Shown here: one piece after another, positions 1 to 58,848 of the stretch
Position numbering within the stretch: the first letter of the stretch is position 1
How the letters are laid out: the number at the start of each line of letters is the position of its first letter
Origin: an uncultured Candidatus Saccharibacteria bacterium
Lineage (GTDB): Bacteria; Patescibacteriota; Saccharimonadia; CAILAD01; JADZBC01
NCBI GenBank assembly: GCA_964436255.1
Contig: CAYTBW010000001.1
Span: 87,163 to 146,010 of the forward strand
DNA length: 58,848 nucleotides
Direction: 5' to 3'
The notes under the pieces: model-generated
Seen by the model: the letters and a program-made list of their open reading frames with translations, nothing else
Databases searched by the model: none
What the model was told of the DNA's origin: nothing
Made by a program: the position numbers and the translations under genes

Positions 1-70
1 TCACGTTCAACGCCCTTACGCGCAGAATCAGAACAAAACCTCGGTTCTCATCGATGGCTAGGCCATAGAA

Positions 71-97
71 AAAACCCGACACATGGTCAGGCTTTTT
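71..97 (-). terminator. Rho-independent terminator downstream of tRNA-Asn
   Basis: Read on the minus strand, stem CCTGAC/GTCGGG with a 5-nt loop is followed by TTTTTT. It is nested in a longer inverted repeat (62-73 pairs with 93-104) that abuts the tRNA 3' end. Confidence 0.55.
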
Positions 98-100
98 CTA

Positions 101-175
101 TGGCTCCGACGGTCAGATTCGAACTGACGACCAATGCGTTAACAGCGCACTGCTCTACCACTGAGCTACGTCGGA
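101..175 (-). tRNA. tRNA-Asn (anticodon GTT), CCA encoded
   Basis: The reverse complement folds as a cloverleaf: acceptor TCCGACG/CGTCGGA, D stem GCTC/GAGC, anticodon stem GTGCG/CGCAT with loop CTGTTAA, T arm GTCAG-TTCGAAT-CTGAC, discriminator G then CCA. Confidence 0.93.
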
Positions 176-414
176 ATATGGGATTTAATGAACTCTCGAC
201 CACGATAGCTTTTGAGTTGTTTTTCTCTAGCAATCGCCTCTGGACGAGTGGCAACTGATTCTTCATAAATCAACTGCCATTCGCCAAGAAACCTACTTGT
301 GTAACCTTTAAATGTTCTTTCGTTATGCTGCTTCAGGCGCTGTACCAGGTCGACAGTTTGCCCAATGTATATTCTAGAAGCCGCAGAATTGAAAATCGCA
401 TACACGGTATACAT
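166..414 (-). CDS. GIY-YIG nuclease superfamily small protein (82 aa)
   Basis: N-terminal VYAIF...RIYIGQT (GIY-YIG-type) motif, then KGYTSRF and the REKQLK..R block typical of stand-alone GIY-YIG proteins. The last 10 nt, including the TAG stop, overlap the 5' end of tRNA-Asn. Confidence 0.8.
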   Translation of the reverse strand: MYTVYAIFNSAASRIYIGQTVDLVQRLKQHNERTFKGYTSRFLGEWQLIYEESVATRPEAIAREKQLKSYRGREFIKSHIPT

Positions 415-706
415 TTCTCTAGTCTACCACTGATCCGCCAGCTGGCGGAACGTCGGATCAATACTAAGTGATTATAGCCTTGGCACACTCAAAAATCAAT
501 CATCTGCCAGGTGGAAGCTTTGTTATGTTTTGGCGTAAGCGCTACAATGTAAGCATGCAAAAAGACCCCCTCGAAAAGCTAGAGACTGCCTCGAGCCTGT
601 TGCCTAGGCAAACCAACCGCAGTTTGGCCAAACTCCCCAAGCCACCACGGCGCTGGACCAAAGTACTGCTTGGGCTTATCGTTATAGCCGCAATTGCAAC
701 CGCCGT

Positions 707-1750
707 ATGGTACGCAAGCACGTAAAGCCCGGGCGCTACTCTCGCCTCAAGTGGGTCCTAGCTTGGATAGGTGGAGCTATCGCCATCTTTTGGCTAACTA
801 GCATACTATTAATGGCCAACTTCTATCGGGTGCACCGCGCAGAACCAGAAGTAATCGGTGTCAGCTTTTCCCAAAAACAAGCTGAGCGCTACGGCGTGGA
901 TTGGAGGCAAAATTATACCGCACTGCTCGAAGATCTTAAGTTTAAGAGCCTGCGTATTGCCGCCTATTGGGACAGGCTAGAACCTCGCCAGGGCGAATAC
1001 GACTTTAGCGAGCTAGACTGGATGATTTCTGAAGCCGCTAAAGCTGGCGCCAAACTAACTGTCGTGGTCGGGCAAAAGAACATTCGCTACCCTGAATGCT
1101 ATTACCCCGCTTGGCTAGACCCAGCTAACAAAGATCTTGCGCAAGACCGTGCTAAACAAATGACCGCTAAAGTCGTGGCGAGATACGCGGACAACCCCAC
1201 TATCGAGGCCTGGCAAGTCGAAAACGAGTTCCTCCTACACAGCTTTGGTGAGTGCCCGGTAGAAAACCTTACCCGCCAGCAGCTCAAAGATGAGATTGCC
1301 ATAGTGCGAGAGATTGATCCTGGCAAGCCAATAGTACTAACGCAGAGTGATCAATTCGGCTTCCCTGTTTTCGGCCCATTTGGCGATTACTTTGGCTTTT
1401 CTATGTACCGCTGGTCGTACCGCGAAGGCTTCGGCTACTTCCGTTACCCGCAGCCAGGGCTATACAACTGGTGGAAAGCCGCCTGGGTAGAAGCGCTAAC
1501 AGGCCAAGAAGTTAAGATCCACGAACTCCAAGCCGAAGCTTGGGGCAAGACGGGCAATGAGTATTTACCACTTAGCGAGCAGTATAAGACCATGAACCCA
1601 GCTCAGTTCCGGGACAACGTACAGTATGCCCGCGACACGCAGATTCGCCGCATTGACCTCTGGGGCGCTGAGTGGTGGTATTGGCTTAAGGCATCCAAGG
1701 ACCAGCCGGCCATGTGGAATGAAGTTAAGTCCCTAATGCAGGGTCAATAG
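707..1750 (+). CDS. Membrane-anchored glycoside hydrolase, clan GH-A TIM-barrel (GH42/GH35/GH5-like)
   Basis: 347-aa ORF with an N-terminal TM helix (WVLAWIGGAIAIFWLTSILLMANF). RIAAYWDRLEPRQGEYDF and WQVENEF motifs resemble clan-A glycosidases with a catalytic Glu in an NE motif. The exact family is not assignable by eye. Confidence 0.7.
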   Translation: MVRKHVKPGRYSRLKWVLAWIGGAIAIFWLTSILLMANFYRVHRAEPEVIGVSFSQKQAERYGVDWRQNYTALLEDLKFKSLRIAAYWDRLEPRQGEYDFSELDWMISEAAKAGAKLTVVVGQKNIRYPECYYPAWLDPANKDLAQDRAKQMTAKVVARYADNPTIEAWQVENEFLLHSFGECPVENLTRQQLKDEIAIVREIDPGKPIVLTQSDQFGFPVFGPFGDYFGFSMYRWSYREGFGYFRYPQPGLYNWWKAAWVEALTGQEVKIHELQAEAWGKTGNEYLPLSEQYKTMNPAQFRDNVQYARDTQIRRIDLWGAEWWYWLKASKDQPAMWNEVKSLMQGQ

Positions 1751-1758
1751 TAAAGGGT

Positions 1759-2877
1759 CTACTTCTTCCTTAGTGCTCGTAAGTAACCTTTGTGAGTTAA
1801 CTCTGCGGTTGTGCTCCAGCTAAACTTTTTAAGCTGTTCTTCGCCTCGTTCAACCAATACCTGCTGTCGGTCTTTGTCGGACAGCAAAGCCGCCATTACT
1901 TTTGCCATCTCTGCCGTATCGGTAGCATCAAAGTATTCTGCCGCTTCGCCGGCAACTTCTGGCAGACATGTAGCGTCCGAGCTCGCTACAGGTACGCCGT
2001 AACTCATAGCCTCCAGCGCTGGCAAACCGAAACCTTCGCTAAGCGATGGGAACACGTAGAGGCTCGCCTTCTTATACAGGCCTGCTAATTCCGCGTCACT
2101 CACGTAGCCAGTGAATATCACTCTGTCATCCAAGCGTACTTCGGCCACGTCCTTTTCGAGTTGTTCATGAAAGTGATCTTTGCGGCCTGCGATTACTAAT
2201 TGGTAGTCCAGCATATACTCAGTTATTAACTTGCCAAAGGCGATGATGAGGCGCTCCAAATTTTTATGCGGATAGGCGTTTCCTACGTAAAGCAAGTAAG
2301 ACTTATTAATGCCGAACTTCAGCAAATCCACACGTGGTCGCTTATATGGCATTTCTGCAGCGGCGGAAGTTACAATTATCTTCCTGGAAGAAACTTTATA
2401 CTTTTCTATCAGTCCATTCTTTACGTATTCAGTAGGAACGAACACAAGCTCAGACCGAGCTATACCCTGCTTCAGCACAAAGCGCATCACCATGTCTTTA
2501 ACATGGTAATAGAACGGCAGCATCTTTTTGCGATGTATATTCTTAAACTCTAAGAGGGTAAGGTCGTAAATCGTAATCACAAACTTACCGCGGTATAGTA
2601 TTGGGAAGTCAAAGTTGGTGAAGTGCATGAGGTCGGCCTTTTGCTTACGCAGTCGCCACCAAAAGCTCGTCTGCTCTCGGAAGGTAAACCATGGCTCCGG
2701 CGCATCGACCAGCTCCAAGTTATCGGCTTTATAATCCAGCTTATCGCAGTCTTCTGGTCGTACGAGCAAAACGTATTGGTTTTCTGTATCACGCTCCAAT
2801 ACGCCGCGCAATGTTTCTTCTACGTAGCGGCCAATGCCCGTCTGCTTTATCCATCTACCATCAATTACAATTTTCAT
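1759..2877 (-). CDS. Glycosyltransferase family 4 (GT1-fold)
   Basis: 372 aa. C-terminal PSLSEGFGLPALEAMSYGVPV...LPEV block is the GT4 retaining-transferase signature. Confidence 0.85.
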   Translation of the reverse strand: MKIVIDGRWIKQTGIGRYVEETLRGVLERDTENQYVLLVRPEDCDKLDYKADNLELVDAPEPWFTFREQTSFWWRLRKQKADLMHFTNFDFPILYRGKFVITIYDLTLLEFKNIHRKKMLPFYYHVKDMVMRFVLKQGIARSELVFVPTEYVKNGLIEKYKVSSRKIIVTSAAAEMPYKRPRVDLLKFGINKSYLLYVGNAYPHKNLERLIIAFGKLITEYMLDYQLVIAGRKDHFHEQLEKDVAEVRLDDRVIFTGYVSDAELAGLYKKASLYVFPSLSEGFGLPALEAMSYGVPVASSDATCLPEVAGEAAEYFDATDTAEMAKVMAALLSDKDRQQVLVERGEEQLKKFSWSTTAELTHKGYLRALRKK

Positions 2878-2930
2878 AAGGTTATTATAACCTATCTCCA
2901 GCTTTGCATCTCCTCTGCGCCGCTTGCATC

Positions 2931-3318
2931 CCCGACCTTGGAGTAACAGGATCAGTGAATCTGAGACCTTCAGCTCTAGCGAGGACTTAGCGTAAGCGAT
3001 CCCGCAGATAGAAGCTAGTAAGTCGAAGCATGAGATGAATCCTTGTTTGCGAACCCGTGGTCGGAAGGGCTTTAGGTTCTTTTGGCCCTTTCAAAAGAAC
3101 GAAATGGCTTAAAGGATAATGCTCTATATGTATTACTACTTTTGAATATACCAAAAGTAGTCAAAAGTATTGGCGACATGGGCTTCGAATCTAGGGGTGA
3201 CTGTTCTGACACTTCCTAGAATGTCGCTCCCACTGCGAGTTTGAGGACTCTCGTGGTTAGCTCTTTCTGGCTCGTGACTTCCAGTCTTCCTGATCCTCGA
3301 ATGTCGCGGTTAGCTACA
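2931..3318 (+). repeat. Mosaic intergenic repeat, copy A (TIR - module Y - core - module X - TIR)
   Basis: 2979-3007 is identical (29/29, direct) to 28102-28130. 3216-3258 matches 28335-28377 (41/43, direct). 3049-3103 is the exact reverse complement (55/55) of 28252-28306. 3137-3195 matches the reverse complement of 28164-28222 (about 52/59). Confidence 0.85.
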
Positions 3319-3456
3319 CAGAAGCTGCAAGTAATTCATAAGATGGGTAGTGAATTTTAGCTACTTTGCACAAACTAACGTGCTCGTGCTTGAGGCCCTT
3401 CTATAACACTAATTATCCTAGCCCTGTACGTATCGTCTACAGCCCTAGGAGGGACC

Positions 3457-4542
3457 ATGAACGTACGGAGGGTGATGACCGCAAGGTGGTCGCTTTTTTG
3501 TTTGGTGCTGGCCATAACCGTAGTGCTGCTTGCACCTATCAAGCCGGCTTCGGCCAGTGGCAGCCTCTACGTCGGCCAGGGCGGCGAGGTTGCCAACTAC
3601 CAAGCAGCCTTCAACCGCATCGGTGGCAGCGCGGCCATTGGCTACCCCGAAAGCACCGTTCACTGGTGGGGCAACGGATGCATCCAGGACTTCGGTGGCG
3701 GCAGGTACGGCGATTCAGCCCTCATGCAACCACGCTGCACCGGCCCTGTCTACGTGGTGGTCGGCAACACCTGGCGCAAGTTCATCGAACGCTTCGCTGG
3801 TGGGTCGGTTAGCTACTACGGCTACCCATACAACGACGGCCACCGCTGGGGTGCGGGCTGGGCGCAGGACTTCACCGGAGGCACCTACGGCTGGAACATC
3901 TTCGTCTACGGGGATGCCGTCGGCCGAGCCCACAACGTCCGTGGCGACATCTTGCGCTACTGGGCCAATGCACTCGGTGGTGCGCCGGGCAGCTTTGGCT
4001 TCCCTACCAGCGACGAGTACGCCTGGAGTGGCCTGCAGCGGCAAGACTTCCAGGGTGGGTCAATCGTGTGGAGTGCCAGTGGTGGTGCGCGCGTCTACCG
4101 GGCAACTCCGCCGCCGGCACCACCCGCACCCACGCGGGAACAAAAGGCTGTGGCCTGGGCCTTGGCAGAGGTGCGCTCACCGCGCCCTGGATGGAGTGAC
4201 GAATACCGGCGCATCTGGTCGGGCTACTGCGAAGGCTTCGTCGAGGCGGCCTATGGCAATCACTACGGTCGCTGGGCCACTCCGTATCGTTCGGCCATCG
4301 CCGACTACCAGGCGCAGCGAGCAGCAGGGCGCGTTCGAACATCAGGTGAGCCGCCAGCCGGCGCGCTGGTGTTTTACAACATCACCCAGTACGGCCATGT
4401 GGCTCTGTCGCTGGGTGATGGGCGCGTGGTGACCACGTGGGGCTTTGGCGAAGCCGAGCACGCGGTGCGCGTCGTGCCGCGAACCACCTTCGGCAACTAC
4501 CTTGGCTGGAGCTACGCCAACCCTGCCTGGGGCGGCCGCTAG
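3457..4542 (+). CDS. Secreted LGFP-repeat protein with C-terminal NlpC/P60- or CHAP-like cysteine peptidase/amidase domain (high-GC gene)
   Basis: AGGAGG lies 5 nt upstream of the ATG. Signal peptide MNVRRVMTARWSLFCLVLAITVVLLAPIKPASA. About 3-4 repeats of the type G.P......W..G..QDF.GG, for example ILRYWANALGGAPGSFGFPTSDEYAWSGLQRQDFQGGSIVW. PPPAPPAP linker. The C-terminal domain has Cys in SGYCEGFV and His in YGHVALSLGDG. A sampled line (3601-3660) is 63% GC versus about 48% in the neighbouring gene. Confidence 0.8.
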   Translation: MNVRRVMTARWSLFCLVLAITVVLLAPIKPASASGSLYVGQGGEVANYQAAFNRIGGSAAIGYPESTVHWWGNGCIQDFGGGRYGDSALMQPRCTGPVYVVVGNTWRKFIERFAGGSVSYYGYPYNDGHRWGAGWAQDFTGGTYGWNIFVYGDAVGRAHNVRGDILRYWANALGGAPGSFGFPTSDEYAWSGLQRQDFQGGSIVWSASGGARVYRATPPPAPPAPTREQKAVAWALAEVRSPRPGWSDEYRRIWSGYCEGFVEAAYGNHYGRWATPYRSAIADYQAQRAAGRVRTSGEPPAGALVFYNITQYGHVALSLGDGRVVTTWGFGEAEHAVRVVPRTTFGNYLGWSYANPAWGGR

Positions 4543-4565
4543 CTCGGCTCTACTTCTGTCCGTTC

Positions 4566-4595
4566 GGGGCTGGCGAGTTAATCCTCGCCAGCCCC
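4566..4595 (+). terminator. Hairpin terminator after the high-GC hydrolase gene (between convergent genes)
   Basis: Perfect 12-bp stem GGGGCTGGCGAG/CTCGCCAGCCCC with a 6-nt loop, followed by TTAATTTTAG. Confidence 0.6.
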
Positions 4596-4601
4596 TTAAT
4601 T

Positions 4602-6086
4602 TTAGTTCCTACGCAGAACGACTACCCCGTTTTGCAAGAATACCTGCTCATAGCCGAATCTCTCGACGGCACGCTGAATGAAGCTATTTAGCTCCTCGAC
4701 CGAAGCAAATGGCCACATGTCGTATCCTTGCGCAGCGACGATGTAGCCGGGTTTGTACTGACTCAAGTCAATTGGCAGGTTGTATATCTCTCGCCGGGAA
4801 CTTAGTTGTGGAAAGGCAGCCTGGGCCGCTACTGATGAGTCTCTAGGAATAAGGCTTAGTGCTTTATGTGTCGATTTATCAGCTGCCGATAGAGAGTAAA
4901 AGGCTGGCTGGATAAGCCGCTGCGGATAGCGTTCATCAATCCTTATATGCACTGCTATCGAGCCGACGACACAGATGCAGACGGCGGCAACCCCAACCTG
5001 GCTTCGCGACACCTTTAGACCATACCGGCTGGCCAATTTATACAATCGGTGCGCACCTACGATTGCAGCGACTAGCAGTATAGGCGCCTGGTCGGCCGAA
5101 TAGTGCTGGATCACTGACCAGCGCCACGGCTGGGTACTCAAGAACCTGCCAAGCCATAGGGGCGAAAGTAGTACCAAAATTTCCAGCCCAATTAACGGTA
5201 ATCCACCGAATGAAAACAGCATAAACACAATTGATTTCGTCTTCTCTAGCGGTAAGAATAGTTGTCGCACAAACTCTTTGGGGGTCTGAACGGCGGCCTT
5301 AGCAACATCAGCTGTCCCCTTACCAAACACATTATCCGAATACACGTACGGCGCGTTGCCAAACCACGGCAGCCAGTACTGAGTGACTGCTATAAAATAT
5401 GCGGCGCCAACTCCTAATAGCAGCCCACCTTTTTTGTACTGTCGGCGCATAATGATTATATAGAGGCCAAACATAATGACTAGCAAAGGCATGTTTTCTT
5501 TTACTAAGAGGAGTAATGCCAAGCAAACGAGCATTGGCTTGAAGTGGTCTTCGAGCAAAAAGTATAAAGCCCAAGCAATGATTGGCAGAGCTAAGAATAC
5601 TTCATGGAAGGCATAGGACTGGCCTGACCAAAAGCCAAAGAACATAAAGTACGGGACAAGCCAGCCAGCGGCTACTCGCTTGTCTTTAAAGTACTTAAGC
5701 GCAATCTTATATAGTGGATAGCCGCTAAGTATTAAGGCTACAATTTGGATAAGGACGAGCGAGTAGGCGTTCTGCCAAAGGAAGTAGATTGGAGCATACA
5801 GAAATAATATGAAGTGGGAGTGATCGCCAAGCAGGTTTAGCTCAGTTGGAAGTTTGAGGGGGTTTGGGCCGAAGTTGCCATGCACCATGCCCCACATGTG
5901 GCGATTAAACAATCCTAGGTCCAGCATGGGGTACATGAATTTCCGATAACTAAAGTAGCTGAAGATAAAGAAAGTCAGGAAGGCCAATCCAGATACCATG
6001 TAGAACCAGAGGTGGTCTCGGGCGTGTTGCTTGCTACGAACTAGCGAATTAGGCTTTTGCTTTGGTTTTCTTTGCTTCTTTACCAC
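4602..6086 (-). CDS. DUF2079-like polytopic membrane protein (predicted GT-C-type glycosyltransferase)
   Basis: 494 aa with many TM helices. The MLDLGLFNRHMWGMVHG...LLGDHSHFILFLYAPIYFLW region resembles DUF2079. K-rich N-terminus. The start overlaps the upstream ORF by 38 nt and is uncertain. Confidence 0.65.
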   Translation of the reverse strand: MVKKQRKPKQKPNSLVRSKQHARDHLWFYMVSGLAFLTFFIFSYFSYRKFMYPMLDLGLFNRHMWGMVHGNFGPNPLKLPTELNLLGDHSHFILFLYAPIYFLWQNAYSLVLIQIVALILSGYPLYKIALKYFKDKRVAAGWLVPYFMFFGFWSGQSYAFHEVFLALPIIAWALYFLLEDHFKPMLVCLALLLLVKENMPLLVIMFGLYIIIMRRQYKKGGLLLGVGAAYFIAVTQYWLPWFGNAPYVYSDNVFGKGTADVAKAAVQTPKEFVRQLFLPLEKTKSIVFMLFSFGGLPLIGLEILVLLSPLWLGRFLSTQPWRWSVIQHYSADQAPILLVAAIVGAHRLYKLASRYGLKVSRSQVGVAAVCICVVGSIAVHIRIDERYPQRLIQPAFYSLSAADKSTHKALSLIPRDSSVAAQAAFPQLSSRREIYNLPIDLSQYKPGYIVAAQGYDMWPFASVEELNSFIQRAVERFGYEQVFLQNGVVVLRRN

Positions 6087-7416
6087 TGCTACCCTCTTTC
6101 GGTTTATTCTTTAGCACTATCGCCATTAGCAGACCAATTGCCACCCATATGTGCATTATGTATAAGGTCGAGAATGTCTGATATTGAACGGCAGTTGCGC
6201 CAAGGTATGCAATGAGCCCCGCTGCCCACACGCCGCCATCATTGCCGAGCTCTCCACTCAAGAACTTTGGCAGCACATACTTAAGCCCCGAATAAAGAAG
6301 AGTTGCAAAGAATGCCAGCAGAGTTAGGAAGCCCACCAAGCCAGTCTCAGCCAAGAGTTCGAGTGGTTCATTGTTCACGATCACCCGGGGCGCCTGTTGA
6401 TAGCCTGGGTATGCCTCTTTTGCGTACCAGTCAAAGTTTCCGGGTCCAATGCCGAGTACTGGCTGCTCCTTAAAGGCCTGCCAAGCAAGCTTTCTGTTGC
6501 GAATACGGTCGTCCTGAGAGTCAAAATTCACTGTTTGCGTAACAAGTTGCTTGGTTTTCTTCTCGGCGCTGAATTTGTCGTCACTGGTTTTTGGCGTAGT
6601 AAGGGATGATGCAAAGGTCAAAAAATACGCGAAGGCTGCAGCGGCTACTATTAATCCGAGGTAGATTAATATCTTCCGCCAGCTTCTTGCCTTGTAAAAG
6701 CAGGTTGGGAGAAGCAAGCTGACTGCGACAAGTATGCCCGCGGCTATTGCCCCTCGCGAAACGGTAAGCACAATAGTGGCAGTAACCGCAAAGAGTGTGA
6801 CTGCGCGGGTTCTGTCTGCTATCAACTGTCTAACGCTGAGAACACTAAATGGTATCAATAAGAAGCTAGCGAAGAACAATGGTTCAAGCGCCGTAGATTG
6901 AATTCGGGGAAAACCAAAAACTGTCTTTATGTAATTGGGGGCGAGCCCGGTCACCGACTGACTTAGTCCAAAGGTGTCACCAAGGTACTGAAACATACCA
7001 AAGACAACTGCGATCCATGCGCCCCACACAAGAGCCTTTTCGTACTTCTCCAAATTCCGCTCTTCCGCAACGAATGATATCGCCAGGCTCGTAACGCACG
7101 TCAGCGTAGTTGCAATAAATACGCGTGCTGCCGCTGATAGGTCGAGAGCCAGCAGGGAGCCTAGAAAGAGTATGAATAAGAAAGCTACTAGAAACACCCT
7201 AGGTACTTTTAAAAGCTTCTTACGCTGCTTCAATATGGCGGGTACCGCAACGACAATGAGCATAACGGCAACAATCTGATTTATCCTTATAGTCACTTGG
7301 CCGCCGAGGATATCTAGCGAAGGAATGCGTTCGAAAGGCAAGCTAAACAACAGGAGGGCCATTACACTGCCGGCCAAGCCTCCGGTCCGATATCTTTTCA
7401 TTAAATCCTTCATCAA
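6049..7416 (-). CDS. O-antigen ligase/polymerase family (Wzy_C-like) membrane protein
   Basis: 455 aa with at least 10 hydrophobic helices. The TVSRGAIAAGILVAV loop region is typical of the Wzy_C family. Lys-rich C-terminal tail. Confidence 0.7.
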   Translation of the reverse strand: MMKDLMKRYRTGGLAGSVMALLLFSLPFERIPSLDILGGQVTIRINQIVAVMLIVVAVPAILKQRKKLLKVPRVFLVAFLFILFLGSLLALDLSAAARVFIATTLTCVTSLAISFVAEERNLEKYEKALVWGAWIAVVFGMFQYLGDTFGLSQSVTGLAPNYIKTVFGFPRIQSTALEPLFFASFLLIPFSVLSVRQLIADRTRAVTLFAVTATIVLTVSRGAIAAGILVAVSLLLPTCFYKARSWRKILIYLGLIVAAAAFAYFLTFASSLTTPKTSDDKFSAEKKTKQLVTQTVNFDSQDDRIRNRKLAWQAFKEQPVLGIGPGNFDWYAKEAYPGYQQAPRVIVNNEPLELLAETGLVGFLTLLAFFATLLYSGLKYVLPKFLSGELGNDGGVWAAGLIAYLGATAVQYQTFSTLYIMHIWVAIGLLMAIVLKNKPKEGSSGKEAKKTKAKA

Positions 7417-7430
7417 GTTGATAGTATAGT

Positions 7431-8576
7431 TTATTTGTTGGCTTTCTGCACGTCCTGAATAACCTCTGCCAATTTCATGCCAGAATCAGCCCAATTGAAC
7501 CGTGCGGCTTGCTTTATACCGTGTTGTCTCGAAGTCTCCGCGAGCTTGGAGTTCGTCAAAAGGCTTGCCATCTGGTCCGTCAAGCTAGCTTCATCCCCTG
7601 GATCGACTGTCGCCCCCTCCCTACCGACTACCTCTGGTAGCGATGACGTATTCGATGTAATCACCGGCACTCCACAAGCCATAGCCTCCAATACTGGCAT
7701 ACCGAAGCCCTCATACAGGGCAGGGAAAACGAATAACGATGCCCCGCCGTATAGTCCTGGCTTATCCTTATCTTCGACGTAACCAGTGCGGATAATTGAG
7801 TTTTCCTTGCTAAGAGCGTCGAACGTCCCCTCAATCTCTTCGTCCATCCATCCTTTACCTCCTGCGAGAACTAAGCTATATTCTGACTTTACCTTCGCAG
7901 GAAGCACCGCATAGGCACGCATCAAAGCAGCAACATTTTTGCGAGGCTCGATGGTTCCAAGGTAGAGAATGTACTTAGCAGGAAGCTTGTATTTATCACG
8001 AACTCTTGTAATTTCGGCCTTCTGCTGAGGCCTAAATACAGACTCGTCTGCGGCAGGGTAAATTACGCTTACACTCTCCTCCTCTGCGCCGTACAGCGCC
8101 ACTAGGTCGTTCTTAGTAGACTCAGAGCAGACCACAATGCGTGACGACCTGCGAATTGCACCCTTAACTTCCTTGTCTAGAAACTTTTTATGTCTTGGAG
8201 TGTTAAGGGCATCAATGCGGGCGAATGATAGGTCGTATATGAATGTTATGCTCTTTGCGCTACCTAGCATTGGCGGGCGGGAAAAGTTTGGGAATACATA
8301 AACATCTCCTTGTGTTCGCGAGAGTAAATTATATGGAATTACATTCATGTAATGCAGTAGCCCACTATAAAATCTTTCGGGCAACGGCAAGAAGCGTTTC
8401 TGCTCTACATTGCTGCCTATAATGCCCAGGCCTCGTGTTCCAGTCGCCATATATGCCAGTTCAAACTCAGCATCCAGCATTTGCTCTATTGCCGCCTGAA
8501 GCAAGCGACGGGTGTAATAGTCTATCCCGGTTGGCTTCGGGCGAGCTAGCACTGTCGCATCTACAATTATCTTCAA
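7431..8576 (-). CDS. Glycosyltransferase family 4
   Basis: 381 aa. PALYEGFGMPVLEAMACGVPVITSNTSSLPEVVG signature. Confidence 0.85.
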   Translation of the reverse strand: MKIIVDATVLARPKPTGIDYYTRRLLQAAIEQMLDAEFELAYMATGTRGLGIIGSNVEQKRFLPLPERFYSGLLHYMNVIPYNLLSRTQGDVYVFPNFSRPPMLGSAKSITFIYDLSFARIDALNTPRHKKFLDKEVKGAIRRSSRIVVCSESTKNDLVALYGAEEESVSVIYPAADESVFRPQQKAEITRVRDKYKLPAKYILYLGTIEPRKNVAALMRAYAVLPAKVKSEYSLVLAGGKGWMDEEIEGTFDALSKENSIIRTGYVEDKDKPGLYGGASLFVFPALYEGFGMPVLEAMACGVPVITSNTSSLPEVVGREGATVDPGDEASLTDQMASLLTNSKLAETSRQHGIKQAARFNWADSGMKLAEVIQDVQKANK

Positions 8577-8641
8577 GTAGGTTAACTCCTGTTACTCGGT
8601 GGGGTATACTAGTACTATTCTAGCAGTAAATGGGGAGAACT

Positions 8642-9670
8642 ATGGCAGAAAAACGCAAGCGCGCACTAATAACAGGAATTACCGGGCAAGATGGGTCCTA
8701 CCTGGCAGAACTATTACTTGAGAAAGGCTATGACGTCTACGGAATGATTCGCAGATCTAGCTCGTTCAACACGGGTCGAATTAACCACATTTACCAAGAT
8801 CCACACGAAAAGGACGTTAGGCTCAAACTTGTCTTTGGCGACCTTGCAGATTCGTCATCAATTAACCAGCTGCTGCGTGAAGTTAAGCCAGATGAAATCT
8901 ATAATCTTGGTGCACAAAGCCACGTTAAAGTCTCATTTGATATTCCGGAATATACTGGTGACGTAGTTGGTCTTGGTGCAACACGCATCTTAGAAGCGAT
9001 TCGTGAAAATGGATTAGACACCCGCTACTACCAAGCTTCATCGAGCGAAATGTATGGCAAGGTTCAGGCCGTTCCGCAAACGGAAGAGACTCCTTTCTAC
9101 CCCCGCTCCCCTTACGCAGTAGCCAAGCTTTACGCCCACTGGATTACCAAGAACTTCCGCGAAAGCTACGACATGTATGCATGTAGCGGCATCCTGTTCA
9201 ACCACGAATCCCCGCGCCGTGGTGAGACATTCGTGACCCGTAAGATTACTAAGGCAGTCGCCAACATCCAGGCTGGTTTGCAAGACAAGCTCTACCTTGG
9301 CAATATGGATGCTAAGCGTGATTGGGGCTATGCCAAAGAATATGTTGAAGCCATGTGGCTCATGCTACAGCAAGACAAAGCTGACGACTACGTAATCGCC
9401 ACTAATGAAACTCACACTGTTAAGGAATTTGTGGAGCATGCCTTTGCCCATGCTGGCCTGGACTGGAAGAAGCACGTCGAGGTAGATAAACGTTACTTCC
9501 GACCCGCAGAGGTCGACTTGCTCATTGGTGATGCGTCCAAGGCAAAGAAGCAACTCAACTGGGAGCCAAAAGTTACTTTTGAAGAACTCGTAAAGATAAT
9601 GGTTGACGCTGACGTAGCCGAGCTAAAAGAGAAGATGAGTGGCAAAGTAAACGTTGAGACCGCGCACTAG
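8642..9670 (+). CDS. gmd: GDP-mannose 4,6-dehydratase
   Basis: [47 protein letters not shown] (YxxxK) and NHESPRRG motifs. The start is set at the second ATG (8642), which has GGGGAG 4-5 nt upstream. The ORF track start is 8630. Confidence 0.95.
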
Positions 9671-9680
9671 GCACTAATAG

Positions 9681-10823
9681 CTACTTAGCTAGATTTTCGA
9701 TAATTTCAGAGAGCTGCCTAGCAGACTTGTCCCAGCTAAACTTTGCTGCCTGCTTTATGCCCTTCTCAATAAGGCCAGCCGACAGCCTCTTATCTGTTAA
9801 CACGCGTGCCATTTGCCCTGTAAGCCCAGTCGTATCTTTCGCGTCAACCATTATCCCCGCATCACCCACGACCTCAGGAAGAGACGAGTTATTCGATGTT
9901 ATTACCGGCGTTCCGCAAGCCATGGCCTCCAGCGGCGGCATTCCCCAGCCTTCGTAGAACGAAGGGAATACAAACAGCGATGCCCCAGAGTGTAGCGCCG
10001 GCAAGTCTTCATCCGGCACGTAGCCAGTAAGGATAATGTTTAGGTGCGAAAGCTCCTTGATACGTTTGTATATATCTTCGTTCTTCCAACCCTTTCCCCC
10101 TGCCAGCACAAGCGAATATTGTGCTTGTAGTTTTTCAGGGAGCTCCGCGTAAGCATTAAGCAGTCCAATAATATTCTTCCGAGGCTCTATTGTGCCGACG
10201 TACAAAATATATTGCCCACTAATACCGTATCTACTAGAAACTCGCCCCTGATCCTTCTTAGATCTTGGGTAGTATTCTGTATGATCAAGAGCCGGATTGA
10301 TCACCGCTATCTTGTCTGCCGATACATGATACCGGTCGATAATTTCACGCTTTGAGTTCTGAGAAATCGTAACAATTACGTCTGACTTCTTAATAGTAAT
10401 CGGGACTCGCTTCATAAGTAGTTGGCTATTCTTTTTATCGGCCTTGTCTTTGTGGGTTTCGTAAGACAGGTCGTAGACAAAGGAAATCGACTTTGCGCCA
10501 AAAAATAATGGCGGTCGGACGTAGTTGCCAAAGATGGCAACGTCTGGCTTTGTGGCGGTCATAATGTCTGCTGGTGGCACAAAGACTCTGCGGGAGAACA
10601 CATTATAAACTTTCGACGGCAGATACCGCACCATACGGTAGTGAACATTCTTCCATGACTTCCTGAATGGCTGTTTTAGCTTCTTGCCTACAAACAAAAA
10701 AGCGTATATATAGTAACTATTTTTTTTATCTTGCTCAAAAAGACCTTCGAATAGCTTATACAGGTATTGCCCTACGCCACTCCGCTGAATAAATAGAGGG
10801 CCTCCTTCAATTAAGACCTTCAT
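9681..10823 (-). CDS. Glycosyltransferase family 4
   Basis: 380 aa. PSFYEGWGMPPLEAMACGTPVITSNNSSLPEVVG. Paralogous to 7431-8576. Confidence 0.85.
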   Translation of the reverse strand: MKVLIEGGPLFIQRSGVGQYLYKLFEGLFEQDKKNSYYIYAFLFVGKKLKQPFRKSWKNVHYRMVRYLPSKVYNVFSRRVFVPPADIMTATKPDVAIFGNYVRPPLFFGAKSISFVYDLSYETHKDKADKKNSQLLMKRVPITIKKSDVIVTISQNSKREIIDRYHVSADKIAVINPALDHTEYYPRSKKDQGRVSSRYGISGQYILYVGTIEPRKNIIGLLNAYAELPEKLQAQYSLVLAGGKGWKNEDIYKRIKELSHLNIILTGYVPDEDLPALHSGASLFVFPSFYEGWGMPPLEAMACGTPVITSNNSSLPEVVGDAGIMVDAKDTTGLTGQMARVLTDKRLSAGLIEKGIKQAAKFSWDKSARQLSEIIENLAK

Positions 10824-11656
10824 CTATCTAATATTACCCTTAATAAGTAACCGACGCCTGACCGAGATTTTTTCTCTGGCAAGCGATTATTATGCTTTTC
10901 CCAAAATTGGGCTATAACCATTACTTTATAAAATGAAAAGAGGACGGAGATTAGTAGCCCCCTAAACCCATCGCGGTAACTCTTAGCCTTAAAATACCTA
11001 TTTCTAAACTCGCGGTATGGTATCAAGAAAATGTGACGACGCCGAAATTCATATCCTATCCCCTCTAAAGTTGATACCTCTTTTTCGCTATATGAGACAT
11101 ATGACCTTAAAAAGCCTGCAACTGTCATATACGACCGGGAGTAATGCTCGATTGCATACCCTTCTTCAGCAGGAAAGTAGTCTGCAACCCCCTTTGGGGC
11201 GGGTATATCATGCACCTTGTCAGACCAATTAAGATGCCCTTTTCTGAATAGCCTCGGGTGATAATCTGGCCAGAGCAAGTTCCCTTTCACCCATGCGCCA
11301 AAGACGATGTTCTTCTCTGGTATGTAGAATACGTCCGTAACGCCCTCGGAGACGCTCTGTTTAATGTGCGTTGCCAACTTCTCCCCAATCCTTTCGTCGG
11401 CATCAAGTACCAATACCCAGGGGTGCTTTGCTTTAGAGATCGCAAAATTCCTTGCTGGCTCAACGTAGCCCATTCGTTTATGTAAAAATACCTTAGCGCC
11501 TAGCTTCTCAGCAATAAGTGCAGTCTTATCATCCGAATGCATGTCTACTACAATAACCTCATCGGCCCAAGAAACGGATTCAATGCATTCTGATATATTC
11601 ACTTCTTCGTTGAGTGTGTTAATAACTACGCTGACAGATGTAATCTTGTTAGACAT
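10820..11656 (-). CDS. Glycosyltransferase family 2
   Basis: 278 aa. VSVVINTLNEE...VVDMHSDDKT...VLDADE (DxD) GT-A motifs. The TGA stop overlaps the next start (ATGA). Confidence 0.8.
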   Translation of the reverse strand: MSNKITSVSVVINTLNEEVNISECIESVSWADEVIVVDMHSDDKTALIAEKLGAKVFLHKRMGYVEPARNFAISKAKHPWVLVLDADERIGEKLATHIKQSVSEGVTDVFYIPEKNIVFGAWVKGNLLWPDYHPRLFRKGHLNWSDKVHDIPAPKGVADYFPAEEGYAIEHYSRSYMTVAGFLRSYVSYSEKEVSTLEGIGYEFRRRHIFLIPYREFRNRYFKAKSYRDGFRGLLISVLFSFYKVMVIAQFWEKHNNRLPEKKSRSGVGYLLRVILDR

Positions 11657-12521
11657 GTAAACTCCAGTACACCCTAACTATACTATAGGTTGCTAGTGTC
11701 TGTATCGAACAAAGATACCGCTTCTTCTTAAGTGCCAGCTTAAAGAGGTCCTTCTGGTCTCCTAGGAACTGCTTTAAGATTATAGTGTCCACAGCGTATA
11801 CTCTTGCGTGACGCAATGCAGACACTAACCCTAGGGGCGGCGGGCAACTATTGGCCCACATACCGTCACGAATTTTACCTGAGGATTCCTGCTGAGTAGT
11901 GGCGTGAGTTACTGACACCCCTGAAGCATTCATGCGGTAGCTATAGAGCAACTCTGGAACAATCTGCACCTCATCATTAGGGAGGTTTGCCCAAAGGGCG
12001 TAGTCTTCGGCTGGGCCAACTTTGCTAGAGTAGTAGCGTGGCCCTTTAATCCTATATTTCTCGAACATTACCGAGCCATGGACCAGGCTGTTACCCAGGA
12101 AGAGCCTCCTTGAAACATCTCTACTGAGGTATGGGGCCTTATAAGCCCTGGTGTACCTACCGGCCTCATCAATGTTCTTCGCAAAGGTACCGCAGACTGA
12201 AGACAAAGAAGCCTTCATCACTTCGACCTGTCTTTCAAGTCTTGTAGGGGCACTTAGGTCATCGCCATCTTGTCTAGCAATATACTTGCCCCTCGCCTTT
12301 GCTATCCCCTCATTTAGAGAGGCAACCAGGCCTTTGTTCTCTCTGCTTATTAGTACTATGCGTGGGTCTTTATACTTCTTTATTACCTTTAGCGTATTAT
12401 CGGTTGATCCGTCGTTGATGATGATAAATTCAAAATCAGTAAATGTTTGGCCCAATATCGAATCTATGGCCTTAGCAACATATCCCTCACAGTTGTAAAC
12501 GCTCATTACTACAGAGACCAT
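11649..12521 (-). CDS. Glycosyltransferase family 2
   Basis: VSVVMSVYNCEGYV...IIINDGSTDNT...RQDGDD motifs. The start is moved to the internal ATG at 12521, which has AAGGTG 5 nt upstream and avoids overlap with the upstream gene. Confidence 0.8.
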   Translation of the reverse strand: MVSVVMSVYNCEGYVAKAIDSILGQTFTDFEFIIINDGSTDNTLKVIKKYKDPRIVLISRENKGLVASLNEGIAKARGKYIARQDGDDLSAPTRLERQVEVMKASLSSVCGTFAKNIDEAGRYTRAYKAPYLSRDVSRRLFLGNSLVHGSVMFEKYRIKGPRYYSSKVGPAEDYALWANLPNDEVQIVPELLYSYRMNASGVSVTHATTQQESSGKIRDGMWANSCPPPLGLVSALRHARVYAVDTIILKQFLGDQKDLFKLALKKKRYLCSIQTLATYSIVRVYWSLHV

Positions 12522-12565
12522 TGGTGCACCTTGTCGTCTAGACGCTTGGGCTTGCACTAATACCA

Positions 12566-13732
12566 CTATCTTCCTGCCCTTTCTTGGACCCATTTGCCTA
12601 AAGCTGTGCCAGGCTGCTCTATGAACATATAAGTGAGATTAGCCAGTGGGGTCACTATAGCAAGGGTAATAAGCACGGTTAAAAGGTATAGGATAGTCGC
12701 CTCTAAGCCTGTTGAAGCAGGACCGAACAGCCCTATTAAGCCCTTGCCGACCACAGGTATACATAGGAAGTGCAATAAATATACCGAGAAGCTAACTTTT
12801 CCAAGCGCACCCCAATATTTGTTTACAAAAAATCTTAACGGTCGCAACATTATGCCATACATAATGAGCGCCAACGGTATTGAGAACAAAATGGAGTTTG
12901 AATACTTGCTCAGAGTCATCCATATTGCGATTACTATGCCCGCCGTAAGCGCAGGCATAGCGTATTCGGTAGTATGCAGATCTCCATCGGTGCCCTTATT
13001 TTGTTCAAAGATATAAAATAACAAGATGCCTAACGCAAAGACCGGAATTTGAGTAGGCAAGAAAAGGAAGATAAAATTTGCCCAAGCTTGCGGCGTGAAT
13101 AGTGCTGGTAGTGGGTTGTCGACTAGCTGCACAACAGCCGCAAAGGAACTTGTTATAATCAAGAACCATATAGCGGCGTGCGTGCTTTTAACAAATCTGT
13201 ATATCAAGGGCACCAACGCATAGAAAAGCACCTCTACCCCAACTGACCACCCACCAGGAACAAGGCTATTGATATGGTTTGGCCAAAGGCCATGAGCAAA
13301 GGAAATGTGAGTCAGATAGTTGCTTAGTGAGAAATTCTGAGCGTCTGCAAGAAAGCCTATGCGCTCGGCAATCCCACTGCCGTATATCAATATGGCAAGA
13401 TAAAACATTGGGGCGATCCTGAAGAAACGGCGAATAAAAAAGCCTTGCCATTTGAAGTCTGAGTAGCTATTCTTGCTCTTCCGTAAGGAATAAAAGATTG
13501 AAAAAGCGCTCACGATGAAGAACAATTGCACGCCTCGCGCACCACTGATGGCAATATTATTGATAGGGCCGGGTAGTTGATTTGCGAACGGAGCTGAGGC
13601 ATGAACGAATATTACACCGAGCACTGCCCAGCCGCGTAAGGCATCTAAGAACATTAGTCTTTGGGTAGCGACCGAGCCATCAAAGTTCTGCCCTATGCTT
13701 TTACTCGAGTATTTGTTTGAGTTACTGTGCAT
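12566..13732 (-). CDS. Acyltransferase family 3 (OafA/YrhL-type membrane O-acyltransferase)
   Basis: 388 aa with about 10 TM helices. FLDALRGWAVLGVIFVHA N-terminal motif. Confidence 0.8.
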   Translation of the reverse strand: MHSNSNKYSSKSIGQNFDGSVATQRLMFLDALRGWAVLGVIFVHASAPFANQLPGPINNIAISGARGVQLFFIVSAFSIFYSLRKSKNSYSDFKWQGFFIRRFFRIAPMFYLAILIYGSGIAERIGFLADAQNFSLSNYLTHISFAHGLWPNHINSLVPGGWSVGVEVLFYALVPLIYRFVKSTHAAIWFLIITSSFAAVVQLVDNPLPALFTPQAWANFIFLFLPTQIPVFALGILLFYIFEQNKGTDGDLHTTEYAMPALTAGIVIAIWMTLSKYSNSILFSIPLALIMYGIMLRPLRFFVNKYWGALGKVSFSVYLLHFLCIPVVGKGLIGLFGPASTGLEATILYLLTVLITLAIVTPLANLTYMFIEQPGTALGKWVQERAGR

Positions 13733-15212
13733 CTTTGAGCCTAATAGAGGTAAGGGAATAGTACTTTGCCATATCGATATTGAACCAGTCTGTACTGTTT
13801 GAAGTTAGCTTTGCCAATGGATATATATCTGGCAATTCTGTATCGACAGAAATATCCTTACCAGCTTCAAGCTTCGCACGAACCTCCTTCTCCCTTGCAA
13901 AAAATGCAATCCGATAGTTCAGAACATTTTGGGTAACTTGATAGTAGTAAGACTTAAAATTGAGAAATCCAAACAGAGACAAGGAAGTAAGCACCAATAC
14001 CAATATCAATACTTTTCTTTGGCTCCAAACTCCGATCAAGCAAGCTGCTAAGTAACCAAATGCCAAAGGTATCCCCGTCAATAAGAATGAGAGTGGCGCA
14101 AGCGTCCGAGTGGGTATGTCTCGAGTTGCATAGTGAGAGGGGAAAATAGAAACAACTGACAGCAGAAGGGATGATGCCAATAAATATGAAAGCAGTGAGA
14201 ATAGCCTTTTTATGACTATTACTCTTCTTTCGGCCTTACGGCTGTTGGCCATTTTTAAGAAGATAATCCCGACACACAATCCAACGGCAAAGAGGATTAT
14301 TAATATACCCCAATGTTCAACAACGGCTACAGAGAAGTAATTAAAAATCGCCATTAAAGATGCTTTTAGTGACTCCTGGATACTCTCACTTGGACTAAGG
14401 AGTGCAATCCTTCTTTGTGTGCCTGGAGCAAAATATTGCAAAGAAAACGCAAGTAATAATAGTCCTGCGAGATACGGATATAACCTCCTTGGCTCTGCGA
14501 GCAAACGTTTTCTTTCTAGCGACAAATGGTCGATTGCCAAGAAGCTGGATGCATATATTACCGCGAGGGCTATTAGCCCTATTAGGGCGATACTTTCTGA
14601 AGCAAGGGCAGCCAAAAATATTACAGCTAAACCTATGTAGCGGGCTGTATTTCCCTTAAGGCCAAGCCTCGTGTGCATTAAGGCGTATCCTGCGCCGATG
14701 ATATATAGGGGTAGGAAGTATATAAATAAGCCAGGAGCCCATAAGGTAAGTTGATATTGTTCTGGTGAAAGGACGATGCTCCCCACAAAGGCTGTCGTCA
14801 CAGTAGCCAATGAGGCCATGAGTATTACTGTCTTAGGGCTAGTGCTATGCCAACTTTTATATAATAGATAAGTGGAAGTTGTTACAAAAAACAAGATCAA
14901 AGTAGTGACCCCAACGAGCAGTACGCCCGTGTGACCGGGGCCAAACATATGCACTAACGAAATAAGCGCCGTAGACCCAAGTCTACCTGTAAACGACTCT
15001 GTAGGACTTGCATACCAACTATACTGGGCGCCAACTATACCATAGTCGTCCACCCTACGAGCGTAGGCAAAGTCATCCGCGACATAAACAACATTGTGAA
15101 GATTACGAAAGTACAAGAAGAGCGCAATGCCAGCAAGGGCCGCAACAAATGCAAGAGCAGCGAATAGTATTCTCTTCGAGGTTAGGTTTTTCAAGTATGT
15201 CCCCTTAGCCAT
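13722..15212 (-). CDS. Polytopic membrane protein of unknown family (possible GT-C-like transferase or polymerase)
   Basis: 496-aa ORF with about 12 hydrophobic helices and no motif I can name. The call rests on its context inside the glycan cluster. Confidence 0.5.
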   Translation of the reverse strand: MAKGTYLKNLTSKRILFAALAFVAALAGIALFLYFRNLHNVVYVADDFAYARRVDDYGIVGAQYSWYASPTESFTGRLGSTALISLVHMFGPGHTGVLLVGVTTLILFFVTTSTYLLYKSWHSTSPKTVILMASLATVTTAFVGSIVLSPEQYQLTLWAPGLFIYFLPLYIIGAGYALMHTRLGLKGNTARYIGLAVIFLAALASESIALIGLIALAVIYASSFLAIDHLSLERKRLLAEPRRLYPYLAGLLLLAFSLQYFAPGTQRRIALLSPSESIQESLKASLMAIFNYFSVAVVEHWGILIILFAVGLCVGIIFLKMANSRKAERRVIVIKRLFSLLSYLLASSLLLSVVSIFPSHYATRDIPTRTLAPLSFLLTGIPLAFGYLAACLIGVWSQRKVLILVLVLTSLSLFGFLNFKSYYYQVTQNVLNYRIAFFAREKEVRAKLEAGKDISVDTELPDIYPLAKLTSNSTDWFNIDMAKYYSLTSIRLKDAQ

Positions 15213-15939
15213 TTTGAGCCTTCTCAGCTACGACCACTATCGACGTCCCAAATGGGAAATTTAAATACCTAAGCATCCATGCCTCCAAATATAAAAGCCA
15301 CGTAAAGAGAGTGTTAATTGCCCCTGGGAGCATAACATATGACGACTCCCGCTTTCTACCGGTTATACTACTTAATAGCCTATGCAAAACAATTAGTGGG
15401 AAGGAAAAAACTATCGCATAGGACCTCTTCTTCATAACATAGCCGGACCTGGATACTAACATATGAACCTGAGAAGCGGTATATCTCCTTTGGTGGTGTA
15501 GCCTCTCGTCATGCTCGCTCCAAAGCCACTGGTACGCAGGAACTGTCATCACCAATTTTCCTCCAGGCTTCAGTACACGTAGCCACTCCACTAGAGCCTC
15601 ATAGTCAAGCTCGATATGCTCAAGAACATCTAGCGCGATTACCAAGTCAAACCGCTTGTCTTTGTAAGGTAGCCGTTTGCCATTATAGCCCCTAACGTTC
15701 CTCAGGCCCTTTTGCTTACAAAAATTAATAGCCTCTTCCGAAACGTCTACGTTATAAACCTCTCCATACCTGCTAAGCAAGCCCACGGTGCCACCTGTTC
15801 CACAGCCTATATTTAGAATGTCGTTATCAGTGGAAGACGTATTGATATCAAGCTGCTTCTGCACAATCTTAATTCGGCCGCGATGCCACCAGTAAACCTC
15901 TTCCATTTTTGCCATTTCGGCGTACTCATTCTTCATCAT
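15205..15939 (-). CDS. Class I SAM-dependent methyltransferase
   Basis: ILNIGCGTGG motif I and DLVIALDVLEH motif. The start is set at ATG 15939 (MMKNEY...), 4 nt after the upstream stop. The longer track ORF overlaps the upstream gene. Confidence 0.8.
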   Translation of the reverse strand: MMKNEYAEMAKMEEVYWWHRGRIKIVQKQLDINTSSTDNDILNIGCGTGGTVGLLSRYGEVYNVDVSEEAINFCKQKGLRNVRGYNGKRLPYKDKRFDLVIALDVLEHIELDYEALVEWLRVLKPGGKLVMTVPAYQWLWSEHDERLHHQRRYTASQVHMLVSRSGYVMKKRSYAIVFSFPLIVLHRLLSSITGRKRESSYVMLPGAINTLFTWLLYLEAWMLRYLNFPFGTSIVVVAEKAQNG

Positions 15940-15943
15940 AAGC

Positions 15944-16816
15944 CTAGATCCTTTGCCACGATTCCGGCACCACGTCGCTAGTATTAATCGATGGGTCATT
16001 GAACCATTGCTTGGGAGCAATAACAACCTTAGCTTCATTAGTGTTAAGCCATGCACCCCACCAGCTAAAGCTGCTGTTGGCGAGCACATTGTGCCTACAC
16101 GACTTCATGAGCCGCATATCCTCTGCGCCGTCTTTATTCCAGTCTACATAGGTAGTATTGTGTTTAAACTTAAGGTTTGCTTTGCACCAATCAGGATCGT
16201 CTGAAAATACGTAGTAGCTTGGGTTTTTTACTGACTTTTCAATAATTTTTGTCGCGGCCTGGTAGTAATCAACCCCCCTTAGTCCGTGGAAATCCGCTGC
16301 GTTTTCGTTGCTAACATAGTCTCCCCTGCGAACATGTATAGACACAGAGTTTTCGTCTTTAGCTATAGTCTCTAGCAGCCTCTTATTCTTGCCTGTTGCT
16401 GGCTTAGCCCATTTGAAGTCAACTAGGAGTTCCTGCCGAATATGTGCAAAGTACTTCTCGGACTGAAAGTAGCCATCCAAATACGTATTGTTGGGTTGAC
16501 CCAAAAAGTCGCTGGCGTAATGATAGTGGGGTTCGCGGTATAGCTTTAGTGCCTTCCTTCCAAATGCCGGGGCCACGAATGCCTTAGCCTTGCTGGCTGT
16601 GCCGGGGCCGGCAAAGAAGGGCTTAAAATCTATAAAATCCTGCTTTAGGCTAAACGAATTAAGCTCATAGTGACGGGGTGTGTCGCCTGGAGCTATCTGG
16701 TCAAACCACGACCTATCCATTTGTATGTCGGTGCCTAGTTTGGCTGCCAGACCCTTGGCTGCAGCATACTCGAACATCTGGTTCCCTAGTCCGCCAACTA
16801 ATTTAACTACAATCAC
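15944..16816 (-). CDS. Glycosyltransferase family 11 alpha-1,2-fucosyltransferase
   Basis: GGLGNQMFEYAAAKGLA and HVRRGDY motifs characteristic of GT11 (FutC/WbsJ type). GTG start overlapping the upstream TGA. Confidence 0.85.
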   Translation of the reverse strand: MIVVKLVGGLGNQMFEYAAAKGLAAKLGTDIQMDRSWFDQIAPGDTPRHYELNSFSLKQDFIDFKPFFAGPGTASKAKAFVAPAFGRKALKLYREPHYHYASDFLGQPNNTYLDGYFQSEKYFAHIRQELLVDFKWAKPATGKNKRLLETIAKDENSVSIHVRRGDYVSNENAADFHGLRGVDYYQAATKIIEKSVKNPSYYVFSDDPDWCKANLKFKHNTTYVDWNKDGAEDMRLMKSCRHNVLANSSFSWWGAWLNTNEAKVVIAPKQWFNDPSINTSDVVPESWQRI

Positions 16817-17979
16817 TTTGTTTTACCCCTATATATTACTAAGTACTTCCTAGCCAGTATATCCCAGCTATAGTTTGCCTTCCAGTTCTTGTAGCCTTCC
16901 TTGGCTAACTCTGCCAGTTTTTTATCATCCCTTAGCATGTCCTTGAGCAGCTCTGCCGATTGCATAATATTAGCATGTGAATTTCCAATCTCGTCCTTCG
17001 CTGTAGGCATAATGACTCCTCCTTTGGTCCATTCTGCTATCTCAGTAGCATTACCCACGTCGGTGCTCATAAACGGTGTCTTTGCCGCACAAGCTTCAAA
17101 AAGTACGAGCGGTGATGCCTCTATATTCGATGGAAAGAGGAACAAGTCCGCCTCTTCGAGCAGGCTAACTGTTGCTGGCCGATCTAGCTGAGTAACTATA
17201 ACCCGTCTTTTAGCTCGAATGTTGCTGGGCTTTAAGTTGAATAGCATAGCTTGGGCTTGGCACTTTTTATAAAGCTTCCTGTCAAAAACATTACCGACAA
17301 GAACAAGTGTAGCTTGCTTAAGCTTTGCTCCTGCAAAGATCTTAATGGCTTCAGGCTGACCCTTCTGCCCCGTGAAGCTACCGAGTTGCATAATCAATTT
17401 ACTATTTGAGGGAACTCTAAGCTGCTTCCTTACATTCAATGTTTTTTTACCAAACTCCCTCTCGTCGGCACCATTAGGGATTATATGTATATTGAGTACG
17501 CCGTGCTCTTTGGCAAAAACCGTATCTCGATAGGTAGGAGAGAGATAGACCGTGGCGTCGAACTTTTTAAGTAAGGTTGGCATTGCTTTGAAGTAGTCTT
17601 TATACATCGGATCGTGGAGTCCAGAAAAACCACAGGGTACAAACACCTTCCGTGCTTTTATTTTGTCCATAACTTCCAGATATAGGTCAGTTGCCCACTG
17701 TTGAGCGGCATAGTCCATAATCACATCAAAACTATTTGAAAGTAGAAAATCCTTGTATCTCTGAGTGTCGCCTATATATCCACGCACCGCATTACCGGAA
17801 ATATCGAACTCAACAATCTTCACGCCATTGAACTCCTTGAAGTCACGCTCGGCCAGTTTCGAAGTAGCTACCGTTACTTCATGGCCTAGCTCGACCATCC
17901 GTTCAGAAAGCTGCTTAACCACCTCCTGCGAACCGCCTTTGGATGGATGGTAGAATTCTACTGTATGGAGTATCTTCAC
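16813..17979 (-). CDS. Glycosyltransferase family 4 (GT1-fold)
   Basis: 388 aa. N-terminal KILHTVEFYHPSKGGSQEVV and C-terminal FPSNIEASPLVLFEACAAKTPF. Confidence 0.8.
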   Translation of the reverse strand: MKILHTVEFYHPSKGGSQEVVKQLSERMVELGHEVTVATSKLAERDFKEFNGVKIVEFDISGNAVRGYIGDTQRYKDFLLSNSFDVIMDYAAQQWATDLYLEVMDKIKARKVFVPCGFSGLHDPMYKDYFKAMPTLLKKFDATVYLSPTYRDTVFAKEHGVLNIHIIPNGADEREFGKKTLNVRKQLRVPSNSKLIMQLGSFTGQKGQPEAIKIFAGAKLKQATLVLVGNVFDRKLYKKCQAQAMLFNLKPSNIRAKRRVIVTQLDRPATVSLLEEADLFLFPSNIEASPLVLFEACAAKTPFMSTDVGNATEIAEWTKGGVIMPTAKDEIGNSHANIMQSAELLKDMLRDDKKLAELAKEGYKNWKANYSWDILARKYLVIYRGKTK

Positions 17980-17982
17980 GGT

Positions 17983-18852
17983 TTAATTATATAGGAGTCG
18001 GGCATGCAAAGAAGTAGCTTTTGCCGCCAATTTGTAGATAATCTGATTCAACCCATGGCTCATCGTAGCGATAAAATAATATGCAGCCGACAGTGCTCTA
18101 AGCGAGGCCCCTTTATTATCCTTATCAACTTTTTTGGCTACGCTCTTGTAGACACTCACTAATCTCTTCGTCGCAAGCAATTCTCCTGCGCGACTGATAT
18201 TACTATCATGAACCCTATATAGAACGTTTGGAGATACTTGGTAAGCAATCTTGCCTTTCGCAGCTATTCGCAGCCAAAGTTCATAGTCCTCTACGGCCTT
18301 TAGCTCAGGCTTTTCGTCGAAACCGTCCATCTGCACAAGAGTATCTCTTCTAGCGACTGTAGCCGAGGTGCAAATGAAGTTATTCTTTAAGAGCTCGCTA
18401 TAGCCAGGTTCCCTAGGCAGTAATTGCTCTATTACTACCAGTCCGCCCATCTTTATGCCTTTTGCATCAATCTTCTCAGCGTTCGAGGACACCAAAATCA
18501 CTTTGGGGTCACGGTTGAGTATCTCTATTTGTCCTTTTAGCTTAGCGGGTAGCCATATGTCGTCGGAATCCAGAAAAGCCACGTATTCGCCTTTGGCCTT
18601 TTTTAGGCCAATGTTTCGAGGTACTGCTGGACGACCACTATTCTCAATTTTGTGATATATGACTCTCTCGCCATACCCTTCTACAACAGCCTGTGTGTTG
18701 TCTGTTGACCCGTCGTCGACTACGATAATCTCTTGTTGAAAAAGACTTCCGGCTCCTTTTTGAGCCAATACGCTATCTAGTGTAGCAGCTAAGTACTCTG
18801 CGGAATTGTAGCTTGGTATAACTACAGAGACTAACGGCTTTTTTTTGCCCAC
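17983..18852 (-). CDS. Glycosyltransferase family 2
   Basis: VSVVIPSYNSAEYL...VVDDGSTDNT...FLDSDD motifs. Confidence 0.85.
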   Translation of the reverse strand: MGKKKPLVSVVIPSYNSAEYLAATLDSVLAQKGAGSLFQQEIIVVDDGSTDNTQAVVEGYGERVIYHKIENSGRPAVPRNIGLKKAKGEYVAFLDSDDIWLPAKLKGQIEILNRDPKVILVSSNAEKIDAKGIKMGGLVVIEQLLPREPGYSELLKNNFICTSATVARRDTLVQMDGFDEKPELKAVEDYELWLRIAAKGKIAYQVSPNVLYRVHDSNISRAGELLATKRLVSVYKSVAKKVDKDNKGASLRALSAAYYFIATMSHGLNQIIYKLAAKATSLHARLLYN

Positions 18853-19490
18853 GTCTTTGCCAGTTGAGTGTCAAAATCTTTCAACCAAGTCTTTAGTAGG
18901 TCTTGCTCGCCCTTTGAGTCATCAAGAGTGAAGTTATGCAAGTAAGCTTTTGCGGACTTGCGAGCACCTACCTGACTAATTGAGGACTGCTTGATGGCAA
19001 TAACTTCTATATTATGAGTCTTCTTCCAAGAGTTTCTTTTTACCTTCACGACACTGAAGCCCATTGCCTCAAGGGCAGTCTTTAAAAGTTTCTCAGACCA
19101 ACCTTCGTAATGAACTGCCCAATGAGCCTCGTTAGATCCAAATATGTGCCTGAGCGCCACGCCCTTTGCGCGCTCTGAGGATCGGGGGTTAAGGGCGACC
19201 AATGCGGTCCTGTTAAAATCTGGCACTTCGATGTGTAAGGTGCCGCCATCGGCCAACCAGGAATTCCACGAGGCCAATAGTGCGATCGCGTCCTGTCGCA
19301 AGAAGTGCTCGAAAACATGATGCAGCCTAACCTCCTCAATACTCTTCTCAGGATATCTCAACTTCGTGAGGTCAGCGAGCTTATCGGCGACAGACTTGGT
19401 CTGAACCGAGTGTTCCGTTAGTGGATAGTCGATATTGACGTACCCCTCCATATATCTTTGTCCACAACCAAGATGCAACTTCCTACTCAT
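18831..19490 (-). CDS. SAM-dependent methyltransferase (type 11/23-like)
   Basis: 219 aa. KLHLGCGQRYMEGYVNID and LHHVFEHF motifs. Confidence 0.7.
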   Translation of the reverse strand: MSRKLHLGCGQRYMEGYVNIDYPLTEHSVQTKSVADKLADLTKLRYPEKSIEEVRLHHVFEHFLRQDAIALLASWNSWLADGGTLHIEVPDFNRTALVALNPRSSERAKGVALRHIFGSNEAHWAVHYEGWSEKLLKTALEAMGFSVVKVKRNSWKKTHNIEVIAIKQSSISQVGARKSAKAYLHNFTLDDSKGEQDLLKTWLKDFDTQLAKTWAKKSR

Positions 19491-19526
19491 GCGTACTTCC
19501 TTCCCTTTGAGTTAGACAACCAACCA

Positions 19527-20204
19527 TCACCTTGAAGACCAGGTCTTCTTGTCAACAAAGATGGTGTTGATATACGTATCCGCGTATACCATGTAGCCGA
19601 CTGTCTCCATATATTTTATAATGCTGCGAATCTTCCCCTCAGATGAGTCGGCCGTGTAGGTTAATGTCTCGATACAAAACACGGGTGGTCGGTAGGTTTT
19701 AAAATCCCATGCTTTAATAATCTCCAGGTCCAAGCCTTCGACATCTAAAGAAACAAAGTCGGGCTGAACCGAACACTCATTCTCAAGGACATCATTGATC
19801 GACCTAACCCGCACGACTTGTGTCTCTTTAATCTTGTGGCCCTGCTCCACGTAGCGCTCCGCTTCGGACTTAGAAAATGTGTTTAGTGTGGGAGGATCAA
19901 TTTTATAGAATGTTAGCTCGTCACCCTGTGCCCCCACGCCTATAGGGAGAACTACATCCCTACTACGCTTTCTTTTTATTGTAGCTGCTAGATTCGGATC
20001 GGGCTCGATACAAACACCTTGGCACCTTTTTCTGTAAAACATGTATGTGTTACTAAGGTATGTAGGGTGGTGGGCCCCTAGATCTAAATAATATGGCTTT
20101 GTTATGCCAAGTTGTTCGAGCACAAACTCGACAATTATATCCTCACCGCACTGAGCATAACTGACTTTGCCGTCTTTCCCTATCATTATTTTTCCCTTCC
20201 CCAC
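19527..20204 (-). CDS. FkbM family methyltransferase
   Basis: 225 aa. YLDLGAH...VCIEPDP...VSLDVEGLDLEIIK pattern of FkbM-type methyltransferases. Ends with a non-overlapping TGA stop. Confidence 0.75.
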   Translation of the reverse strand: MGKGKIMIGKDGKVSYAQCGEDIIVEFVLEQLGITKPYYLDLGAHHPTYLSNTYMFYRKRCQGVCIEPDPNLAATIKRKRSRDVVLPIGVGAQGDELTFYKIDPPTLNTFSKSEAERYVEQGHKIKETQVVRVRSINDVLENECSVQPDFVSLDVEGLDLEIIKAWDFKTYRPPVFCIETLTYTADSSEGKIRSIIKYMETVGYMVYADTYINTIFVDKKTWSSR

Positions 20205-21466
20205 TTAAGTTTCGGTGCGAGAATGCCAGGACGTTTCTCAACCCAAAATGGCGAGTCGCTTAAGCCCCCTTTAAGAGAGAACTGAATTGTAGGCGTGTCT
20301 GATCCCGGTGCGAAAATCCATCTCTTATTGTGTATCCCGCCGATTAACTCAATTCTATACGAACCTTCATTAAGCATACCCCCTGGCAACGTACACGCTA
20401 TATTGTTACTACCTAATTTAAGCATATTGGATCCGCCTTCGTCTGTTGGATATGACCAAAACAGTGTCTCTCCATTCTCCCCATAAACAGCGATGCCCAA
20501 GGTTAATTCATCATCATTCTTTTGAAGAAGGCCACTAAGCGATATACAGAGATCTTCCCTGCATGACATCTGTCCTTTTGTTCTCTCGCCGCCAGCCTGC
20601 ATGCCCTCTATCCTGAGCTCAAGGGGCTCAAAGTACCCATTGCTGTATTCCTTGGTCTCAGCTTTCCGCCATAATTTCGACTCATTCTGATCGGCTCCTT
20701 GTTCAAGGTAACTAGCCAATACCTCACTTATTAAGCCGGTTTTACGGATCATGCCCGATTCTAAGAATATCCCCCGGGAGCATAATTGTTCAACTGCGGC
20801 AGGACTATGGCTGACGAACAGCACGGTCCTTCCTTGGCCGGCCACATCCTTCATCTTGCCAAGGCACTTCTTCTGGAATGCAGCGTCCCCTACAGCCAAA
20901 ACCTCATCGACTATCAAAATGTCTGGATCCAGATGGGCTGCCACTGCGAATGCAAGGCGCACATACATGCCGCTGGAATAGAACTTTACTGGGGTATCCA
21001 AGAACTTCTCCACTTCACTAAAGGCAACGATCTCGTCAAACTTGCTCTTAATCTCCTTTTGACTCATACCAAGAATTGCGCCGTTAAAATAAACGTTCTC
21101 GCGCCCAGTGAGTTCTGGGTGAAAGCCAGTTCCTACCTCTAGCAAACTTGCAACTCGGCCTCGCATAGTAATCTCGCCTTCTGTCGGCTCCACTATACGC
21201 GATAGCACCTTGAGCAAGGTAGACTTGCCCGAGCCGTTGCGGCCTATAATGCCTACTACGTCCCCCTGGCTAACTTCAAAGTTTACATCCTTAAGCGCCC
21301 AGAACTTTTCTTGCTCTATTCGGTGACCGGTAAATATCTCAAGTGGCTTGCGCAGGGTTTGGGTTAAGCTATCACGAAATGTAAGTGTACCCGGAGCGCT
21401 CTTCTGCTCATGGCCGATATTGTAGACCTTGGATAGGTTTTTGACTTCGATAATTGGCTTGCTCAT
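20186..21466 (-). CDS. Polysaccharide ABC exporter ATP-binding protein (Wzt/TagH-type) with C-terminal extension
   Basis: Walker A GRNGSGKST, signature YSSGM, Walker B ILIVDE. About 170 aa follow the NBD, as in Wzt proteins that carry a glycan-cap-binding domain. Confidence 0.9.
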   Translation of the reverse strand: MSKPIIEVKNLSKVYNIGHEQKSAPGTLTFRDSLTQTLRKPLEIFTGHRIEQEKFWALKDVNFEVSQGDVVGIIGRNGSGKSTLLKVLSRIVEPTEGEITMRGRVASLLEVGTGFHPELTGRENVYFNGAILGMSQKEIKSKFDEIVAFSEVEKFLDTPVKFYSSGMYVRLAFAVAAHLDPDILIVDEVLAVGDAAFQKKCLGKMKDVAGQGRTVLFVSHSPAAVEQLCSRGIFLESGMIRKTGLISEVLASYLEQGADQNESKLWRKAETKEYSNGYFEPLELRIEGMQAGGERTKGQMSCREDLCISLSGLLQKNDDELTLGIAVYGENGETLFWSYPTDEGGSNMLKLGSNNIACTLPGGMLNEGSYRIELIGGIHNKRWIFAPGSDTPTIQFSLKGGLSDSPFWVEKRPGILAPKLKWGREK

Positions 21467-22290
21467 ATAATGTCCGCGAATTCCTTTTCTCGCCCTTTAA
21501 AGTAATACAAGCCGAAGGCAAACAGGAAGAGTGCACTGCCTACAGAAATTGCAGTAAGCGCCCAGTCGATTGGCCCTGTACCAAGAAAGCTTGAACGCAT
21601 AGCGTTAATCACGCCGGTCATAGGGTTGAGGTACAGAAGCCATTGGTATTGCTGAGGCACAGCCGTAACTGGGTAGATTACCGGGGTTAAGAACAGGCCG
21701 GTTTGAATAAGAAAAGGCAGCGCCTGCTTAACATCGCGATACTTGACATTCAGCGCAGCTAAGAACATCCCCGCCCCAGAGGCCGCTATAAAGGTTATAA
21801 GTAGGGCAGGAATTAAGACCAGCATACCAAGCAGTGTTGGGGCGAATTGGAAGTAGATCAGTAGGCCAACGAACACAATGGAAGCAAAGCCGAAATCTAT
21901 CAATGCGACCAGTGTGGATGACAATGGTGGTATAAGCCTCGGGAAGTACACCTTCGTAATAACTGACTGATTATCCACTAAACTATTCGCTGAGCGAGTT
22001 AGAGCTTGGGAAAAGTAGTTCCAAAACAAAAGGCCGGTGTAGGAAAATATAGCATATGGCACAGCATCATTGCCCGACTCAATACCTGCGACCTTGTTAA
22101 AGAAGAGCGTAAATACAACCATAGTAATGAACGGCTGTAAGATTGCCCAGGAAGCCCCAATGGCTGTCTGTTTATAACGAACCTTAACGTCACGCCAGGC
22201 AAAGTAAAAAAACAGCTCGTGATAGCTTAAGAGTTCTTTGAGGTTGATGTGCATCCGCTTTTGCGGACGAATCACGAGTTCGTGTTGCAT
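21463..22290 (-). CDS. ABC-2 type polysaccharide exporter permease (Wzm/TagG-type)
   Basis: 275 aa with 6 predicted TM helices. ATGA overlap with the ATPase gene. Confidence 0.9.
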   Translation of the reverse strand: MQHELVIRPQKRMHINLKELLSYHELFFYFAWRDVKVRYKQTAIGASWAILQPFITMVVFTLFFNKVAGIESGNDAVPYAIFSYTGLLFWNYFSQALTRSANSLVDNQSVITKVYFPRLIPPLSSTLVALIDFGFASIVFVGLLIYFQFAPTLLGMLVLIPALLITFIAASGAGMFLAALNVKYRDVKQALPFLIQTGLFLTPVIYPVTAVPQQYQWLLYLNPMTGVINAMRSSFLGTGPIDWALTAISVGSALFLFAFGLYYFKGREKEFADII

Positions 22291-22298
22291 ACCTTATA

Positions 22299-23372
22299 TT
22301 ATAGCGTATCTTGGCTGGCTTTGTACCAGTCAATGGCTCTTTTTAGGCCCTCGCGCAGCTCGATTTTATGATGCCAGCCAAGCTCGTGGATCTTATCAAC
22401 ACTCATATAGCGGCGGTAGGTGCCGTCTGGCTTAGTTGTATCAAACTCAATAGCAATGCTGGCGCCCACAAGCTCTTTAATGAGCTCGACTAGATCTTTA
22501 ATGCTAATGTCCTTACCGGTACCGAGGTTAATGTGGGTATTTCGGACTTCCTTTTTACCCTTAGCCAGGTCGGCAAAGTCCACGTTGTTCATTACGAACA
22601 CGCAGGATTCTGCCATGTCGTCTGAATGCATGAACTCCCTATATGGCTTACCGCTCCCCCACACCTTTAGCACCACACTGTCATTCCTCTTTTCGATTCC
22701 ATATTTAGCGAGAGCTTCGAGGACTGCTTGCTCGCTGGAGTCATCTAGGCCAAGGTTCTTAGCCGCCAGTGCATACTCGCCATCTTCTATATGCTTACAC
22801 AGAATCGTCTTTCGAATAAGCGCCGGTATAACATGAGACTTTTCTAGGTCGAAGTTGTCGTTTTCGCCATACAGGTTGGTTGGCATTACAGAGATATAGT
22901 TAGTGCCATACTGCAGGTTGTAGCTTTCGGAGAGTTTTATTCCGGCAATCTTGGCTAGCGCGTAAGGCTCGTTAGTATACTCTAGCTCACCTGTGAGCAG
23001 ACTGTCTTCGCGCACCGGGAGCTCTGCATGCTTGGGGTAAATGCATACACTGCCCAAGAACAGCAGCTTCTTTACCTGGTGCTTATAACAGGCGTCGATT
23101 ACATTGTTTTGGATCTCTAAGTTGTTGTATATGAATTCGGCGCGATAAATGTTGTTAGCGTTAATCCCGCCAACTTTAGCTGCTGCCAAAAACACGTACT
23201 CTGGCTTTTCAGTGGTAAAGAATTCCTCGACAGCGTGTTGGTCAGTTAAATCTAACTCGCTTGAGCTTCGGCCCACCAGATTAGTGTAGCCTTCGCGCTC
23301 CAAGTATCGCCAAATCGCGCTGCCTACTAAGCCGCGGTGACCGGCTATATATACTTTACTTGTTTTCTGCAT
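22299..23372 (-). CDS. fcl: GDP-L-fucose synthase (GDP-4-keto-6-deoxymannose 3,5-epimerase/4-reductase)
   Basis: VYIAGHRGLVGSA, YALAKIAG (YxxxK), HVIPALIRK and WGSGKPYREFMHSDD. About 35 extra residues sit between the last two blocks. The alternative start at 23381 adds 3 codons. Confidence 0.9.
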   Translation of the reverse strand: MQKTSKVYIAGHRGLVGSAIWRYLEREGYTNLVGRSSSELDLTDQHAVEEFFTTEKPEYVFLAAAKVGGINANNIYRAEFIYNNLEIQNNVIDACYKHQVKKLLFLGSVCIYPKHAELPVREDSLLTGELEYTNEPYALAKIAGIKLSESYNLQYGTNYISVMPTNLYGENDNFDLEKSHVIPALIRKTILCKHIEDGEYALAAKNLGLDDSSEQAVLEALAKYGIEKRNDSVVLKVWGSGKPYREFMHSDDMAESCVFVMNNVDFADLAKGKKEVRNTHINLGTGKDISIKDLVELIKELVGASIAIEFDTTKPDGTYRRYMSVDKIHELGWHHKIELREGLKRAIDWYKASQDTL

Positions 23373-23429
23373 GGACAACATTATATCAAGAAAGGCATCG
23401 TGAATCTAATCAAGACACCTTAAGTACTG

Positions 23430-24479
23430 ATGTATACTACTTTATATATGAAGCATGTAAAACCGCGAGACAGAACAGTTGATGTGATCAAAGGCATGGC
23501 TATCTTGCTAGTCGTAGTTGGTCATGCCATACAGTCGACCTACCTGGACTTTGATTCTAATTTTATATTCAGATTTATATACGCGTCCCACATGCCGCTG
23601 TTCATGTTTATAAGTGGGTATGCGGCAGGATTTTCGGCTGGCTCAGACAGAGGTGTTGGCATTTATAAAAAGTTCCTTGCCTTAATGGTTCCATTCATAA
23701 GCTGGTATGCTGTGGCCTACCTCATAAATCAAAGTTGGAATACTGTAGGGCTTAAAGCCTACGTGGCCAGAGTCATAATCTCTCCTGATTGGGGCCTATG
23801 GTTTCTGCCAGTACTGTTCTCCTGCTTTGTACTTCTCGCGGCGGGCAAGAAATTTGAGCCAAAATTTGGCGCTACAATATACCTAGTCATTTGGGTCGGC
23901 CTACAACTGATTCCTACTGGAGCCTTCGGGCTAGACCTGATTAAATGGCATTTTGCCTTCTTTATTGTTGGATATTTGGCTAAGTCATTGTTCAAGTTGT
24001 CAGAGATCAAGATCTCTCCGTTGCTATGTACTGCGATTGGCGGCGCCTATTCTGGAATGGTGTTGCTTTGGTGGCGAACGATGACGGCCATAGACCTATC
24101 ATTGCTAAGATTTATACCTATTCCAGGCGGGGACCTTACGCACCCAGTTCTGGTAAACCTGTTTAAGTACTTCGTAGCGCTGTTGGGGATCTTCTTCTGG
24201 TGGGCGGTCACCCAGCAAATAAGTGGCTTTAAGGCAGCGCGGGTGTTGGCATATCTAGGCCTATTCACTATGGATATATACGTGTGTCACCTATACTTCT
24301 TTAAGCTAAGTCCTGGTAGCGAACTCGCCAGAGCAGTCCTCAGTGTCGTATTTGGCGTAATTCTACCACTCGTCCTATCTTACCTCCTCTTGCGAAGGTT
24401 TAAGACCCTAAACAAACTGTTTCTCGGGAATAGGCCTTTGGACGACTTTAAGCGCCTTAAATCCGGCCTGCGGTCCTAG
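23430..24479 (+). CDS. Acyltransferase family 3 membrane protein
   Basis: 349 aa. DVIKGMAILLVVVGHA motif and about 10 TM helices. The 3' end overlaps the convergent gene by 23 nt. Confidence 0.8.
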   Translation: MYTTLYMKHVKPRDRTVDVIKGMAILLVVVGHAIQSTYLDFDSNFIFRFIYASHMPLFMFISGYAAGFSAGSDRGVGIYKKFLALMVPFISWYAVAYLINQSWNTVGLKAYVARVIISPDWGLWFLPVLFSCFVLLAAGKKFEPKFGATIYLVIWVGLQLIPTGAFGLDLIKWHFAFFIVGYLAKSLFKLSEIKISPLLCTAIGGAYSGMVLLWWRTMTAIDLSLLRFIPIPGGDLTHPVLVNLFKYFVALLGIFFWWAVTQQISGFKAARVLAYLGLFTMDIYVCHLYFFKLSPGSELARAVLSVVFGVILPLVLSYLLLRRFKTLNKLFLGNRPLDDFKRLKSGLRS

Positions 24480-26325
24480 TGTTCCAAACGGCCCTGTCCT
24501 GAGCATTATAGAGTACTAAGTTGCCGTCGTTTTGCACGACCAATCTGACGTTCCCTGCGTTCTGGGTCCATGTCGCCCAGTAATATGTAGTGTTGCCGTA
24601 CAGCACCAAGTTGCCGTCGCCCTGAACGGATAGCCTGTTCGCTGGCTTCCCATTCGTACCTGTCCACCATATTGGTCGATTTGGTGAATACAGCACCAAG
24701 TTGCCGTCGCCCTGAACGACTAGCCGATACCTGCCATCAGCTGAAACCATTGACTGGTTAGCCGTCAAGGACTGACCGGAGCTTAGAACGCCAGCGGGTT
24801 GTACCGACCCCCCCGTCACAGTGATGGTACTTGTGACGGCCTGATTCAACCACCTGTAGCCCTCGGCTACGAGGGAGAAACTTTCAATGTATGCCCCGCC
24901 ATTGGCTGGCGCCTTTATTGGTACCGTAAAACTGGCATTTTGTCCCGGTGAAACTATCGCCTCGTTCATTGCGGCGGGCCGATTAGCTCCAAGCCAGCCC
25001 GTCGTATAAAAGGCGCTTGCTCGATCTGTCGGATTAAAAGTGCCAAGATTAACGGGGTTTCGGCCGTCTTTATACCAAGCAACGTTGCTGTCATTTCGGA
25101 TTGTGATGACCCCCGAACCAGAGGCTTGCGCCGCAATAGAAGTAGGTAGGGTGTTAGAGATGGTACTACCAGAAAGATTCGCCGCCGATACATTTATACC
25201 CCAATATAGACCTGGGTCATTCATCCACGCAATGCCTTCGGCTACCAGATTAAAGTACTCATTGTACGTACCTGGCGACACAGGAGCCTGAACAGTAAAG
25301 GTGAATGTTCCAGTTTGCCCTGGAGCTACACTCGGTTCGTTCAGGTTTGCTGCTCTACCGCAGCCAAGCCACCCGGCCGTGCAAAATCCACTACTGCGAT
25401 CCATCGAACGGGTTGTTGCTAATCGGACCGGGTTTGGGCCAGAGTTAACCCATGTGGTCGAACCAGTATTAAGTGCACTAAGGGTCCATGTGCCCTTCTG
25501 TGTTGCAACCATGCTTGACCCAACATTGCTGCCTTGGCCTGCATATTGCCAACTATACCGAGGCTGAGTTGTGCTCCCACTACCAAAGAAGTACTCAAAC
25601 CAGTACGGGAAGCTTTGATTCCTGTGGGGGGTGTAGTTGTAAAGCGAGGCAGTGGCGCCGTTGCCCATGCGGGTGTTAACCCCACCTATAACTGAGTAGC
25701 CATCAAAATAAATTAGTGCACAGCTACCGCAGCGACGCCGGTTGCCTTCCGTCATACGCCCACCGTAATTAATAGAATCGTTTCCGCCCCAACTAGTGTT
25801 GCCTTCCGCACGCTGACGATCAAAGGCCAGCTGCCACGCGCCCTTCATAACCTGGCGCTCAAAGCCAGCGGCCCAAGCTGCCGGACAGGCGCTCGCACCT
25901 TCGTAACAGGCGTAGCCCATAGCTTTGTTAAGCGACGGCACGTCACTAACGCAGTCCCCGTCGGTAAGCATGCCCTGTTCCTTTTGCAGAGTAGCTAAAA
26001 TAACTCTTGGGTTGATTTCGTTGTATTGAGCGGCCTTGTAGATTACCCGAGCAGCGTCAACTTTGTTTGGTCCGTAGTTAAAGTAGTCCATTGGCTCATC
26101 GAAGATGTTGCCGCCGCCGAGTCCGGAGCCTACGCGGGTTAGGCAGGTGTTTGGGCGAGACTGAATAAATGCACGAATCTGCGCTTCGTTCATGGCGTCC
26201 TTAGCGTCGAACACGGCGTTGTCGATCATATTCTCGTTTGAGTACGCCTTAGCGGGCGCAGCCTGAATAGCGACCACGATGGCTGCTGCGAATACTGCTA
26301 ATGCTAACTTTCTAAACAACTTCAT
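24457..26325 (-). CDS. Secreted multidomain protein: conserved N-terminal domain (ATLQKEQG motif), two Ig-like modules, C-terminal bulb-type (monocot mannose-binding) lectin
   Basis: Signal peptide MKLFRKLALAVFAAAIVVAIQAAPAKA. Duplicated PGQ..(T/S)F(T/.)V..(A)P...G.Y.E.F.LVAEG..W modules. The C-terminus carries three QxDxNxVxY motifs (QGDGNLVLY, QGDGNLVLY, QNDGNLVLY). Confidence 0.75.
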   Translation of the reverse strand: MKLFRKLALAVFAAAIVVAIQAAPAKAYSNENMIDNAVFDAKDAMNEAQIRAFIQSRPNTCLTRVGSGLGGGNIFDEPMDYFNYGPNKVDAARVIYKAAQYNEINPRVILATLQKEQGMLTDGDCVSDVPSLNKAMGYACYEGASACPAAWAAGFERQVMKGAWQLAFDRQRAEGNTSWGGNDSINYGGRMTEGNRRRCGSCALIYFDGYSVIGGVNTRMGNGATASLYNYTPHRNQSFPYWFEYFFGSGSTTQPRYSWQYAGQGSNVGSSMVATQKGTWTLSALNTGSTTWVNSGPNPVRLATTRSMDRSSGFCTAGWLGCGRAANLNEPSVAPGQTGTFTFTVQAPVSPGTYNEYFNLVAEGIAWMNDPGLYWGINVSAANLSGSTISNTLPTSIAAQASGSGVITIRNDSNVAWYKDGRNPVNLGTFNPTDRASAFYTTGWLGANRPAAMNEAIVSPGQNASFTVPIKAPANGGAYIESFSLVAEGYRWLNQAVTSTITVTGGSVQPAGVLSSGQSLTANQSMVSADGRYRLVVQGDGNLVLYSPNRPIWWTGTNGKPANRLSVQGDGNLVLYGNTTYYWATWTQNAGNVRLVVQNDGNLVLYNAQDRAVWNTRTAGRI

Positions 26326-26885
26326 TATCTAACCTCCAGGGCTTGAGGGGCTGAACTCTTAGTCTGCCCATTACTATTACTTAACACTGCCGTGACGCTC
26401 CATGTGCCACTGATTGATTCCCAGTTCCAACTTGCAAAGCTCTGGCCCATCTCCCCCGTAAGCTGTTTGCGCTCCAATGTGATCGTGTTGGCTCCGGCTT
26501 TTTGCAGCTTGACTTCGCAAAAGTAGCCGGGGGTCGAAGTACAAGTAAAGTTTACAAGAACGCCGGACGGAATAGAGCCATTGTTGCCACTGCTTTTGGC
26601 TAGTACTGGCGTCGGCAGGTTGTTCGACTGAGTAGCTGGCGGTGTAGTTGGGCTCTCTGATGTCATAGACGGCGTTGCGGTAGAGCCCGAGGAGCTAGAG
26701 TCTGTGTCCGAAGAGTCTGATTTGGCCTCGTCCTTGCTAATCTTCCCTTGGGCAACGTCTGGAGATTCCGCGCGGCTAGAAGTATACAGGTAGCCACCAA
26801 GCAATAAGCCCACGCTCAAAGCGACCACAATTATGGCAATGTTCTTGGTACGTTTTTTGGCTGTTTGGTTGGTGTGCTTTTTCAT
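26325..26885 (-). CDS. Membrane-anchored Ser/Thr/Pro-rich protein with C-terminal beta-sandwich-like domain
   Basis: Start taken at MKKHTNQTAKKRTKNIAIIVVALSV (the track start 26927 adds 14 aa). TM anchor, low-complexity SDSSDTDSSSSGSTATPS linker, Cys pair in FTCTSTPGYFCEV. TAATG overlap with the lectin-protein gene. Confidence 0.55.
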   Translation of the reverse strand: MKKHTNQTAKKRTKNIAIIVVALSVGLLLGGYLYTSSRAESPDVAQGKISKDEAKSDSSDTDSSSSGSTATPSMTSESPTTPPATQSNNLPTPVLAKSSGNNGSIPSGVLVNFTCTSTPGYFCEVKLQKAGANTITLERKQLTGEMGQSFASWNWESISGTWSVTAVLSNSNGQTKSSAPQALEVR

Positions 26886-26965
26886 ATTTGTTTTTGGCCT
26901 AATGTACATTCCCCCATTTATACTCATTCTAGCATAAGCCTTATCGAGAAGCCAAGACTTTTGTG

Positions 26966-26974
26966 TGCTATAAT
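26966..26974 (+). promoter_or_regulatory. Extended -10 promoter (TGcTATAAT) for manC, probably leaderless
   Basis: TGCTATAAT ends 6 nt before the manC ATG (26981). There is no room for a Shine-Dalgarno site. Confidence 0.4.
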
Positions 26975-26980
26975 CTCGGC

Positions 26981-28036
26981 ATGATAATCGTGATAATCGC
27001 AGGCGGCAAAGGCACTCGGCTTTGGCCCCTCTCTACCGACCATAAACCTAAGCACTTGCTCTCGCTCACCAACGAAAAGTCGCTGCTGCGCAACACCTAT
27101 GAGCGCGTACGTAAGTTGAGCGACAAGATATATATAATCCCCGAGCAATCTCATGCCGACCAGATACTCGAACATTTACCAGAATTGACAAAAGACAACC
27201 TATTCATTGAGCCTGGTCGACGCGGCACGGCATCTTGCGTACTACTTGCCCTAGCTAAGTTGCAAGAAAAGTATGGCGAGGATGAGGACATAGCCTTCCT
27301 ACACGCCGACCACCACATTACGAACCCGCAATTATTCCTGGATGCAGTGGAGCTGGCCAGCGTAAGTGCCCGCAAAAAGAATACTATTAGCTTAATTGGC
27401 CTTAACCCTACCTACCCCGCTACAGGCTTTGGCTACATTAAGATGGGCCAAAAAGCGCAGGGGCTCGATGGCGCAGAAGTATTCGGTGTAGAGACTTTTG
27501 TAGAGAAGCCAGACGAAAAGACCGCCGAGCAATACTATAGAAGTGGCGACTACCTTTGGAACTTGGGACTCTTTGCCGGGCCAATTAAGAGCTTTGTGCA
27601 AGCGTGCCGCGAGCATAGCCCCGGGCTATATAGTGGCTTCGAAAGCTTAGTAGCGAACATCGGGGATGACAATAAGCTCGACGAAGCCTACATGAAGCTA
27701 GCAAACGAACCAATTGATACAGCACTCATCGAGAAGATACCTAACCTTCTCGTGGTGCCGGGTGCGTTTGGCTGGGCTGACATCGGCAGCTTTAGCGACC
27801 TGCATGAGGTGCTAGGGTCCAAGGCCGACAACGTGGTACGGACAGGCGACTGTGCAACAAGTTTGCTCGACTGCGATGGATGCTTAGTGATGAACACAAA
27901 TTCTGGTAAGCCAGTAATAGGGATCGGACTAAGGGACATTGTAGTAATCGATACACCGAACGGTACGCTGGTCTGTCATAAACGCAGAGCTCAGGATATT
28001 AAGAAAGCCTTGGAGCAACTCAAAGCCCAAAGCTAA
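26981..28036 (+). CDS. manC: Mannose-1-phosphate guanylyltransferase (nucleotidyltransferase domain only)
   Basis: MIIVIIAGGKGTRLWPLS P-loop-like motif and FVEKPD block. About 351 aa, with no C-terminal cupin domain. Confidence 0.8.
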   Translation: MIIVIIAGGKGTRLWPLSTDHKPKHLLSLTNEKSLLRNTYERVRKLSDKIYIIPEQSHADQILEHLPELTKDNLFIEPGRRGTASCVLLALAKLQEKYGEDEDIAFLHADHHITNPQLFLDAVELASVSARKKNTISLIGLNPTYPATGFGYIKMGQKAQGLDGAEVFGVETFVEKPDEKTAEQYYRSGDYLWNLGLFAGPIKSFVQACREHSPGLYSGFESLVANIGDDNKLDEAYMKLANEPIDTALIEKIPNLLVVPGAFGWADIGSFSDLHEVLGSKADNVVRTGDCATSLLDCDGCLVMNTNSGKPVIGIGLRDIVVIDTPNGTLVCHKRRAQDIKKALEQLKAQS

Positions 28037-28038
28037 CC

Positions 28039-28431
28039 TGTAGCTCTGCCTTACGCGACATTCGAAGATCAGAAAGACTGGAGCTGCCGACGCCAGAACG
28101 AGCGAGGACTTAGCGTAAGCGATCCCGCAGCGAGTATCTAGTGACAAAGCGAACAGTCACTTCTAGATCTGAGCCCCATGTCGCAGATACTTTTGGCTAC
28201 TTTTGGTATCTTCAAAAGTAGCAATCCATAAAGTGCGTCCCTTTTAAACTATTCGTTCTTTTGAAAGGGCCAAAAGAACCTAAAGCCCTTCCGACCACGG
28301 GTTCGCATCTAGGTGCGTTCGTTCACTCATGAATCTAGAATGTCGTGCCCACTGCGAGTTTGAGGACTCTCGTGGTTCACTTGTTCTGGCGCGTGGGCTC
28401 CTCACTACCTGATGCTCCAAGGTCGGGTTAG
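28039..28431 (+). repeat. Mosaic intergenic repeat, copy B
   Basis: See copy A. Own imperfect terminal inverted repeats: 28045-28072 resembles the reverse complement of 28408-28437. The right arm 28397-28431 is 35/35 identical (inverted) to 53252-53286. Confidence 0.85.
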
Positions 28432-28478
28432 GGCAAGAATCACGAAAGTCTGACGAAAAAGTTGCTAACAGTATATAA

Positions 28479-30140
28479 TTGGTAGCAATGACAACCAAGA
28501 AAGCCCAGGCAAAACAGAAGTTGGTGAATCCTAACGATTCGCTCGACCTGCCGACGCGCAAAAAACGCAGCCTTAGCCGTAAGGTTAGCTATGGCTTAAT
28601 AGTAGCTTTGGGCCTGTTCGTACTCACTACTGTTGCCCTGCGCGCAGCTTACGCAAGTCGCATTTACCCCGGGGTGTGGGGCCACGGCGTATACCTGGGC
28701 GGGCTAACTCCAAGTGAGGCCTCCAAGTTGCTCGACAAAGAAACCCTAGCCTACAGTCAGAACCCCATTCTAATCGAAGCAAACGGCAAGACGGTGTCCG
28801 TCCCCCAGAAGGACATTAGCGTTACCTATAACAACGAAACTCTCAGTAAAGAACTAATGCGCCAAGGCAGGGACGGCAACGTAGCAGAGCAAGTGATAAG
28901 CCAATGGGCTTTGCTAGCCGGGATTGCTAGCCGGGACAACACCAATCTTACTTACGATGATGCCGCGCTCGCCACTACAACCATTGCAATCAACAACGAA
29001 CTTACCACGCCGAGCGTGAACGCTAGCTACCAGGTAGCCGAAGGCCAGGTTGGGTTTACCGCCGGGATTGCTGGTAAGAGGTTGGATTACGGTGCGCTTG
29101 GCCTAGCCCTACATAGCGCGTTAGCAAGACTAGATGAGCAGATTATCCCTGTACAGACTGATAGCGTGGAGCCATCAGTCGACAGTGCAACACTCGAGGC
29201 TAACAAGGCCCTAGCCCAAAGCTATATCAGCTCTCCCCTGCAGCTTGGCTACGAAGGCAAGCTTTGGCAGGTAGAGCCTGCGGCCGCATTCGGCTGGCTG
29301 CATTCCACTACGAGCCCCGAAGCCAAGGTGTACTCCCAGAACCTGCTCGAGGAATACTATGGCGCAGCTACTCCCGCCAAAGAACTAGAGTTTGACGCTG
29401 CACGCATTGATTCGTACTTAACTGAGATTAGTAAAGAAATTGACCAGGCAGCTATAGACGCACAGCTGAACGTGACAGACAGCAGAGCTACCATATTCGT
29501 AGCAAGTCGAGATGGCAAAAAGCTCAACGTAGTAAAAACGCGTGACGCCATACTGGCCTCGCTCAACAAAAGCGACGCCGAACGCACCATTGCAATGAGC
29601 GTAGACACCACTAAGCCAACAGTTAACGAAGAAAGTATTAACAACCTTGGCATCAAGGAACTGTTAAGCGAAGGGGTAAGCTACTTCCCCGGATCATCAG
29701 CCAATCGCCTGACCAACGTTCGAGTAGGTGCAGCGCGGTACAACGGCGTACTCCTAAAGCCTGGCGAGGTGTTCTCTTTCGGTAAGCTCCTGGGCAATGT
29801 TGGGCCCGAGGAAGGCTACACTCCTGGCTGGGTTATATTAGGAGACCGGCAAGAAGAGCAGTACGGCGGCGGCTTGTGCCAAGTGTCGTCCACTGCATTC
29901 CGCGCGGCGCTGCTAGCCGGCCTACCAATCTTAGAACGAGTGAACCATGCCTTTGCAATCAGCTACTACACCGCGCCGTATGGTGTTCCTGGGGTAGACG
30001 CCACAATTTACTACCCTCCTGTGGACTTTAAATTCCGTAACGACACCGATGCGCACATACTTATCCAAACCGAAATGGTTGGCACAACCCTCAAATTTAG
30101 ATTCTACGGCACCAAGAAGAAGGAAGGCGTAATTCGCTGA
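28479..30140 (+). CDS. VanW family protein (membrane anchored)
   Basis: 553 aa. N-terminal TM (VSYGLIVALGLFVLTTVAL). VanW core GGGLCQVSSTAFRAALLAGLPILERVNH. Ends at an in-frame TGA that is followed by 50 more sense codons (see findings). Confidence 0.85.
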   Translation: MVAMTTKKAQAKQKLVNPNDSLDLPTRKKRSLSRKVSYGLIVALGLFVLTTVALRAAYASRIYPGVWGHGVYLGGLTPSEASKLLDKETLAYSQNPILIEANGKTVSVPQKDISVTYNNETLSKELMRQGRDGNVAEQVISQWALLAGIASRDNTNLTYDDAALATTTIAINNELTTPSVNASYQVAEGQVGFTAGIAGKRLDYGALGLALHSALARLDEQIIPVQTDSVEPSVDSATLEANKALAQSYISSPLQLGYEGKLWQVEPAAAFGWLHSTTSPEAKVYSQNLLEEYYGAATPAKELEFDAARIDSYLTEISKEIDQAAIDAQLNVTDSRATIFVASRDGKKLNVVKTRDAILASLNKSDAERTIAMSVDTTKPTVNEESINNLGIKELLSEGVSYFPGSSANRLTNVRVGAARYNGVLLKPGEVFSFGKLLGNVGPEEGYTPGWVILGDRQEEQYGGGLCQVSSTAFRAALLAGLPILERVNHAFAISYYTAPYGVPGVDATIYYPPVDFKFRNDTDAHILIQTEMVGTTLKFRFYGTKKKEGVIR

Positions 30141-30307
30141 CCGTACTTTGTTAGCGGTAGCTCGGATGTAAACCAGCCATCGCATACGGTTTTCTACCGG
30201 GATATTAAAGTAAATGGCCAGGTTACAAAAACCGACACCTTCAACACCTATTACCAATCAGCCCTCAAGTTCCCCAAGCCAGACTCTCAATAGTTAGAGG
30301 CGAATAC

Positions 30308-31678
30308 CTATTTACCGATGCAAAAACGGCTAAACATGTCAGCTATCATTGCATCATTCGTGTCGGCACCGGTAATACGTGTGAGCTGCTTGGCGGCCGA
30401 TTCGAGTTCTACGAGTACAATGTCACGCGGTGCTCCAGAGCCCAAAAGAGTAATTACTTGAGTAATATGCCCTTTGGCGAGAGTTGCGAGTTCTAGCTGT
30501 CGCTTGGTGGTCAAGACGACATCTCCAGGCGTGTCATGAACGTCGGCTAGCCCAATGAGTGCTTTTTGCAAACTCTCCATGCCGTCGCCAGTTTGGGCGG
30601 AAACCTGCACGACTTGGCTCGCCCATTTGGGCTTACGTGGAGCGTCTTGCGCCTCGTCTGACTTAGTAGCTATTAGGATAGTTTGCTTGGCGTTCAAATC
30701 CTCCATAAGCCCGGACTCTTCTAGGTAGTTATGGGTTTCGGCGAGTGCCCTTGGGGCGACCAGCACAAGTACCACATCTGCCGAGTTAACCGTGCGATGC
30801 GTGCGCTCTATGCCGATAGCCTCAACTTCATCAGGGTTGGTGTTTAAGCCCGCTGTATCGGTAAGCCTAAACGGAATGTCGCCGAGGATGATACGCTCCT
30901 CGATAGTATCGCGTGTAGTTCCGGCAATGTCAGTAACAATGGAGCGCTCAAAGCCGAGTAGCTTGTTGAGCAAGGTGGATTTACCGGCATTCGGCAGTCC
31001 TACTAGCGCTACGCTAACGCCGTCGCGCAGTACCGAAATATTCTGGGAGTAATTGATGAGCTCTGTAAGTTCTGCTTCCACTGACTGCACCTTAGCAAGC
31101 AGTGTGTCATGGGTCTGTTCGGATACGTCTTCCTCGCTAAAGTCTAAATGGGCGGCCTCAGAGGCAGCCAAGCCAACAATATCCTCAACGAGGGTTGCCA
31201 TTTTGTGAGACAAGCCCCCTGCCAATTGATCGGCAGCCAATCGAGCCAACTTACTACTCTCTGCCTCGACTAGGTCGGCTACAGCCTCCGCCTGGGTAGC
31301 ATCTAGCTTGCCGTTTAGGAGCGCGCGCTTCGTAAACTCGCCTGGCTCGGCTAAGCGCGCACCGGCAGATAAGCAGGCGTTCAAAACTTCGTCAATAACA
31401 GCTGGCGACCCATGAGTATGAAGTTCTACCATATCCTCCCCCGTATATGAGCGCGGGGTGTGGCTCGTAGTAATTAGTCCACTATCTAACTTGCGCCCAC
31501 TAAGAGTAATCCAGCCGCCGTAGAGCCGATGTGGATCGAGATGCTCAACCGGCTGCTTACCATGCCATAGGGTCTGTACAATACTAAAAGCATCTGGCCC
31601 GCTTAATCGAATGATAGCTATTGCACCACGGCCACGCGGGGTGGAAAGCGCAACGATGGTATCTACAGGGGAGTTCAT
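30308..31678 (-). CDS. mnmE: tRNA modification GTPase MnmE (TrmE)
   Basis: G1 GLPNAGKSTLLN, DTAG, and the C-terminal CIGK tetrapeptide. Confidence 0.95.
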   Translation of the reverse strand: MNSPVDTIVALSTPRGRGAIAIIRLSGPDAFSIVQTLWHGKQPVEHLDPHRLYGGWITLSGRKLDSGLITTSHTPRSYTGEDMVELHTHGSPAVIDEVLNACLSAGARLAEPGEFTKRALLNGKLDATQAEAVADLVEAESSKLARLAADQLAGGLSHKMATLVEDIVGLAASEAAHLDFSEEDVSEQTHDTLLAKVQSVEAELTELINYSQNISVLRDGVSVALVGLPNAGKSTLLNKLLGFERSIVTDIAGTTRDTIEERIILGDIPFRLTDTAGLNTNPDEVEAIGIERTHRTVNSADVVLVLVAPRALAETHNYLEESGLMEDLNAKQTILIATKSDEAQDAPRKPKWASQVVQVSAQTGDGMESLQKALIGLADVHDTPGDVVLTTKRQLELATLAKGHITQVITLLGSGAPRDIVLVELESAAKQLTRITGADTNDAMIADMFSRFCIGK

Positions 31679-31691
31679 CAGACTATGACTC

Positions 31692-32135
31692 CTAAGTTTC
31701 CCGTGTTTGCACCACGATAACTCGGTGCGGCTCTACTCCCTCGCTGGTTGTTACAATGTCTGGCATCTCTGCGAGTACCATGTGAACTTGGCGGCGTTCG
31801 TAAGCATTCATGGGCTTAAGGTGAACCTTGGCTTGTGTAAGACGGGCTCTATCGGCTGCCTCTTGCGCTATCTTTTCTAGCTTAGCCTCGCGTTCTTTGC
31901 GATACCCTGCTACGTCGAGTGTGGCGAATTCGCCGCCAGCTTTACGCTGCATGGCATTAAACACTTGTTGCAGGGAACGAAGAGTCTCCCCTCCTCGACC
32001 AATCAACAGTGCGTGGTGAGGAGAATCAATGCTAAGAACGAGATTGCCTTCGGTTTCTTCGGCTTGCACGCTCGCATCGAACCCAAGCTTGCGCAGAAGC
32101 TCCTCGAGTCGAGCTTGCGTGTCCGCTCTATCCAT
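31692..32135 (-). CDS. jag: Jag/KhpB-type KH-R3H RNA-binding protein
   Basis: 147 aa. KH-like LIGRGGETLRSLQ and R3H-like YERRQVHMVL. Conserved position between yidC and mnmE. Confidence 0.85.
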   Translation of the reverse strand: MDRADTQARLEELLRKLGFDASVQAEETEGNLVLSIDSPHHALLIGRGGETLRSLQQVFNAMQRKAGGEFATLDVAGYRKEREAKLEKIAQEAADRARLTQAKVHLKPMNAYERRQVHMVLAEMPDIVTTSEGVEPHRVIVVQTRET

Positions 32136-32960
32136 TTACTTCTTCCTTTTCTTCTTTGTGGCAGGCTTTTTGGTCTGGTTTTTGCGGGCCTTTGGTAGAG
32201 CCTTCTTAGGCGCTTCTTCGACGATCACGGCTTCTTCCATCTTTTCCGTTTCTTCACGCATAATCAGCCACTGCTGGAAAATCGCTACACCGTTACCAGT
32301 AATCCAGTATAAGGGTAGCGCCGCAGGTAACGTCCAGGCAATGAAGGCTGTCATGGCTGGGAAGATGTAATTCATGGTTGAGGTCATCTTGGCCTGCTGG
32401 TCGTTTGGATCAACGTTCTTTGGAGCAATCATTTTTACCTGGATGTACTGGGTAATACCAGCAATTACGGCAAGGACCTTACTGGCCGTGTCCATCGGGA
32501 TGACGCGTAGAAGCATTGGGTCGTATTTGACCGCACCGCTAATGAGCTGCTCAATATAAGGAATATTCTTTACTGGCTCATAGAGGAGGCTGCTAATCTG
32601 GTCGAATGGCAAAGCGGCTTTTTTAAGCACAAAGAACAGAGCGATCAGGAATGGGAATTGCAAAAGGAGCGGTAGACATGAGGAGAACGGATTAATCTCC
32701 TTTTCCTTATAGAGCTCCATAAGGAGTTGGTTTTCCTTAGCCTTATCCCCTGCCGCCTGCTGTTTGAGTTTAACAATCTCTGGCTGAAGAGCTTGCATCT
32801 TCTTTTGCGATCTAAGCTGCTTGGCCGTAAGCGGCCACATGGCAAAGCGAATAATCAGCGTCATAATAATAACGGCGATACCGAAGTCGTGACCTGGCAA
32901 GATGCCGAAGATGGCCATGAGTAGGTTCAGGAGCGGATTTACGATCAGTGTATCAAACAT
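32136..32960 (-). CDS. yidC: Membrane protein insertase YidC (short monoderm form)
   Basis: 274 aa, 5 TM core, PLTAKQLRSQKKMQALQPE motif, Lys-rich C-tail. Confidence 0.92.
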   Translation of the reverse strand: MFDTLIVNPLLNLLMAIFGILPGHDFGIAVIIMTLIIRFAMWPLTAKQLRSQKKMQALQPEIVKLKQQAAGDKAKENQLLMELYKEKEINPFSSCLPLLLQFPFLIALFFVLKKAALPFDQISSLLYEPVKNIPYIEQLISGAVKYDPMLLRVIPMDTASKVLAVIAGITQYIQVKMIAPKNVDPNDQQAKMTSTMNYIFPAMTAFIAWTLPAALPLYWITGNGVAIFQQWLIMREETEKMEEAVIVEEAPKKALPKARKNQTKKPATKKKRKK

Positions 32961-32969
32961 GTGTTAGGA

Positions 32970-33254
32970 TTATGCCTTTCTCTTTGAGTGCTTGGGTTTC
33001 TTTTTATAACTTTCGTCTACCCGGGGTGTACTCAATGGATTACATTTTACTATTCTTACCAGGCTAAGACCAGACCCCACCAGGAGTCCTCGCTCTTCTA
33101 TAGCCCGGTAGCCGTATTCGCTGCAGGTTGGATAGAACCGGCAATAGCCGTTCGGATGGCGGTGCTTAAACCAACCATGGTCTGGCGACAACGTACGTTG
33201 GTATAGTCGAATCGACTTGAGGGCTACTCTTTTTACTGGGTTGTGCTTTGCCAT
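32970..33254 (-). CDS. yidD: Membrane protein insertion efficiency factor YidD
   Basis: YQRTLSP...CRFYPTCSEYGYRAIE...RIVKCNP motifs. Confidence 0.9.
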   Translation of the reverse strand: MAKHNPVKRVALKSIRLYQRTLSPDHGWFKHRHPNGYCRFYPTCSEYGYRAIEERGLLVGSGLSLVRIVKCNPLSTPRVDESYKKKPKHSKRKA

Positions 33255-33586
33255 AAGTTTGCCTTCCTAAGTAAATCTAGCACCGTTTGCTCTACTTGAG
33301 CCGCTGGGAGCGCCGAGATGTCTTGTTTGACGGTAATAATAAAATTGTGGCCTGGAGCTACGTGCTGCCAGTTCTTGCGCACCACTTCTATAACCCGCCT
33401 CTTGCAACGATTACGCACTACCGCTCGTTTGGAAACCTTTTTGGAAACCACAACAGCCACTCGAGAATTCTCAAAGTGGCTTTGGTGGTGTTTAACATAC
33501 ATCGTATCCGCATTAACGCTGCGGCCACGTTGATATGTTTTATTGAAGTCGGCCGCCGTCCGCAGGCGATAGACCCGCGCGATCAT
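33233..33586 (-). CDS. rnpA: Ribonuclease P protein component
   Basis: 117-aa basic protein with the VVSKKVSKRAVVRNRCKRR block, directly downstream of rpmH. Confidence 0.9.
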   Translation of the reverse strand: MIARVYRLRTAADFNKTYQRGRSVNADTMYVKHHQSHFENSRVAVVVSKKVSKRAVVRNRCKRRVIEVVRKNWQHVAPGHNFIITVKQDISALPAAQVEQTVLDLLRKANLWQSTTQ

Positions 33587-33588
33587 AA

Positions 33589-33723
33589 CTAAATAGCTAC
33601 CCGCTTACGACCTTTGAGGCGGCGGCGCTTGAGTACTGATCGACCAACGCGTGTGGCCATGCGTGACATAAAGCCGTGGACGCGTTGTCGTCTTCGTTTT
33701 TTTGGTTGGTGCGTTCGTTTCAT
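33589..33723 (-). CDS. rpmH: 50S ribosomal protein L34
   Basis: Not in the ORF track (44 aa). Hand translation gives [44 protein letters not shown], then TAG. Confidence 0.93.
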
Positions 33724-33777
33724 AATCCTACGTATTCTACGCTAAAAATGCCTCGGCGTCAATCGTCTCAGCCTCAC

Positions 33778-33838
33778 TTATCCACCGTTTCGTCAGATAT
33801 AGTGGATAACTTTTGGCACTTCTGCTAGTTGTGGAAAA
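33778..33838. promoter_or_regulatory. DnaA-box cluster upstream of dnaA
   Basis: TTATCCACC (33778-33786), AGTGGATAA = TTATCCACT on the other strand (33801-33809), and TGTGGAAAA = TTTTCCACA on the other strand (33830-33838). Confidence 0.6.
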
Positions 33839-33884
33839 CTTTGGGGAATAGTATGATTGGAAGCAAGAGAAAGAGGGTGAGGCA

Positions 33885-35276
<1,392 letters not shown>

Positions 35277-35580
35277 TTATACACAGTTATGTTGTAAATA
35301 TGTGTATAACTAGTGGATAAAGTGTGTAAAGCCTGTTTATGAGCTGTTCATATCTACTCCGCTTTTGCACAAGTTCTTCACAGCCTGATTAGTTCAACGA
35401 GTGTGGTTGTGTTTAACTACCGCTATACGCAGTCTGTACACATTAGTTATACAGTGCTTGCGCACAACTTAACGCAGTCACTTTACACTTAAGCTAAAGC
35501 TAATTCATAAGCTTATGCGCATTGTCCCCAGGCCTTACTACTATTACTACTTTCTTTTTAAATCTATAATTACTAATACA
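35277..35580. other. Probable oriC (DnaA boxes plus AT-rich unwinding region) in the dnaA-dnaN spacer
   Basis: TTATACACA (35277-35285), TGTGTATAA (35301-35309) and AGTGGATAA (35312-35320), plus weaker boxes. An AT-rich tract lies at 35535-35580, just upstream of dnaN. Confidence 0.65.
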
Positions 35581-35594
35581 TAGAGAGGTGAAAA

Positions 35595-36692
35595 ATGAAA
35601 CTATCAGTCGTTCAGGAGAATCTAAATAAAGCACTAGGGAGTGTAGGAAGAATTGTTGGTGCGCGTAATAGTCTACCTGTACTTGCCAACGTGCTCCTTA
35701 AAACAGAAGCCTCACGATTGATCGTAAGTGCAACAAACCTAGAAGTAGCAATCAGCTGCAGTATAGGCTGCAAGGTGGAAAAAGAAGGTGCTACGAGTGT
35801 ACCCGCTCGCCTCTTGGCGGAGCTCGTGTCTGGTCTACCAAGTGATAAACTCCAACTCATAGCTACTGGAGACAACTTAAAGATCAAAACCACCAACTTC
35901 GAATCTAGCCTAAATGGTATAGCAGCAAGCGAGTTCCCTACTACGCCAAAGGTAAAGGCCGAGGTTGAACTAGATATACCAGCAGACGTATTGGTAAAGC
36001 GATTGGCTGAAGTAGTTGTAGCAGCCGCGGTAGATGAGTCTAGGCCGGTATTGGCTGGAGTACTCTTTAACGTTGAAGGGAGTAAGCTTACCCTGGCTGC
36101 GACTGACAGTTATCGCTTAGCAGAGACCTCCATAGGAGTTAAGGCCGACAAGGACATTAGCGTTATAGTTCCAGCCAAGACAATCAATGAGCTCAACAGG
36201 ATTGCAAACGATACAAATGATGAGGTCCATATCGCCATTGGCCAGAATGAAATTCTATTCGAGATTGGTGATGTAAGTATGGTCTCCCGCTTGATCGATG
36301 GAAAGTTCCCTAACTATACACAGATACTTCCTACCAAGGCGGCAACTTCTATTACCTTGAACAAATCGGAGCTTGCTAGCACTGTGAAAGTAGCGAGCTT
36401 GTTTGCTCGCGAGAGCGCCCATACAATCAAGCTGGACTTTACGAAGGCTGGATTGCAATTCTCTGCTAGGGCCTCAGAGGTGGGAGAAAATAATTCACTC
36501 ATAGAGGGTGAACTTAAAGGCGCTGAAGCCGACATATCTGTGAATGCTCGATACCTTTTAGACGCCCTTGCGGTTATCCCTACTCCGCAAGTTGAGATTG
36601 CTATGAACGACAAGCTTGATCCCTGCGCGATTCGCCCAAGCGGTAGTAAAGACGACTCCTATATTCATATAATCATGCCTCTAAGAAGCTAA
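35595..36692 (+). CDS. dnaN: DNA polymerase III beta sliding clamp
   Basis: 365 aa, GAGAGGTG SD, canonical position. The N-terminus MKLSVVQENLNKAL and the three-domain length fit. Confidence 0.95.
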   Translation: MKLSVVQENLNKALGSVGRIVGARNSLPVLANVLLKTEASRLIVSATNLEVAISCSIGCKVEKEGATSVPARLLAELVSGLPSDKLQLIATGDNLKIKTTNFESSLNGIAASEFPTTPKVKAEVELDIPADVLVKRLAEVVVAAAVDESRPVLAGVLFNVEGSKLTLAATDSYRLAETSIGVKADKDISVIVPAKTINELNRIANDTNDEVHIAIGQNEILFEIGDVSMVSRLIDGKFPNYTQILPTKAATSITLNKSELASTVKVASLFARESAHTIKLDFTKAGLQFSARASEVGENNSLIEGELKGAEADISVNARYLLDALAVIPTPQVEIAMNDKLDPCAIRPSGSKDDSYIHIIMPLRS

Positions 36693-36695
36693 TGT

Positions 36696-37757
36696 ATGAT
36701 TCGTTCACTATCGCTTACTAACTTTCGATCGTACAAGGCGATTGAATTAGTATTCGAAGATAACCTGACCGTAATCAGTGGTCCAAATGCGGTCGGGAAA
36801 ACCAACCTGCTTGAATCAATATTCGTGGCTTCTACCTCTAAGTCTTTTCGGGCTCGAGATTTAGACCTGGTTAATACTGGCGAGAACTTCTTTCGCGTCG
36901 TGGCGGAATTCGATGAGGATGCGGTTGAATTGTCGCTGCTAAGTGAAGGAGAATCTCACAGTAAGCGCCTTAAGTTGAATAATAAAAAGCAAAGCCTACA
37001 TACTTTATTAGGGCGTAACCCAGTGACATTGTTTGAGCCGCACGACATGCTGCTGTTTGATGGCTCTCCAGAGCGACGTAGACGCTATATGGACACGGTA
37101 TTGTGCCAAGTCTCCCCTATTTACGTCGAGGCACTTGCGACGTACAGACGGGCTCTGAAACAGCGCAATAGTTTACTGCATGCGGCGAAGGTTCGTGGTG
37201 GATTCGCGAGTGATGACGAGCTATTCGTATGGGATGTTCAATTATGCGAACCGGGCAAGAAGCTTCACGACTTAAGGAGGGACTTTGTGTCAGAACTTTC
37301 GCCACTTGTAAAAGAAGTGTATGAGACGATAGCGGGTTCGGATACGGAACTTGAGCTTCAATATTGTCCAAACACAGATATGGATAAACAGGACTTTCTG
37401 TCCGCGCTGTACGCGTCTCGTGTTAAGGACCGTGGTGCTGGCTTTACCACCTGTGGCCCACATCGCGACGATATGGCGTTATTATTCAAGGACGGAGATA
37501 TAACTACTTCGGCGTCCCGTGGTGAAACCAGAACAGCAATCTTGGCATTAAAAATTGCGGAAATGAGGTTTATAAAAGACAAGCTGGGCAAAAAGCCGAT
37601 TCTGCTACTAGATGACGTCTTTAGTGAGCTCGATGCCAGCCGCCGTAAACACCTAATGGAGTTAATCTCTACCCAGCAGACCTTACTAACAACAACCGAG
37701 GTTGATAAAAACATACCGAAGCACAGCTACGTAATTGATTTAAGCGGGGTTACCTAG
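36696..37757 (+). CDS. recF: DNA replication and repair protein RecF
   Basis: Walker A GPNAVGKTNLLE and Walker B LLLDDVFSELD. Confidence 0.93.
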   Translation: MIRSLSLTNFRSYKAIELVFEDNLTVISGPNAVGKTNLLESIFVASTSKSFRARDLDLVNTGENFFRVVAEFDEDAVELSLLSEGESHSKRLKLNNKKQSLHTLLGRNPVTLFEPHDMLLFDGSPERRRRYMDTVLCQVSPIYVEALATYRRALKQRNSLLHAAKVRGGFASDDELFVWDVQLCEPGKKLHDLRRDFVSELSPLVKEVYETIAGSDTELELQYCPNTDMDKQDFLSALYASRVKDRGAGFTTCGPHRDDMALLFKDGDITTSASRGETRTAILALKIAEMRFIKDKLGKKPILLLDDVFSELDASRRKHLMELISTQQTLLTTTEVDKNIPKHSYVIDLSGVT

Positions 37758-38033
37758 ATGGGACTCGAAAACATCAGGGACTTGCTCGCTAAGCGGGTTG
37801 ACCAGCTAGATAGTGGGACTCACGATGTTATGACAGAGGCTAAGCTCGTGATAATGGAGCACATCAAAGTAGAGGTTCGGGTACTGAGCTACCAGAACGG
37901 TGCCTTACGGGTTTCAACCGAAGATTCTTCGGCCGCCAGCGAGATTCGATTGCAGGCCACTATCCTTCTCGCAGCAATCAACGAAAAGATAAAGCCGGAA
38001 GCAGTTAAGTTTCTCCGCGTTACAGTTCGCTAG
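37758..38033 (+). CDS. DUF721 (DciA-like) protein
   Basis: 91 aa immediately after recF, with a GALRVSTEDSSAASEIRL pattern like DUF721. Confidence 0.6.
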   Translation: MGLENIRDLLAKRVDQLDSGTHDVMTEAKLVIMEHIKVEVRVLSYQNGALRVSTEDSSAASEIRLQATILLAAINEKIKPEAVKFLRVTVR

Positions 38034-38725
38034 TACTTAGCGGCCTCAGCTGGTGCGTACTCTACCATATATCCATCGAGATCTATGCCTTTCGAATCGA
38101 GATACTCAAGAGCAGCTTTTTTGTAAGACTTCAAGAAAGCAGGATTGAGCGCTTGATCGTTTGTTAATAGTAGTGCAATGGTAATTTTTTCCGTCTTGCC
38201 TTCTGGCGTCGGCTCATCGAGCAATTGGTAGTTTATGTAGTATTGTGAAGTCGTTACGGGTAGGAACTTAATTGCTGGGTCGCTACCTTTCACCTTCACA
38301 TCTTCTGTAGTCGCTCCCGGGTCATAATTATAGGAGAACTCATATTTATACTCGTCGATCGAAGATCCATCTGTGGCGACAATGTTTACTAATTTAAAAC
38401 TATAGTTACTCCCCGAATTCATATTATTCAGCTGAAGGTACAGGTCCTTCCCCTCGACTTTACTCCCTGCAACTATACTACTCGCGACCTTAAGCTGAGT
38501 TGCCCTATCAAACCCAGCAAGCTCTTTGTTGAAAGAAATTACTACTGTGCGGGTAAGCGTAGTGATCGTCGACCCGCTCTCTGGGCTAGCTGAGGTTACT
38601 CTAAACACAGATGAAGAAAGCGCAGCCACACTGATTATGAATAAACCTAGGACAATAATAAGCGGCAGGATATAGCGCTTATATTGCTGGTAGATTTTTC
38701 CTCCCATAATTATTACTTCGCCCAT
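38030..38725 (-). CDS. Membrane-anchored Ig-like (Big_5/SbsA-like) protein, last gene of the T4SS-like operon
   Basis: N-terminal TM (ILPLIIVLGLFIISVAAL), then P.SGS.I....R.VVISFNKEL ... YSFKLVNIVATDGSSI, resembling bacterial Ig-like domains. The start is 38725 or 38707. Confidence 0.5.
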   Translation of the reverse strand: MGEVIIMGGKIYQQYKRYILPLIIVLGLFIISVAALSSSVFRVTSASPESGSTITTLTRTVVISFNKELAGFDRATQLKVASSIVAGSKVEGKDLYLQLNNMNSGSNYSFKLVNIVATDGSSIDEYKYEFSYNYDPGATTEDVKVKGSDPAIKFLPVTTSQYYINYQLLDEPTPEGKTEKITIALLLTNDQALNPAFLKSYKKAALEYLDSKGIDLDGYMVEYAPAEAAKY

Positions 38726-39945
38726 GGCTGGTTAAGTATATTTTGCGCAAACCCAAGTCTAATTGGCTTGTTCCCCGGAATGTCAGCCGGCCTCTCAAAC
38801 TTTGTTAGGAATACATACGTGCATTCCTCGAGTGAAGAGCTCGCCAGAATTACATCAAGCGTATTAGCCTTATATGCATCATTGAGTTCAAACCATAGAA
38901 ACTCTAACTGGACACCCAGGTCACTTGCTGGCTTGCCCGCCGCTGTAGCATAGTTTTCAAGATTCGTCCTACGCCCAAATGTCCACTGCGCTAAGCCATA
39001 ACCCTTATCCTTACGTGTTACTCCCTTCTCTTCTATACCGGGATTAAAGCCTGACTCAGCTTGCAGGTTGCCCATAATCCCAGCGATTTGAATTGGCGTC
39101 AGCCCCTTGCCCTTTAAGAAGTTGAATACCTTCTCGGCATTATCGTTACCACTCAAGTCCGTACCACTCGATATTGCACTTGAGCAGGATGGCCCAGAGG
39201 CTGTTGCGGTGGAAGTTGAAACACCTGCGAGGCCATCAGCCACGGTCTTTGCAAAGCCAGCCTTCCCAGTTGCTGTGAACGGGTGTACCCCTAGCCCATC
39301 ATCAGATATAAAATTGGGGTTCTTACTAACCACAGAAGCCCAATCAACCATAGTAAAGCCCTCCACTGTGGCTGATTTCCCAAGCGCTTCGTTTATCGGA
39401 GCCGTGTTGATATCAGCCGCATCACGCTTGGCGTTATTCACTCCAATATTCACCCAATATATCTTTGCTCCTGGAGCACCTGCCTTAATCCCTGCAACCG
39501 CCTTGGTTACATTAGCGCTGGACACACCACTATTTGTACCAAGTGCGATTACCGCAACCTTGGCGTCAGCCATCCGCGCCTTGTCTGCTGCAATGACCGA
39601 CACGCCATCTAACTCACCACTCCCTTCACTAAGTCTGCGGCTAGACTTTCCATTAATCTGGATGTCGGTAAAGCCCTTTTGTTTAAAAGCAGCTGTCAGT
39701 TCCGTGTTTGTACCCTCGGTAATCGAGTCCCCTACCATATATATTTTTCCGGTTTGGATTTGTGAATAGTCGGATCCTTGCTCTGCAACACAACTACCTA
39801 GATCCGTTGGGTCGTAGAAGGTTCTTAGTTCTATGTCTTTTCGCTCACCAGCAGTGAAAGCAAGTGCTGGGGGATAGGCACCTAATAGCGCGATAAAGGC
39901 GTAAATAGAAAGAGCTAATATGCTCCTAAATTTAATACATTTCAT
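38713..39945 (-). CDS. Secreted SGNH/GDSL hydrolase fused to a phage-tail-type lysozyme domain
   Basis: Signal peptide. GDSL block I in IYMVGDSITEG. C-terminal IAGIMGNLQAESGFNP...GYGLAQWTFGRR matches the phage tail lysozyme (Phage_lysozyme2-type) motif. Confidence 0.75.
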   Translation of the reverse strand: MKCIKFRSILALSIYAFIALLGAYPPALAFTAGERKDIELRTFYDPTDLGSCVAEQGSDYSQIQTGKIYMVGDSITEGTNTELTAAFKQKGFTDIQINGKSSRRLSEGSGELDGVSVIAADKARMADAKVAVIALGTNSGVSSANVTKAVAGIKAGAPGAKIYWVNIGVNNAKRDAADINTAPINEALGKSATVEGFTMVDWASVVSKNPNFISDDGLGVHPFTATGKAGFAKTVADGLAGVSTSTATASGPSCSSAISSGTDLSGNDNAEKVFNFLKGKGLTPIQIAGIMGNLQAESGFNPGIEEKGVTRKDKGYGLAQWTFGRRTNLENYATAAGKPASDLGVQLEFLWFELNDAYKANTLDVILASSSLEECTYVFLTKFERPADIPGNKPIRLGFAQNILNQPWAK

Positions 39946-40544
39946 AATTGCCTCTCTAGGTAATCATACACCTTCTTGGGCATCAGTTTGTCTACAGCCT
40001 GGTCGTCTAAAAATTCAGGGGCTGGCCCGGCCACAAGCCGCCATTTGCCACTAGACTTAGTAAATACAGCATAAAGGTCGGGTAGGTCAGACTGGTCGAT
40101 ATCGAACTGAACTACCTCCGCAACCGCCCATTTCCCGCCTTCCAAATAGGTTGGTTCTTTTACTTTATATTCAATCCCCGCTTGGTTTACAGATTTAGGT
40201 AGAGCCGCTGTAAGCGCGTCCGAAAGCTTTACCCTGAGCGGGACTTTTACCGAACTAGTCTCACTCGCATTAATGACTTTGTAGTATGTTTCGAAGCCAG
40301 CCTTCTCCACCTTGAGTTGGTAATCTTTAGCACGAAGCGCTAAGGATAGCTTATTACTGCTAACTGAGTACATCTTGCCGTTTAGGGTTAATGTCGTATT
40401 ATTCTCGGACATCAGGAAGGTGATTCTTTTTGACGTTGCTTGATATATGCCAAACCCTAGGAATACCAGGATAAAACTAATAACCAAGATAGAAATGAGT
40501 CTATTTTTTCGTAAGTAGGCTAAGATATCCTTCACCTCGGACAC
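39942..40544 (-). CDS. Membrane-anchored PEGA-domain protein
   Basis: TM (LISILVISFILVFLGFGIY), then TLNGKMYSV...YQLKVEKAGFETYYKVI (PEGA-like). The start is uncertain: GTG at 40544 or 40535, overlapping the upstream TGA. The track start 40613 lies inside the upstream gene. Confidence 0.5.
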   Translation of the reverse strand: MSEVKDILAYLRKNRLISILVISFILVFLGFGIYQATSKRITFLMSENNTTLTLNGKMYSVSSNKLSLALRAKDYQLKVEKAGFETYYKVINASETSSVKVPLRVKLSDALTAALPKSVNQAGIEYKVKEPTYLEGGKWAVAEVVQFDIDQSDLPDLYAVFTKSSGKWRLVAGPAPEFLDDQAVDKLMPKKVYDYLERQL

Positions 40545-43500
40545 CCTAAGCTTTCCGGCTGTACATACTCGTCGGATATTCTCACATGGAAATGGGTATC
40601 GTGCCCAGCCCAATATTTCATGACCCCCGGCTTACCTACAGATTTGGCATACTCGTTCACTGCCGTCTGTACCGCAGTGTCGTTGTGTAGAATCATCTTA
40701 ATAATGCCCGTGTCAATAAACCACTTGCCTAGTTGAATTGACTTGTTTCTATCGCCACTCACGTTTGCAGCAGAGCGGTCGGTAACGGTAATATCCACAT
40801 CTACACCTTTTTTGTGACTAACGTGGCCACTTCCTGCATTGAGGTCTCCAATACGCAGCGTACTACCTGGGTAAGTCTTCGCCCATTGTTGGGCCACCGT
40901 ATAGATTGTTCCAACTAATTCCTTGCTACCACAGCGGTCATTGCCAGAGAATACGTACAAACCAGCCGGATCACTTTCGGGCATGGTGTAATACCCCGTC
41001 CCATTGATGGCACCAGCCAGGTTTGGGGGATATGTAATTCCCTCTACAGTTGGACCGGATGCTGCTCCAGCTGAAGTCCCACCAGATGATTTGGCATATA
41101 TGCTGTCGTCTGGCTCGTCACTGCTTAGTCTGGCCCAAGCCCCGTACAAGTTGCGATGACCTTTATATATGGCATACTTCTTTGCCAGTGCCTTTTCTGT
41201 AGTTGGGCTCAACGCAGCGAGACGGATATTTGCTTTGGGGAGGTTGTATTTTGCAGATGATATGGAGTAGGCGCTGGCAAGGGTCCTGCCAACATTACTT
41301 TGCCGCATCATCTGGCATGCTTTGTCCTGCGATTCATCAAGAGTTTCCATGTCTGGGTAATATGTTTCCATACACTTATCCCAAGCTGCAAATGATGCAG
41401 CTACAGACTTTATAGTTTCGTCGTTCGCATAGGCAGGGTCCGCAACCTTCTTCTTTAAAGCCTCTATATAGCGAGCATTCTGAATTGCATCTTCAGTCTG
41501 TGGCACCCCTGCAGTGTCGATCTTCCAATACTCTCTGTCATCATCTCCCGCTGCAATAGCCTTGTTGCTCTCGCCGTAGCCAACATATGCAATAGCAGAG
41601 TTAATCTCCGCAAAAGCGCGGATTGGGTTGAGCATATTTACTGCATACCGAGTAGTCTTTTCTGCTACCTGCGTGGGTGTTGCTGTGGACTCAGCGGCCA
41701 TACGACTTGCTATCGACCTCGGATTGTCGGTATTAAGTAGTCTGAACGCTATACCATTAGTTCTGTCTCGATTACGTTTTAGGCTTTCTACATCTAAGCT
41801 CGCCTTGTTTCCTTCTGCGGCAGTTTCGTATGATCCGCCAAACAGACTAAAGGTGTAATCATAGGTTGAGGATTTTGCCCCAACCGTCATACGATTGAAA
41901 TTATCAGGACCGTCCTCCACACCGCTATTGCTAGCGTTGGATGTAACCTTGATAGTTCTAACTATTATGTCTTCAAGCGTCACTTTATCGGCTGATGAAT
42001 AGTACTGGGAGTTGTTCTTTTGAATATCTCGTTTTAGGTATGTAAGCGCATCATCGATGTCTTTCGAAATATCCTCCTTGGAAGGCCCTCCACCTCCGAA
42101 TAGACCGCTGAAGAAATCGCTAAAACTGCCGAAACCCCCATCATCTAGATTGTCTTGCTTACTACAGAGGCTTGTGAGCGAGTTCTTAATCCTGCCCTGA
42201 TCCTCTAGTTCCTCGAAATAGTTCTTAGTAAGCCCAAGCACTCTAGTAGGGATCGCCTCAGGGTCTATCTGTACCCCGGCAGACGAACCATTGATCTCTT
42301 GATTGTAGGCGCGTGAGGTAGAGAAATTATTGATTTTATACATATCGCCGTTTAGCTCGTCAGTAGATATCTCCCCGGCTACACCAGTATCGGCTAAAGT
42401 AAGAGCTTGGAATCCTGCTCGAGCAGAAGACTTAGCTCGATTTTGTTTATATTTCTTTACAGCATCTTTATCCTCGTTTAGTTTTTTGTAGAATACACAT
42501 GCAGCCTTAGTGTATTGGATCAGCCTTTTTTCGTATTTGGCTGAGTCGGTGTCAAGTGATTTTGGAATCTCCTCTACTTTATAGTCAACATCAATTTTCT
42601 CTGGCTGAGTACCGCATGAAAGATCATTTATAACTTTCTTTATACTTCTGTCTACCTTCGAGCCGGTCGGCCGGAAGTCTTTTATGCATTCTGTACTATT
42701 GCCATACGGACTATCCGGATTACTCCAGAGTCTCGTAAGAGATTTTTTATGAAGAGCCTCCTTAACCTCTTTCTTGTCCTTACCTTTCAATACCTCAGAA
42801 TCTTTCTTTTCAGCATAATTAAGGTTTACTTGCTTCTGCTGATTTATCTTACGCGCTTCTGGACTACGCATCATGGCTTCCATTACCGGATATTGCTCTA
42901 ATATGCAGGAATAAACACCAGGCGCCTTCATGTCTGCTGTTCTACCCTCTTTATCGACGACTTTATCTATCACACTGCGTCTTTGCCCGTCGTAAGACAC
43001 GACGGGCTTCGTAATTACTTTGTACTCGCAGTAACTTGATTTGAATTTGTTTCGAGATTTTTCATAATCTATTTTCGAGATAGTCTCTTCCAAAGAGCCG
43101 GGCTCCGGTTTTTGTCCTGGAGGGGCGGCAAGTGCGGCGCCTGGCTTGTAGTCTACTTCATACGGCATAGCACCAGTGATATAAGCGAGTGACTCACGAC
43201 TACTGCCTTCGCCAGCAGCTAGTCCGGCAGCGCTAAGCGCAAACCTGCGAAAACTCGAATCAGTAATCACCTTTTTAACGGCATCCCAAGGGTGGGTGGC
43301 GACATAAAAAAATACAAGAATAGGGATAGAGAGGAGAAGCAGGATTGCAAAACAGCCCAGTCCGCAGCCAACGCTAACCTTCTTTACGTCTACTCTTTTT
43401 ACAACCTCTTCAACCGCATCGCCAGCAGCTTTACCAACTGTAGCCCCGACACCTGTTGAGTCTAGGGCAGCTTGTGTACCTACATTAGCTGCCTTACCGG

Positions 43501-43819
43501 CCGCCGCCCTGGCTTGTTTTTCGGCCGCTCCTTGATCCTCTGGCCTTACAGTGCCGGGGGCATGATCCAAGGCCTTATTGGTGGCTTTTTTTGTGCCCGC
43601 CGAAACAGGGTCCGCAGATTTTGGCCCTTTTGAGCCGGGGGTGTGTCCTCCACTTCCAGCTTGACCTACGGGGGACTTTGGGAGATCTGATGCTTCGCGT
43701 AAGTTGCCGCTTCGTCCGGGTTTTACTGGTGCATCGTCGCGCACACGATTAGACATGTTGCTACTGGAGTTCGTCACACTCCCTGGCGTGTCATCATTTA
43801 ACTTGGCAGGACTTGCCAT
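40532..43819 (-). CDS. 1095-aa single-pass membrane protein with C-terminal LAS-type (MepA/M74- or M15-like) zinc peptidoglycan peptidase
   Basis: About 140 aa of Gly/Ala/Lys/Pro-rich N-terminal tail, one TM (CGLGCFAILLLLSIPILVFFYV), and about 750 aa of unassigned ectodomain. The C-terminus has GSGHVSHKKGVDVDI (H..D) and GHDTHFHVRI (HxH), ending LGCPR. Confidence 0.75.
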   Translation of the reverse strand: MASPAKLNDDTPGSVTNSSSNMSNRVRDDAPVKPGRSGNLREASDLPKSPVGQAGSGGHTPGSKGPKSADPVSAGTKKATNKALDHAPGTVRPEDQGAAEKQARAAAGKAANVGTQAALDSTGVGATVGKAAGDAVEEVVKRVDVKKVSVGCGLGCFAILLLLSIPILVFFYVATHPWDAVKKVITDSSFRRFALSAAGLAAGEGSSRESLAYITGAMPYEVDYKPGAALAAPPGQKPEPGSLEETISKIDYEKSRNKFKSSYCEYKVITKPVVSYDGQRRSVIDKVVDKEGRTADMKAPGVYSCILEQYPVMEAMMRSPEARKINQQKQVNLNYAEKKDSEVLKGKDKKEVKEALHKKSLTRLWSNPDSPYGNSTECIKDFRPTGSKVDRSIKKVINDLSCGTQPEKIDVDYKVEEIPKSLDTDSAKYEKRLIQYTKAACVFYKKLNEDKDAVKKYKQNRAKSSARAGFQALTLADTGVAGEISTDELNGDMYKINNFSTSRAYNQEINGSSAGVQIDPEAIPTRVLGLTKNYFEELEDQGRIKNSLTSLCSKQDNLDDGGFGSFSDFFSGLFGGGGPSKEDISKDIDDALTYLKRDIQKNNSQYYSSADKVTLEDIIVRTIKVTSNASNSGVEDGPDNFNRMTVGAKSSTYDYTFSLFGGSYETAAEGNKASLDVESLKRNRDRTNGIAFRLLNTDNPRSIASRMAAESTATPTQVAEKTTRYAVNMLNPIRAFAEINSAIAYVGYGESNKAIAAGDDDREYWKIDTAGVPQTEDAIQNARYIEALKKKVADPAYANDETIKSVAASFAAWDKCMETYYPDMETLDESQDKACQMMRQSNVGRTLASAYSISSAKYNLPKANIRLAALSPTTEKALAKKYAIYKGHRNLYGAWARLSSDEPDDSIYAKSSGGTSAGAASGPTVEGITYPPNLAGAINGTGYYTMPESDPAGLYVFSGNDRCGSKELVGTIYTVAQQWAKTYPGSTLRIGDLNAGSGHVSHKKGVDVDITVTDRSAANVSGDRNKSIQLGKWFIDTGIIKMILHNDTAVQTAVNEYAKSVGKPGVMKYWAGHDTHFHVRISDEYVQPESLGCPR

Positions 43820-43863
43820 GTGGGTTCGTTGCTCCTATTTGGTATTAGTGTAATTATACCGTA

Positions 43864-45756
43864 CTACGCTTGAGTTGTGTTGGCAGGTATTACAGGTGTA
43901 GTCTGTGCCTCTGGTGGCAACGCGGCTACATTAGCATCTACGGCGTCTTGCTGGGCCCGCTGCTGGTCGAGCATATGTTGAGGGTTCGTACTGATCAGCT
44001 GGGTTTCCATTGGTGAGGCCAATATGCGCAATATAATATGGCTTAGTCCGGCAAAGAATAGCCCCTCACCTACTGGAAACTGGCTAAGTCTGCTGCTTTC
44101 TTCACTTGTTAGCTTAAAGGTGTCGGCTACGATGTCGACTGCAGCAGGGTTCTGCTTGAGCAGAAGCTGTAAGGACGAGTTATTTACGATTGCACGGCCT
44201 AGTCGTGTGCTAAGGAAGTCTTCTACGTCCTGGGAGATTGTAGTGAGCCCCAGGAAGTATTTACGGGCTCTTTTTGCGATCGAGAACAAGAACATGGCAG
44301 AGTCCTGGTACTGCATGAGCTGCCACGCTTCGTCTACTACCAGTATTCTCTTACGGCGATCTGTTTTTACTCGATTCCATATGTAGTTCAGTACAATGTA
44401 CATTCCAATAGGCCGCAGTTCGTCTTCTAGGTCACGAATGTTAAATACAACGAACCGATTATTAAGCTGCACGTTTGATTGTTGTGAAAAGATTCCCGAG
44501 AATGTTCCTTCAGTAAAACGGCGCAAGCGAGCAGCGAGTCCCTGGCCAGTGCCCGGCATACTAAGGAGCTCATTGTATAGGTCGGCCATTACCGGCGGCT
44601 GCGCACGGTGGGTCAGCGGGTCATTTGTGATCCCCTTTTTGGCATAGGTGTTGATCAGCGCTATGTCCATGTCGGCTTCTTCTGTAGGGCTCATGTCTCC
44701 AGCCATGAGCCGCAGCAGGCCGTGAAGCATTATGATGTTTGCTCTAAGTGCGTTATCAGCTTCCTCTGGATCTACAGTCTGAGGCAGGTCGAACGGATTA
44801 ACTCGAGTATTGCTTGCGAGTGAAAGGTGTAGGTAACTGCCCCCCACTGCATCACAAAGAGTCTTATACTCGTTCTCTGGGTCAATTATTACGACCTCCG
44901 TACCCATCATGAGTGAGCGCAAGCATTCTAGCTTAACTGCGAAACTCTTTCCTGCACCAGATTTTGCGAATACTGTCATGTTGGCGTTTTCTAAACTGAA
45001 TCGATCAAATATGACCAGACCGTTGTTGTGACGGTTGATGCCATACATAATCCCGTCTTCTTGGCTGAGCTCGGCCGTGGTGAACGGGAAGGTAGAGCTT
45101 AGTGCTCCAGTGTTCATATTTCGATAGACATTTAACTGGTCAAGACCCATGGGGATGGTGGAGTTAAAACCTTGTTCCATTTGGATAGTGGCCGGTTTTG
45201 TGTAGATGAGGCTTTGGCCCAACATGCTTTCAATCTTCTTGCCCACCAGGTTGAGTTCATCTAGATCCTTACCATAAATGGTAATGTATAGGCCAAGTCG
45301 GAAAAAGCGATCAGACCCAACTTGCAGGCTGTCACGTAATTCCTCCGCATCCTGAATAGCTGCTTCGAGTCCTGGGTCTCGAACTTTGCCCTTTTCTTGA
45401 TTGATCGTGTAGTTCGCCTCTAACTGACCTACCTTCTTCTTTAGATTGTCGAGCACAATCTTACTTTCAACCGGAATGATGTTTAAGCTGATGTCTATAA
45501 TCTCATCAATGTTAATAAGTGGTGAGAGCCAGCCGGTATAAAGTGTACGGGGGTAGCCGAACACAAACAGCGTGCGGGCAAGACGCTTCCCTATTTTTAT
45601 GTGGTCGTTCACGATTTCGATGGATGAAGGGGCAATTATGTCTCGAAGACTCACTACACCTTCCCGGTATATCTTTTCGGCCTCAGCTTGCATAGCTGCC
45701 CGTCGGTCGATTTCTGCTTGGACCTTAGGGTCGATCCGAGGTTGCTTAACGGCCAT
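43864..45756 (-). CDS. virB4: VirB4/TrbE-type type IV secretion ATPase
   Basis: 630 aa. Walker A FAKSGAGKSF, Walker B ILVVDEAW, and the N-terminal VirB4-type domain (LFVFGYPRTLYTGWLSPL). Confidence 0.9.
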   Translation of the reverse strand: MAVKQPRIDPKVQAEIDRRAAMQAEAEKIYREGVVSLRDIIAPSSIEIVNDHIKIGKRLARTLFVFGYPRTLYTGWLSPLINIDEIIDISLNIIPVESKIVLDNLKKKVGQLEANYTINQEKGKVRDPGLEAAIQDAEELRDSLQVGSDRFFRLGLYITIYGKDLDELNLVGKKIESMLGQSLIYTKPATIQMEQGFNSTIPMGLDQLNVYRNMNTGALSSTFPFTTAELSQEDGIMYGINRHNNGLVIFDRFSLENANMTVFAKSGAGKSFAVKLECLRSLMMGTEVVIIDPENEYKTLCDAVGGSYLHLSLASNTRVNPFDLPQTVDPEEADNALRANIIMLHGLLRLMAGDMSPTEEADMDIALINTYAKKGITNDPLTHRAQPPVMADLYNELLSMPGTGQGLAARLRRFTEGTFSGIFSQQSNVQLNNRFVVFNIRDLEDELRPIGMYIVLNYIWNRVKTDRRKRILVVDEAWQLMQYQDSAMFLFSIAKRARKYFLGLTTISQDVEDFLSTRLGRAIVNNSSLQLLLKQNPAAVDIVADTFKLTSEESSRLSQFPVGEGLFFAGLSHIILRILASPMETQLISTNPQHMLDQQRAQQDAVDANVAALPPEAQTTPVIPANTTQA

Positions 45757-46805
45757 TATTGAGTACCTCCTTGAGGTGGTTGCTGTGGCGCTACCACTGG
45801 CCTAGGTATTTGAACTGCCTGACCGGGCTGGGCTTGTTGCTGGGGCTGTGGGGGCACAGCTGCCGGCGCAGTTTGCTGTTGCACCTGCGGTGCCGGCGCA
45901 GTCAAAGGTGTCACGGAAGCGGCTGGAGGCCGAACTGCCGCTGCAGGCTGGGTCTGCTGGGTGCTGACTACCGGCGCTGTTCTGCGCGCAGCCGCAAACA
46001 TGTCTTCGGGCTCGGCAACTTTTTGGGCTGGACCGTGCGGCGCAAGGGGCTCTCCGCGGCGGCCGACAACAGGCGCACTCAGTTCGTCCATACCTACGAG
46101 CGGTTGGTTTTGGGCCTCATCAATATTATACGATCCGTAGTAGAGCTCAATAAGCTCTTGAGTGGTTAGAACAGCCGCGCGAACGCCTATTTGAGCCAAG
46201 CCCTGAGCGACGATGTTGGTTCGCTGAATAAGGTCTCGTTTATGCTTCTCAAAGTCTTCGCTACTCTCGATTACGTCTTCGCTTTGCTTCATGAGTCCAG
46301 TTATCTTGCTTATTATATTATCTTTACTGACTGCTTGAATGTAGTAAGGAATTACAACGTAGAACGATTTCGACATGATGTTCACGTCTTCCAGGAGTCC
46401 ACGGATATTGAATATATAGTCTTCCATAAGCCCGGCCAAGAGTTGGTTTCCTTGTTCTGCCTGCAATCCCTCGAGGCGGCCAAGATAGTTGTCTAGATCA
46501 ATTTTGCGTGAACGAATAATGATTTGCACTGGAAAGTGCAGACCGTTCAGGAAGCCCTGGTAGGCGTACTCTATGGCGCTTTGCTCCCTTGAGCTTTTTA
46601 AGTCAAAGTTCACGGCCGATGCCATAATTACCATGCGCAATGATCCGTCACGCATAACTACAATGTTGTCGCGGATTTCCGAGAACATTAAATGGTTTTG
46701 AGTGCTTGTGCGTTGATCCTTAGCATTTTTGGGCGGCGTTACAGAGGCCAAGGCTTGTCGCTGTTGGTCGGTAATTTGTGGATTGGGTTGAGACGGCTGA
46801 GCCAT
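45756..46805 (-). CDS. T4SS-associated protein resembling the VirB4 N-terminal domain, with Pro/Gln-rich tail (no ATPase motifs)
   Basis: 349 aa. IRDNIVVMRDGSLRMVIMASAVNFDL...FLNGLHFPVQIIIRSRKIDLDNYL parallels the N-domain pattern of the adjacent VirB4. TAATG overlap with virB4. The C-terminal ~85 aa are P/Q/A-rich. Confidence 0.45.
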   Translation of the reverse strand: MAQPSQPNPQITDQQRQALASVTPPKNAKDQRTSTQNHLMFSEIRDNIVVMRDGSLRMVIMASAVNFDLKSSREQSAIEYAYQGFLNGLHFPVQIIIRSRKIDLDNYLGRLEGLQAEQGNQLLAGLMEDYIFNIRGLLEDVNIMSKSFYVVIPYYIQAVSKDNIISKITGLMKQSEDVIESSEDFEKHKRDLIQRTNIVAQGLAQIGVRAAVLTTQELIELYYGSYNIDEAQNQPLVGMDELSAPVVGRRGEPLAPHGPAQKVAEPEDMFAAARRTAPVVSTQQTQPAAAVRPPAASVTPLTAPAPQVQQQTAPAAVPPQPQQQAQPGQAVQIPRPVVAPQQPPQGGTQ

Positions 46806-46847
46806 AGATACAATTACACCCGGTGTATTATTTGCTGGATAGGTGGA

Positions 46848-47681
46848 CTAGCGAATTTGCGTGCTCTGTCCTTGCTGTAGAATGTTCTGGGGACTAACCT
46901 GGTTAGCTAGTTGCTGTACAGATACAACACCACTGCTCTGAGCAGCTCTTTGTAGTATAGCATTTTGGGTGGCTGGTTGCGAAGGTGCTTGTGCTTGAGC
47001 AACAGGTTGGCCTGAAGGCGCAGTTGCAGCTTTTTGCATGTTCGCTATGGCTTGTGCTTTTACATTTGCCCCGCTCGTGGTCAACATCTCTCCTACCGCA
47101 ACTGCCTGAGGATTGTGCTGCATGTCTAACATATCGGCTCTAGGCGCAGTTACTTTATTGGCAATAATTTCGGAGGCGACTTGAGTAGCCTCTGGGGTTA
47201 CCACGCGATTGCTTAGAGCACTGCCGGCTACATTGGCATCTGCCGACTGCAGTTCCTCGCCCTTTGGTATGCGTCCCCGACTATCCACTATAGTTGCAAG
47301 TTTGCGCAGCTCGCCGCGGACCTCCGTAGCACTTGGCATTACTACTTCCTCTGTCTCCGGCTTCTTTACTTCCTCGCGCACCACGACTTTGGACTGGTCC
47401 TTAAGCCAACTGCGTTTGCGCGGTACTATGGCAAAGCGAATCATGGCTATGAAGTACGTTTCGAAGCTTTGGCCCTCGCGGCGGATTAACCCAAGTGCAA
47501 GCAACGGTCCAGAAACTGGCAGCATGAAGAGTAGTGCTATTGGCGGTGCTACTGCAAGCACCCGCCAGCATATAAAACCCCACCCTATAGCTATAACGAC
47601 ATATATGAACTGCTTGATCGTCAGTGGGCCCAGGATAGTATCTTCGGCTTCTACATTTTGCGGTACTTTATACTGGCCCAT
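46848..47681 (-). CDS. PrgI family (VirB3-like) T4SS membrane protein with long Gln/Ala-rich tail
   Basis: YKVPQNVEAEDTILGPLTIKQFIYVVIAIGWGF followed by a second TM, as in PrgI/VirB3-like proteins. TAATG overlap with the upstream gene. Confidence 0.7.
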   Translation of the reverse strand: MGQYKVPQNVEAEDTILGPLTIKQFIYVVIAIGWGFICWRVLAVAPPIALLFMLPVSGPLLALGLIRREGQSFETYFIAMIRFAIVPRKRSWLKDQSKVVVREEVKKPETEEVVMPSATEVRGELRKLATIVDSRGRIPKGEELQSADANVAGSALSNRVVTPEATQVASEIIANKVTAPRADMLDMQHNPQAVAVGEMLTTSGANVKAQAIANMQKAATAPSGQPVAQAQAPSQPATQNAILQRAAQSSGVVSVQQLANQVSPQNILQQGQSTQIR

Positions 47682-49888
47682 TATTCAAAACTATCTCCTG
47701 GCATAGGGGCGCCATGGTTTACTGTGAGAACTGGTCCGGCTGGTCCTGCTGGTGGTCTCCCAGGTCCTGCTGGTGGTGCTGGTGGAGTTCCGGGCCCTCC
47801 TGCTGGCGGAGTAGGTCCTGGTCCTGCTGGTGGTGCTGGTGGAGTTCCGGGCCCTCCTGCTGGCGGAGTAGGTCCTGGTCCTGCCGCATGAGCAGCACGA
47901 GCATCATTAATTTTTCTGACAACCTTGCCATAATCTGTGTCTGCCCCACTTGCATCAACAAGGGGCGCTGCAGCAACCGTAGATCCATAATCCCGATCGC
48001 CATTGGCGTCAGCGGCAGGCATCGGTATATAGCCGAGCTGCGCAGCTTTCTCGTTAATTGCCTTATAGTCTGGGAGCAAGCCTTTTGCTGCTCGTGATTC
48101 TTGCTTGTCAACTTCTTCGGAGAGCTTCTTTTTAAGAACTTTCTTTGCTGGTTCAGCGAGTTTACTGTTCCCTCGCGCTATGTCTCCAAGCTGGCCATCA
48201 TTAAGCCCCTTGGTCCATGATTCCTCCTCGTTCTTAATTCTTGCTTGAGCTCTACCAGTCCTCTTTAGCGCTTCTTTTTTACCCAAACTTGAGATTGGAC
48301 CAAGGGATGTGGGGATTCTGCCGCCAGATCTCTTGTCGATCTGGTCCTTCAGGCCGCCCTCTTTGCTCCATTTGTCTTTTGCAGCCGACTTCCCTTGCTT
48401 GGCTCCCCAACTGGCTAGCTTGCCACCTGTAGCAGCCATAAGTCCGCCACTCCACTTGAACGCCTTCGGAACCATCAAGAAACCAATGAACGGCACAAGC
48501 GCACCAATTATCTGAATAGTCGCGGCGTTGCTGCTAGATGTCATTACAGTGCCAATAAAGGCAGAACCAGAGGTTATGGCCATGATTATTGGATACATCA
48601 TGACGAGTTTTACAAGATTGGTCGACCATGTTTTGAATAACTTCTCGGTATTTGGGAGTACTTTTGCCGCAAATGCTAGGGGCGCTACTAGAACTAGAAC
48701 GTAAAGCCCCGCAAGTCGTATAGCTAGCACCGCCAACACTATAAGGATCGAAATGATAATGATAATAATCATTGTTATTGCAACGAACACTACAAGGGCT
48801 CCTGCTACAGCGGTTGCAGTTAATGTAGCTGCTGCCGCTGCCCCTCCTGCAGTACCGGCAGCGGCAGCACTCGATAACTGGAGAAAGAATGCAGAAATCG
48901 TTGCCCCAAGCACATTCCCGAGCTCTATGAATGCCCCAGTTATAAAGAATGCAAATTGCGACAAGATTATTGCAGCTACAAGCCTGGGCACCATTTTCTT
49001 TAGAGCATAGCTATCAAGCCCAATGGAAAGGCCGTTGGCGAAGATTATTATTAAAAATATAATCGCATAGAATGCATTTGCAATATTCAGCAGAGATTGG
49101 CTGGCATCTCGGAGGTCTTGATTATTTAGACTGTTAGTATTGATGTCCAACAGTTCTATTAGCCATTCGTTAAGTTGCTTCACCACGTCTATTAATGCCT
49201 CTTGTATAGGGCACAGTACAAAGCCAAGACCACCCTTGTCACACTTCTTGACCTCTACATACGAATCAAAACCAGATTTGTATGTAATGTTGCTGACAGA
49301 TCTTATTGGATCATCCCCTACATCACAAGATATCGCCTTGTCGCCCTTTGCGAACATCTCGATATTACAAATACCGCTGTCTTCAGGTGCTTTGTCGTGG
49401 TTGTCCTGGCCGCCGACATCATTATCTGAGACTCCTTGATCGGCAGTAATCGTTTTTGACTCTGCTATTGGCAGAGTGCTGACTACAACGGTCGAGTAGT
49501 CCCCAGAAGCTGAGTTTGGAAAATGTAGCCAGCCGTATGCATCGGTGGTCGCCCCATCATCAGGCCTGAATACGTCATGCTCTGCATTGGCTGATAGTTG
49601 TGGGTCAAACCAATAAGACTTCTCCCCTTCTTTTAAGTCGTTTGACTCATTTGCTATTGCGTTACGCCAACAAAAAACTTCTGCCGAGCTCCTGAATTCA
49701 CAGAAGAATTCAATGTCAGTAGGATTAACACTTCCGTCTGCCGTGACATTATCGTATTTAGTAGGAGTATTGGGGTTTGCTGCTAGAGCCGGACCCGCGG
49801 AAATTACAAAAAAAGCCATCGCAAAAATAGCGACAAGACCTGCCCGACTCATGAGGCGAATAATTGCAGATTTATTTAATCGAGGCAT
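47681..49888 (-). CDS. VirB6/TrbL-like polytopic T4SS channel protein with large ectodomain and Pro/Gly-rich repeat tail
   Basis: Start taken at MPRLNKS (49888). Signal/TM, about 270-aa ectodomain, at least 6 TM helices, Lys-rich then AGPGPTPPAGGPGTPPAPP x2 tail. Confidence 0.7.
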   Translation of the reverse strand: MPRLNKSAIIRLMSRAGLVAIFAMAFFVISAGPALAANPNTPTKYDNVTADGSVNPTDIEFFCEFRSSAEVFCWRNAIANESNDLKEGEKSYWFDPQLSANAEHDVFRPDDGATTDAYGWLHFPNSASGDYSTVVVSTLPIAESKTITADQGVSDNDVGGQDNHDKAPEDSGICNIEMFAKGDKAISCDVGDDPIRSVSNITYKSGFDSYVEVKKCDKGGLGFVLCPIQEALIDVVKQLNEWLIELLDINTNSLNNQDLRDASQSLLNIANAFYAIIFLIIIFANGLSIGLDSYALKKMVPRLVAAIILSQFAFFITGAFIELGNVLGATISAFFLQLSSAAAAGTAGGAAAAATLTATAVAGALVVFVAITMIIIIIISILIVLAVLAIRLAGLYVLVLVAPLAFAAKVLPNTEKLFKTWSTNLVKLVMMYPIIMAITSGSAFIGTVMTSSSNAATIQIIGALVPFIGFLMVPKAFKWSGGLMAATGGKLASWGAKQGKSAAKDKWSKEGGLKDQIDKRSGGRIPTSLGPISSLGKKEALKRTGRAQARIKNEEESWTKGLNDGQLGDIARGNSKLAEPAKKVLKKKLSEEVDKQESRAAKGLLPDYKAINEKAAQLGYIPMPAADANGDRDYGSTVAAAPLVDASGADTDYGKVVRKINDARAAHAAGPGPTPPAGGPGTPPAPPAGPGPTPPAGGPGTPPAPPAGPGRPPAGPAGPVLTVNHGAPMPGDSFE
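47763..47884. repeat. Perfect 57-bp tandem repeat (2.1 copies) inside the VirB6-like gene
   Basis: 47763-47819 and 47820-47876 are identical base for base, followed by an 8-nt partial third unit. Each unit encodes 19 aa of the Pro/Gly tail. Confidence 0.9.
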
Positions 49889-49953
49889 TATACAGTGATT
49901 ATAGTATAATAGCCCCAGTAAGGTACAGTGCATAAGCTTAATAATGGTTGATA
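49889..49953. promoter_or_regulatory. Divergent promoter region between the T4SS operon and the pilin array
   Basis: A minus-strand TATAAT (49903-49898) lies 9 nt upstream of the VirB6-like ATG. A plus-strand TATAAT (49905-49910) lies 43 nt upstream of the first pilin ATG. Confidence 0.35.
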
Positions 49954-50310
49954 ATGAAGATTAAAACACAGTTTGCAAAATTTACAGCAGCCGCCACTAT
50001 GGCTACTATCCTTCTTTCCCCCGGCGCTAGCAAGGCGGCCACAGTAGACAACTGTGGAACTTTCTTGCCATCGGAGTTATGTACAGACGACATCTATTCG
50101 CTACTTGGGACGATAGCAAATTACATGGTTGGTTTCTTCAGCCTACTGTTTGTACTCGTGATAGTTATAGCTGGAGCGCAAATGGCATCTGCAGGAGATA
50201 GTCCTGATAGGCTTAAGGCAGCAAAGAGCAGACTAATGAATGCCATTGTTGGGCTAGTGCTCTTACTGAGCTTTCGAGCGATAATTTATGTATTTGGGTT
50301 AACGGGCTAG
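49954..50310 (+). CDS. VirB2/TrbC-like T4SS pilin paralog 1
   Basis: Signal peptide (…LSPGASKAA), Cys pair (DNCGTFLPSELC), then hydrophobic helix - AGAQMASAGDSPDRLKAAK - hydrophobic helix. Confidence 0.7.
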   Translation: MKIKTQFAKFTAAATMATILLSPGASKAATVDNCGTFLPSELCTDDIYSLLGTIANYMVGFFSLLFVLVIVIAGAQMASAGDSPDRLKAAKSRLMNAIVGLVLLLSFRAIIYVFGLTG

Positions 50311-50317
50311 GAGGAAC

Positions 50318-50578
50318 ATGCAACTTTTTGACGGAACAGCTAAAGGGCTAGACGACATCGTGCCAACTATTACAAATGTAACTAACTTTGTCCTGGGCTT
50401 AGTGGGAGCATTGGCTGTTATATTCATTATCATAGGGGGCATTCAGCTTTCAATCTCGGCAGGTAACCCGCAGGGCCAGGAAAAGGCGAAGAAGACGATC
50501 ACAAATGCAATTGGTGGACTCATCCTTGCTATTTGCGCCGGGGTTATAGGCAACTTTGTTGTCGGCATTTTTAAGTAA
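50318..50578 (+). CDS. VirB2/TrbC-like T4SS pilin paralog 2 (no signal peptide)
   Basis: AGGAGG SD. Helix - GGIQLSISAGNPQGQEKAKK - helix architecture. 86 aa. Confidence 0.7.
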   Translation: MQLFDGTAKGLDDIVPTITNVTNFVLGLVGALAVIFIIIGGIQLSISAGNPQGQEKAKKTITNAIGGLILAICAGVIGNFVVGIFK

Positions 50579-50592
50579 TTATTCCCACCGCC

Positions 50593-50621
50593 TTTACGCC
50601 GTTAATAACTCGGCATATAAT
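50593..50621 (+). promoter_or_regulatory. Promoter for pilin paralog 3 (TTTACG-N17-TATAAT), probably leaderless
   Basis: -35 at 50593-50598 and -10 at 50616-50621. The ATG at 50630 is only 8 nt after the -10, with no SD. Confidence 0.4.
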
Positions 50622-50629
50622 CTGAACAT

Positions 50630-50986
50630 ATGATAAAAGCATTCACCAAAAAAATCAGCTTACTTCTACCTGCTATAGTCGCTTTCGCTAGTCCTCTTGT
50701 TGCAAAAGCCGCTGCACTACCAAACACTCTTGAAATCGACAGTTTAGATGGCACCCCAGATAATGCGGAGTCGATCATCCCGCTCATTACCAATACCTTA
50801 CTAACTATAGCGGGTATAATTTCTGTAATCATGATCATTGTAGGCGGCATTATGTACTCTCTGTCTGCCGGGGATTCCGGTAAGGCTACTAAGGCCAAGG
50901 ACACAATCCTCTACTCCGTAATCGGTCTTGTGATTACGATGCTTGCCTACGCAATCGTTACGTTCGTAACCGGCCTATTAGTTTAA
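50630..50986 (+). CDS. VirB2/TrbC-like T4SS pilin paralog 3
   Basis: Signal peptide (…ASPLVAKAA). Helix - GGIMYSLSAGDSGKATKAKDTILY - helix. Confidence 0.75.
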   Translation: MIKAFTKKISLLLPAIVAFASPLVAKAAALPNTLEIDSLDGTPDNAESIIPLITNTLLTIAGIISVIMIIVGGIMYSLSAGDSGKATKAKDTILYSVIGLVITMLAYAIVTFVTGLLV

Positions 50987-50998
50987 CAGCTCGAGTTA

Positions 50999-51027
50999 TT
51001 GTCAAACCAGGTGGACTCGTATACAAT
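50999..51027 (+). promoter_or_regulatory. Promoter for pilin paralogs 4-5 (TTGTCA-N17-TACAAT)
   Basis: -35 at 50999-51004 and -10 at 51022-51027, followed by AAGGAG SD (51044-51049) and the ATG at 51061. Confidence 0.5.
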
Positions 51028-51060
51028 CTAAGCATAATTGTTTAAGGAGAATTTATTAAA

Positions 51061-51414
51061 ATGGTAAAAGAAATCACCACGAAGGTCGGCCTAGGCTTAA
51101 CCGGAGTAATGCTATCAGCAGGAACCGTTCTTGCTGCAAACCCTGACGCCCAAGAAGGTATCAACGCTGCTCAGGGAAACCTTGAGACAACTAGCCTAAC
51201 AGATTCGATCGCCGGAATTACAAACCTAATGATTACTATCATTGGTATTGTATCTGTGATCATGCTTATCATCGGCGGCTTCCGCTACGTGCTCTCTGGT
51301 GGCGACCAAAAAGGTACTACGGCTGCTAAGGATACCATTCTGTACGCGATCATCGGTGTAGTAGTTGCACTCCTTTCCTACTCCATCATGAACTTCGTAA
51401 TCAACCAGCTCTAA
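51061..51414 (+). CDS. VirB2/TrbC-like T4SS pilin paralog 4
   Basis: Signal peptide (…GTVLAA). Helix - GGFRYVLSGGDQKGTTAAKDTILYA - helix. Has its own promoter and strong SD. Confidence 0.8.
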   Translation: MVKEITTKVGLGLTGVMLSAGTVLAANPDAQEGINAAQGNLETTSLTDSIAGITNLMITIIGIVSVIMLIIGGFRYVLSGGDQKGTTAAKDTILYAIIGVVVALLSYSIMNFVINQL

Positions 51415-51420
51415 AAAAAC

Positions 51421-51786
51421 ATGCAACTTACGCGAGTAACATCCGTAACGTCAGGTATCGCGCTCTTTGCAGCAGTAAATGCTCAGAGGGCGCTAGCTGC
51501 GTGTAGCCTTGATGGCGGTGCAGCAGCCGGCGCCGAGTGTGCCCAGGGCAGCTCTACCACTACTGATCTAATGGGGTCTATTGGCACAATTACTAACACG
51601 CTCATTGTGGCCATCGGTATTATCTCGGTCATTATGATTGTGATTGGTGGTTTGCGCTACGTATTATCTGGTGGCGACCAAAAGGGCACAACCGCGGCTA
51701 AGGACACAATTCTGTACGCAGTAATCGGCATGGTTGTAGCCTTGCTTGCCTATTCGATTGCCAACTTTGTAATTGGCATTGTTTAG
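51421..51786 (+). CDS. VirB2/TrbC-like T4SS pilin paralog 5
   Basis: Signal peptide (…AQRALAA), Cys pair (ACSLDGGAAAGAEC). Its core RYVLSGGDQKGTTAAKDTILYA is identical to paralog 4. Confidence 0.8.
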   Translation: MQLTRVTSVTSGIALFAAVNAQRALAACSLDGGAAAGAECAQGSSTTTDLMGSIGTITNTLIVAIGIISVIMIVIGGLRYVLSGGDQKGTTAAKDTILYAVIGMVVALLAYSIANFVIGIV

Positions 51787-51804
51787 CTCTTTTTAAACTC
51801 AGCT

Positions 51805-51835
51805 AAAAGCGCCCCGGTAAATTCGGGGCGCTTTT
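51805..51835 (+). terminator. Rho-independent terminator after the pilin array
   Basis: AAAAGCGCCCCG - 7-nt loop - CGGGGCGCTTTT, a perfect 12-bp stem with a T run. Confidence 0.8.
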
Positions 51836-51868
51836 AGATTTACGAAAGCGTAAGCCTACCATGGTAAA

Positions 51869-53215
51869 ATGTTAGTAATGGACTTACTAAGCCGGCACAA
51901 AGCCACCGTTATATCAATTACGATCTCCTTGGCCATTCTGGTCGGCCTCGCCCTGCTCATTCCCTCCGAACCGCAGAATGCCATATCCGTGGAAGGAATC
52001 GAAGAATCTGGTTCGCGGTTTGAATTTCCTACTGAGCCGATCACCCTTACCTACTGGCGCACCGTTGATGGCGTTGAGCCCTTTAGTGAGATAATTGCTG
52101 ACTACAAGAAGCTTCACCCTAATGTCACGATCAAACTTAGCAACTTAAAGGCTGCCGATTACGATAAGCAGCTAGCCGAAGCTGCAAAGGCCGGCAAGTT
52201 GCCAGATTTATACACGATAAAGGATGACTGGCTCCCCCGCTACGATGACTATAATGCCCCTGCTCCAAGTACGGTGTATACTGCCAATGAATTTGAGGAT
52301 ACCTTCGTGGACGTGGCGTCCAAAAAGTTAGTAGAAGGCGAGGTAGTGGACGGTTTGGCTTTTGGGGTATCTACCTTGGGCCTGTTTTACAACCAAGATC
52401 TATTGAGTAAGGCCGGCTATAAGAACCCGCCTAAAACCTGGGATGAGCTCATGAACATGAGTCGGAAGATAACCCAGCGTTCTGGCGCCGACATTACCCT
52501 GGCCGGAGCCGCGCTCGGAAATAGCTCTGTTACAGACTACACTTCGATCCTTTCTGTCCTCATGCAGCAAAACGGCGCCGTGATGACGAACAACCCCCCT
52601 ACTCAAGCGACGTTTAATAGGCCCGATGCAGCTGGCTATGCGTCGGGAGCTAAAGCAACCAACTTCTTCACAAGCTTTGCCCGAGAAAAGAGCGAGAACT
52701 ACGCGTGGAATAGCAAGTTGGGAAGCTCGCTCGATGCCTTCAAGGCCGGAAAGGCCGCAATGATAGTCGAGTATGCATACCGCGCGCCAGAAATCGATGC
52801 CGCAAGTCCAGAGCTTAAGTACAAGATGACATCCCTGCCACAGGTTGATACCGGCAACCCTATCAACCAGGCGGAATTTTGGGTCGAGCAAGTCAACAAG
52901 GATAGTAAGCAGTCAGAGGTGGCCTGGGACTTTCTAAGATTCGCCTCTACCCGCACTCAGTTGAACCGCTACAGCATTGCTACCTACCGCCCCGCGGCAC
53001 GTAAAGATCTTATCAATCTGCAGTCAGAGGACAAATACCTCGGTCCCTTTGCAGACCAGCTAAGCACAGCAAAAACTTGGTACAAGGGCAACAGCTATAA
53101 TGTTGATGGGATATTCTCTGACATGATAAGCGCTGTTTTGGCAGGCGGAGACTCGCAATCTGCAGTAGACACTGCAGCCACCCGTACCACCCAGGAGATT
53201 GTTACGAGTAAGTAG
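51869..53215 (+). CDS. ABC transporter extracellular solute-binding protein (family 1, sugar type), with no adjacent permease genes
   Basis: 448 aa, N-terminal anchor (ISITISLAILVGLALL). Its overall pattern is that of carbohydrate SBPs (…DLYTIKDDWLPRY…, …AMIVEYAYR…). Confidence 0.8.
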   Translation: MLVMDLLSRHKATVISITISLAILVGLALLIPSEPQNAISVEGIEESGSRFEFPTEPITLTYWRTVDGVEPFSEIIADYKKLHPNVTIKLSNLKAADYDKQLAEAAKAGKLPDLYTIKDDWLPRYDDYNAPAPSTVYTANEFEDTFVDVASKKLVEGEVVDGLAFGVSTLGLFYNQDLLSKAGYKNPPKTWDELMNMSRKITQRSGADITLAGAALGNSSVTDYTSILSVLMQQNGAVMTNNPPTQATFNRPDAAGYASGAKATNFFTSFAREKSENYAWNSKLGSSLDAFKAGKAAMIVEYAYRAPEIDAASPELKYKMTSLPQVDTGNPINQAEFWVEQVNKDSKQSEVAWDFLRFASTRTQLNRYSIATYRPAARKDLINLQSEDKYLGPFADQLSTAKTWYKGNSYNVDGIFSDMISAVLAGGDSQSAVDTAATRTTQEIVTSK

Positions 53216-53251
53216 TCTTTTCTACCGCTTCCCCACCTCGGATTCCTGCTT

Positions 53252-53340
53252 CTAACCCGACCTTGGAGCATCAGGTAGTGAGGAGCTCATGAACCAGAAC
53301 GGGTGAACCACGTCCAGGATATTCGAATGTCGCAGAAGGC
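53252..53340. repeat. Mosaic repeat, copy C (internally deleted; arms only)
   Basis: 53252-53286 is the exact reverse complement (35/35) of 28397-28431. 53312-53340 (TCCAGGATATTCGAATGTCGCAGAAGGCA) resembles the distal right arm of copy A (3289-3312). Confidence 0.7.
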
Positions 53341-53351
53341 AGGAGTGGCAG

Positions 53352-53382
53352 AATACAAAACGACCCACTTGTGTGGGTCGTT
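53352..53382 (-). terminator. Rho-independent terminator of the hsp20 gene
   Basis: Minus strand: AACGACCCAC - ACAA - GTGGGTCGTT followed by TTGTATT. Confidence 0.7.
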
Positions 53383-53404
53383 ACCGTTTCAGGATGCGAA
53401 TAGC

Positions 53405-53833
53405 CTAGAGACTAGCGCTAACTTTAATCTTCTTGACCTTATTCTGCGCTACTTTAGGAATTTCGATTGTGAGAACTCCGTCCTTCAAACTAGCGGCAGC
53501 CTTATCGGCAATCGTCGAGGTTGGTAAGATTACTGAGCGAGAGAATGATCCCCAGAAGCACTCTTGTACGTAGTAATGTTCCTTCTCGACTGCCCGTTCG
53601 TCTTTGCGGTCGCCACGAATGGTCACCACGTCTTCGGAGATAGCTACATCAATGTCGTCTGGCCGCACACCGGCGATAGGCGCCTTGATGACTACAGTCT
53701 CTTTGGTTTGGTATACATCTACTGCAAGTTGTCCTTCAAACTCGTTCTCGGCCATCCAGTCGTCTCCGGCTGCTTGGTCGTCTAGGAACTCTTCTTGCAA
53801 AATTTCTTCATCCACATCATTTTTTCGTGCCAT
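53405..53833 (-). CDS. Hsp20/alpha-crystallin family small heat-shock protein
   Basis: 142 aa. Alpha-crystallin core VDVYQTKETVVIKAPIAGVRPDDIDVAISEDVVTIRGDR ... DGVLTIEIPK. Confidence 0.9.
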   Translation of the reverse strand: MARKNDVDEEILQEEFLDDQAAGDDWMAENEFEGQLAVDVYQTKETVVIKAPIAGVRPDDIDVAISEDVVTIRGDRKDERAVEKEHYYVQECFWGSFSRSVILPTSTIADKAAASLKDGVLTIEIPKVAQNKVKKIKVSASL

Positions 53834-53897
53834 AAATTACTCCTTATCCTTGCTTAGCGCTGAGATTAACCTTATTATAGCCACGAATCAGGAGTAA

Positions 53898-54572
53898 TTG
53901 CAAACATTCATGTTACAGAAAATCATTGAAATCATTGCCCCTGCGGACTGCGTAGCGTGTCGTGTGCCCGGGATGAGCCTATGTGCTGGGTGCGCTCAAG
54001 CTAAGCTTGTGCGTAAAGTGTCGAGCTGTGTCTTTTGCAATCGACTTACGCCAGGCGGAAAAACGTGCAGCACGTGTGCCCGCAAGACTGCCCTGAGGGG
54101 AGCCTACATACTGTGGAGGTATGAAGACTATGCAAAGGAGCTCGTTAGGAGGCTAAAGTACGCTAACGATCGTAGCGTTGCTAAAACGCTCGCCACGTAT
54201 CTGGTCGAAGCCTTCGAGCTGTCCGACTACGAAGTTATTACTGCTGTGGCGAGCGATGGGCCGTCGCTGCGCAGCCGAGGATACAATCAGTCGGAACTGC
54301 TCGCCAAGGCATTGGCCAAGAAGACTGGCATTCCATGCTCCCCCGTCCTCCTGCGCGTTAAGCATGAAAAACAGGTGCGCCTAAATAGAGCGCAGCGGCT
54401 AAAGGCAGTGGAAGGCAACTTTGTTTGCTTTAAGCCTACCGTAGTGACTGGTAAGAAGGTACTTATAGTGGACGATGTGATTACGACCGGCGCAACCATG
54501 AATGAGTGCGCTAAAGTCCTTAAAGAAGCCGGTGCGAAACGAGTATGGGGAATAGCGGTCGCCAAGAAGTAA
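53898..54572 (+). CDS. comFC: ComF family phosphoribosyltransferase-like protein (ComFC)
   Basis: N-terminal Cys clusters (CVAC..CAGC, CVFC..CSTC) and the C-terminal PRTase motif VLIVDDVITTGAT. The start is uncertain (TTG at 53898 versus ATG at 53910). Confidence 0.8.
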   Translation: MQTFMLQKIIEIIAPADCVACRVPGMSLCAGCAQAKLVRKVSSCVFCNRLTPGGKTCSTCARKTALRGAYILWRYEDYAKELVRRLKYANDRSVAKTLATYLVEAFELSDYEVITAVASDGPSLRSRGYNQSELLAKALAKKTGIPCSPVLLRVKHEKQVRLNRAQRLKAVEGNFVCFKPTVVTGKKVLIVDDVITTGATMNECAKVLKEAGAKRVWGIAVAKK

Positions 54573-54608
54573 TAGAAAAAGCCCGAGACTAGCTCGGACT
54601 CTTTCTGT

Positions 54609-54700
<92 letters not shown>

Positions 54701-54754
54701 TCGTCCAGGGTAGGACAAAATATAGTTTACTTGATTGAACTCAAACGTTCTAGT

Positions 54755-55546
54755 CTAGGCCGTCTTGGCGTGACGCTTTTTGTTGGCTAGCTTAAGGCGA
54801 TGAACCTCCTGGGCGACTTCTTGGTGCGTGACGTCGTCAAAGTGGTCCTTCTCGAGCTCTCGCAGGGTGTCCCACATGCGCTTTGCTTCCTTGTGTGTTA
54901 GTGTGGCGAATTTAATGAGGATGGTCATGAGCATGCACAGGCCTGCACAAAGTATGGCTAGCATCATGCCGAAGAATATGGAGTCGCCAAAGTTTGTCAT
55001 TAGGGCGAAGTACAGGGTGATAGAGAACAGCACGCTGGCTACAAGCCACTCATGACTGTATACCTTGCTCGCCAAGAGGTTTGATATGTCGCTACGATGA
55101 TCTTGTGTCTTGGAGACCTCCCCGTAGATCTGATCGAGGATCTGCTGGTCGTCGCCTTTTGTATTCTTGAGCCAGTACAGGAGTTCATCGTAATATTCGT
55201 TGTCCGCCGAGATACTGTAGTTACCGATAATACTGTCTATGTAGGCCTTCAACTTAACTTTAAGGGTGTGGCGGGTTGATTCTTTGAGTAAATGCGCGTG
55301 CGTAAGTATGTCTAAAATGGTCATTTCCTCTTGGCGCGTTAGGGAGTTGAGTCCGGCCACGCGCGTCTTTTGTGCGCTTAGGAGAGGGCTGAAGTAGTAT
55401 CCAAACAGGAACGAGTTCACAGAGAATAGTGCGAGCTGGCCAGGGGTGATCGTTTGGCGGGGTATTAAGAATACTGCAACGGTGAAGAATATGAAGTATG
55501 CAGGGGCGAGTACTGATAGGCGGATTTTAAGTAAAGATTTAAGCAT
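54755..55546 (-). CDS. Hypothetical membrane protein
   Basis: 263-aa ORF with two N-terminal and two C-terminal TM helices around a soluble helical region. No family recognised. Confidence 0.55.
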   Translation of the reverse strand: MLKSLLKIRLSVLAPAYFIFFTVAVFLIPRQTITPGQLALFSVNSFLFGYYFSPLLSAQKTRVAGLNSLTRQEEMTILDILTHAHLLKESTRHTLKVKLKAYIDSIIGNYSISADNEYYDELLYWLKNTKGDDQQILDQIYGEVSKTQDHRSDISNLLASKVYSHEWLVASVLFSITLYFALMTNFGDSIFFGMMLAILCAGLCMLMTILIKFATLTHKEAKRMWDTLRELEKDHFDDVTHQEVAQEVHRLKLANKKRHAKTA

Positions 55547-55647
55547 AAGAGTATTAAAGTATGACTAGAGCCGCCAGGCAATTAGTGGGCTTGTCCCCAT
55601 GTGAACAAGCCTGTTGATAAGTTCGTCTAATTTTCGTATAAAACCTA

Positions 55648-55678
55648 TTGACGCGCTTACTGACGGTGGGTGTATAAT
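55648..55678 (+). promoter_or_regulatory. Plus-strand promoter-like element (TTGACG-N19-TATAAT, TG immediately 5' of the -10)
   Basis: TTGACG at 55648-55653 and TGTATAAT at 55671-55678. The 19-nt spacer is longer than optimal. No plus-strand CDS lies downstream. Confidence 0.35.
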
Positions 55679-55684
55679 GATTGT

Positions 55685-55768
55685 GTCACCTGTGAGGTGG
55701 CGTCAAACAAGGTAGAGTCCGCTTGCGGACAGCCTACATAAGGAGTCCATAGGGCTCCTTATTTTATT
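55685..55768 (+). ncRNA. Candidate ~85-nt small RNA (three hairpins, the last an intrinsic terminator)
   Basis: Hairpins GTCACCT-GTG-AGGTGGC, GTCCG-CTTG-CGGAC and AAGGAGTCC-ATA-GGGCTCCTT followed by ATTTTATT. It contains no meaningful ORF. The family is unknown. Confidence 0.35.
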
Positions 55769-56486
55769 ACTTCAAGAGTTGCTGCTCTACCTTGGTTATA
55801 TCTAGAATGCCTCGATCTACTACATACTGTTGTAGACTTCGGTCCGCGCCCGTAACGATTGCGATGCCCGCCAGTACGAGGAGCACACCTGTCCCCCGTT
55901 TGAACCAGCCGTACGGATTGGTTGCCCACTCGAACTTGGCAATTACCTTTTGTCCGAACAGCCCTACTGCCAATAGCACCATACATAGTCCTAGGGCATA
56001 AGCTACGATGTAGGCTATGCCTTCGGCAAAGCTGCGCGGCAACACGGTCGAGAGGATGAATAGGTATACAGGGCTGCAGCTAGAGAACACAGGACCCAAC
56101 ATGGCTCCAATCATGATTGAGCCGCCTAGCCCACCTTTTTTGTATGCCCCGCCCAGCGCGCGTTGAGATTTATTGAATAACCCAGTCCAGGCGGTGAGCT
56201 TATCCCACAGCAATGGGAATAACAGAGTGAGACCAAAGAATGCGATCATAACTCCCGACAGGGTGCGCCAGAACACATCCGGTACTGATATAAGCAGGGT
56301 GCTGCCTTTAAGCAACAGCGTGAACACCACGATAGACACGAGCAGCGAGGCGCATACTACAAACGGCTTCTTTTTGTCCGGCTTACCCCCAACTGACCCC
56401 CCTATTACTACCGGAATGATAGGCAATACACACGGCGCCAGAGCAGTCAGGATTCCAGCTAAGAAGGCTACGATTATGAGTGGCAT
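55767..56486 (-). CDS. ccdA: Cytochrome c biogenesis/thiol-disulfide electron transfer membrane protein CcdA (DsbD family)
   Basis: 239 aa, 6 TM, with conserved Cys in LAPCVLP and SSCSPV. Confidence 0.85.
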   Translation of the reverse strand: MPLIIVAFLAGILTALAPCVLPIIPVVIGGSVGGKPDKKKPFVVCASLLVSIVVFTLLLKGSTLLISVPDVFWRTLSGVMIAFFGLTLLFPLLWDKLTAWTGLFNKSQRALGGAYKKGGLGGSIMIGAMLGPVFSSCSPVYLFILSTVLPRSFAEGIAYIVAYALGLCMVLLAVGLFGQKVIAKFEWATNPYGWFKRGTGVLLVLAGIAIVTGADRSLQQYVVDRGILDITKVEQQLLK

Positions 56487-56971
56487 TACAGAAGGTTGGC
56501 GATTAGGGCATCAAGTGAAGGGGTGCTGTAGGCAACATACCTCTTCACCAAGTTACCACTGTCGTCTACAAGCACTAGGGTCGTTTGCGTGGTTACGCCG
56601 TACTTTTGTTTCAGGGCCTGGCTGGAGTCGTAGTCTACTTTAATTATCGTTGTGTTTTCTGGGATTGGCCCAGCTTTAATGCTGGCGTCGAGTGCTTTGC
56701 ACTGCGGACACCATGGAGCGTGGAAGAATAGAATTTTGGTTCCCGTGGTGTTCGCAATTGTGCTGGCGGAATAATCAACGTATTTACCGGCTACCGCTGG
56801 AGCGGTGCTCGGGGTAGCGTCCGTTGCGCTTGGCGCGGCGGCTGGCGTAGTGCCTTGGCTTGTAGTCTGCTTGTCGGCCGTATAGTCATTAGCTTTTGGC
56901 GCAAACATTATCAGTCCTACTACTAGCAAAACCCCAGTTGCAATCAAGATTGGGAGAGTGTATTTTTTCAT
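56486..56971 (-). CDS. Membrane-anchored thioredoxin-like protein
   Basis: N-terminal anchor, Thr/Pro/Ala linker, WCPQC active site. One-nt overlap with ccdA. Confidence 0.8.
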   Translation of the reverse strand: MKKYTLPILIATGVLLVVGLIMFAPKANDYTADKQTTSQGTTPAAAPSATDATPSTAPAVAGKYVDYSASTIANTTGTKILFFHAPWCPQCKALDASIKAGPIPENTTIIKVDYDSSQALKQKYGVTTQTTLVLVDDSGNLVKRYVAYSTPSLDALIANLL

Positions 56972-57016
56972 AGCGCGATTATAGCATATGTGTATAGAAC
57001 TAAACTGAAAGAATTG

Positions 57017-57066
57017 AAACGAAAAAGGCCCACGGGATTGGACCGAAATGGTCTTTTCCGTGGGCC
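57017..57066 (-). terminator. Rho-independent terminator of the high-GC membrane-protein gene
   Basis: Minus strand: GGCCCACGG - 22-nt loop with inner GACC/GGTC pairing - CCGTGGGCC followed by TTTTTCGTTT. Confidence 0.7.
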
Positions 57067-57082
57067 GAGGCCCAAGCCAGAA

Positions 57083-57628
57083 TCACTCCTGGCTGGCCCG
57101 CTTGATCTTCCTGGCCTCCTCCCAGGCGTCGAGCTCAACCCGGTTGAAGGGGTTGACCCGCTCGCTATGGAAGTACCACAGTGCGATCTTCATGGCGCCG
57201 AACTGGAGTAGGCACAGGGCCGACATGACGGCGGCGGTGTAGCCACCGATGACGAGGAGCACCTGGCGTTCTTCCGCCGTGGTGAGCGGCACGAAGGGCT
57301 TGCCCGTTGCCGGGTCCACATCTCCAGCCGCCACCACCTGGTCCACCATCCAGGCAGCGATGTCCTGGGCGATGTTGCCGACCAGGATAGCGCATCCGCT
57401 GACGATCAGGGCGTAGATCGCGACGACCTGGTAGCTTCTCCAGGGGGCGGGCTCGTCGTGCGAGGCCTGCAGGGCCTTGGCGCCGAAGAGCTTGCTGAGT
57501 AGGAGCTGGGCGAAGGGATGGATCTCACCCTCTTCGCGTCGCAGCCACTGGGCCAGCTTGACGGTGGTCACTCGGGCGACGTAGTAGGCCAAGGCCCACC
57601 ACGCCAGGTAGGCAAGGTACATGTACAT
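57083..57628 (-). CDS. High-GC hypothetical membrane protein (about 181 aa)
   Basis: The ORF has strong G/C third-position bias (sample 57241-57300 is 67% GC). About 4 hydrophobic helices. Start taken at MYMYLAY (GAAAGGGG about 10 nt upstream); alternatives are 57673 and 57700. No family recognised. Confidence 0.55.
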   Translation of the reverse strand: MYMYLAYLAWWALAYYVARVTTVKLAQWLRREEGEIHPFAQLLLSKLFGAKALQASHDEPAPWRSYQVVAIYALIVSGCAILVGNIAQDIAAWMVDQVVAAGDVDPATGKPFVPLTTAEERQVLLVIGGYTAAVMSALCLLQFGAMKIALWYFHSERVNPFNRVELDAWEEARKIKRASQE

Positions 57629-57736
57629 GGGGCTTGGGCCCCTTTCATTTCGGGGCGTCTTTTGGTCCGCCATTGAATACAACGGCATACATAATAGCAT
57701 AAGCGCTTACTTTTGTCAATAGATTGAGGGTATGGG

Positions 57737-58429
57737 CTATTCTAGGTTAAAGAGGAGAAAGTGGGCATCGGACTTAGCCGTAATATCTACACGATCTTCA
57801 CGCTCAATACGGACTGCGTCGCCAGCCCGAATTGACTCGTCGTTAACTGTGACATCCCCCGATATAAGCTGCAGCCACAGTGCGCGACCCTCCTCGAGCC
57901 TATGTTCAACAACATCCCCCTTAGTCAGCTTGCAGGCATACAGCCTCATGTCCTGGCGTATATGTATTCCTCCCTCGCTGCCCGAGGCGATGAGGCCCAG
58001 CTTATTCGCGATAGTCGCCGGATCGATGACTTGCTGGTCGTAGCGTGGGGGTGCACCAAACTCGTTTGGTAGGAGCCAGATCTGTAATAAATGAAGTGGC
58101 GTGGACGCAGAGTGGTTGAACTCGCTATGCACAACTCCCGTGCCAGCGTTCATATATTGCACTTCCCCGGCTTTTATAACTGACCCTGTGCCCATGCTGT
58201 CTTTGTGCTCTAGCTCGCCGGAGATGATGTAGGTAATTATCTCCATATTCTCGTGTGGGTGGGGTGGAAAACCGGCCCCGCCAGCAATAACATCTTCGTT
58301 AACTACCCTTAGCGAACGGAAGCCCATATGCGCAGGGTCGTAATAGCTTGCGAATGAAAAGCTGTGCTTGGTTTGTAGCCAGCCATGGTTAGCATGGCCA
58401 CGATCTGCTGATTTGCGGATAGTTATCAT
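57737..58429 (-). CDS. Pirin family protein (quercetin 2,3-dioxygenase-like bicupin)
   Basis: MITIRKSADRGHANHGWL..., HPHENMEIITYIISGELEH metal-binding cupin motif. The start is set at the internal ATG 58429, because the 62 upstream codons of the track ORF run into unrelated high-GC sequence. Confidence 0.88.
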   Translation of the reverse strand: MITIRKSADRGHANHGWLQTKHSFSFASYYDPAHMGFRSLRVVNEDVIAGGAGFPPHPHENMEIITYIISGELEHKDSMGTGSVIKAGEVQYMNAGTGVVHSEFNHSASTPLHLLQIWLLPNEFGAPPRYDQQVIDPATIANKLGLIASGSEGGIHIRQDMRLYACKLTKGDVVEHRLEEGRALWLQLISGDVTVNDESIRAGDAVRIEREDRVDITAKSDAHFLLFNLE

Positions 58430-58553
58430 GAACTCATAATAACAGTTTATCTGAGAATGAAAGAAGGACCCTTCTTTCGAAAGGTCCTTACGGGTGGCGC
58501 GTGGCCGGGGGAGACTCGCTCCCCCGGCCCGTTTGCCGTTGTTGATCCGAAGG

Positions 58554-58848
58554 TCAGCCGTCGAGGCTGGCGTCGGAGCGGTGGTCGATGCCGCCGCCCT
58601 CGCTGCCGGAACCACCGGCGGTGGCGCCGACGAGCTCGCCGGGGTTGAAGCCGAGGCCGTGCTGCATGCGCTGCTCCGCGGAGGTGCGCCAGCCGGCGAT
58701 CTCGTCGATGCTGGCGCCGTCCTCGGCCCAGATCTCCTCGATCTCCGTCAGCACCGGGTCCATCGCCTCGTCGACCACCTCTGCCAGATCACGCATCGCC
58801 GGCGTGTAGCCGTCGGTGATGATCTCGAGGTCGATCCCGAGCACCAGC
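58554..58848 (-). CDS. High-GC ORF of unknown function, possibly truncated by the window edge
   Basis: 96+ codons of acidic protein (…DLAEVVDEAMDPVLTEIEEIWAEDGASIDEI…). Sample 58621-58680 is 75% GC. A GC-rich hairpin (58503-58529) lies downstream of the stop. Confidence 0.45.
   Translation of the reverse strand, partial: LVLGIDLEIITDGYTPAMRDLAEVVDEAMDPVLTEIEEIWAEDGASIDEIAGWRTSAEQRMQHGLGFNPGELVGATAGGSGSEGGGIDHRSDASLDG

Follow-up and report, generated by a model that had tools for sequence, protein, structure and literature searches.

Two repeats of roughly 390 bp in a wastewater Saccharibacteria genome share two internal modules in the same order and orientation but carry the segment between them in opposite orientations. 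Does this difference mark a segment that is switched between two states, or is it the record of past events in a family of palindromic repeats? The preliminary description of the two copies, referred to as A and B, named both an invertible segment and a nested palindromic MITE as possible sources. Our preferred reading, which we hold at a probability of about 0.6, is that A, B, and a third locus, C, belong to a lineage-restricted family of non-coding, pseudo-palindromic mobile repeats of wastewater Saccharibacteria, MITE/REPIN-like in character, whose layers have been flipped, deleted, and exchanged. The A/B difference is best read as what such events left fixed in a pair of paralogous copies, rather than as a demonstrated switch. 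The family is previously undescribed. Repeats and mobile DNA are thought to be scarce in the ~1-Mb genomes of Saccharibacteria and other CPR bacteria, and a literature search turned up no publication on MITE- or REP-like elements there.

All coordinates refer to the window, i.e. the whole 58,848-nt stretch that was analysed. Module Y is identical in A and B over 29/29 nt (2979-3007 versus 28102-28130) and module X matches at 41 of 43 positions (3216-3258 versus 28335-28377), both in direct orientation and as previously counted. The segment between them is reverse-complemented, as a ~205-bp block running from CTAG to CTAG (A 3015-3219, B 28138-28338). It contains the 55/55 inverted block (3049-3103 versus the reverse complement of 28252-28306) and a second inverted block, the best 59-nt stretch of which agrees at 52 positions; both counts were reproduced. 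An independent repeat search returned the direct pairs D3 and D2 and the inverted pairs I1 (86 nt, 84%) and I2 (68 nt, 93%). We then aligned A locally on B segment by segment, with shuffle maxima of 13-17. Y scored 29 direct and 7 inverted, and X 35 direct and 8 inverted. The inverted score was the higher one for m1 (17 versus 9), the inner core (76 versus 23), and m2 (22 versus 14).

The right arm had been taken as co-linear as well, but the outer arms are swapped and inverted between A and B. The left arm of A scores 18 against the reverse complement of B's right arm and 9 in direct orientation (inverted pair I22), and the right arm of A scores 33 and 20, respectively, against B's left arm (inverted pair I5). 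Since the outer arms are inverted too, the relative orientation of A and B alternates over three nested layers. A and B need not be seen as co-linear copies with an inverted core; it is equivalent to describe them as two oppositely oriented copies whose X and Y cassettes sit on opposite arms. The CTAG-containing octamers lie at the inversion breakpoints where they had been placed, and CTAG is ~3.3-fold enriched in A and B (8 sites in 781 nt against 2.4 expected, P = 0.003). A submotif said to recur at least seven times over the three loci does so only if the degenerate forms GAATGTCGT, CCATGTCGC, and CAAGGTCGG are included. The exact GAATGTCGC occurs five times in the window, four of them in the three loci (0.29 expected); allowing one mismatch, it shows no window-wide enrichment. 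The features are listed in Table 1.

Table 1. Positions of copies A and B, locus C, and their modules in the window.
Feature	Position	Strand	Remarks
Copy A, as first delimited	2931..3318	+	
Copy A site			between GT4 glycosyltransferase start (2877, minus strand) and LGFP-repeat gene start (3457); divergent region
A, T1-type outer arm	2931..2978	+	CCCGACCTTGGAG...; reverse complement of B-right arm
A, cassette Y	2979..3014	+	boxed by CTAG at 2976 and 3015; direct versus B
A, CTAG-to-CTAG block	3015..3219	+	m1, inner core, and m2; reverse-complemented in B
A, m1	3037..3064	+	left half of imperfect ~13-bp closing stem (CGAACCCGTGGTCG)
A, inner core	3065..3171	+	hp1, copy-specific spacer, and hp2; GC 32%
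A, hairpin unit hp1	3065-3100		stem GTTCTTTTG/CAAAAGAAC
A, copy-specific spacer	3101-3135		separates hp1 from hp2
A, hairpin unit hp2	3136-3171		stem CTACTTTTG/CAAAAGTAG
A, m2	3173..3219	+	right half of closing stem (CGACATGGGCTTCG) and small CTAG-boxed hairpin
A, cassette X	3229..3256	+	CCCACTGCGAGTTTGAGGACTCTCGTGG
A, T2-type outer arm	3259..3308	-	CGCGACATTCGA..., reading inward; reverse complement of B-left arm
Copy B	28039..28431	+	
Copy B site			3' of mannose-1-P guanylyltransferase stop (28036), 5' of promoter-like site and VanW/PG-binding gene start
B, left half			T2 28054-28084; Y 28103-28130; m2 reverse complement about 28141-28186; hp2 reverse complement 28187-28221
B, right half			hp1 reverse complement 28255-28290; m1 reverse complement 28291-28307; X 28348-28375; T1 reverse complement 28397-28427
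Locus C	53217..53404	+	188 nt; between convergent solute-binding-protein and Hsp20 genes
Locus C, short element allele	53252-53342		T1 from 53256; deletion junction 53312/53313; GAATGTCGC at 53325-53333
Locus C, further parts			outer inverted-repeat sequence; terminator-like hairpin 53359-53382

The full element is a set of nested inverted repeats, in which outer arms of type T1 or T2 and one cassette (X, Y, or Z) per arm enclose a closing stem of ~13 bp and a T-shaped core. The core consists of two related hairpin units placed face to face over the copy-specific spacer. T1 and T2 are alignable variants of each other. Copy B in its entirety is 59.5% self-complementary (E = 1e-21, 28049-28432), and its predicted fold has a terminal stem of ~55 nt. 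Around A, weak outer inverted repeats reach out to about 2893-3374; the element runs ~40 nt past the ends first assigned. The core, described earlier as hairpin-rich, is predicted to fold into a closing stem and two hairpins with z-scores of -3.1 to -3.8. Element sizes range from 90 to 470 bp, a full element being ~390-470 bp long. No ORF of at least 80 aa lies wholly within A, B, or C, and the overlapping ORFs all enter from the flanks. The element has the attributes of a MITE in that it is small and non-coding, has terminal inverted repeats, and occurs in dispersed copies with insertion polymorphism. The earlier suggestion of a nested palindromic MITE holds in broad terms, the repeat family being palindromic, non-coding, bounded by TIRs, present in multiple copies, and polymorphic for insertion.

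The source run, X1, contains ~15 element copies per genome equivalent. At a mapping cut-off of 90%, the flanks have a depth of 6x and the modules reach 5-17 times that depth, with hp1 at ~100x, T1 at 94-116x, hp2 at ~57x, X at ~33x, and Y at ~12x. The spacer and m2 are single-copy (6-7x), and T1 is adjoined by many different 255-nt flanks. Among 185,579 species genomes, a 24-mer of cassette X matched two Saccharibacteria MAG contigs only, and the runs containing the locus are wastewater or freshwater metagenomes. An X 21-mer and the hp1 pattern had 0 matches in JGI metagenome contigs, a collection evidently without element-holding samples. Viral contigs scanned twice gave 0 matches to the element, and blastn of copy A against plasmids and phages gave none.

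Filled, shortened, and empty alleles occur across four sites in related strains. The orthologous loci were reached through homologues, exact matches to the window's GT4, LGFP, and VanW proteins being absent from the records. At site A, the element is present in the window, L013, and L028 and absent from L007, L020, and L021, the GT4 genes of which are 85-93% identical. L018/L019 lack the element at site B. At site D, there is no element in the window, a remnant of ~110 nt in L007, and the complete element in L013 and L028. At site C, the full allele is found in L003/L004 and the short one in the window and L025; the longer allele (~300 nt more) is also present in L023. In the X7 strain site C is empty, with the whole 188 nt missing, both genes abutting, and the flanks differing by 0-1 mismatch. 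The short allele equals the full one minus ~300 nt between the direct repeats GAACCAC(G/A), and locus C is a deletion derivative of the element. An imperfect TAG(T/C)CT lies at both edges of the filled C allele and in one copy in the empty allele. At A, B, and D, with their fuzzy element ends, there was no consistent target-site duplication, and neither the 36 window ORFs nor the fetched loci include a cognate autonomous IS with matching ends. As a transposase with matching ends and a clear target-site duplication are both missing, we infer transposition from presence and absence alone; precise deletion could have produced some of the empty sites. A likeness to IS66-type ends (GTAAGCG inside Y) was rejected, as it receives no support from the anatomy.

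The layers might instead have accumulated by nested insertion, each being an independent small MITE that entered, in random orientation, a preferred target at the centre of another copy, for example a CTAG that became duplicated. Duplication of a CTAG target is known for IS5-group elements. Alternating orientations would then record separate insertion events, not inversions. Consistent with this, CTAG is enriched as described and bounds the A/B inverted block exactly in both copies. Half and short forms occur: L002 has a half (singlet) form, and the short element at site D of L007 has a tandem CTAG-CTAG in place of the middle block of longer copies. The inner modules are also deeper than the outer ones in X1 (hp1, X, and Y in descending order), but higher diversity of the outer modules at the 90% cut-off yields the same gradient. 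In ~300 kb of fetched loci, no layer was found free of arm context, and the middle block lacks terminal inverted repeats of its own beside the CTAGs. The nesting order is constant in all full copies, for which repeated site-specific insertions would be needed. The junctions at which the innermost core changes between GTGGTCGG and GCGACATGG contain no duplicated bases. We regard nested insertion as unlikely.

Module maps were drawn for 10 copies and for the L028 copies; the sample is small, at ~11 distinct copies. The orthologous site A has three different architectures in three strains, the B type included. The left halves of the window and L013 copies are identical at 133/146 positions, but L013 has the core inverted and a right arm of another type; L028 has a B-type element. 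The innermost T-shaped core occurs in both orientations, m1>hp1 in 5 copies and m1>hp2 in 6. Cassettes X, Y, and Z are found on either arm, whereas T1 lies on the m1 side in all seven arms showing both and T2 always lies on the m2/Z side. Such strict T1-m1 and T2-m2 linkage across a variable cassette is not predicted by random crossing-over. The m1 module reads ACTAG in both L013 copies and ACCCG in the window and L003 copies, which points to concerted evolution. Two other derivations were rejected. X is not Y with an internal micro-inversion, as the agreement past the shared flank extends only 4 nt, and the chimeras predicted if L028 had arisen by A x B recombination inverting the 25-kb interval (T1.Y...Y'.T2' or T1.X-...) were not matched.

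The architectures at site A and the two core orientations bear out the idea of an invertible segment on an evolutionary time scale, but not as a switch. In source run X1, A and B each show one orientation, with junction contigs at flank depth; these data are ~6x assembled contigs, in which a minority orientation below roughly 15% is invisible. In these contigs there is no sign of the elements working as an active on/off switch. A single orientation per locus together with many module combinations elsewhere, the outcome named beforehand as speaking against switching, is largely what the source sample and the other copies display.

We also considered programmed site-specific inversion of the inverton or shufflon kind, in which a recombinase from another part of the genome would invert the core, or the block between the CTAG sites, with appreciable frequency and so switch an RNA or regulatory state beside surface-glycan genes. 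Inverted repeats do bound the flipped segments, both orientations are about equally common among copies, and site A has its three architectures. A and B lie at opposite ends of a ~25-kb glycan gene cluster that is variable between strains, and the A region (9 kb) accounts for five of seven metatranscriptome contigs (binomial P about 9e-6). Against these points, besides the single orientation per locus at flank depth in the 6x contigs, the repeats are imperfect and unlike between copies, and three independent layers with cassette swapping exceed what one pair of recombination sites can produce. A Pfam scan found no tyrosine or serine recombinase and no transposase among the 36 ORFs, in agreement with the preliminary description, which had seen no recombinase gene in the window. 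No sigma-70-like promoter was found inside either element; promoter-like sites lie only outside them, at 3439-3412 (minus strand), with the conserved sequence TAGACG-16-GATAAT, and at 28450-28479 (plus strand). An invertible promoter was rejected, the flipped part carrying no promoter-like site. Finally, a switch would have nothing to control at sites C and D, both of which are situated between convergent gene ends. Programmed inversion is, in our estimate, very unlikely.

The inversion could, in principle, be false, if repeats were mis-joined in a short-read MAG. Source-run contigs do break within the repeat, and those of L001 and L028 end within elements. Nevertheless, one independent Logan contig links the unique B flank to hp1 by way of T2, Y, m2, hp2, and the spacer, at flank depth, and for A the order m1(A)-hp1-spacer(A)-hp2-m2(A) is phased by contigs that overlap and contain unique segments. 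The L013-type locus agrees in five independent assemblies, and the full C element has the same architecture in two JGI contigs (429 kb and 89 kb). An assembly artefact is close to refuted and hardly credible as the source of the A/B difference.

The hairpins raise the possibility that the copies are structured non-coding RNA genes or a cis-regulatory RNA family, with functional hairpins and a palindromic look that is secondary. The hairpin stems are 97.6% paired with compensatory changes in 5 pairs, a result reached in 0/500 shuffles. Within hp1, two helices are 100% paired, with both-side changes in 3/6 and 2/9 pairs. The fold z-scores and the identity of cassette X across species fit an RNA family too, and A-specific sequence is present in two metatranscriptomes from which the neighbouring genes are absent; the RNA depth there is just 2-6x and the contigs carry no strand information. 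However, the two covarying helices of hp1 cross, with linkers of 0 and 1 nt, and cannot form together. An H-type pseudoknot is sterically implausible for the same reason, and we take the crossing helices for alternative pairings or for palindromes interleaved in the DNA. Apparently compensatory stem changes also arise by template switching in quasi-palindromes, with no selection on RNA. Rfam 15 gave no match to the element at the gathering score; to E = 10, A had nothing and B had two chance miRNA-model matches of 17 and 16 bits versus a threshold of 100. The copies occur in both orientations relative to the neighbouring genes, in 5', 3', and convergent contexts, and their presence/absence and large deletions between near-identical strains are not gene-like. 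We regard an RNA family as unlikely.

For the mobile repeats that we favour, a mechanism can be proposed. Short inverted repeats flank every layer, and single strands that become exposed in replication can therefore fold back. Intramolecular recombination or template switching between the repeat arms would then flip the intervening segment, slippage between short direct repeats would delete the interior, and gene conversion between copies pairing in either register would exchange cassettes. The layer-bounding repeats are short and imperfect (9-13 bp, or CTAG only), which makes them a poor substrate for ordinary homologous recombination. On this reading, the elements are carried within transcripts, and their hairpins may affect RNA stability.

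Several known systems resemble the element in part. Recurrent small inversions at hairpins in plastid non-coding DNA and template switching at E. coli quasi-palindromes need no dedicated recombinase. As in those cases, close relatives here carry the loop or spacer enclosed by short inverted repeats in both orientations; those are single hairpins at fixed loci, whereas the present family is dispersed and mobile, with several nested layers and an exchange of cassettes. Parvovirus ITRs form T-shaped terminal hairpins with flip/flop isomers. The ~145-nt unit with its closing stem, two hairpins, and two inversion isomers resembles them, as a lead only, since the element is internal to a bacterial chromosome, is not a replicating DNA end, has no sequence relation to ITRs, and has no known HUH nuclease or nick site. 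Like invertons and shufflons, it has inverted-repeat-bounded segments of 100-300 bp in two orientations near surface-polysaccharide genes and, like shufflons in particular, nested or multiple inversions. Unlike them, it has no recombinase near the locus and no promoter or coding cargo, half of its sites lie between convergent genes, and within-sample heterogeneity was not detected in the 6x contigs.

REP/BIME/REPIN sequences, as outlined in PMC2817692, PMC3333891, and PMC3116915, are likewise mosaics of palindromic units in alternating orientation with variable linkers; they are extragenic, often at gene 3' ends, and form doublets of inverted units that give a long hairpin, as well as singlets (here in L002). 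The present element departs from them in unit size (half-elements of ~190 nt versus 20-40-nt REPs), in copy number (~15 versus hundreds), and in having no GTAG-type 5' tetranucleotide, and no RAYT/Y1 transposase is present in the 59-kb window. Correia elements (CREE), as described in PMC2649163 and PMC10969869, are also small, non-coding, and intergenic, with TIR subtypes in varied combinations, full-length and internally deleted forms, strain insertion polymorphism, and co-transcribed hairpins. In situ inversion of Correia MITEs in Neisseria is reported in PMC10969869, citing Elbeyioglu 2017. The element described here is 2-3 times longer, has at least three nested layers with independent orientation, and resides in another host phylum. 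No TA duplication, promoter-like site, or IHF site was identified in it. No obvious likeness to CREE was noticed.

A ~15-copy family with such turnover among near-identical strains gives rise to assembly breaks and offers a strain-typing marker. It may also drive rearrangement near surface-glycan genes, which are important to an episymbiotic life style. Its three independently oriented layers offer a test case for inversion, deletion, and gene conversion of palindromic DNA in a reduced-repair genome. A further idea is that the T-shaped core and the CTAG-bounded block are substrates of an enzyme-driven flip-flop, catalysed at a measurable rate by a hairpin-processing HUH nuclease or a recombinase encoded elsewhere and altering the stability or translation of adjacent glycan-gene transcripts. 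On the same idea, the A and B elements might also act as recombination handles through which the strain-variable 25-kb glycan cluster is swapped. We consider it highly improbable; if true, it would be a new type of switch and a new kind of phase-variation device in episymbiotic CPR bacteria. Apart from these considerations, an identical 28-nt cassette X is common to A, B, L001, L002, and L003 (28/28, different species), which hints at constraint or recent horizontal spread beyond what our preferred reading covers.

A repeat search joined copies A and B by two direct and two inverted repeat pairs, which are listed in the table with the other features. All match counts of the preliminary description were reproduced by script (Y 29/29, X 41/43, and 55/55 and 52/59 for the blocks between them), and its four CTAG-containing octamers lie at the positions it gave. 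Seven segments of A were aligned locally with both strands of B and with shuffled controls. The scores alternate in orientation and lie well above the controls: the outer arms T1 (18 inverted, 9 direct) and T2 (33 and 20), the closing-stem halves m1 (17 and 9) and m2 (22 and 14), and the inner core (76 and 23) match B in inverted orientation, and the cassettes Y (29 direct, 7 inverted) and X (35 and 8) in direct orientation. The earlier picture of co-linear copies with an inverted core holds for Y, X and the core, but the outer arms are inverted as well. Hence, three nested layers alternate in orientation between A and B. Read from T1, the two copies face opposite ways in the window and carry X and Y on exchanged arms, a description equivalent to a co-linear Y...X with an inverted middle. 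B by itself is an imperfect palindrome, and its predicted fold has a terminal stem of ~55 nt. A, B and C each occupy a different intergenic context.

Coordinates and module orders of the element copies and neighbouring features (window positions unless a related-strain locus, L-number, is named; T1 at left; T, outer arm; X/Y/Z, cassette; m, closing-stem half; hp, core hairpin unit; + forward; - or ' reverse complement)
Feature	Coordinates	Module order or remark
Copy A	2931-3318	T1, Y+, m1, hp1 hp2, m2, X+, T2'; between divergent starts of GT4 glycosyltransferase and LGFP-repeat genes
Copy B	28039-28431	reverse complement: T1, X-, m1, hp1 hp2, m2, Y-, T2'; between mannose-1-phosphate guanylyltransferase stop and promoter-like site of VanW/PG-binding gene
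Copy C, short	53252-53342	between convergent solute-binding-protein (SBP) and Hsp20 genes
Site C, L003/L004		T1, X-, m1, hp1 hp2, Z, T2'
Site A, L013		T1, Y+, m1, hp2- hp1-, Z, T2'
Site D, L013 and L028		reverse complement: T1, X-, m1, hp2- hp1-, Z, T2'
L002		half element: T1, X, m1, hp2
L001		hp2-first core, then m2, X, T2'
A/B direct repeats	2933-3019 and 28056-28142; 3216-3306 and 28335-28425
A/B inverted repeats	3048-3115 and 28240-28307; 3121-3206 and 28151-28236	93%; 84%
Palindrome in B	28049-28432	E = 1e-21 against own reverse complement
Transcript-rich interval	2910-3395
Site TAGACG-16-GATAAT	3439-3412	conserved, GT4 leader
A right flank and dnaA-dnaN intergenic region	3315-3342 and 35484-35511	28 nt, 79%, TACACAGAAGCTGCAAGTAATTCATAAG
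Empty site C junction, run X7	53216 to 53405
Terminator-like hairpin	53359-53382	AAAACGACCCACTTGTGTGGGTCGTT, between SBP and Hsp20 genes
Surface-glycan cluster	3457-28036	~25 kb
Three 37-nt matches	24509-24725	exactly 90 nt apart
622-aa ORF	24457-26325
Origin neighbourhood	30308-38033
dnaA	33885-35276	~5.5 kb from B
Three tandem 57-nt units	47730-47873	98% and 68% identical to reference copy; rich in GGTCCTGCTGGT
750-aa ORF	47681-49933	minus strand
Five paralogous ORFs	49948-51786
Element pair, L013	4331-4734; 5900-6290	full elements
Element pair, L028	1-270; 1440-1900	full elements
Island, L020	12497-19600

Orthologous loci in related strains were reached through homologues of the flanking proteins and exact-protein look-ups and, with L001 and L002, gave about 11 distinct copies for comparison. 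The m1 side carries T1 in 7/7 arms, and the m2/Z side always carries T2. On either arm, the slot beside the terminus can be filled by X, Y or Z, and the core runs m1>hp1 in five copies and m1>hp2 in six. In the probable source metagenome X1, unique flanks of the window have a word depth of ~6, as do the spacer between the hairpins and m2 (6-7 each); depth is higher for Y (~12), X (~33), m1 (~40), hp2 (~57), hp1 (~100) and T1 (94-116). T1 is adjoined by many different 255-nt flanks in four runs. If the copies belong to one population, each genome has ~15 of them. The 24-nt pattern of module X was found in only two contigs among species-representative genomes, both Candidatus Saccharibacteria/Saccharimonadia MAGs, and ~75 kb from more distant relatives yielded no copies.

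All four sites are polymorphic. The left half of site A is locus-specific (133/146 identical between the window and L013). Relative to the window, L013 has a core inversion delimited by GTGGTCGG and G(C/T)GACATG, and a right arm of Z type instead of m2-X. L028, whose GT4 is 93% identical, has a B-type element there (T2, Y+, m2-, hp2-, hp1-, m1-), and L007, L020 and L021 have none. At site B, L018/L019 have no element and an intergenic region of 55 nt. The window lacks an element at site D; L007 has a ~110-nt remnant there, and L013 and L028 each carry a full copy. Three alleles of site C occur. L003/L004 carry a full element of ~385 nt, the window and L025 (second contig of the same JGI sample) the short form, and metagenome X7 an empty form. 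There, a contig at depth 16.7 with 0-1 mismatch in its flanks makes the genes abut, and the filled allele coexists at depth 10.3. Relative to the full form, the short one has lost ~300 nt lying between direct repeats GAACCAC(G/A), a deletion that reads as a signature of slippage. Gene conversion within genomes is suggested by m1, which reads ACTAG in the two copies of L013 but ACCCG in those of the window and L003. Independent assemblies agree, which practically excludes an assembly artefact.

Our preferred reading is a MITE/REPIN-like mobile palindrome in which nested inverted repeats favour inversion, deletion and cassette exchange (probability about 0.6). As for the mechanisms of inversion and spread, we infer that the nested inverted repeats would allow enclosed segments to invert, short direct repeats would allow deletion between them, and gene conversion between copies would exchange cassettes. 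The contrast between A and B is best explained as a fixed outcome of such inversion, deletion and conversion. What the data show directly are the anatomy, the copy number, the polymorphism and, in X1, one orientation per locus. Independent insertions nested at CTAG sites would account for the CTAG borders of the middle block and a CTAG-CTAG joint in L007, but solo layers are absent from ~300 kb of the loci compared and the middle-block ends lack inverted repeats; this origin is unlikely.

The 188-nt block absent from the empty X7 allele includes a terminator-like hairpin, which may travel with the element. In L013 and L028 two full elements bracket the GT4 gene, in L028 with the T2 arm of each facing it; such bracketing could permit inversion or loss of GT4. 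Genes such as SBP and DsbD are split or shortened in L004/L024 (89-kb JGI contig) compared with L003/L023 (429-kb contig, sister sample), which looks like long-read assembly indel errors; the L004/L024 hp1-hp2 spacer is unlike that of L003 despite identical flanks.

The core with m1/m2 (~145 nt) is predicted to fold as a closing stem around two hairpins (z-scores -3.1 to -3.8). The related units hp1 and hp2 face each other, which makes the whole element pseudo-symmetric about a copy-specific spacer. Alignment of seven cores showed 97.6% pairing in the stems and five pairs altered on both sides, a result that 0/500 shuffles equalled. One helix occurs as GGGC:GCCC, GGAC:GTCC, AGAC:GTCT and GACC:GGTC, and the hp1 stem changes from TT:AA to CC:GG. 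Two covarying hp1 helices cross with linkers of 0 and 1 nt; a pseudoknot was set aside, and they were taken as alternative folds or interleaved DNA palindromes. Paired changes can arise from selection on the folded strand or from template switching that copies one arm from the other, and are therefore no proof of RNA function. In two metatranscriptomes, five of the seven contigs matching the first 9 kb at >=97% fall in the transcript-rich interval around A (binomial P ~9e-6), some spanning both element borders, at a depth of only 2-6x and without strand information. The pattern is consistent with transcription of A as part of the GT4 leader, from its conserved site, and with a stable hairpin RNA. 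A structured RNA gene is rather improbable.

The preliminary description had proposed an invertible segment or a palindromic MITE. The mobile palindrome survives; for a working switch, the evidence is negative within the assembled-contig data. Contigs of X1 show one orientation per locus at flank depth (~6x), a single 427-nt contig of depth 6 links the unique B flank with hp1', and A-specific junction contigs have depths of 6.4-7. Neither a recombinase, as the preliminary description had noted, nor a transposase is among 36 ORFs scanned in the window, and no sigma-70-like sites were found inside A or B; two of the four sites are flanked by convergent genes. A recombinase-driven switch is very improbable and would have to act at low frequency. 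The element differs from invertons in recombinase and promoter, and from REPs in size and copy number, and shows three of five MITE characteristics. The other two concern a target-site duplication, for which an imperfect TAG(T/C)CT at both edges of the filled C allele is a candidate, and a cognate IS, of which none is among the 36 ORFs scanned. Among the closest known systems are REP/BIME/REPIN mosaics and hairpin-associated small inversions, as in plastid DNA. Correia elements come with TIR subtypes and deleted forms, and PMC10969869 reports their in situ inversion. Between the two core isomers and the flip/flop forms of T-shaped terminal hairpins, the likeness is confined to topology. In full-text literature searches, no paper turned up that describes elements of this type from Saccharibacteria or Patescibacteria.

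Runs containing the window region are wastewater, sludge and freshwater metagenomes. The cluster between A and B, with a repeat element at each end, encodes GT4/GT2/GT11 glycosyltransferases, a Wzy-like ligase, an ABC-2 exporter pair, GDP-mannose dehydratase, epimerases, methyl- and acyltransferases and ManC, and its content varies among L012, L018, L020 and L021. A 622-aa ORF in this region has Ig-like N_BRCA1_IG and B_lectin matches; the 90-nt spacing of its internal matches suggests a 30-residue protein repeat. The replication-origin neighbourhood, named from synteny with L018 and one Pfam hit, has mnmE, jag/khpB, yidC, yidD and rnpA on the minus strand, followed by dnaA, dnaN, recF and a DciA-domain gene. 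The similarity between the A flank and the dnaA-dnaN region could be chance or a common upstream motif. The window also encodes a type IV secretion/pilin cluster. Five small paralogous ORFs in a row, whose L003/L023 orthologues match T4SS_pilin/TrbC, adjoin TrbL-like, PrgI-like and TraG/VirB4-like genes (38-50 kb). The 57-nt units lie inside the 750-aa ORF, whose L023 orthologue is TrbL-like; BLAST matches to L023 overlap there, so the repeat number may differ between strains. In L020, where site A is empty, an island after the cellulase gene encodes a large serine recombinase (Resolvase/Recombinase/Zn_ribbon_recom), a ThsB-like TIR protein and HTH regulators; it resembles an integrated element that carries defence genes.

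Follow-up and report, generated by a model that had tools for sequence, protein, structure and literature searches.

Among described proteins with LGFP repeats, the closest point of comparison is MytA of Corynebacterium glutamicum, in which five repeats follow an esterase domain (PDB 6SWZ, 6SX4) and bind peptidoglycan-arabinogalactan (PMC11299179). LGFP repeats are joined to a peptidoglycan hydrolase in the lysin A of actinophages (Rhodococcus phage Sleepyhead, Gordonia phage Keelan). The NlpC/P60 DL-endopeptidases CwlO/LytE of Bacillus subtilis, MepS (Spr) of Escherichia coli, RipA/RipB of Mycobacterium tuberculosis and Cg1735 of C. glutamicum combine a papain-like catalytic domain with a wall-binding part, which in the known enzymes is built of LysM, SH3 or coiled-coil segments. 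Cultivated Saccharibacteria live on Actinomycetota, and one of them lyses mycolata (PMC11880426, PMC12592800). The literature on Saccharibacteria with LGFP or NlpC yielded no description of a family uniting LGFP with NlpC/P60. To our knowledge, the attachment of Saccharibacteria to Actinomycetota, and their feeding on them, have so far not been tied to any cell-wall hydrolase.

Here we analysed a window of 58,848 nucleotides, the whole stretch presented above, from an uncultured Candidatus Saccharibacteria bacterium. It encodes a protein that, judged from its sequence and a structural model, is composed of three LGFP repeats and a divergent NlpC/P60 cysteine peptidase and is predicted to be secreted. 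The gene is probably a conserved, syntenic wall hydrolase of the Saccharimonadia, made of actinobacterial-type modules that were anciently fused and carrying a high GC content that has been maintained. This conserved pairing of a secreted, actinobacterial-type anchor with a peptidase provides a concrete, clonable candidate for a role either in dealing with the host wall or in division of the epibiont itself. The features of the locus are as follows.

3321 to 3456, plus strand: promoter-proximal region and 5' UTR, backbone-like (GC 44.9%)
3447 to 3452, plus strand: Shine-Dalgarno AGGAGG, read from the sequence, 4 nt before the ATG
3457 to 4542, plus strand: hydrolase CDS of 361 aa, coinciding with the GC island (ORF list; GC 64.9%)
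3457 to 3555, plus strand: signal peptide, residues 1-33, by inspection, with predicted cleavage between ASA and SG
3589 to 4095, plus strand: three LGFP-type repeats, residues ~45-213, predicted cell-wall-binding module (Pfam PF08310)
4096 to 4137, plus strand: Pro-rich interdomain linker (…ATPPPAPPAPT…), low pLDDT at 218-221
4138 to 4539, plus strand: divergent NlpC/P60 (clan CA, C40-like) domain, residues ~228-361 (Foldseek, family profiles)
4228 to 4230, plus strand: codon of Cys258, predicted nucleophile, invariant, at the start of helix 258-265
4396 to 4398, plus strand: codon of His314, predicted catalytic His, invariant, at the start of strand 314-318
4566 to 4595, plus strand: intrinsic terminator hairpin with a 12-bp stem (10 G-C pairs), followed by TTAATTTTAG

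Protein architecture and actinobacterial relatives

The initial annotation had proposed a signal peptide, LGFP repeats, a C-terminal Cys/His peptidase domain and an actinobacterial affinity, and all four elements are upheld by the evidence that follows. The N-terminus, MNVRRVMTARWSLFCLVLAITVVLLAPIKPASA followed by SG after the predicted cleavage site, reads by inspection as a Sec/SPase I-type signal peptide, with a basic n-region, a hydrophobic core and an AxA motif that are kept across the family alignment; in the AF2 model it forms a helix (4-25) and then a low-confidence segment (29-34). The repeats reach 42.6 bits with Pfam LGFP (PF08310) against a cut-off of 22, and all 18 full-length family members match the same profile. 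With phmmer, the LGFP part matches C. glutamicum PS1/MytA (E 5.4e-11), and with Foldseek it aligns to 6swz (E 3.5e-9, TMt 0.65, rmsd 2.7 Å over 175 columns), the AF2 model (pLDDT 83.9) presenting three tandem units of helix plus beta-sheet that correspond to the LGFP fold.

The module has in common with that of MytA its fold (a helix and a three- to four-stranded sheet), the G-[FY]-P motif (FGFP at 180-183 in the window protein) and, by analogy, the presumed role of anchoring a secreted enzyme to the wall. It differs in the number of repeats (three versus five), in position (N-terminal to a peptidase versus C-terminal to an esterase) and in occurring in a Saccharibacterium rather than in C. 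glutamicum. Additionally, C75 and C94 of the first repeat are invariant in the family alignment; a Cys pair of this kind has been reported as absent from the LGFP of MytA and present in that of the GH70 enzymes described alongside it (PMC11299179). The linker behind the repeats is variable or insertion-bearing across the family.

Taken alone, the window protein gave no Pfam NlpC/P60 (PF00877) or CHAP match at E<=1, and a search of a word-indexed protein database with only the C-terminal domain returned four uninformative matches; the assignment of this domain comes from fold, family and CwlO matches. Foldseek on the AF2 model recovers the papain-like alpha+beta fold characteristic of NlpC/P60, with matches to 2hbw, 4xcm, MepS (8xud, 2k1g), RipA/B/C, Cg1735, CwlO and Acd24020 (E 3.5e-3 to ~0.1, TMt 0.4-0.66, probability ~1 for most); the Thermus thermophilus NlpC/P60 protein is among these fold matches. 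Within the family, NLPC_P60 is matched by 12 of the 18 members (best E 4.5e-7) and CHAP by six, and the domain of an Actinomycetes MAG sequence (L032), 49% identical to that of the window protein, attains 26.1 bits (cut-off 23). Furthermore, a profile of the C-terminal domain retrieves CwlO from the PDB (E 5.3e-7) with Cys and His aligned, C258 falling on the CwlO segment DCSSFV and H314 on NGHVGIY; without exception, the 18 full-length and 26 domain sequences retain C258, E259 and H314.

The window protein thereby resembles CwlO/LytE, MepS, RipA/RipB and Cg1735 in papain-like fold, in the placement of Cys and His, and in a modular secreted design that pairs a wall-binding with a catalytic part, although its wall-binding partner is LGFP. 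Compared with enzymes of the CwlO/RipA type, however, its catalytic domain has diverged strongly, and the position aligned with the third residue of the triad, expected ~10-12 residues after the His, is a non-canonical Ser/Thr, where His, Asn, Gln, Glu or Asp is canonical. The subfamily also has motifs of its own, namely W-S-G-Y-C-E-G-F-V-E and a C-terminal Y-L-G-W-x-Y-A...W-x-G-R.

Outside Saccharibacteria, the nearest relatives of both modules are almost all Actinomycetota among the 185,579 species genomes scanned; the GTDB scan used exact peptide patterns only, and the taxonomic picture is thus incomplete. Actinobacterial matches reach 45-49% identity at best, each over a single module and within another architecture, and neither the GTDB scan nor the protein search contained an actinobacterial sequence more than 49% identical. 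For the catalytic module, Actinomycetes proteins of the same NlpC/P60 subfamily share 36-49% identity over residues ~222-361 together with the C-terminal motif, but carry other N-terminal modules or none: B_lectin precedes NlpC/P60 in L032 and SH3_3 in a Curtobacterium protein (L035), and further carriers occur in Actinoplanes, Amycolatopsis, Micromonospora and Dermatophilaceae. Unlike the window gene, the genes of these proteins match the composition of their own genomes, without a GC island. For the LGFP module, the same three-repeat arrangement is found by tblastn at 46-47% identity over ~35-210 in L028 (M4 thermolysin plus LGFP) and L029 (cutinase, He_PIG and LGFP), whose LGFP modules also contain the HxWxxGCxQD motif used as a scan pattern; both, however, are Actinomycetota enzymes of roughly 1000 aa with unrelated catalytic domains. 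Actinophage lysin A differs further, with ~35% identity over 27% of the protein and no catalytic-domain match. A phage endolysin as the direct source of the gene is not plausible, the matches to actinophage lysin A being weak and confined to the LGFP module.

Synteny and the predicted target wall

The full-length gene occurs in ~20 Saccharibacteria species at 36-84% identity, mostly adjoining the same GT4 glycosyltransferase gene, and every relative examined has it in syntenic position. In the loci with gene calls that were examined, GT4 adjoins the hydrolase gene, and GH5-like, DUF2079 and Wzy_C or VanW genes lie nearby. The flanking genes of the window are 76-93% identical at the protein level to those of MAGs labelled Candidatus Saccharibacteria, which supports a saccharibacterial origin of the window.

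From this architecture, the product would be a Sec-exported, wall-anchored peptidoglycan peptidase in which the three LGFP repeats would hold the enzyme on a cell-wall polymer and the NlpC/P60 domain, through C258 and H314, would cut the peptide stems of peptidoglycan. It would most likely do so as a DL-endopeptidase comparable to CwlO, LytE or RipA.

Because the linkage to envelope-glycan genes is conserved, we lean slightly towards the epibiont's own wall over that of the host as the predicted target, and give this assignment about an even chance. A gene of equally ancient origin could nonetheless serve the putative task of binding the actinobacterial host wall where the epibiont attaches, and of cutting it there for feeding or lysis, which we hold to be a serious possibility of somewhat less than even weight. 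In its favour, nearly every LGFP module that the survey detected beyond the Saccharibacteria was actinobacterial, the LGFP domains of MytA bind peptidoglycan-arabinogalactan (PMC11299179), and LGFP is a wall-binding module in the lysin A of Rhodococcus and Gordonia phages; the hosts of cultivated Saccharibacteria are Actinomycetota, and one cultivated Saccharibacterium lyses mycolata (PMC11880426, PMC12592800); and the catalytic domain has its relatives among actinobacterial enzymes, some of them from wastewater Dermatophilaceae and Gordonia. The predicted secretion of the protein points the same way, but the export signal is a plain Sec signal, and nothing ties the gene to the T4SS cluster, where separate lysozyme and endopeptidase-like genes are found. 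Moreover, the conserved neighbours are the organism's own envelope-glycan genes (GT4, Wzy_C, DUF2079, VanW), and autolysis is the typical role of NlpC/P60 enzymes that carry wall-binding repeats. The most specific form of the host-directed reading, a conserved Saccharimonadia tool whose host-type repeats would dock the putative peptidase on actinobacterial polymers and open the peptidoglycan at the point of contact, is put forward only tentatively.

The GC island and its surroundings

The hydrolase CDS (3457-4542) has 64.9% GC versus 48.3% in the rest of the window, and in 1-kb bins the island is the sole stretch above 60%, all other bins lying at 42-59%. Its GC1/2/3 values are 0.62/0.57/0.75, and relative to the 47 other ORFs it stands out in overall GC (z = 4.5), GC2 (z = 3.5) and GC3 (z = 3.3). 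The composition climbs over ~3457-3556 and drops over ~4543-4600, in agreement with the shift within about 100 nt that had been described initially, so that the jump is genuine and far beyond the range of the window. The cassette bounds proposed at the same time, 3366-4600, are not those of the gene, which extends from 3457 to 4542; position 3366 is the first base of a 148-aa ORF that is out of frame with the hydrolase gene. The borders of the island are the start and stop codons of the CDS, and the 5' side has 40-52% GC.

The expression signals that had been attributed to the cassette are also present, with the AGGAGG at 3447-3452 and the GC-rich terminator at 4566-4595. The final ~190 bp upstream of the ATG align to the 177-bp spacer between the GT4 and LGFP genes of two relatives (L001, L011) with conserved blocks, and the GGAGG core of the Shine-Dalgarno sequence is kept in L001, L010 and L011; a consensus scan of the plus strand upstream of the gene revealed no sigma-70-like promoter. 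The terminator hairpin, situated between the hydrolase gene and a convergent DUF2079 gene that ends at 4602, has a minimum free energy of -30.2 kcal/mol (z = -5.6), and none of 200 shuffled sequences folds equally well. The repeat copy that had been placed beside the gene is an element at 2921-3320, just upstream; it belongs to an intergenic repeat family, occupies one flank of the gene only, and is missing from the equivalent spacer of L001/L011. An Rfam search of the upstream spacer and the repeat gave no match, either at the gathering threshold or at E<=1. No signature of mobility (integrase, tRNA, target duplication) was found bordering the hydrolase locus, and the nearest tRNAs lie at 101-175 and 54609-54700.

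The composition jump itself, and nothing else, would speak for an assembly chimera or a contaminating actinobacterial read-through, an alternative that had been raised for this locus. The gene has the same neighbours in ERZ27309396, ERZ28655916 and ERZ27309394, in two SRP133034 MAGs and, in a relative further removed, on a 644-kb contig; the junctions coincide with the start codon and the stop codon, and the sequence on the 5' side is conserved. Since the same gene and flanks recur in independent assemblies, a chimera is very unlikely, and its probability appears negligible. The gene has a dN/dS of ~0.1 relative to L001, which indicates purifying selection.

Age of the gene and persistence of its composition

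The hydrolase gene diverges in step with its flanking genes at three depths. Amino-acid identity to L001, L010 and L012, respectively, is 84.5, 80.9 and 55.2% for the LGFP gene, 85.5, 79.2 and 52.5% for the GH5-like gene, 92.7, 87.6 and 53.5% for GT4, and 78.9, 76.1 and 51.4% for DUF2079; synonymous divergence has reached 0.66, 0.68 and 0.87 of saturation in the gene, compared with 0.60-0.93 in the flanks. When sequences from outside the group are included, every saccharibacterial LGFP module falls into a single clade (98% bootstrap). The neighbour-joining tree of the C-terminal domain (117 columns) is poorly resolved, above all at its deep nodes; in it, the Actinomycetes MAG sequences L032 and L033 nest among Saccharibacteria, and L018 and L025 swap partners between the two trees. 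This nesting and discordance suggest that the history of the family includes domain exchange, possibly with more than one transfer.

In all 18 full-length Saccharibacteria loci (L010-L027), the hydrolase gene exceeds its flanks in GC by 4.9-17.6 points, and four lineages separated by dS of 0.9-1.3 or more keep a GC3 of 0.73-0.76, although the size of the GC3 excess differs between lineages. Corrected for amino-acid content, backbone codon usage predicts a GC3 of 0.526 versus the 0.750 observed (z = 8.8); amino-acid composition as the sole source of the island is rejected on this basis. The silent-site excess lies mainly in C (C3 0.48 versus 0.30; G3 0.27 versus 0.23): NNY codons are shifted to C in 20 of 21 lineages, whereas the shift of NNR codons to G is at the level of the backbone (0.63 versus 0.55). 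Actinobacterial homologues, in contrast, are high in both classes, with NNR to G mostly at 0.74-0.97 (range 0.62-0.97). A neutral remnant of donor composition is accordingly disfavoured, with NNR to G at backbone level and NNY to C above it. In its four-fold codons, however, the window gene resembles the actinobacterial L032, so that only the NNR class (n = 27) clearly separates a maintained bias from a donor remnant. Altogether, roughly half of the GC excess is attributable to amino-acid composition and half to a maintained preference for C-ending codons. The former half reflects a conserved composition in which Gly, Ala, Arg, Pro and Trp abound and Lys is scarce; the latter may result from selection on codon usage, possibly linked to expression. 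The window lacks ribosomal-protein and EF-Tu genes, and its Hsp20 gene is unremarkable (NNY-C 0.61).

These data bear directly on the initial proposal of a recent, not-yet-ameliorated cassette taken from a high-GC actinobacterial host. The sharp island, codon preferences (GGC, ACC, GCC, CCG, CTG, CGC) like those of actinobacterial genes, the actinobacterial relatives of both modules and the report of Actinomycetota-to-Saccharimonadia transfers at >99% identity in wastewater (bioRxiv 10.64898/2026.09.16.751625) would all be compatible with such a capture. Yet the gene is syntenic in ~20 species and co-diverges with its flanks in relatives down to 55% identity; its GC3 is unchanged with synonymous sites at 66-87% of saturation; the actinobacterial sequences nearest to it do not exceed 49% identity, share one module and have other architectures; the island ends at the start and stop codons, with a conserved, backbone-like upstream region; and the silent-site bias is C-specific, NNR to G lying at the backbone value and below most actinobacterial homologues. 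Of the hallmarks of an unameliorated island, atypical composition is thus present, but patchy presence, a close donor homologue and donor-like composition across non-coding flanks and all synonymous classes are not seen. The claim of an unameliorated insert does not survive this comparison, and we consider a recent capture highly improbable. Of the two features of the homologues that had been named as contrary to it, the first was observed, the best homologues being Patescibacteria with the same GC pattern, and the second, a lack of actinobacterial affinity, was not.

Repeated re-acquisition of the gene, or gene conversion at its locus with host homologues as donors, offers another way in which the high GC could have been kept, albeit an improbable one. 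Two Actinomycetes sequences among the Saccharibacteria in the C-domain tree, the discordance of L018 and L025 and the lineage-to-lineage variation in GC3 excess are consistent with it, as is the natural competence of cultivated Saccharibacteria described in a preprint (PMC10187176, preprint of PMC10633639). Against it stand the lack of any actinobacterial sequence more than 49% identical in the GTDB scan and the protein search, the monophyly of the saccharibacterial LGFP module (98%), a protein divergence equal to that of the flanks at every depth, an excess that is C-specific rather than one of general G+C, and the occurrence of the same conserved GC3 island in an unrelated orphan gene, orf57083.

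The reading we prefer remains that of an ancient fusion with maintained composition. We infer that both modules most probably came from Actinomycetota long ago, that they were joined in an ancestor within the Saccharimonadia, and that the gene has since been inherited vertically at a fixed locus beside envelope-glycan genes, near the replication origin. A methodological caution follows: in these genomes, a single gene that stands out as a sharp GC island may be old and actively kept so, and composition by itself therefore gives no evidence of a recent transfer from host to parasite. That gene-specific GC3 has outlasted saturated synonymous divergence also poses a small question of its own in genome evolution.

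The window contains, in orf57083, a second GC3-island gene, a conserved orphan unrelated to the hydrolase and with no detected actinobacterial relatives. Conserved gene-specific GC3 islands are observed in the hydrolase gene, in orf57083 and in genes of L087; as a less likely interpretation, such islands might mark a distinct codon-usage class of surface or host-interaction genes in these reduced genomes.

Gene limits, domains and occurrence of the LGFP hydrolase

Within the stretch 3366-4600, tentatively read in the initial annotation as a host-derived actinobacterial lysin cassette, lies one real gene (the LGFP gene, 361 aa); position 3366 belongs to an out-of-frame ORF, and the actual coding sequence begins at 3457. 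The gene and its neighbours are arranged as follows:

707-1750, GH5-like gene
1759-2877, minus strand, GT4 gene, followed by a spacer and the LGFP gene
3447-3452, plus strand, Shine-Dalgarno AGGAGG, 4 nt before the LGFP gene ATG
3457-4542, plus strand, LGFP gene
4566-4595, terminator, 12-bp stem with 10 G-C pairs (folding z = -5.6)
4602-6086, minus strand, DUF2079 gene
6049-7416, minus strand, Wzy_C gene

The AGGAGG, signal peptide and terminator attributed to the gene are confirmed, the Sec signal peptide (N-terminus MNVRRVMTARWSLFCLVLAITVVLLAPIKPASA, then SG) being recognised by inspection of its n-, h- and c-regions. The proposed combination of LGFP repeats with a Cys/His domain of NlpC/P60 type is likewise borne out. 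The protein matches Pfam LGFP at 42.6 bits (cut-off 22), and sequence comparison with solved structures finds just one relative, the C. glutamicum PS1/MytA LGFP domain (E 5.4e-11). An AlphaFold model built from the 18-sequence family alignment (mean pLDDT 83.9) places, in order, a signal helix, three helix-plus-sheet repeats (approximately residues 45-213), a Pro-rich linker and an alpha+beta C-terminal domain. In Foldseek searches against the PDB, the N-terminal half retrieved the MytA LGFP domain (E 3.5e-9, TMt 0.65) and the C-terminal half a lengthy and coherent set of peptidoglycan peptidases of the NlpC/P60 and CHAP types (MepS/Spr, T. thermophilus NlpC/P60, Anabaena 2hbw, RipA/B/C, Cg1735, CwlO and Acd24020). 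The window protein alone gave no match to the Pfam NlpC/P60 model; 12 of the 18 family members match it (best E 4.5e-7), and 6 match CHAP. Furthermore, a profile of the C-terminal domain finds the B. subtilis DL-endopeptidase CwlO (E 5.3e-7), aligning the invariant C258 ('yCelFv') and H314 of the family on 'DCSSFV' and 'NGHVGIY', respectively, with a non-canonical Ser/Thr at the position where the third triad residue would be expected. In repeat 1 the Cys pair C75/C94 is invariant; a conserved Cys pair with a predicted disulfide is also on record for GH70 enzymes, in their LGFP domains (PMC11299179). A dN/dS of ~0.1 against the nearest relatives indicates purifying selection.

Among 5.8 billion proteins, full-length relatives form a small metagenomic family (37-84% identity, one member labelled Candidatus Saccharibacteria), and a scan of 185,579 species, one genome each, recovered the gene at full length (36-84% identity) from ~20 genomes that carry a Saccharibacteria or Saccharimonadia label. 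Outside these genomes the two halves match separately and almost exclusively in Actinomycetota, which upholds the suggested actinobacterial affinity. The LGFP module is 46-47% identical to that of two Actinomycetota MAGs, while counterparts of the catalytic domain (36-49% identity) occur in Actinoplanes, Amycolatopsis, Micromonospora, Allokutzneria, Dermatophilaceae, Flexivirga, Curtobacterium, Gordonia and others. In these actinobacterial proteins each module keeps different company: M4 thermolysin or cutinase for LGFP, and B_lectin, SH3_3 or no partner for the catalytic domain. An exhaustive profile search across 1.84 billion cluster representatives yielded 7,997 matches at E<=1e-3, of which 246 reached E<=1e-30, with the whole profile covered in only ~10 of the best 150. 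Within the data examined, the fusion is specific to Saccharibacteria. Phage matches were weak and confined to the LGFP module, in lysin A of Rhodococcus and Gordonia phages. One Saccharibacteria locus (L041, 2417-3331) encodes a protein in which SH3_3 is paired with an NlpC/P60 domain of this catalytic subfamily, the architecture of a Curtobacterium homologue (L035); its gene is also a GC island (62% vs 49%; GC3 0.75 vs 0.56).

Neighbourhood and age of the gene

Recent capture of a host gene, as initially proposed, is not supported by synteny or by divergence. The same gene order was found again in independent assemblies of close relatives, and GT4 adjoins the LGFP gene also in relatives at 45% and 42% identity, in one of which (a 644-kb contig) the locus lies ~4 kb from dnaA; the window, too, covers the origin region (VanW, MnmE, Jag, YidC, dnaA, dnaN, recF). 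Against Saccharibacteria loci of increasing depth, the LGFP gene diverges as its flanks do; synonymous divergence is scaled, gene by gene, to the saturation that the codon usage of that gene predicts.

Divergence from relatives L001 / L010 / L012
LGFP protein identity: 84.5 / 80.9 / 55.2%
GH5-like protein identity: 85.5 / 79.2 / 52.5%
GT4 protein identity: 92.7 / 87.6 / 53.5%
DUF2079 protein identity: 78.9 / 76.1 / 51.4%
Scaled synonymous divergence, LGFP gene: 0.66 / 0.68 / 0.87
Scaled synonymous divergence, flanks: 0.60-0.93

Since its synonymous divergence falls within the flank range, the gene and its neighbours are of equal age in these lineages. In the LGFP-module tree (163 columns), all Saccharibacteria copies stand apart from outside sequences (98% bootstrap), the window grouping with L001/L010 (100%) and then L012 (96%). 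The catalytic-domain tree (117 columns) has poorly resolved deep nodes and two Saccharibacteria groups, in one of which genes from two Actinomycetes MAG loci (L032 6374-7600 and L033 5614-6417) nest with 85% support. Two Saccharibacteria loci, L018 and L025, are placed differently in the two trees. These topologies suggest domain exchange in the history of the family, possibly more than one inter-phylum transfer, and perhaps transfer in both directions between Actinomycetes and Saccharibacteria; synteny, co-divergence and the domain trees gave no sign of a recent event in the window lineage. Other genes are reported to have passed from Actinomycetota to Saccharimonadia (bioRxiv 10.64898/2026.09.16.751625).

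In a distant relative (L004, 10001-13070) VanW directly follows the LGFP gene, unlike in the window, where ~24 kb of envelope-glycan genes (4602-28036: DUF2079, Wzy_C, several GT4/GT1, an acyltransferase, ManC and an Ig/B_lectin protein) lie between them. This cluster is bracketed by two copies of an intergenic repeat (element ~380 bp):

2921-3320, repeat copy A, in the GT4-LGFP spacer beside the LGFP gene
28054-28431, repeat copy B, upstream of VanW
53252-53312, repeat fragment of 61 nt

Copy B matches copy A in both orientations (77% reverse, 69% forward), with 84-93% over the central part in inverted orientation. Related copies occupy two intergenic sites in L010, with a fragment in L001/L011, and the repeat is absent from the equivalent 177-bp GT4-LGFP spacer of L001/L011; it is not part of the gene unit. 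It has no Rfam match and could be a MITE-like or modular palindromic element.

A GC island with a probably maintained codon bias

The described jump in composition is real. The LGFP CDS has 64.9% GC against 48.3% in the remainder of the window (48.7% overall) and is the sole region above 60% in 1-kb bins; against the 47 other ORFs its z-scores are 4.5 (GC), 3.5 (GC2) and 3.3 (GC3). In 50-nt bins, GC rises from 40-52% before the start codon to 60-66% within 100 nt, remains at 62-70% as far as the stop codon and drops to 42% immediately past the terminator. The gene exceeds its flanks by 4.9-17.6 points in all 18 full-length Saccharibacteria loci compared (L010-L027), whereas actinobacterial homologues match their own genomes.

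The excess at codon positions 1, 2 and 3 (+0.08, +0.17, +0.23) means that about half derives from the first two positions and half from silent sites. The former half is attributable to a conserved amino-acid composition (Gly 14.7%, Ala 12.2%, Arg 8.0%, Trp 4.7%, Lys 0.8%), GC2 being 0.55-0.57 in each lineage checked. Amino-acid content does not account for the latter, as GC3 is 0.750 against 0.526 predicted by backbone codon usage (z = 8.8). Within this departure, C3 is 0.48 (0.30 expected) and G3 0.27 (0.23 expected), and the share of C-ending codons in the pyrimidine class is 0.82 vs 0.54 in the backbone and raised in 20 of 21 Saccharibacteria lineages, whereas G-ending codons in the purine class (0.63 vs 0.55) are inconsistent among lineages. 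The silent-site excess thus consists almost entirely of C-ending codons, while actinobacterial homologues are high in both classes (0.64-0.90 and 0.62-0.97).

Moreover, GC3 stays at 0.73-0.76 in the window, L001/L011, L010 and L012, among which synonymous sites have largely turned over; on a simple two-state amelioration argument, only about a quarter of a donor signal would have survived the window-L012 split by itself. The island is exactly coextensive with the CDS, and the sequence upstream of it resembles the backbone and can be aligned with that of relatives. Together, steady GC3 despite turnover, C-specificity and CDS-bound edges argue for a maintained codon-specific bias and against the unameliorated insert first envisaged. 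We infer that codon usage is under selection, perhaps in connection with expression; the window contains no ribosomal-protein or EF-Tu genes, and among its 48 genes the LGFP gene has the second-highest share of C-ending pyrimidine codons. Third is a bestrophin-like membrane protein (54755-55546, minus strand; 0.77), with moderately raised GC3 (0.64).

A further GC3 outlier is present in the window:

57083-57700, minus strand, orf57083, predicted 205-aa membrane protein, GC 63%, GC3 0.84

It lacks Pfam domains, and the search for relatives gave just three homologues (71-94% identity) and no further match. Its orthologue on another contig (L087, 3431-3976) is 77% identical, adjoins the same Pirin gene and has GC3 0.86; two more ORFs there (1027-1560 and 1947-2504) reach 0.75 and 0.97 in a ~50% GC backbone. 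Conserved gene-specific GC3 islands thus recur in this lineage with no actinobacterial connection detected, which weakens composition as evidence of host origin. Such maintained islands are a real feature.

Modular wall hydrolases are commonplace, and LGFP and NlpC/P60 are known families. The novelty lies in two actinobacterial-type modules being fused in a gene that is conserved and syntenic in Saccharimonadia, and in the long-term upkeep of its GC-rich, C-ending codon usage; a literature search found no paper on the fusion family or on LGFP in Saccharibacteria.

Predicted function and target wall

Most likely, the protein would leave the cell by the Sec route, attach to a wall polymer through its LGFP repeats and cut peptidoglycan stem peptides with its Cys/His NlpC/P60 domain, presumably as a DL-endopeptidase by analogy with the best solved relatives. 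Enzymes such as CwlO, LytE and RipA usually act as autolysins, and this usual role, the conserved linkage to the cell's envelope-glycan genes and the plain Sec signal give the epibiont's own wall about an even chance of being the target. Action on the host (actinobacterial) wall is a slightly less likely alternative, in keeping with the actinobacterial outside relatives of the catalytic domain and with LGFP being elsewhere an actinobacterial wall-binding module, which in MytA binds peptidoglycan-arabinogalactan (PMC11299179). It also fits the way of life of cultivated Saccharibacteria, whose hosts are Actinomycetota and one species of which lyses mycolata (PMC11880426, PMC12592800). Although recent capture is not supported, the gene is a good experimental candidate.

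A T4SS-type cluster near the origin (38713-49933) includes:

38713-39945, GDSL lipase + phage-tail-lysozyme protein
40532-43819, 1095-aa protein with an M74-like endopeptidase segment
43864-45756, VirB4/TraG-like ATPase
46848-47681, PrgI-family protein

Its hydrolases are alternative candidates for host-wall-directed enzymes. The ORF at 47681-49933 (minus strand) encodes a 750-aa protein with no Pfam match, in which tandem 57-nt repeats (47730-47873) specify Gly/Pro-rich collagen-like sequence.

Follow-up and report, generated by a model that had tools for sequence, protein, structure and literature searches.

The question raised by this locus is what purpose a T4SS gene cluster serves when it lies beside the chromosomal origin and neither a relaxase nor a coupling protein is found with it. 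The locus is a genuine, complete copy of the origin-adjacent Saccharibacteria T4SS and pilus gene cluster, carried by an uncultured environmental Saccharimonadia bacterium and orthologous to SEML1_0004-0019 of Southlakia epibionticum (ML1). As the cluster has already been published for Saccharibacteria, the locus is not new; the sequence-only reading was right to allow for this, Tn-seq and synteny surveys being already in the literature.

Organization of the locus

The window, i.e. the whole stretch of 58.8 kb that was analysed, contains eight coupled genes on the minus strand (38030-49888), ordered from the VirB6-like to the Ig-like protein, and five VirB2-like pilin genes on the plus strand (49954-51786). 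The sequence-only reading had described a minus-strand operon with five divergent pilins, and all open reading frames (ORFs) that it claimed were found where it had placed them. The genes overlap by TAATG at the VirB6/PrgI junction, where prgI overlaps the VirB6 stop, and at the TrsD/VirB4 junction, by GTGA at the giant/PEGA junction and by ATGA at the PEGA/esterase junction. Its starts for VirB6, pil1 and PEGA did not hold; the most likely ones are ATG 49888 (735 aa), ATG 49954 (118 aa) and GTG 40544 (200 aa), respectively. Its list of parts (VirB6, PrgI, VirB4-N-like protein, VirB4, LAS giant, PEGA, esterase/lysozyme, pilins) was borne out by profile and fold searches.

33778..35320, no strand: dnaA and two clusters of DnaA-box-like 9-mers (DnaA by Pfam; box scan)
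49889..49953, no strand: divergent intergenic region of 65 bp between machinery operon and pilin operon (read from sequence)
51805..51835, plus strand: G+C-rich hairpin with T run, terminating the pilin operon (read from sequence)

The genes dnaA-dnaN-recF-dciA directly adjoin the T4SS locus. Six of the 19 near-consensus DnaA boxes of the window fall in 33778-33838 and 35277-35320. At a distance of 3-4 kb from the T4SS genes, the region 33778-35320 is the likely oriC, in agreement with the origin-proximal position claimed earlier. The 65-bp intergenic region holds overlapping TATAAT-like boxes; since the promoter scan of the genome window was overall at chance level, we infer their promoter role. 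The hairpin behind the pilins was absent from the results of a consensus scan. Between the pilins and hsp20 sits an orphan solute-binding protein gene.

The core machinery

45756..46805, minus strand: TrsD-like protein, 349 aa (NCBIfam TrsD/TraD 1.5e-5; AF2 fold matches)
43864..45756, minus strand: VirB4 ATPase, 630 aa, MPF-FATA / CD1110 family (NF045971, PF19044, PDB 4AG5)
46848..47681, minus strand: PrgI/VirB3-like protein, 277 aa (PF12666 PrgI 1.1e-15)
47681..49888, minus strand: VirB6/TrbL-like polytopic membrane protein, 735 aa (topology, homologue domains, fold matches)

The VirB4 ATPase passes the cut-off of NCBIfam NF045971, the CD1110 VirB4 family (372 bits, cut-off 325), and matches PF19044 (TraG P-loop) at 2e-27; its closest relative in the PDB is the Thermoanaerobacter VirB4 (4AG5, 1.2e-53). 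The TrsD-like protein consists of a soluble part that resembles the N-terminal domain of VirB4 (residues ~40-225) and a P/Q-rich tail. [quoted passage not shown] Taken together, TrsD and VirB4 are colinear with the single long mycoplasma VirB4 profile. The PrgI/VirB3-like protein has a TM hairpin at its N-terminus and, behind it, a long cytoplasmic tail rich in Q and A.

In the VirB6-like protein, a signal anchor and a variable ectodomain of ~220 aa that contains Cys are combined with 5-6 TM helices; its cytoplasmic tail is encoded in part by a perfect 57-nt tandem repeat (47763-47884). A Pfam search with its own sequence gave no match; its homologues carry precomputed PF19590 TrbL_3, two of them additionally PF04610. 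For its AF2 model (pLDDT 71) the best PDB folds are R388 TrwI/VirB6, with a probability of 0.84-0.98 and weak scores otherwise (E ~1e-2, TM 0.3-0.4). Support for this putative VirB6, from sequence and predicted structure, is modest.

A divergent array of pilins

49954-50310, plus strand: VirB2/TrbC-like pilin gene pil1 (PF18895)
50318-50578, plus strand: second such pilin gene (PF18895)
50630-50986, plus strand: third such pilin gene (PF18895)
51061-51414, plus strand: fourth such pilin gene (PF18895)
51421-51786, plus strand: fifth such pilin gene (PF18895)

All five proteins match PF18895 T4SS_pilin (6e-15 to 9e-10), and the best curated match for each is the mycoplasma-ICE pilin-like family NF045849 (5.6e-12 to 9.4e-6), whose cut-off is exceeded by two of them. 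Identity to pil1 is only 21-25%, and pil4 and pil5 are closely related. McLean 2020 proposed for such an arrangement that, as with pertussis toxin, the T4SS exports the small proteins as subunits of a toxin (PMC7427843), and the Sec-type signal peptides on four of the five proteins would suit this. Against it, one of them, pil2, has no signal peptide, and every one of the five has matches among the T4SS pilin families (PF18895, TrbC, NF045849) and shows the two-TM hairpin of VirB2. We thus regard a toxin as very improbable and the proteins as putative pilins.

Wall-active and anchored proteins

40532..43819, minus strand: bitopic giant, 1095 aa (Peptidase_M74 7.6e-6, MepA 6e-6)
39942..40544, minus strand: PEGA-domain membrane-anchored protein, 200 aa (PF08308 22.9 bits, cut-off 20.8)
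38713..39945, minus strand: secreted SGNH/GDSL esterase-lysozyme fusion, 410 aa (PF13472 1.2e-8, PF18013 4.9e-37)
38030..38725, minus strand: membrane-anchored Ig/prealbumin-like protein, 231 aa (Big_5 0.0046, below cut-off)

The N-terminus of the giant is cytoplasmic and disordered. A TM helix (145-179) separates it from an ectodomain of ~770 aa, and at the C-terminus lies a LAS-type zinc peptidase (~950-1095). Taken alone the LAS match is weak (M74 7.6e-6), but the assignment is backed by the 33 members of the family, 25 of which have such a match (VanY 13, M74 7, M23 5). In a search of 1.84 billion representatives the ectodomain matched just 39 clusters, and a search of the giant against PDB sequences gave no match. 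Judged by these comparisons, the ectodomain is lineage-restricted, and the LAS modules appear to be interchangeable.

The PEGA match exceeds its cut-off (E = 8e-5), and the protein is the positional counterpart of SEML1_0005. In the fusion protein, for which a signal peptide is predicted, the esterase domain GDSL_2 (PF13472) is above cut-off, and the lysozyme domain matches the phi29 gp13 tail protein (PDB 3CSR, 1.9e-13) with the ES motif conserved; we infer that the wall is the substrate of the esterase. For the Ig-like protein, Big_5 is the sole family match and stays below cut-off; the protein is the positional counterpart of SEML1_0004, for which a prealbumin-like fold has been reported (Wang 2023 Table S2, PMC10633639).

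Genomic context and conjugation functions

A Pfam scan that covered every ORF of 110 aa or more within the 58.8-kb window returned no family match for T4CP, relaxase, VirB11, VirB8-10 or integrase, as the sequence-only reading had claimed. In the locus, neither a tip protein of the VirB5 type nor a VirB8-like protein was recognised, and at the position of the NTF2/VirB8-like SEML1_0012 there is neither an ORF nor a VirB8 family match. A distant VirD4-like gene may lie elsewhere in the genome, by analogy with S. epibionticum.

The absence of these functions would also be seen if the locus were an ICE, ordinary or decayed, with its genes for relaxase, coupling protein and integrase just beyond the window. 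In favour of this, the CD1110 family, of which its VirB4 is a member, consists of conjugative ATPases, and a tRNA-Ser is found 2.8 kb to the right. But no integrase or relaxase is encoded within 38 kb on the left or 7 kb on the right, and in a published survey, in which 2,474 virB4 genes were detected, a relaxase was close to virB4 in only 15. Eighteen related Saccharimonadia loci from different species, each of at least 19 kb, were compared and keep the arrangement: TrsD and PrgI are present in all 18, the giant and 4-6 pilins in 17 each, and recF, hsp20 and comF in 14 each. In many species, as in ML1, the locus lies between recF/dciA and hsp20-comF-tRNA-Ser. This conserved synteny argues strongly against an ICE, and since the locus has a fixed chromosomal position in many species and no att-like direct repeats were found flanking it, an ICE is effectively excluded; we consider it almost certainly not to apply.

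Within the related loci, identity falls from VirB4 (72-92% across 33 related loci) through TrsD and PrgI to VirB6, the giant and the pilins (25-50%). That the cytoplasmic VirB4 is the most conserved fits a picture, drawn from these comparisons, in which the exposed parts may evolve fast.

Relation to known systems

Comparison with the ML1 gene tables revealed gene-for-gene colinearity with SEML1_0001-0022. Shared are, on the left, dnaA-dnaN-recF followed by the Ig-like, PEGA and lysozyme proteins and a DD-peptidase/LAS giant of ~1100 aa, in the middle VirB4, TrsD-like, PrgI and VirB6-like proteins, and on the right the divergent pilin array followed by hsp20, comF and tRNA-Ser; relaxase and coupling protein are absent from both clusters. 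Nanosynbacter lyticus TM7x has the same region (McLean 2020, PMC7427843). Here one VirB6-like gene (735 aa) replaces the two of ML1 (998 and 1088 aa), there are five pilins instead of six, and the non-essential SEML1_0012 has no counterpart. In the lysozyme protein, an SGNH esterase module stands where a cysteine-proteinase module and a second lysozyme-like domain (glucosaminidase) are found in ML1. Unlike in ML1, dciA follows recF and the solute-binding protein gene precedes hsp20.

Across Patescibacteria, the same architecture of FATA-type VirB4, TrsD, PrgI, VirB6 and pilin arrays, without relaxase and adjacent to dnaA, has been described (Quinonero-Coronel 2025, PMC12102498; McLean 2020; FEMS review 2025). 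There is no essential difference between the present locus and the clade of Quinonero-Coronel 2025, of which it is one further member: it shares the MPF-FATA-related VirB4 with adjoining TrsD and PrgI, VirB6, the lack of a relaxase and the position near dnaA/dnaN, and its five pilins compare with arrays of 2-11 divergent VirB2-like pilins (PMC12102498). As in the chromosomal T4SS of Wang 2023 and Quinonero-Coronel 2025, genes for a peptidase and a lysozyme follow directly downstream of virB4.

The conjugative MPF-FATA systems of monoderms (C. difficile CTn2/CD1110, pCF10 Prg/Pcf, pGO1 Trs) and the mycoplasma ICEs are known systems for comparison. In common with these, the locus has a CD1110-type VirB4, a pGO1-type TrsD, a pCF10-type PrgI, a VirB6 homologue and dedicated wall hydrolases downstream of virB4. 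In contrast to them it resides in the chromosome, is conserved by vertical descent and encodes its pilins in an array of several genes, and it lacks relaxase, coupling protein, a recognisable VirB8-like protein and a surface adhesin.

The uptake systems Helicobacter pylori ComB and archaeal Ced, the latter a DNA importer, operate without relaxase or coupling protein, the genes for both of which are absent from the present window too. Ced, in the account of Beltran et al. 2023, reportedly combines a VirB2-like pilin, a VirB6-like protein and a VirB4-like ATPase. The CedB model is only weakly matched by VirB4 here (35.9 bits, cut-off 700) and, in contrast to ComB, VirB7-10 are missing, with no match to these families in the window ORFs. 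In the structure of phi29 gp13, the tail-tip enzyme with which the phage penetrates the wall and whose N-terminal domain the lysozyme domain matches (2e-13), a lysozyme is paired with a LAS-group metallopeptidase; here the activities reside not on a virion but on separate secretion-machine proteins, with an SGNH esterase as a further activity.

Probable function in host association

In S. epibionticum, whose locus has pilins but no recognisable coupling protein or relaxase, T4SS and pilin array are essential for epibiotic growth by Tn-seq, all T4SS genes except the NTF2-like one being essential (Wang 2023, PMC10633639), while its distant T4CP is non-essential (PMC12102498). The Patescibacteria T4SS has been judged to be co-opted for other functions (Quinonero-Coronel 2025, PMC12102498). 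The non-conjugative role suggested by the sequence-only reading is the view published for the orthologous locus, in Wang 2023 and Quinonero-Coronel 2025, and is therefore supported, not novel. In ML1 the essential role does not rest on DNA uptake through ComEC, since a comEC deletion is viable (PMC12857230).

One possible function is export of effectors, injected or released into the host bacterium by a system modelled on Bordetella Ptl, Brucella VirB and Xanthomonas X-T4SS, with the pilus only docking. T4CP-less protein exporters are known in Ptl and Brucella VirB (PMC12102498), Wang 2023 suggests that the system may export proteins instead (PMC10633639), and wall hydrolases fit the breaching of a target cell. 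The window, however, holds no coupling protein to recruit cytoplasmic substrates, and no candidate effector or immunity genes are found in or beside the locus, its neighbours being the solute-binding protein, hsp20, comF and replication genes; we consider effector export rather unlikely.

In the R388 structure of Mace et al. 2022, VirB2, VirB3, VirB4 and VirB6 are reportedly the set implicated in pilus biogenesis. The minimal part list corresponds to this subset, as would be expected of an organelle for adhesion and wall remodelling only, whose pilin fibre attaches and lets nothing pass and whose hydrolases would reshape the zone of contact, and divergent pilin paralogues and fast-evolving ectodomains would suit recognition of the host surface. 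Saccharibacteria, however, already attach by type IV pili and dedicated adhesins (PMC10633639), VirB2 pili are hollow tubes, and electron microscopy of a cultivated, related Patescibacterium revealed tubular connections to its host that reach the host cytoplasm (bioRxiv 10.64898/2026.06.21.733656). A purely adhesive role thus seems improbable.

For a contact structure that also conducts material, we propose that VirB4 hexamers would sit on the VirB6 platform, held at the membrane by the hairpin of PrgI/VirB3 and by TrsD as an adaptor. There, VirB4 would pull the VirB2-like pilins, each with two TM segments, out of the membrane and assemble them into a polymeric tube directed towards the host. 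The anchored LAS-endopeptidase giant and the secreted esterase-muramidase could cut the wall of the epibiont, of the host or of both, which would let the tube reach the host, and the anchored PEGA and Ig-like proteins may scaffold the passage through the wall.

The additions of this analysis are minor, namely the pilin family match, the TrsD/VirB4 colinearity and the lineage-restricted ectodomain of the giant with its interchangeable LAS modules; the match of the pilins to a monoderm (mycoplasma ICE) family and the colinearity of TrsD plus VirB4 with one mycoplasma VirB4 refine the picture of Quinonero-Coronel 2025. For the organism, the orthologous, origin-adjacent and non-conjugative T4SS probably serves obligate host association, as a contact structure and conduit that works without a coupling protein, and we prefer exchange or uptake of host material to classical effector injection mediated by a coupling protein.

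Components of the secretion locus

The T4SS locus at 38030-51786 is an already described system in an already described genomic context, and it is real, complete and correctly read. The gene run proposed in a sequence-only reading is borne out by family scans and by the ORF list of the window, which holds eight minus-strand ORFs arranged head-to-tail from 49933 down to 38030 and, on the plus strand, five small ORFs between 49948 and 51786. Features with individual coordinates are:

46848-47681, minus strand, PrgI/VirB3 (family scan, 1.1e-15)
45756-46805, minus strand, TrsD, 349 aa
43864-45756, minus strand, VirB4 (TraG P-loop, 2e-27)
40532-43819, minus strand, giant, a 1095-aa bitopic protein with a C-terminal LAS peptidase
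50318-50578, plus strand, pil2, one of the five pilins pil1-pil5, 86 aa

The proposed TAATG/GTGA coupling of the genes is present, with TAATG overlaps at VirB6/PrgI and TrsD/VirB4 and GTGA at giant/PEGA, and an ATGA overlap occurs at PEGA/esterase besides. The likely start of PEGA was corrected to GTG 40544; with the corrected starts of VirB6 (ATG 49888) and pil1 (ATG 49954), a 65-bp divergent control region lies between these two genes. Promoter consensus matches were at chance level (21 found, 20.9 expected), and an obvious hairpin after pil5 was missed.

VirB4 exceeds the curated cut-off of the NCBIfam CD1110-family VirB4 model (372 bits against 325) and aligns with PDB 4AG5 at 1.2e-53. TrsD, previously described as VirB4-N-domain-like, matches NCBIfam TrsD/TraD (1.5e-5) and the N-terminal part of the mycoplasma VirB4 profile (6.5e-4). 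Its AlphaFold model, built with 34 homologues, is of moderate confidence (pLDDT 59) with a folded core at about 40-225, and the best 14 matches in a PDB fold search were all R388 TrwK/VirB4 (E 5e-5 to 6e-3, probability 0.99-1.00). A Pfam scan that included the copies on L001, a JGI contig from a near-identical strain, gave no match to TrsD, in the PDB its sequence profile found only low-complexity or chance matches, and the hhalign comparison with VirB4 profiles was in register and non-significant (E 0.068, probability below 1%). We therefore base the identity of TrsD on NCBIfam and the fold search, not on hhalign. The two proteins align to different parts of a single mycoplasma-ICE VirB4 profile of 894 positions, TrsD at 94-233 and VirB4 at 285-893 (genes at 43864-46805), and this colinearity suggests that the adjacent genes may be a split longer VirB4, or that the mycoplasma gene may be a fusion of both.

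For the VirB6-like protein (750-aa ORF), local Pfam and NCBIfam scans gave no match, and in the PDB its sequence profile met only low-complexity or chance matches. Its assignment is consistent with the precomputed PF19590 (TrbL_3) in nearly all homologues, with PF04610 (TrbL/VirB6) additionally in two, and with the top PDB fold matches of its model (pLDDT 71), which are R388 TrwI/VirB6, weakly (E 0.014-0.3, TM 0.3-0.4). Its topology combines a signal anchor and an ectodomain with 5-6 TM helices and a tail in the cytoplasm. Within this tail, a Pro/Gly-rich stretch is encoded by a tandem repeat of 57 nt, perfect and in 2.1 copies (47763-47884), and a 7-aa indel at the repeat is the sole difference from the L001 VirB6. 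Long P/Q/A-rich low-complexity cytoplasmic tails are found in the giant (N-terminus, 43819-43385), TrsD (45756-46055), PrgI (46848-47380) and VirB6 (47681-48400), and a shorter one in VirB4; their sequence is not conserved among relatives.

All five small proteins are T4SS pilins by their matches to PF18895 (6e-15 to 9e-10), with weaker TrbC/VirB2 matches; the NCBIfam VirB2/TrbC models matched none of them. Their best NCBIfam match throughout is NF045849 ('Mbov_0395 family pilin-like conjugal transfer protein', from mycoplasma ICEs), whose cut-off of 40 is exceeded by pil2 (45.2 bits) and pil3 (41.1 bits); pil2 lacks a signal peptide and is about as long as the 80-position profile. Related small two-TM subunits thus exist already in a monoderm conjugative lineage, which makes it less necessary to suppose that diderm systems were the source of the pilins. 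An array of small proteins secreted in the manner of pertussis toxin, a reading that we hold to be highly improbable, was rejected because all five match T4SS pilin families.

Wall-degrading and surface proteins

The giant carries a weak C-terminal murein-endopeptidase (LAS) match (7.6e-6). Among 33 members, this module was VanY in 13, M74 in seven and M23 in five, and judged from these sequence assignments it is interchangeable among LAS families. The 770-aa ectodomain (40970-43282) has several invariant Cys and Gly positions and only 39 matching clusters at 50% identity among 1.84 billion representative proteins; in the PDB the sequence profile of the giant yielded only low-complexity or chance matches, with no PDB sequence relative of the ectodomain. 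As far as sequence comparison goes, the ectodomain is an orphan family. A second protein fuses an SGNH/GDSL domain (1.2e-8) to a phage-tail lysozyme domain (4.9e-37), which aligns with phi29 gp13 (1.9e-13). The family score of the PEGA protein is barely over the cut-off, and the weak match of the Ig-like protein is under it.

Conservation among relatives

The window comes from an environmental bacterium of the Saccharimonadia. An identical VirB4 is encoded on the metagenome contig L001 (JGI 3300056788, Ga0558717_01662), which shares 94.8% nucleotide identity with the window over 19.5 kb with 59 gaps. The dnaA, SBP and esterase-lysozyme genes of L001 are split into fragments, probably by assembly indel error and not by pseudogenisation.

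In 33 species-representative genomes labelled Candidatus Saccharibacteria or Saccharimonadia, VirB4 is 72-92% identical. Tblastn with the window proteins gave the order comF-hsp20-(SBP)-pilins-VirB6-PrgI-TrsD-VirB4-giant-...-lysozyme-Ig-(dciA)-recF-dnaN-dnaA for related loci; the synteny check that had been proposed thus shows a kept order, and such a survey is also published (PMC12102498). Among the 18 loci that span 19 kb or more, TrsD and PrgI are present in all, the giant and four to six pilins in 17 each, recF, hsp20 and comF in 14 each, and SBP in 13. Rearrangements are seen in two related loci, L006 and L007, and neither of these lies near dnaA. Identity falls from VirB4, the cytoplasmic ATPase (72-92%), to TrsD (49-72%) and PrgI (35-74%); VirB6, the giant and the pilins stand lowest, at about 25-50% in most genomes, as would be expected if exposed parts evolve fastest.

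Genomic surroundings

Family scans of all other window ORFs of at least 110 aa recovered the core-gene flanks (recF, SBP, hsp20) named earlier. The order in the window is:

Left part: 28-kb surface-polysaccharide cluster; VanW-like gene, mnmE, jag, yidC, rnpA; dnaA-dnaN-recF-dciA; then the T4SS
Right of the T4SS: orphan sugar-type solute-binding protein, hsp20, comF, tRNA-Ser; bestrophin-like, DsbD/thioredoxin and pirin genes

DnaA-box-like 9-mers are clustered on both sides of dnaA (33778-33838 and 35277-35320), which places the locus 3-4 kb from the probable origin. Transcription of the 12-kb machinery operon (38030-49888) runs in the direction of the probable oriC and meets the rightward replication fork head-on, and that of the pilin operon follows the fork; both orientations are kept in related loci and in Southlakia epibionticum.

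The reported lack of a coupling ATPase, relaxase, VirB11, VirB8-10 and integrase holds in the window, where ORFs of at least 110 aa matched no VirD4/TcpA coupling protein and none of the other families. A search around the locus found no att-like direct repeats or ICE boundaries. That the locus is an ICE was rejected, since att-like repeats are absent, the window has no integrase or relaxase and the position of the locus is kept across relatives; we regard this reading as extremely improbable.

The orphan family-1 solute-binding protein gene (51869-53215), between pilin array and hsp20, has no permease or ATPase nearby; it occurs in 13 of the 18 related loci, is absent in S. epibionticum and is fragmented in L001. 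The polysaccharide cluster (1-28036) encodes many GT1/GT2/GT4/GT11 transferases, Wzy, an ABC-2 exporter, GDP-mannose dehydratase and acyltransferases, together with a protein of 622 aa that combines Ig-like and B-lectin domains (24457-26325); a G+C-rich patch (3457-4542) holds the gene of an LGFP-repeat protein. A structured element of ~130-270 nt, repeated with a core of 53 nt that is identical between copies (RNA fold z = -3.3; no Rfam match), is located at 28170-28431 (plus strand) and 3048-3182 (minus strand), upstream of the VanW-like gene and a GT4 glycosyltransferase gene, respectively. A third copy lies between hsp20 and the SBP gene of L001 (2226-2484); as the same site is empty in the window, the element looks insertion-polymorphic or mobile.

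Relation to described systems and possible function

The suspicion that the locus may not be new was justified. For TM7x and for Saccharibacteria in general, McLean et al. 2020 (PMC7427843) described a conserved VirB4/VirB6/PrgI region that includes an 'array of 4-6 small secreted proteins'. Wang et al. 2023 (PMC10633639) annotated SEML1_0004-0019 of S. epibionticum ML1 by structure, with pilins and no recognisable coupling or relaxase proteins; the Tn-seq experiment suggested for such a locus is contained in the same work, and it showed growth on the host to require all genes but the NTF2-like SEML1_0012. Quinonero-Coronel et al. 2025 (PMC12102498) surveyed 2,474 Patescibacterial virB4 genes and reported FATA affinity, TrsD, PrgI, VirB6, arrays of 2-11 VirB2-like pilins of about 25% identity, virB4 genes followed by peptidase and lysozyme genes, nearly absent relaxases and dnaA/dnaN close by. 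According to a 2025 FEMS review (PMC12857230), the system forms a new branch within the superfamily, and its function has been called 'completely unknown' (PMC11665869). From dnaA through to tRNA-Ser, the window and the gene table of ML1 are colinear. Unlike ML1, the window locus has one VirB6 instead of two, no recognisable VirB8-like gene, and an esterase module in place of glucosaminidase and cysteine-proteinase modules. Given this colinearity and the published descriptions, the non-conjugative interpretation of the sequence-only reading is the published one for the orthologous ML1 locus.

Part list, topology and conservation are observed features of the locus; the mechanism that we infer is as follows. 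VirB2, VirB3, VirB4 and VirB6 are reportedly the subset implicated in pilus biogenesis by the R388 structure of Mace et al. 2022, and as the part set of the locus corresponds to this subset, it may be read as a machine for building pili. With PrgI and the TrsD module keeping it at the membrane, VirB4 would extract two-TM pilins and polymerise them on VirB6. A fibre built in this way and serving adhesion only seems quite unlikely to us. The bitopic giant would display its LAS zinc peptidase on the outer side of the membrane, the SGNH-lysozyme fusion, once secreted, would plausibly strip O-acetyl groups and then cut glycan strands, and these hydrolases, with the anchored PEGA and Ig-like proteins, would open and line a wall passage towards the host.

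A distant VirD4-type coupling protein of ML1 is non-essential (PMC12102498) and a comEC deletion in ML1 is viable (PMC12857230); with no coupling protein in the locus, this disfavours coupling-protein substrate transfer as the essential function. We are left with a contact-dependent conduit that may work in either direction. Outward, it would export effectors, which we consider unlikely. Inward, uptake is made attractive, though unproven, by electron microscopy of another cultured Patescibacterium, which showed tubular connections to the host and host RNA acquisition (bioRxiv 10.64898/2026.06.21.733656). A tentative candidate is a 'feeding tube' without coupling protein, in which VirB4/TrsD would assemble a VirB2-type pilus on VirB6, the LAS peptidase and the esterase-muramidase would force this pilus across the host wall, and cytoplasmic macromolecules of the host (RNA/nucleotides, perhaps lipids) might be imported into the epibiont. 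Feeding or import has been voiced as speculation before (PMC11665869, PMC12857230 and the 2026 OT8 preprint); if true, this would be the first bacterial T4SS with nutritional import as its essential role.

The window adds one more environmental example and opens no new question. VirB4, TrsD, PrgI and the core of the giant ectodomain are fixed, while VirB6 copy number, presence of a VirB8-like gene, hydrolase modules and pilin number vary, which may help the choice of targets in cultured models. With the system conserved across a huge uncultured radiation and essential in the sole species tested, what the machine transports is still an important question.
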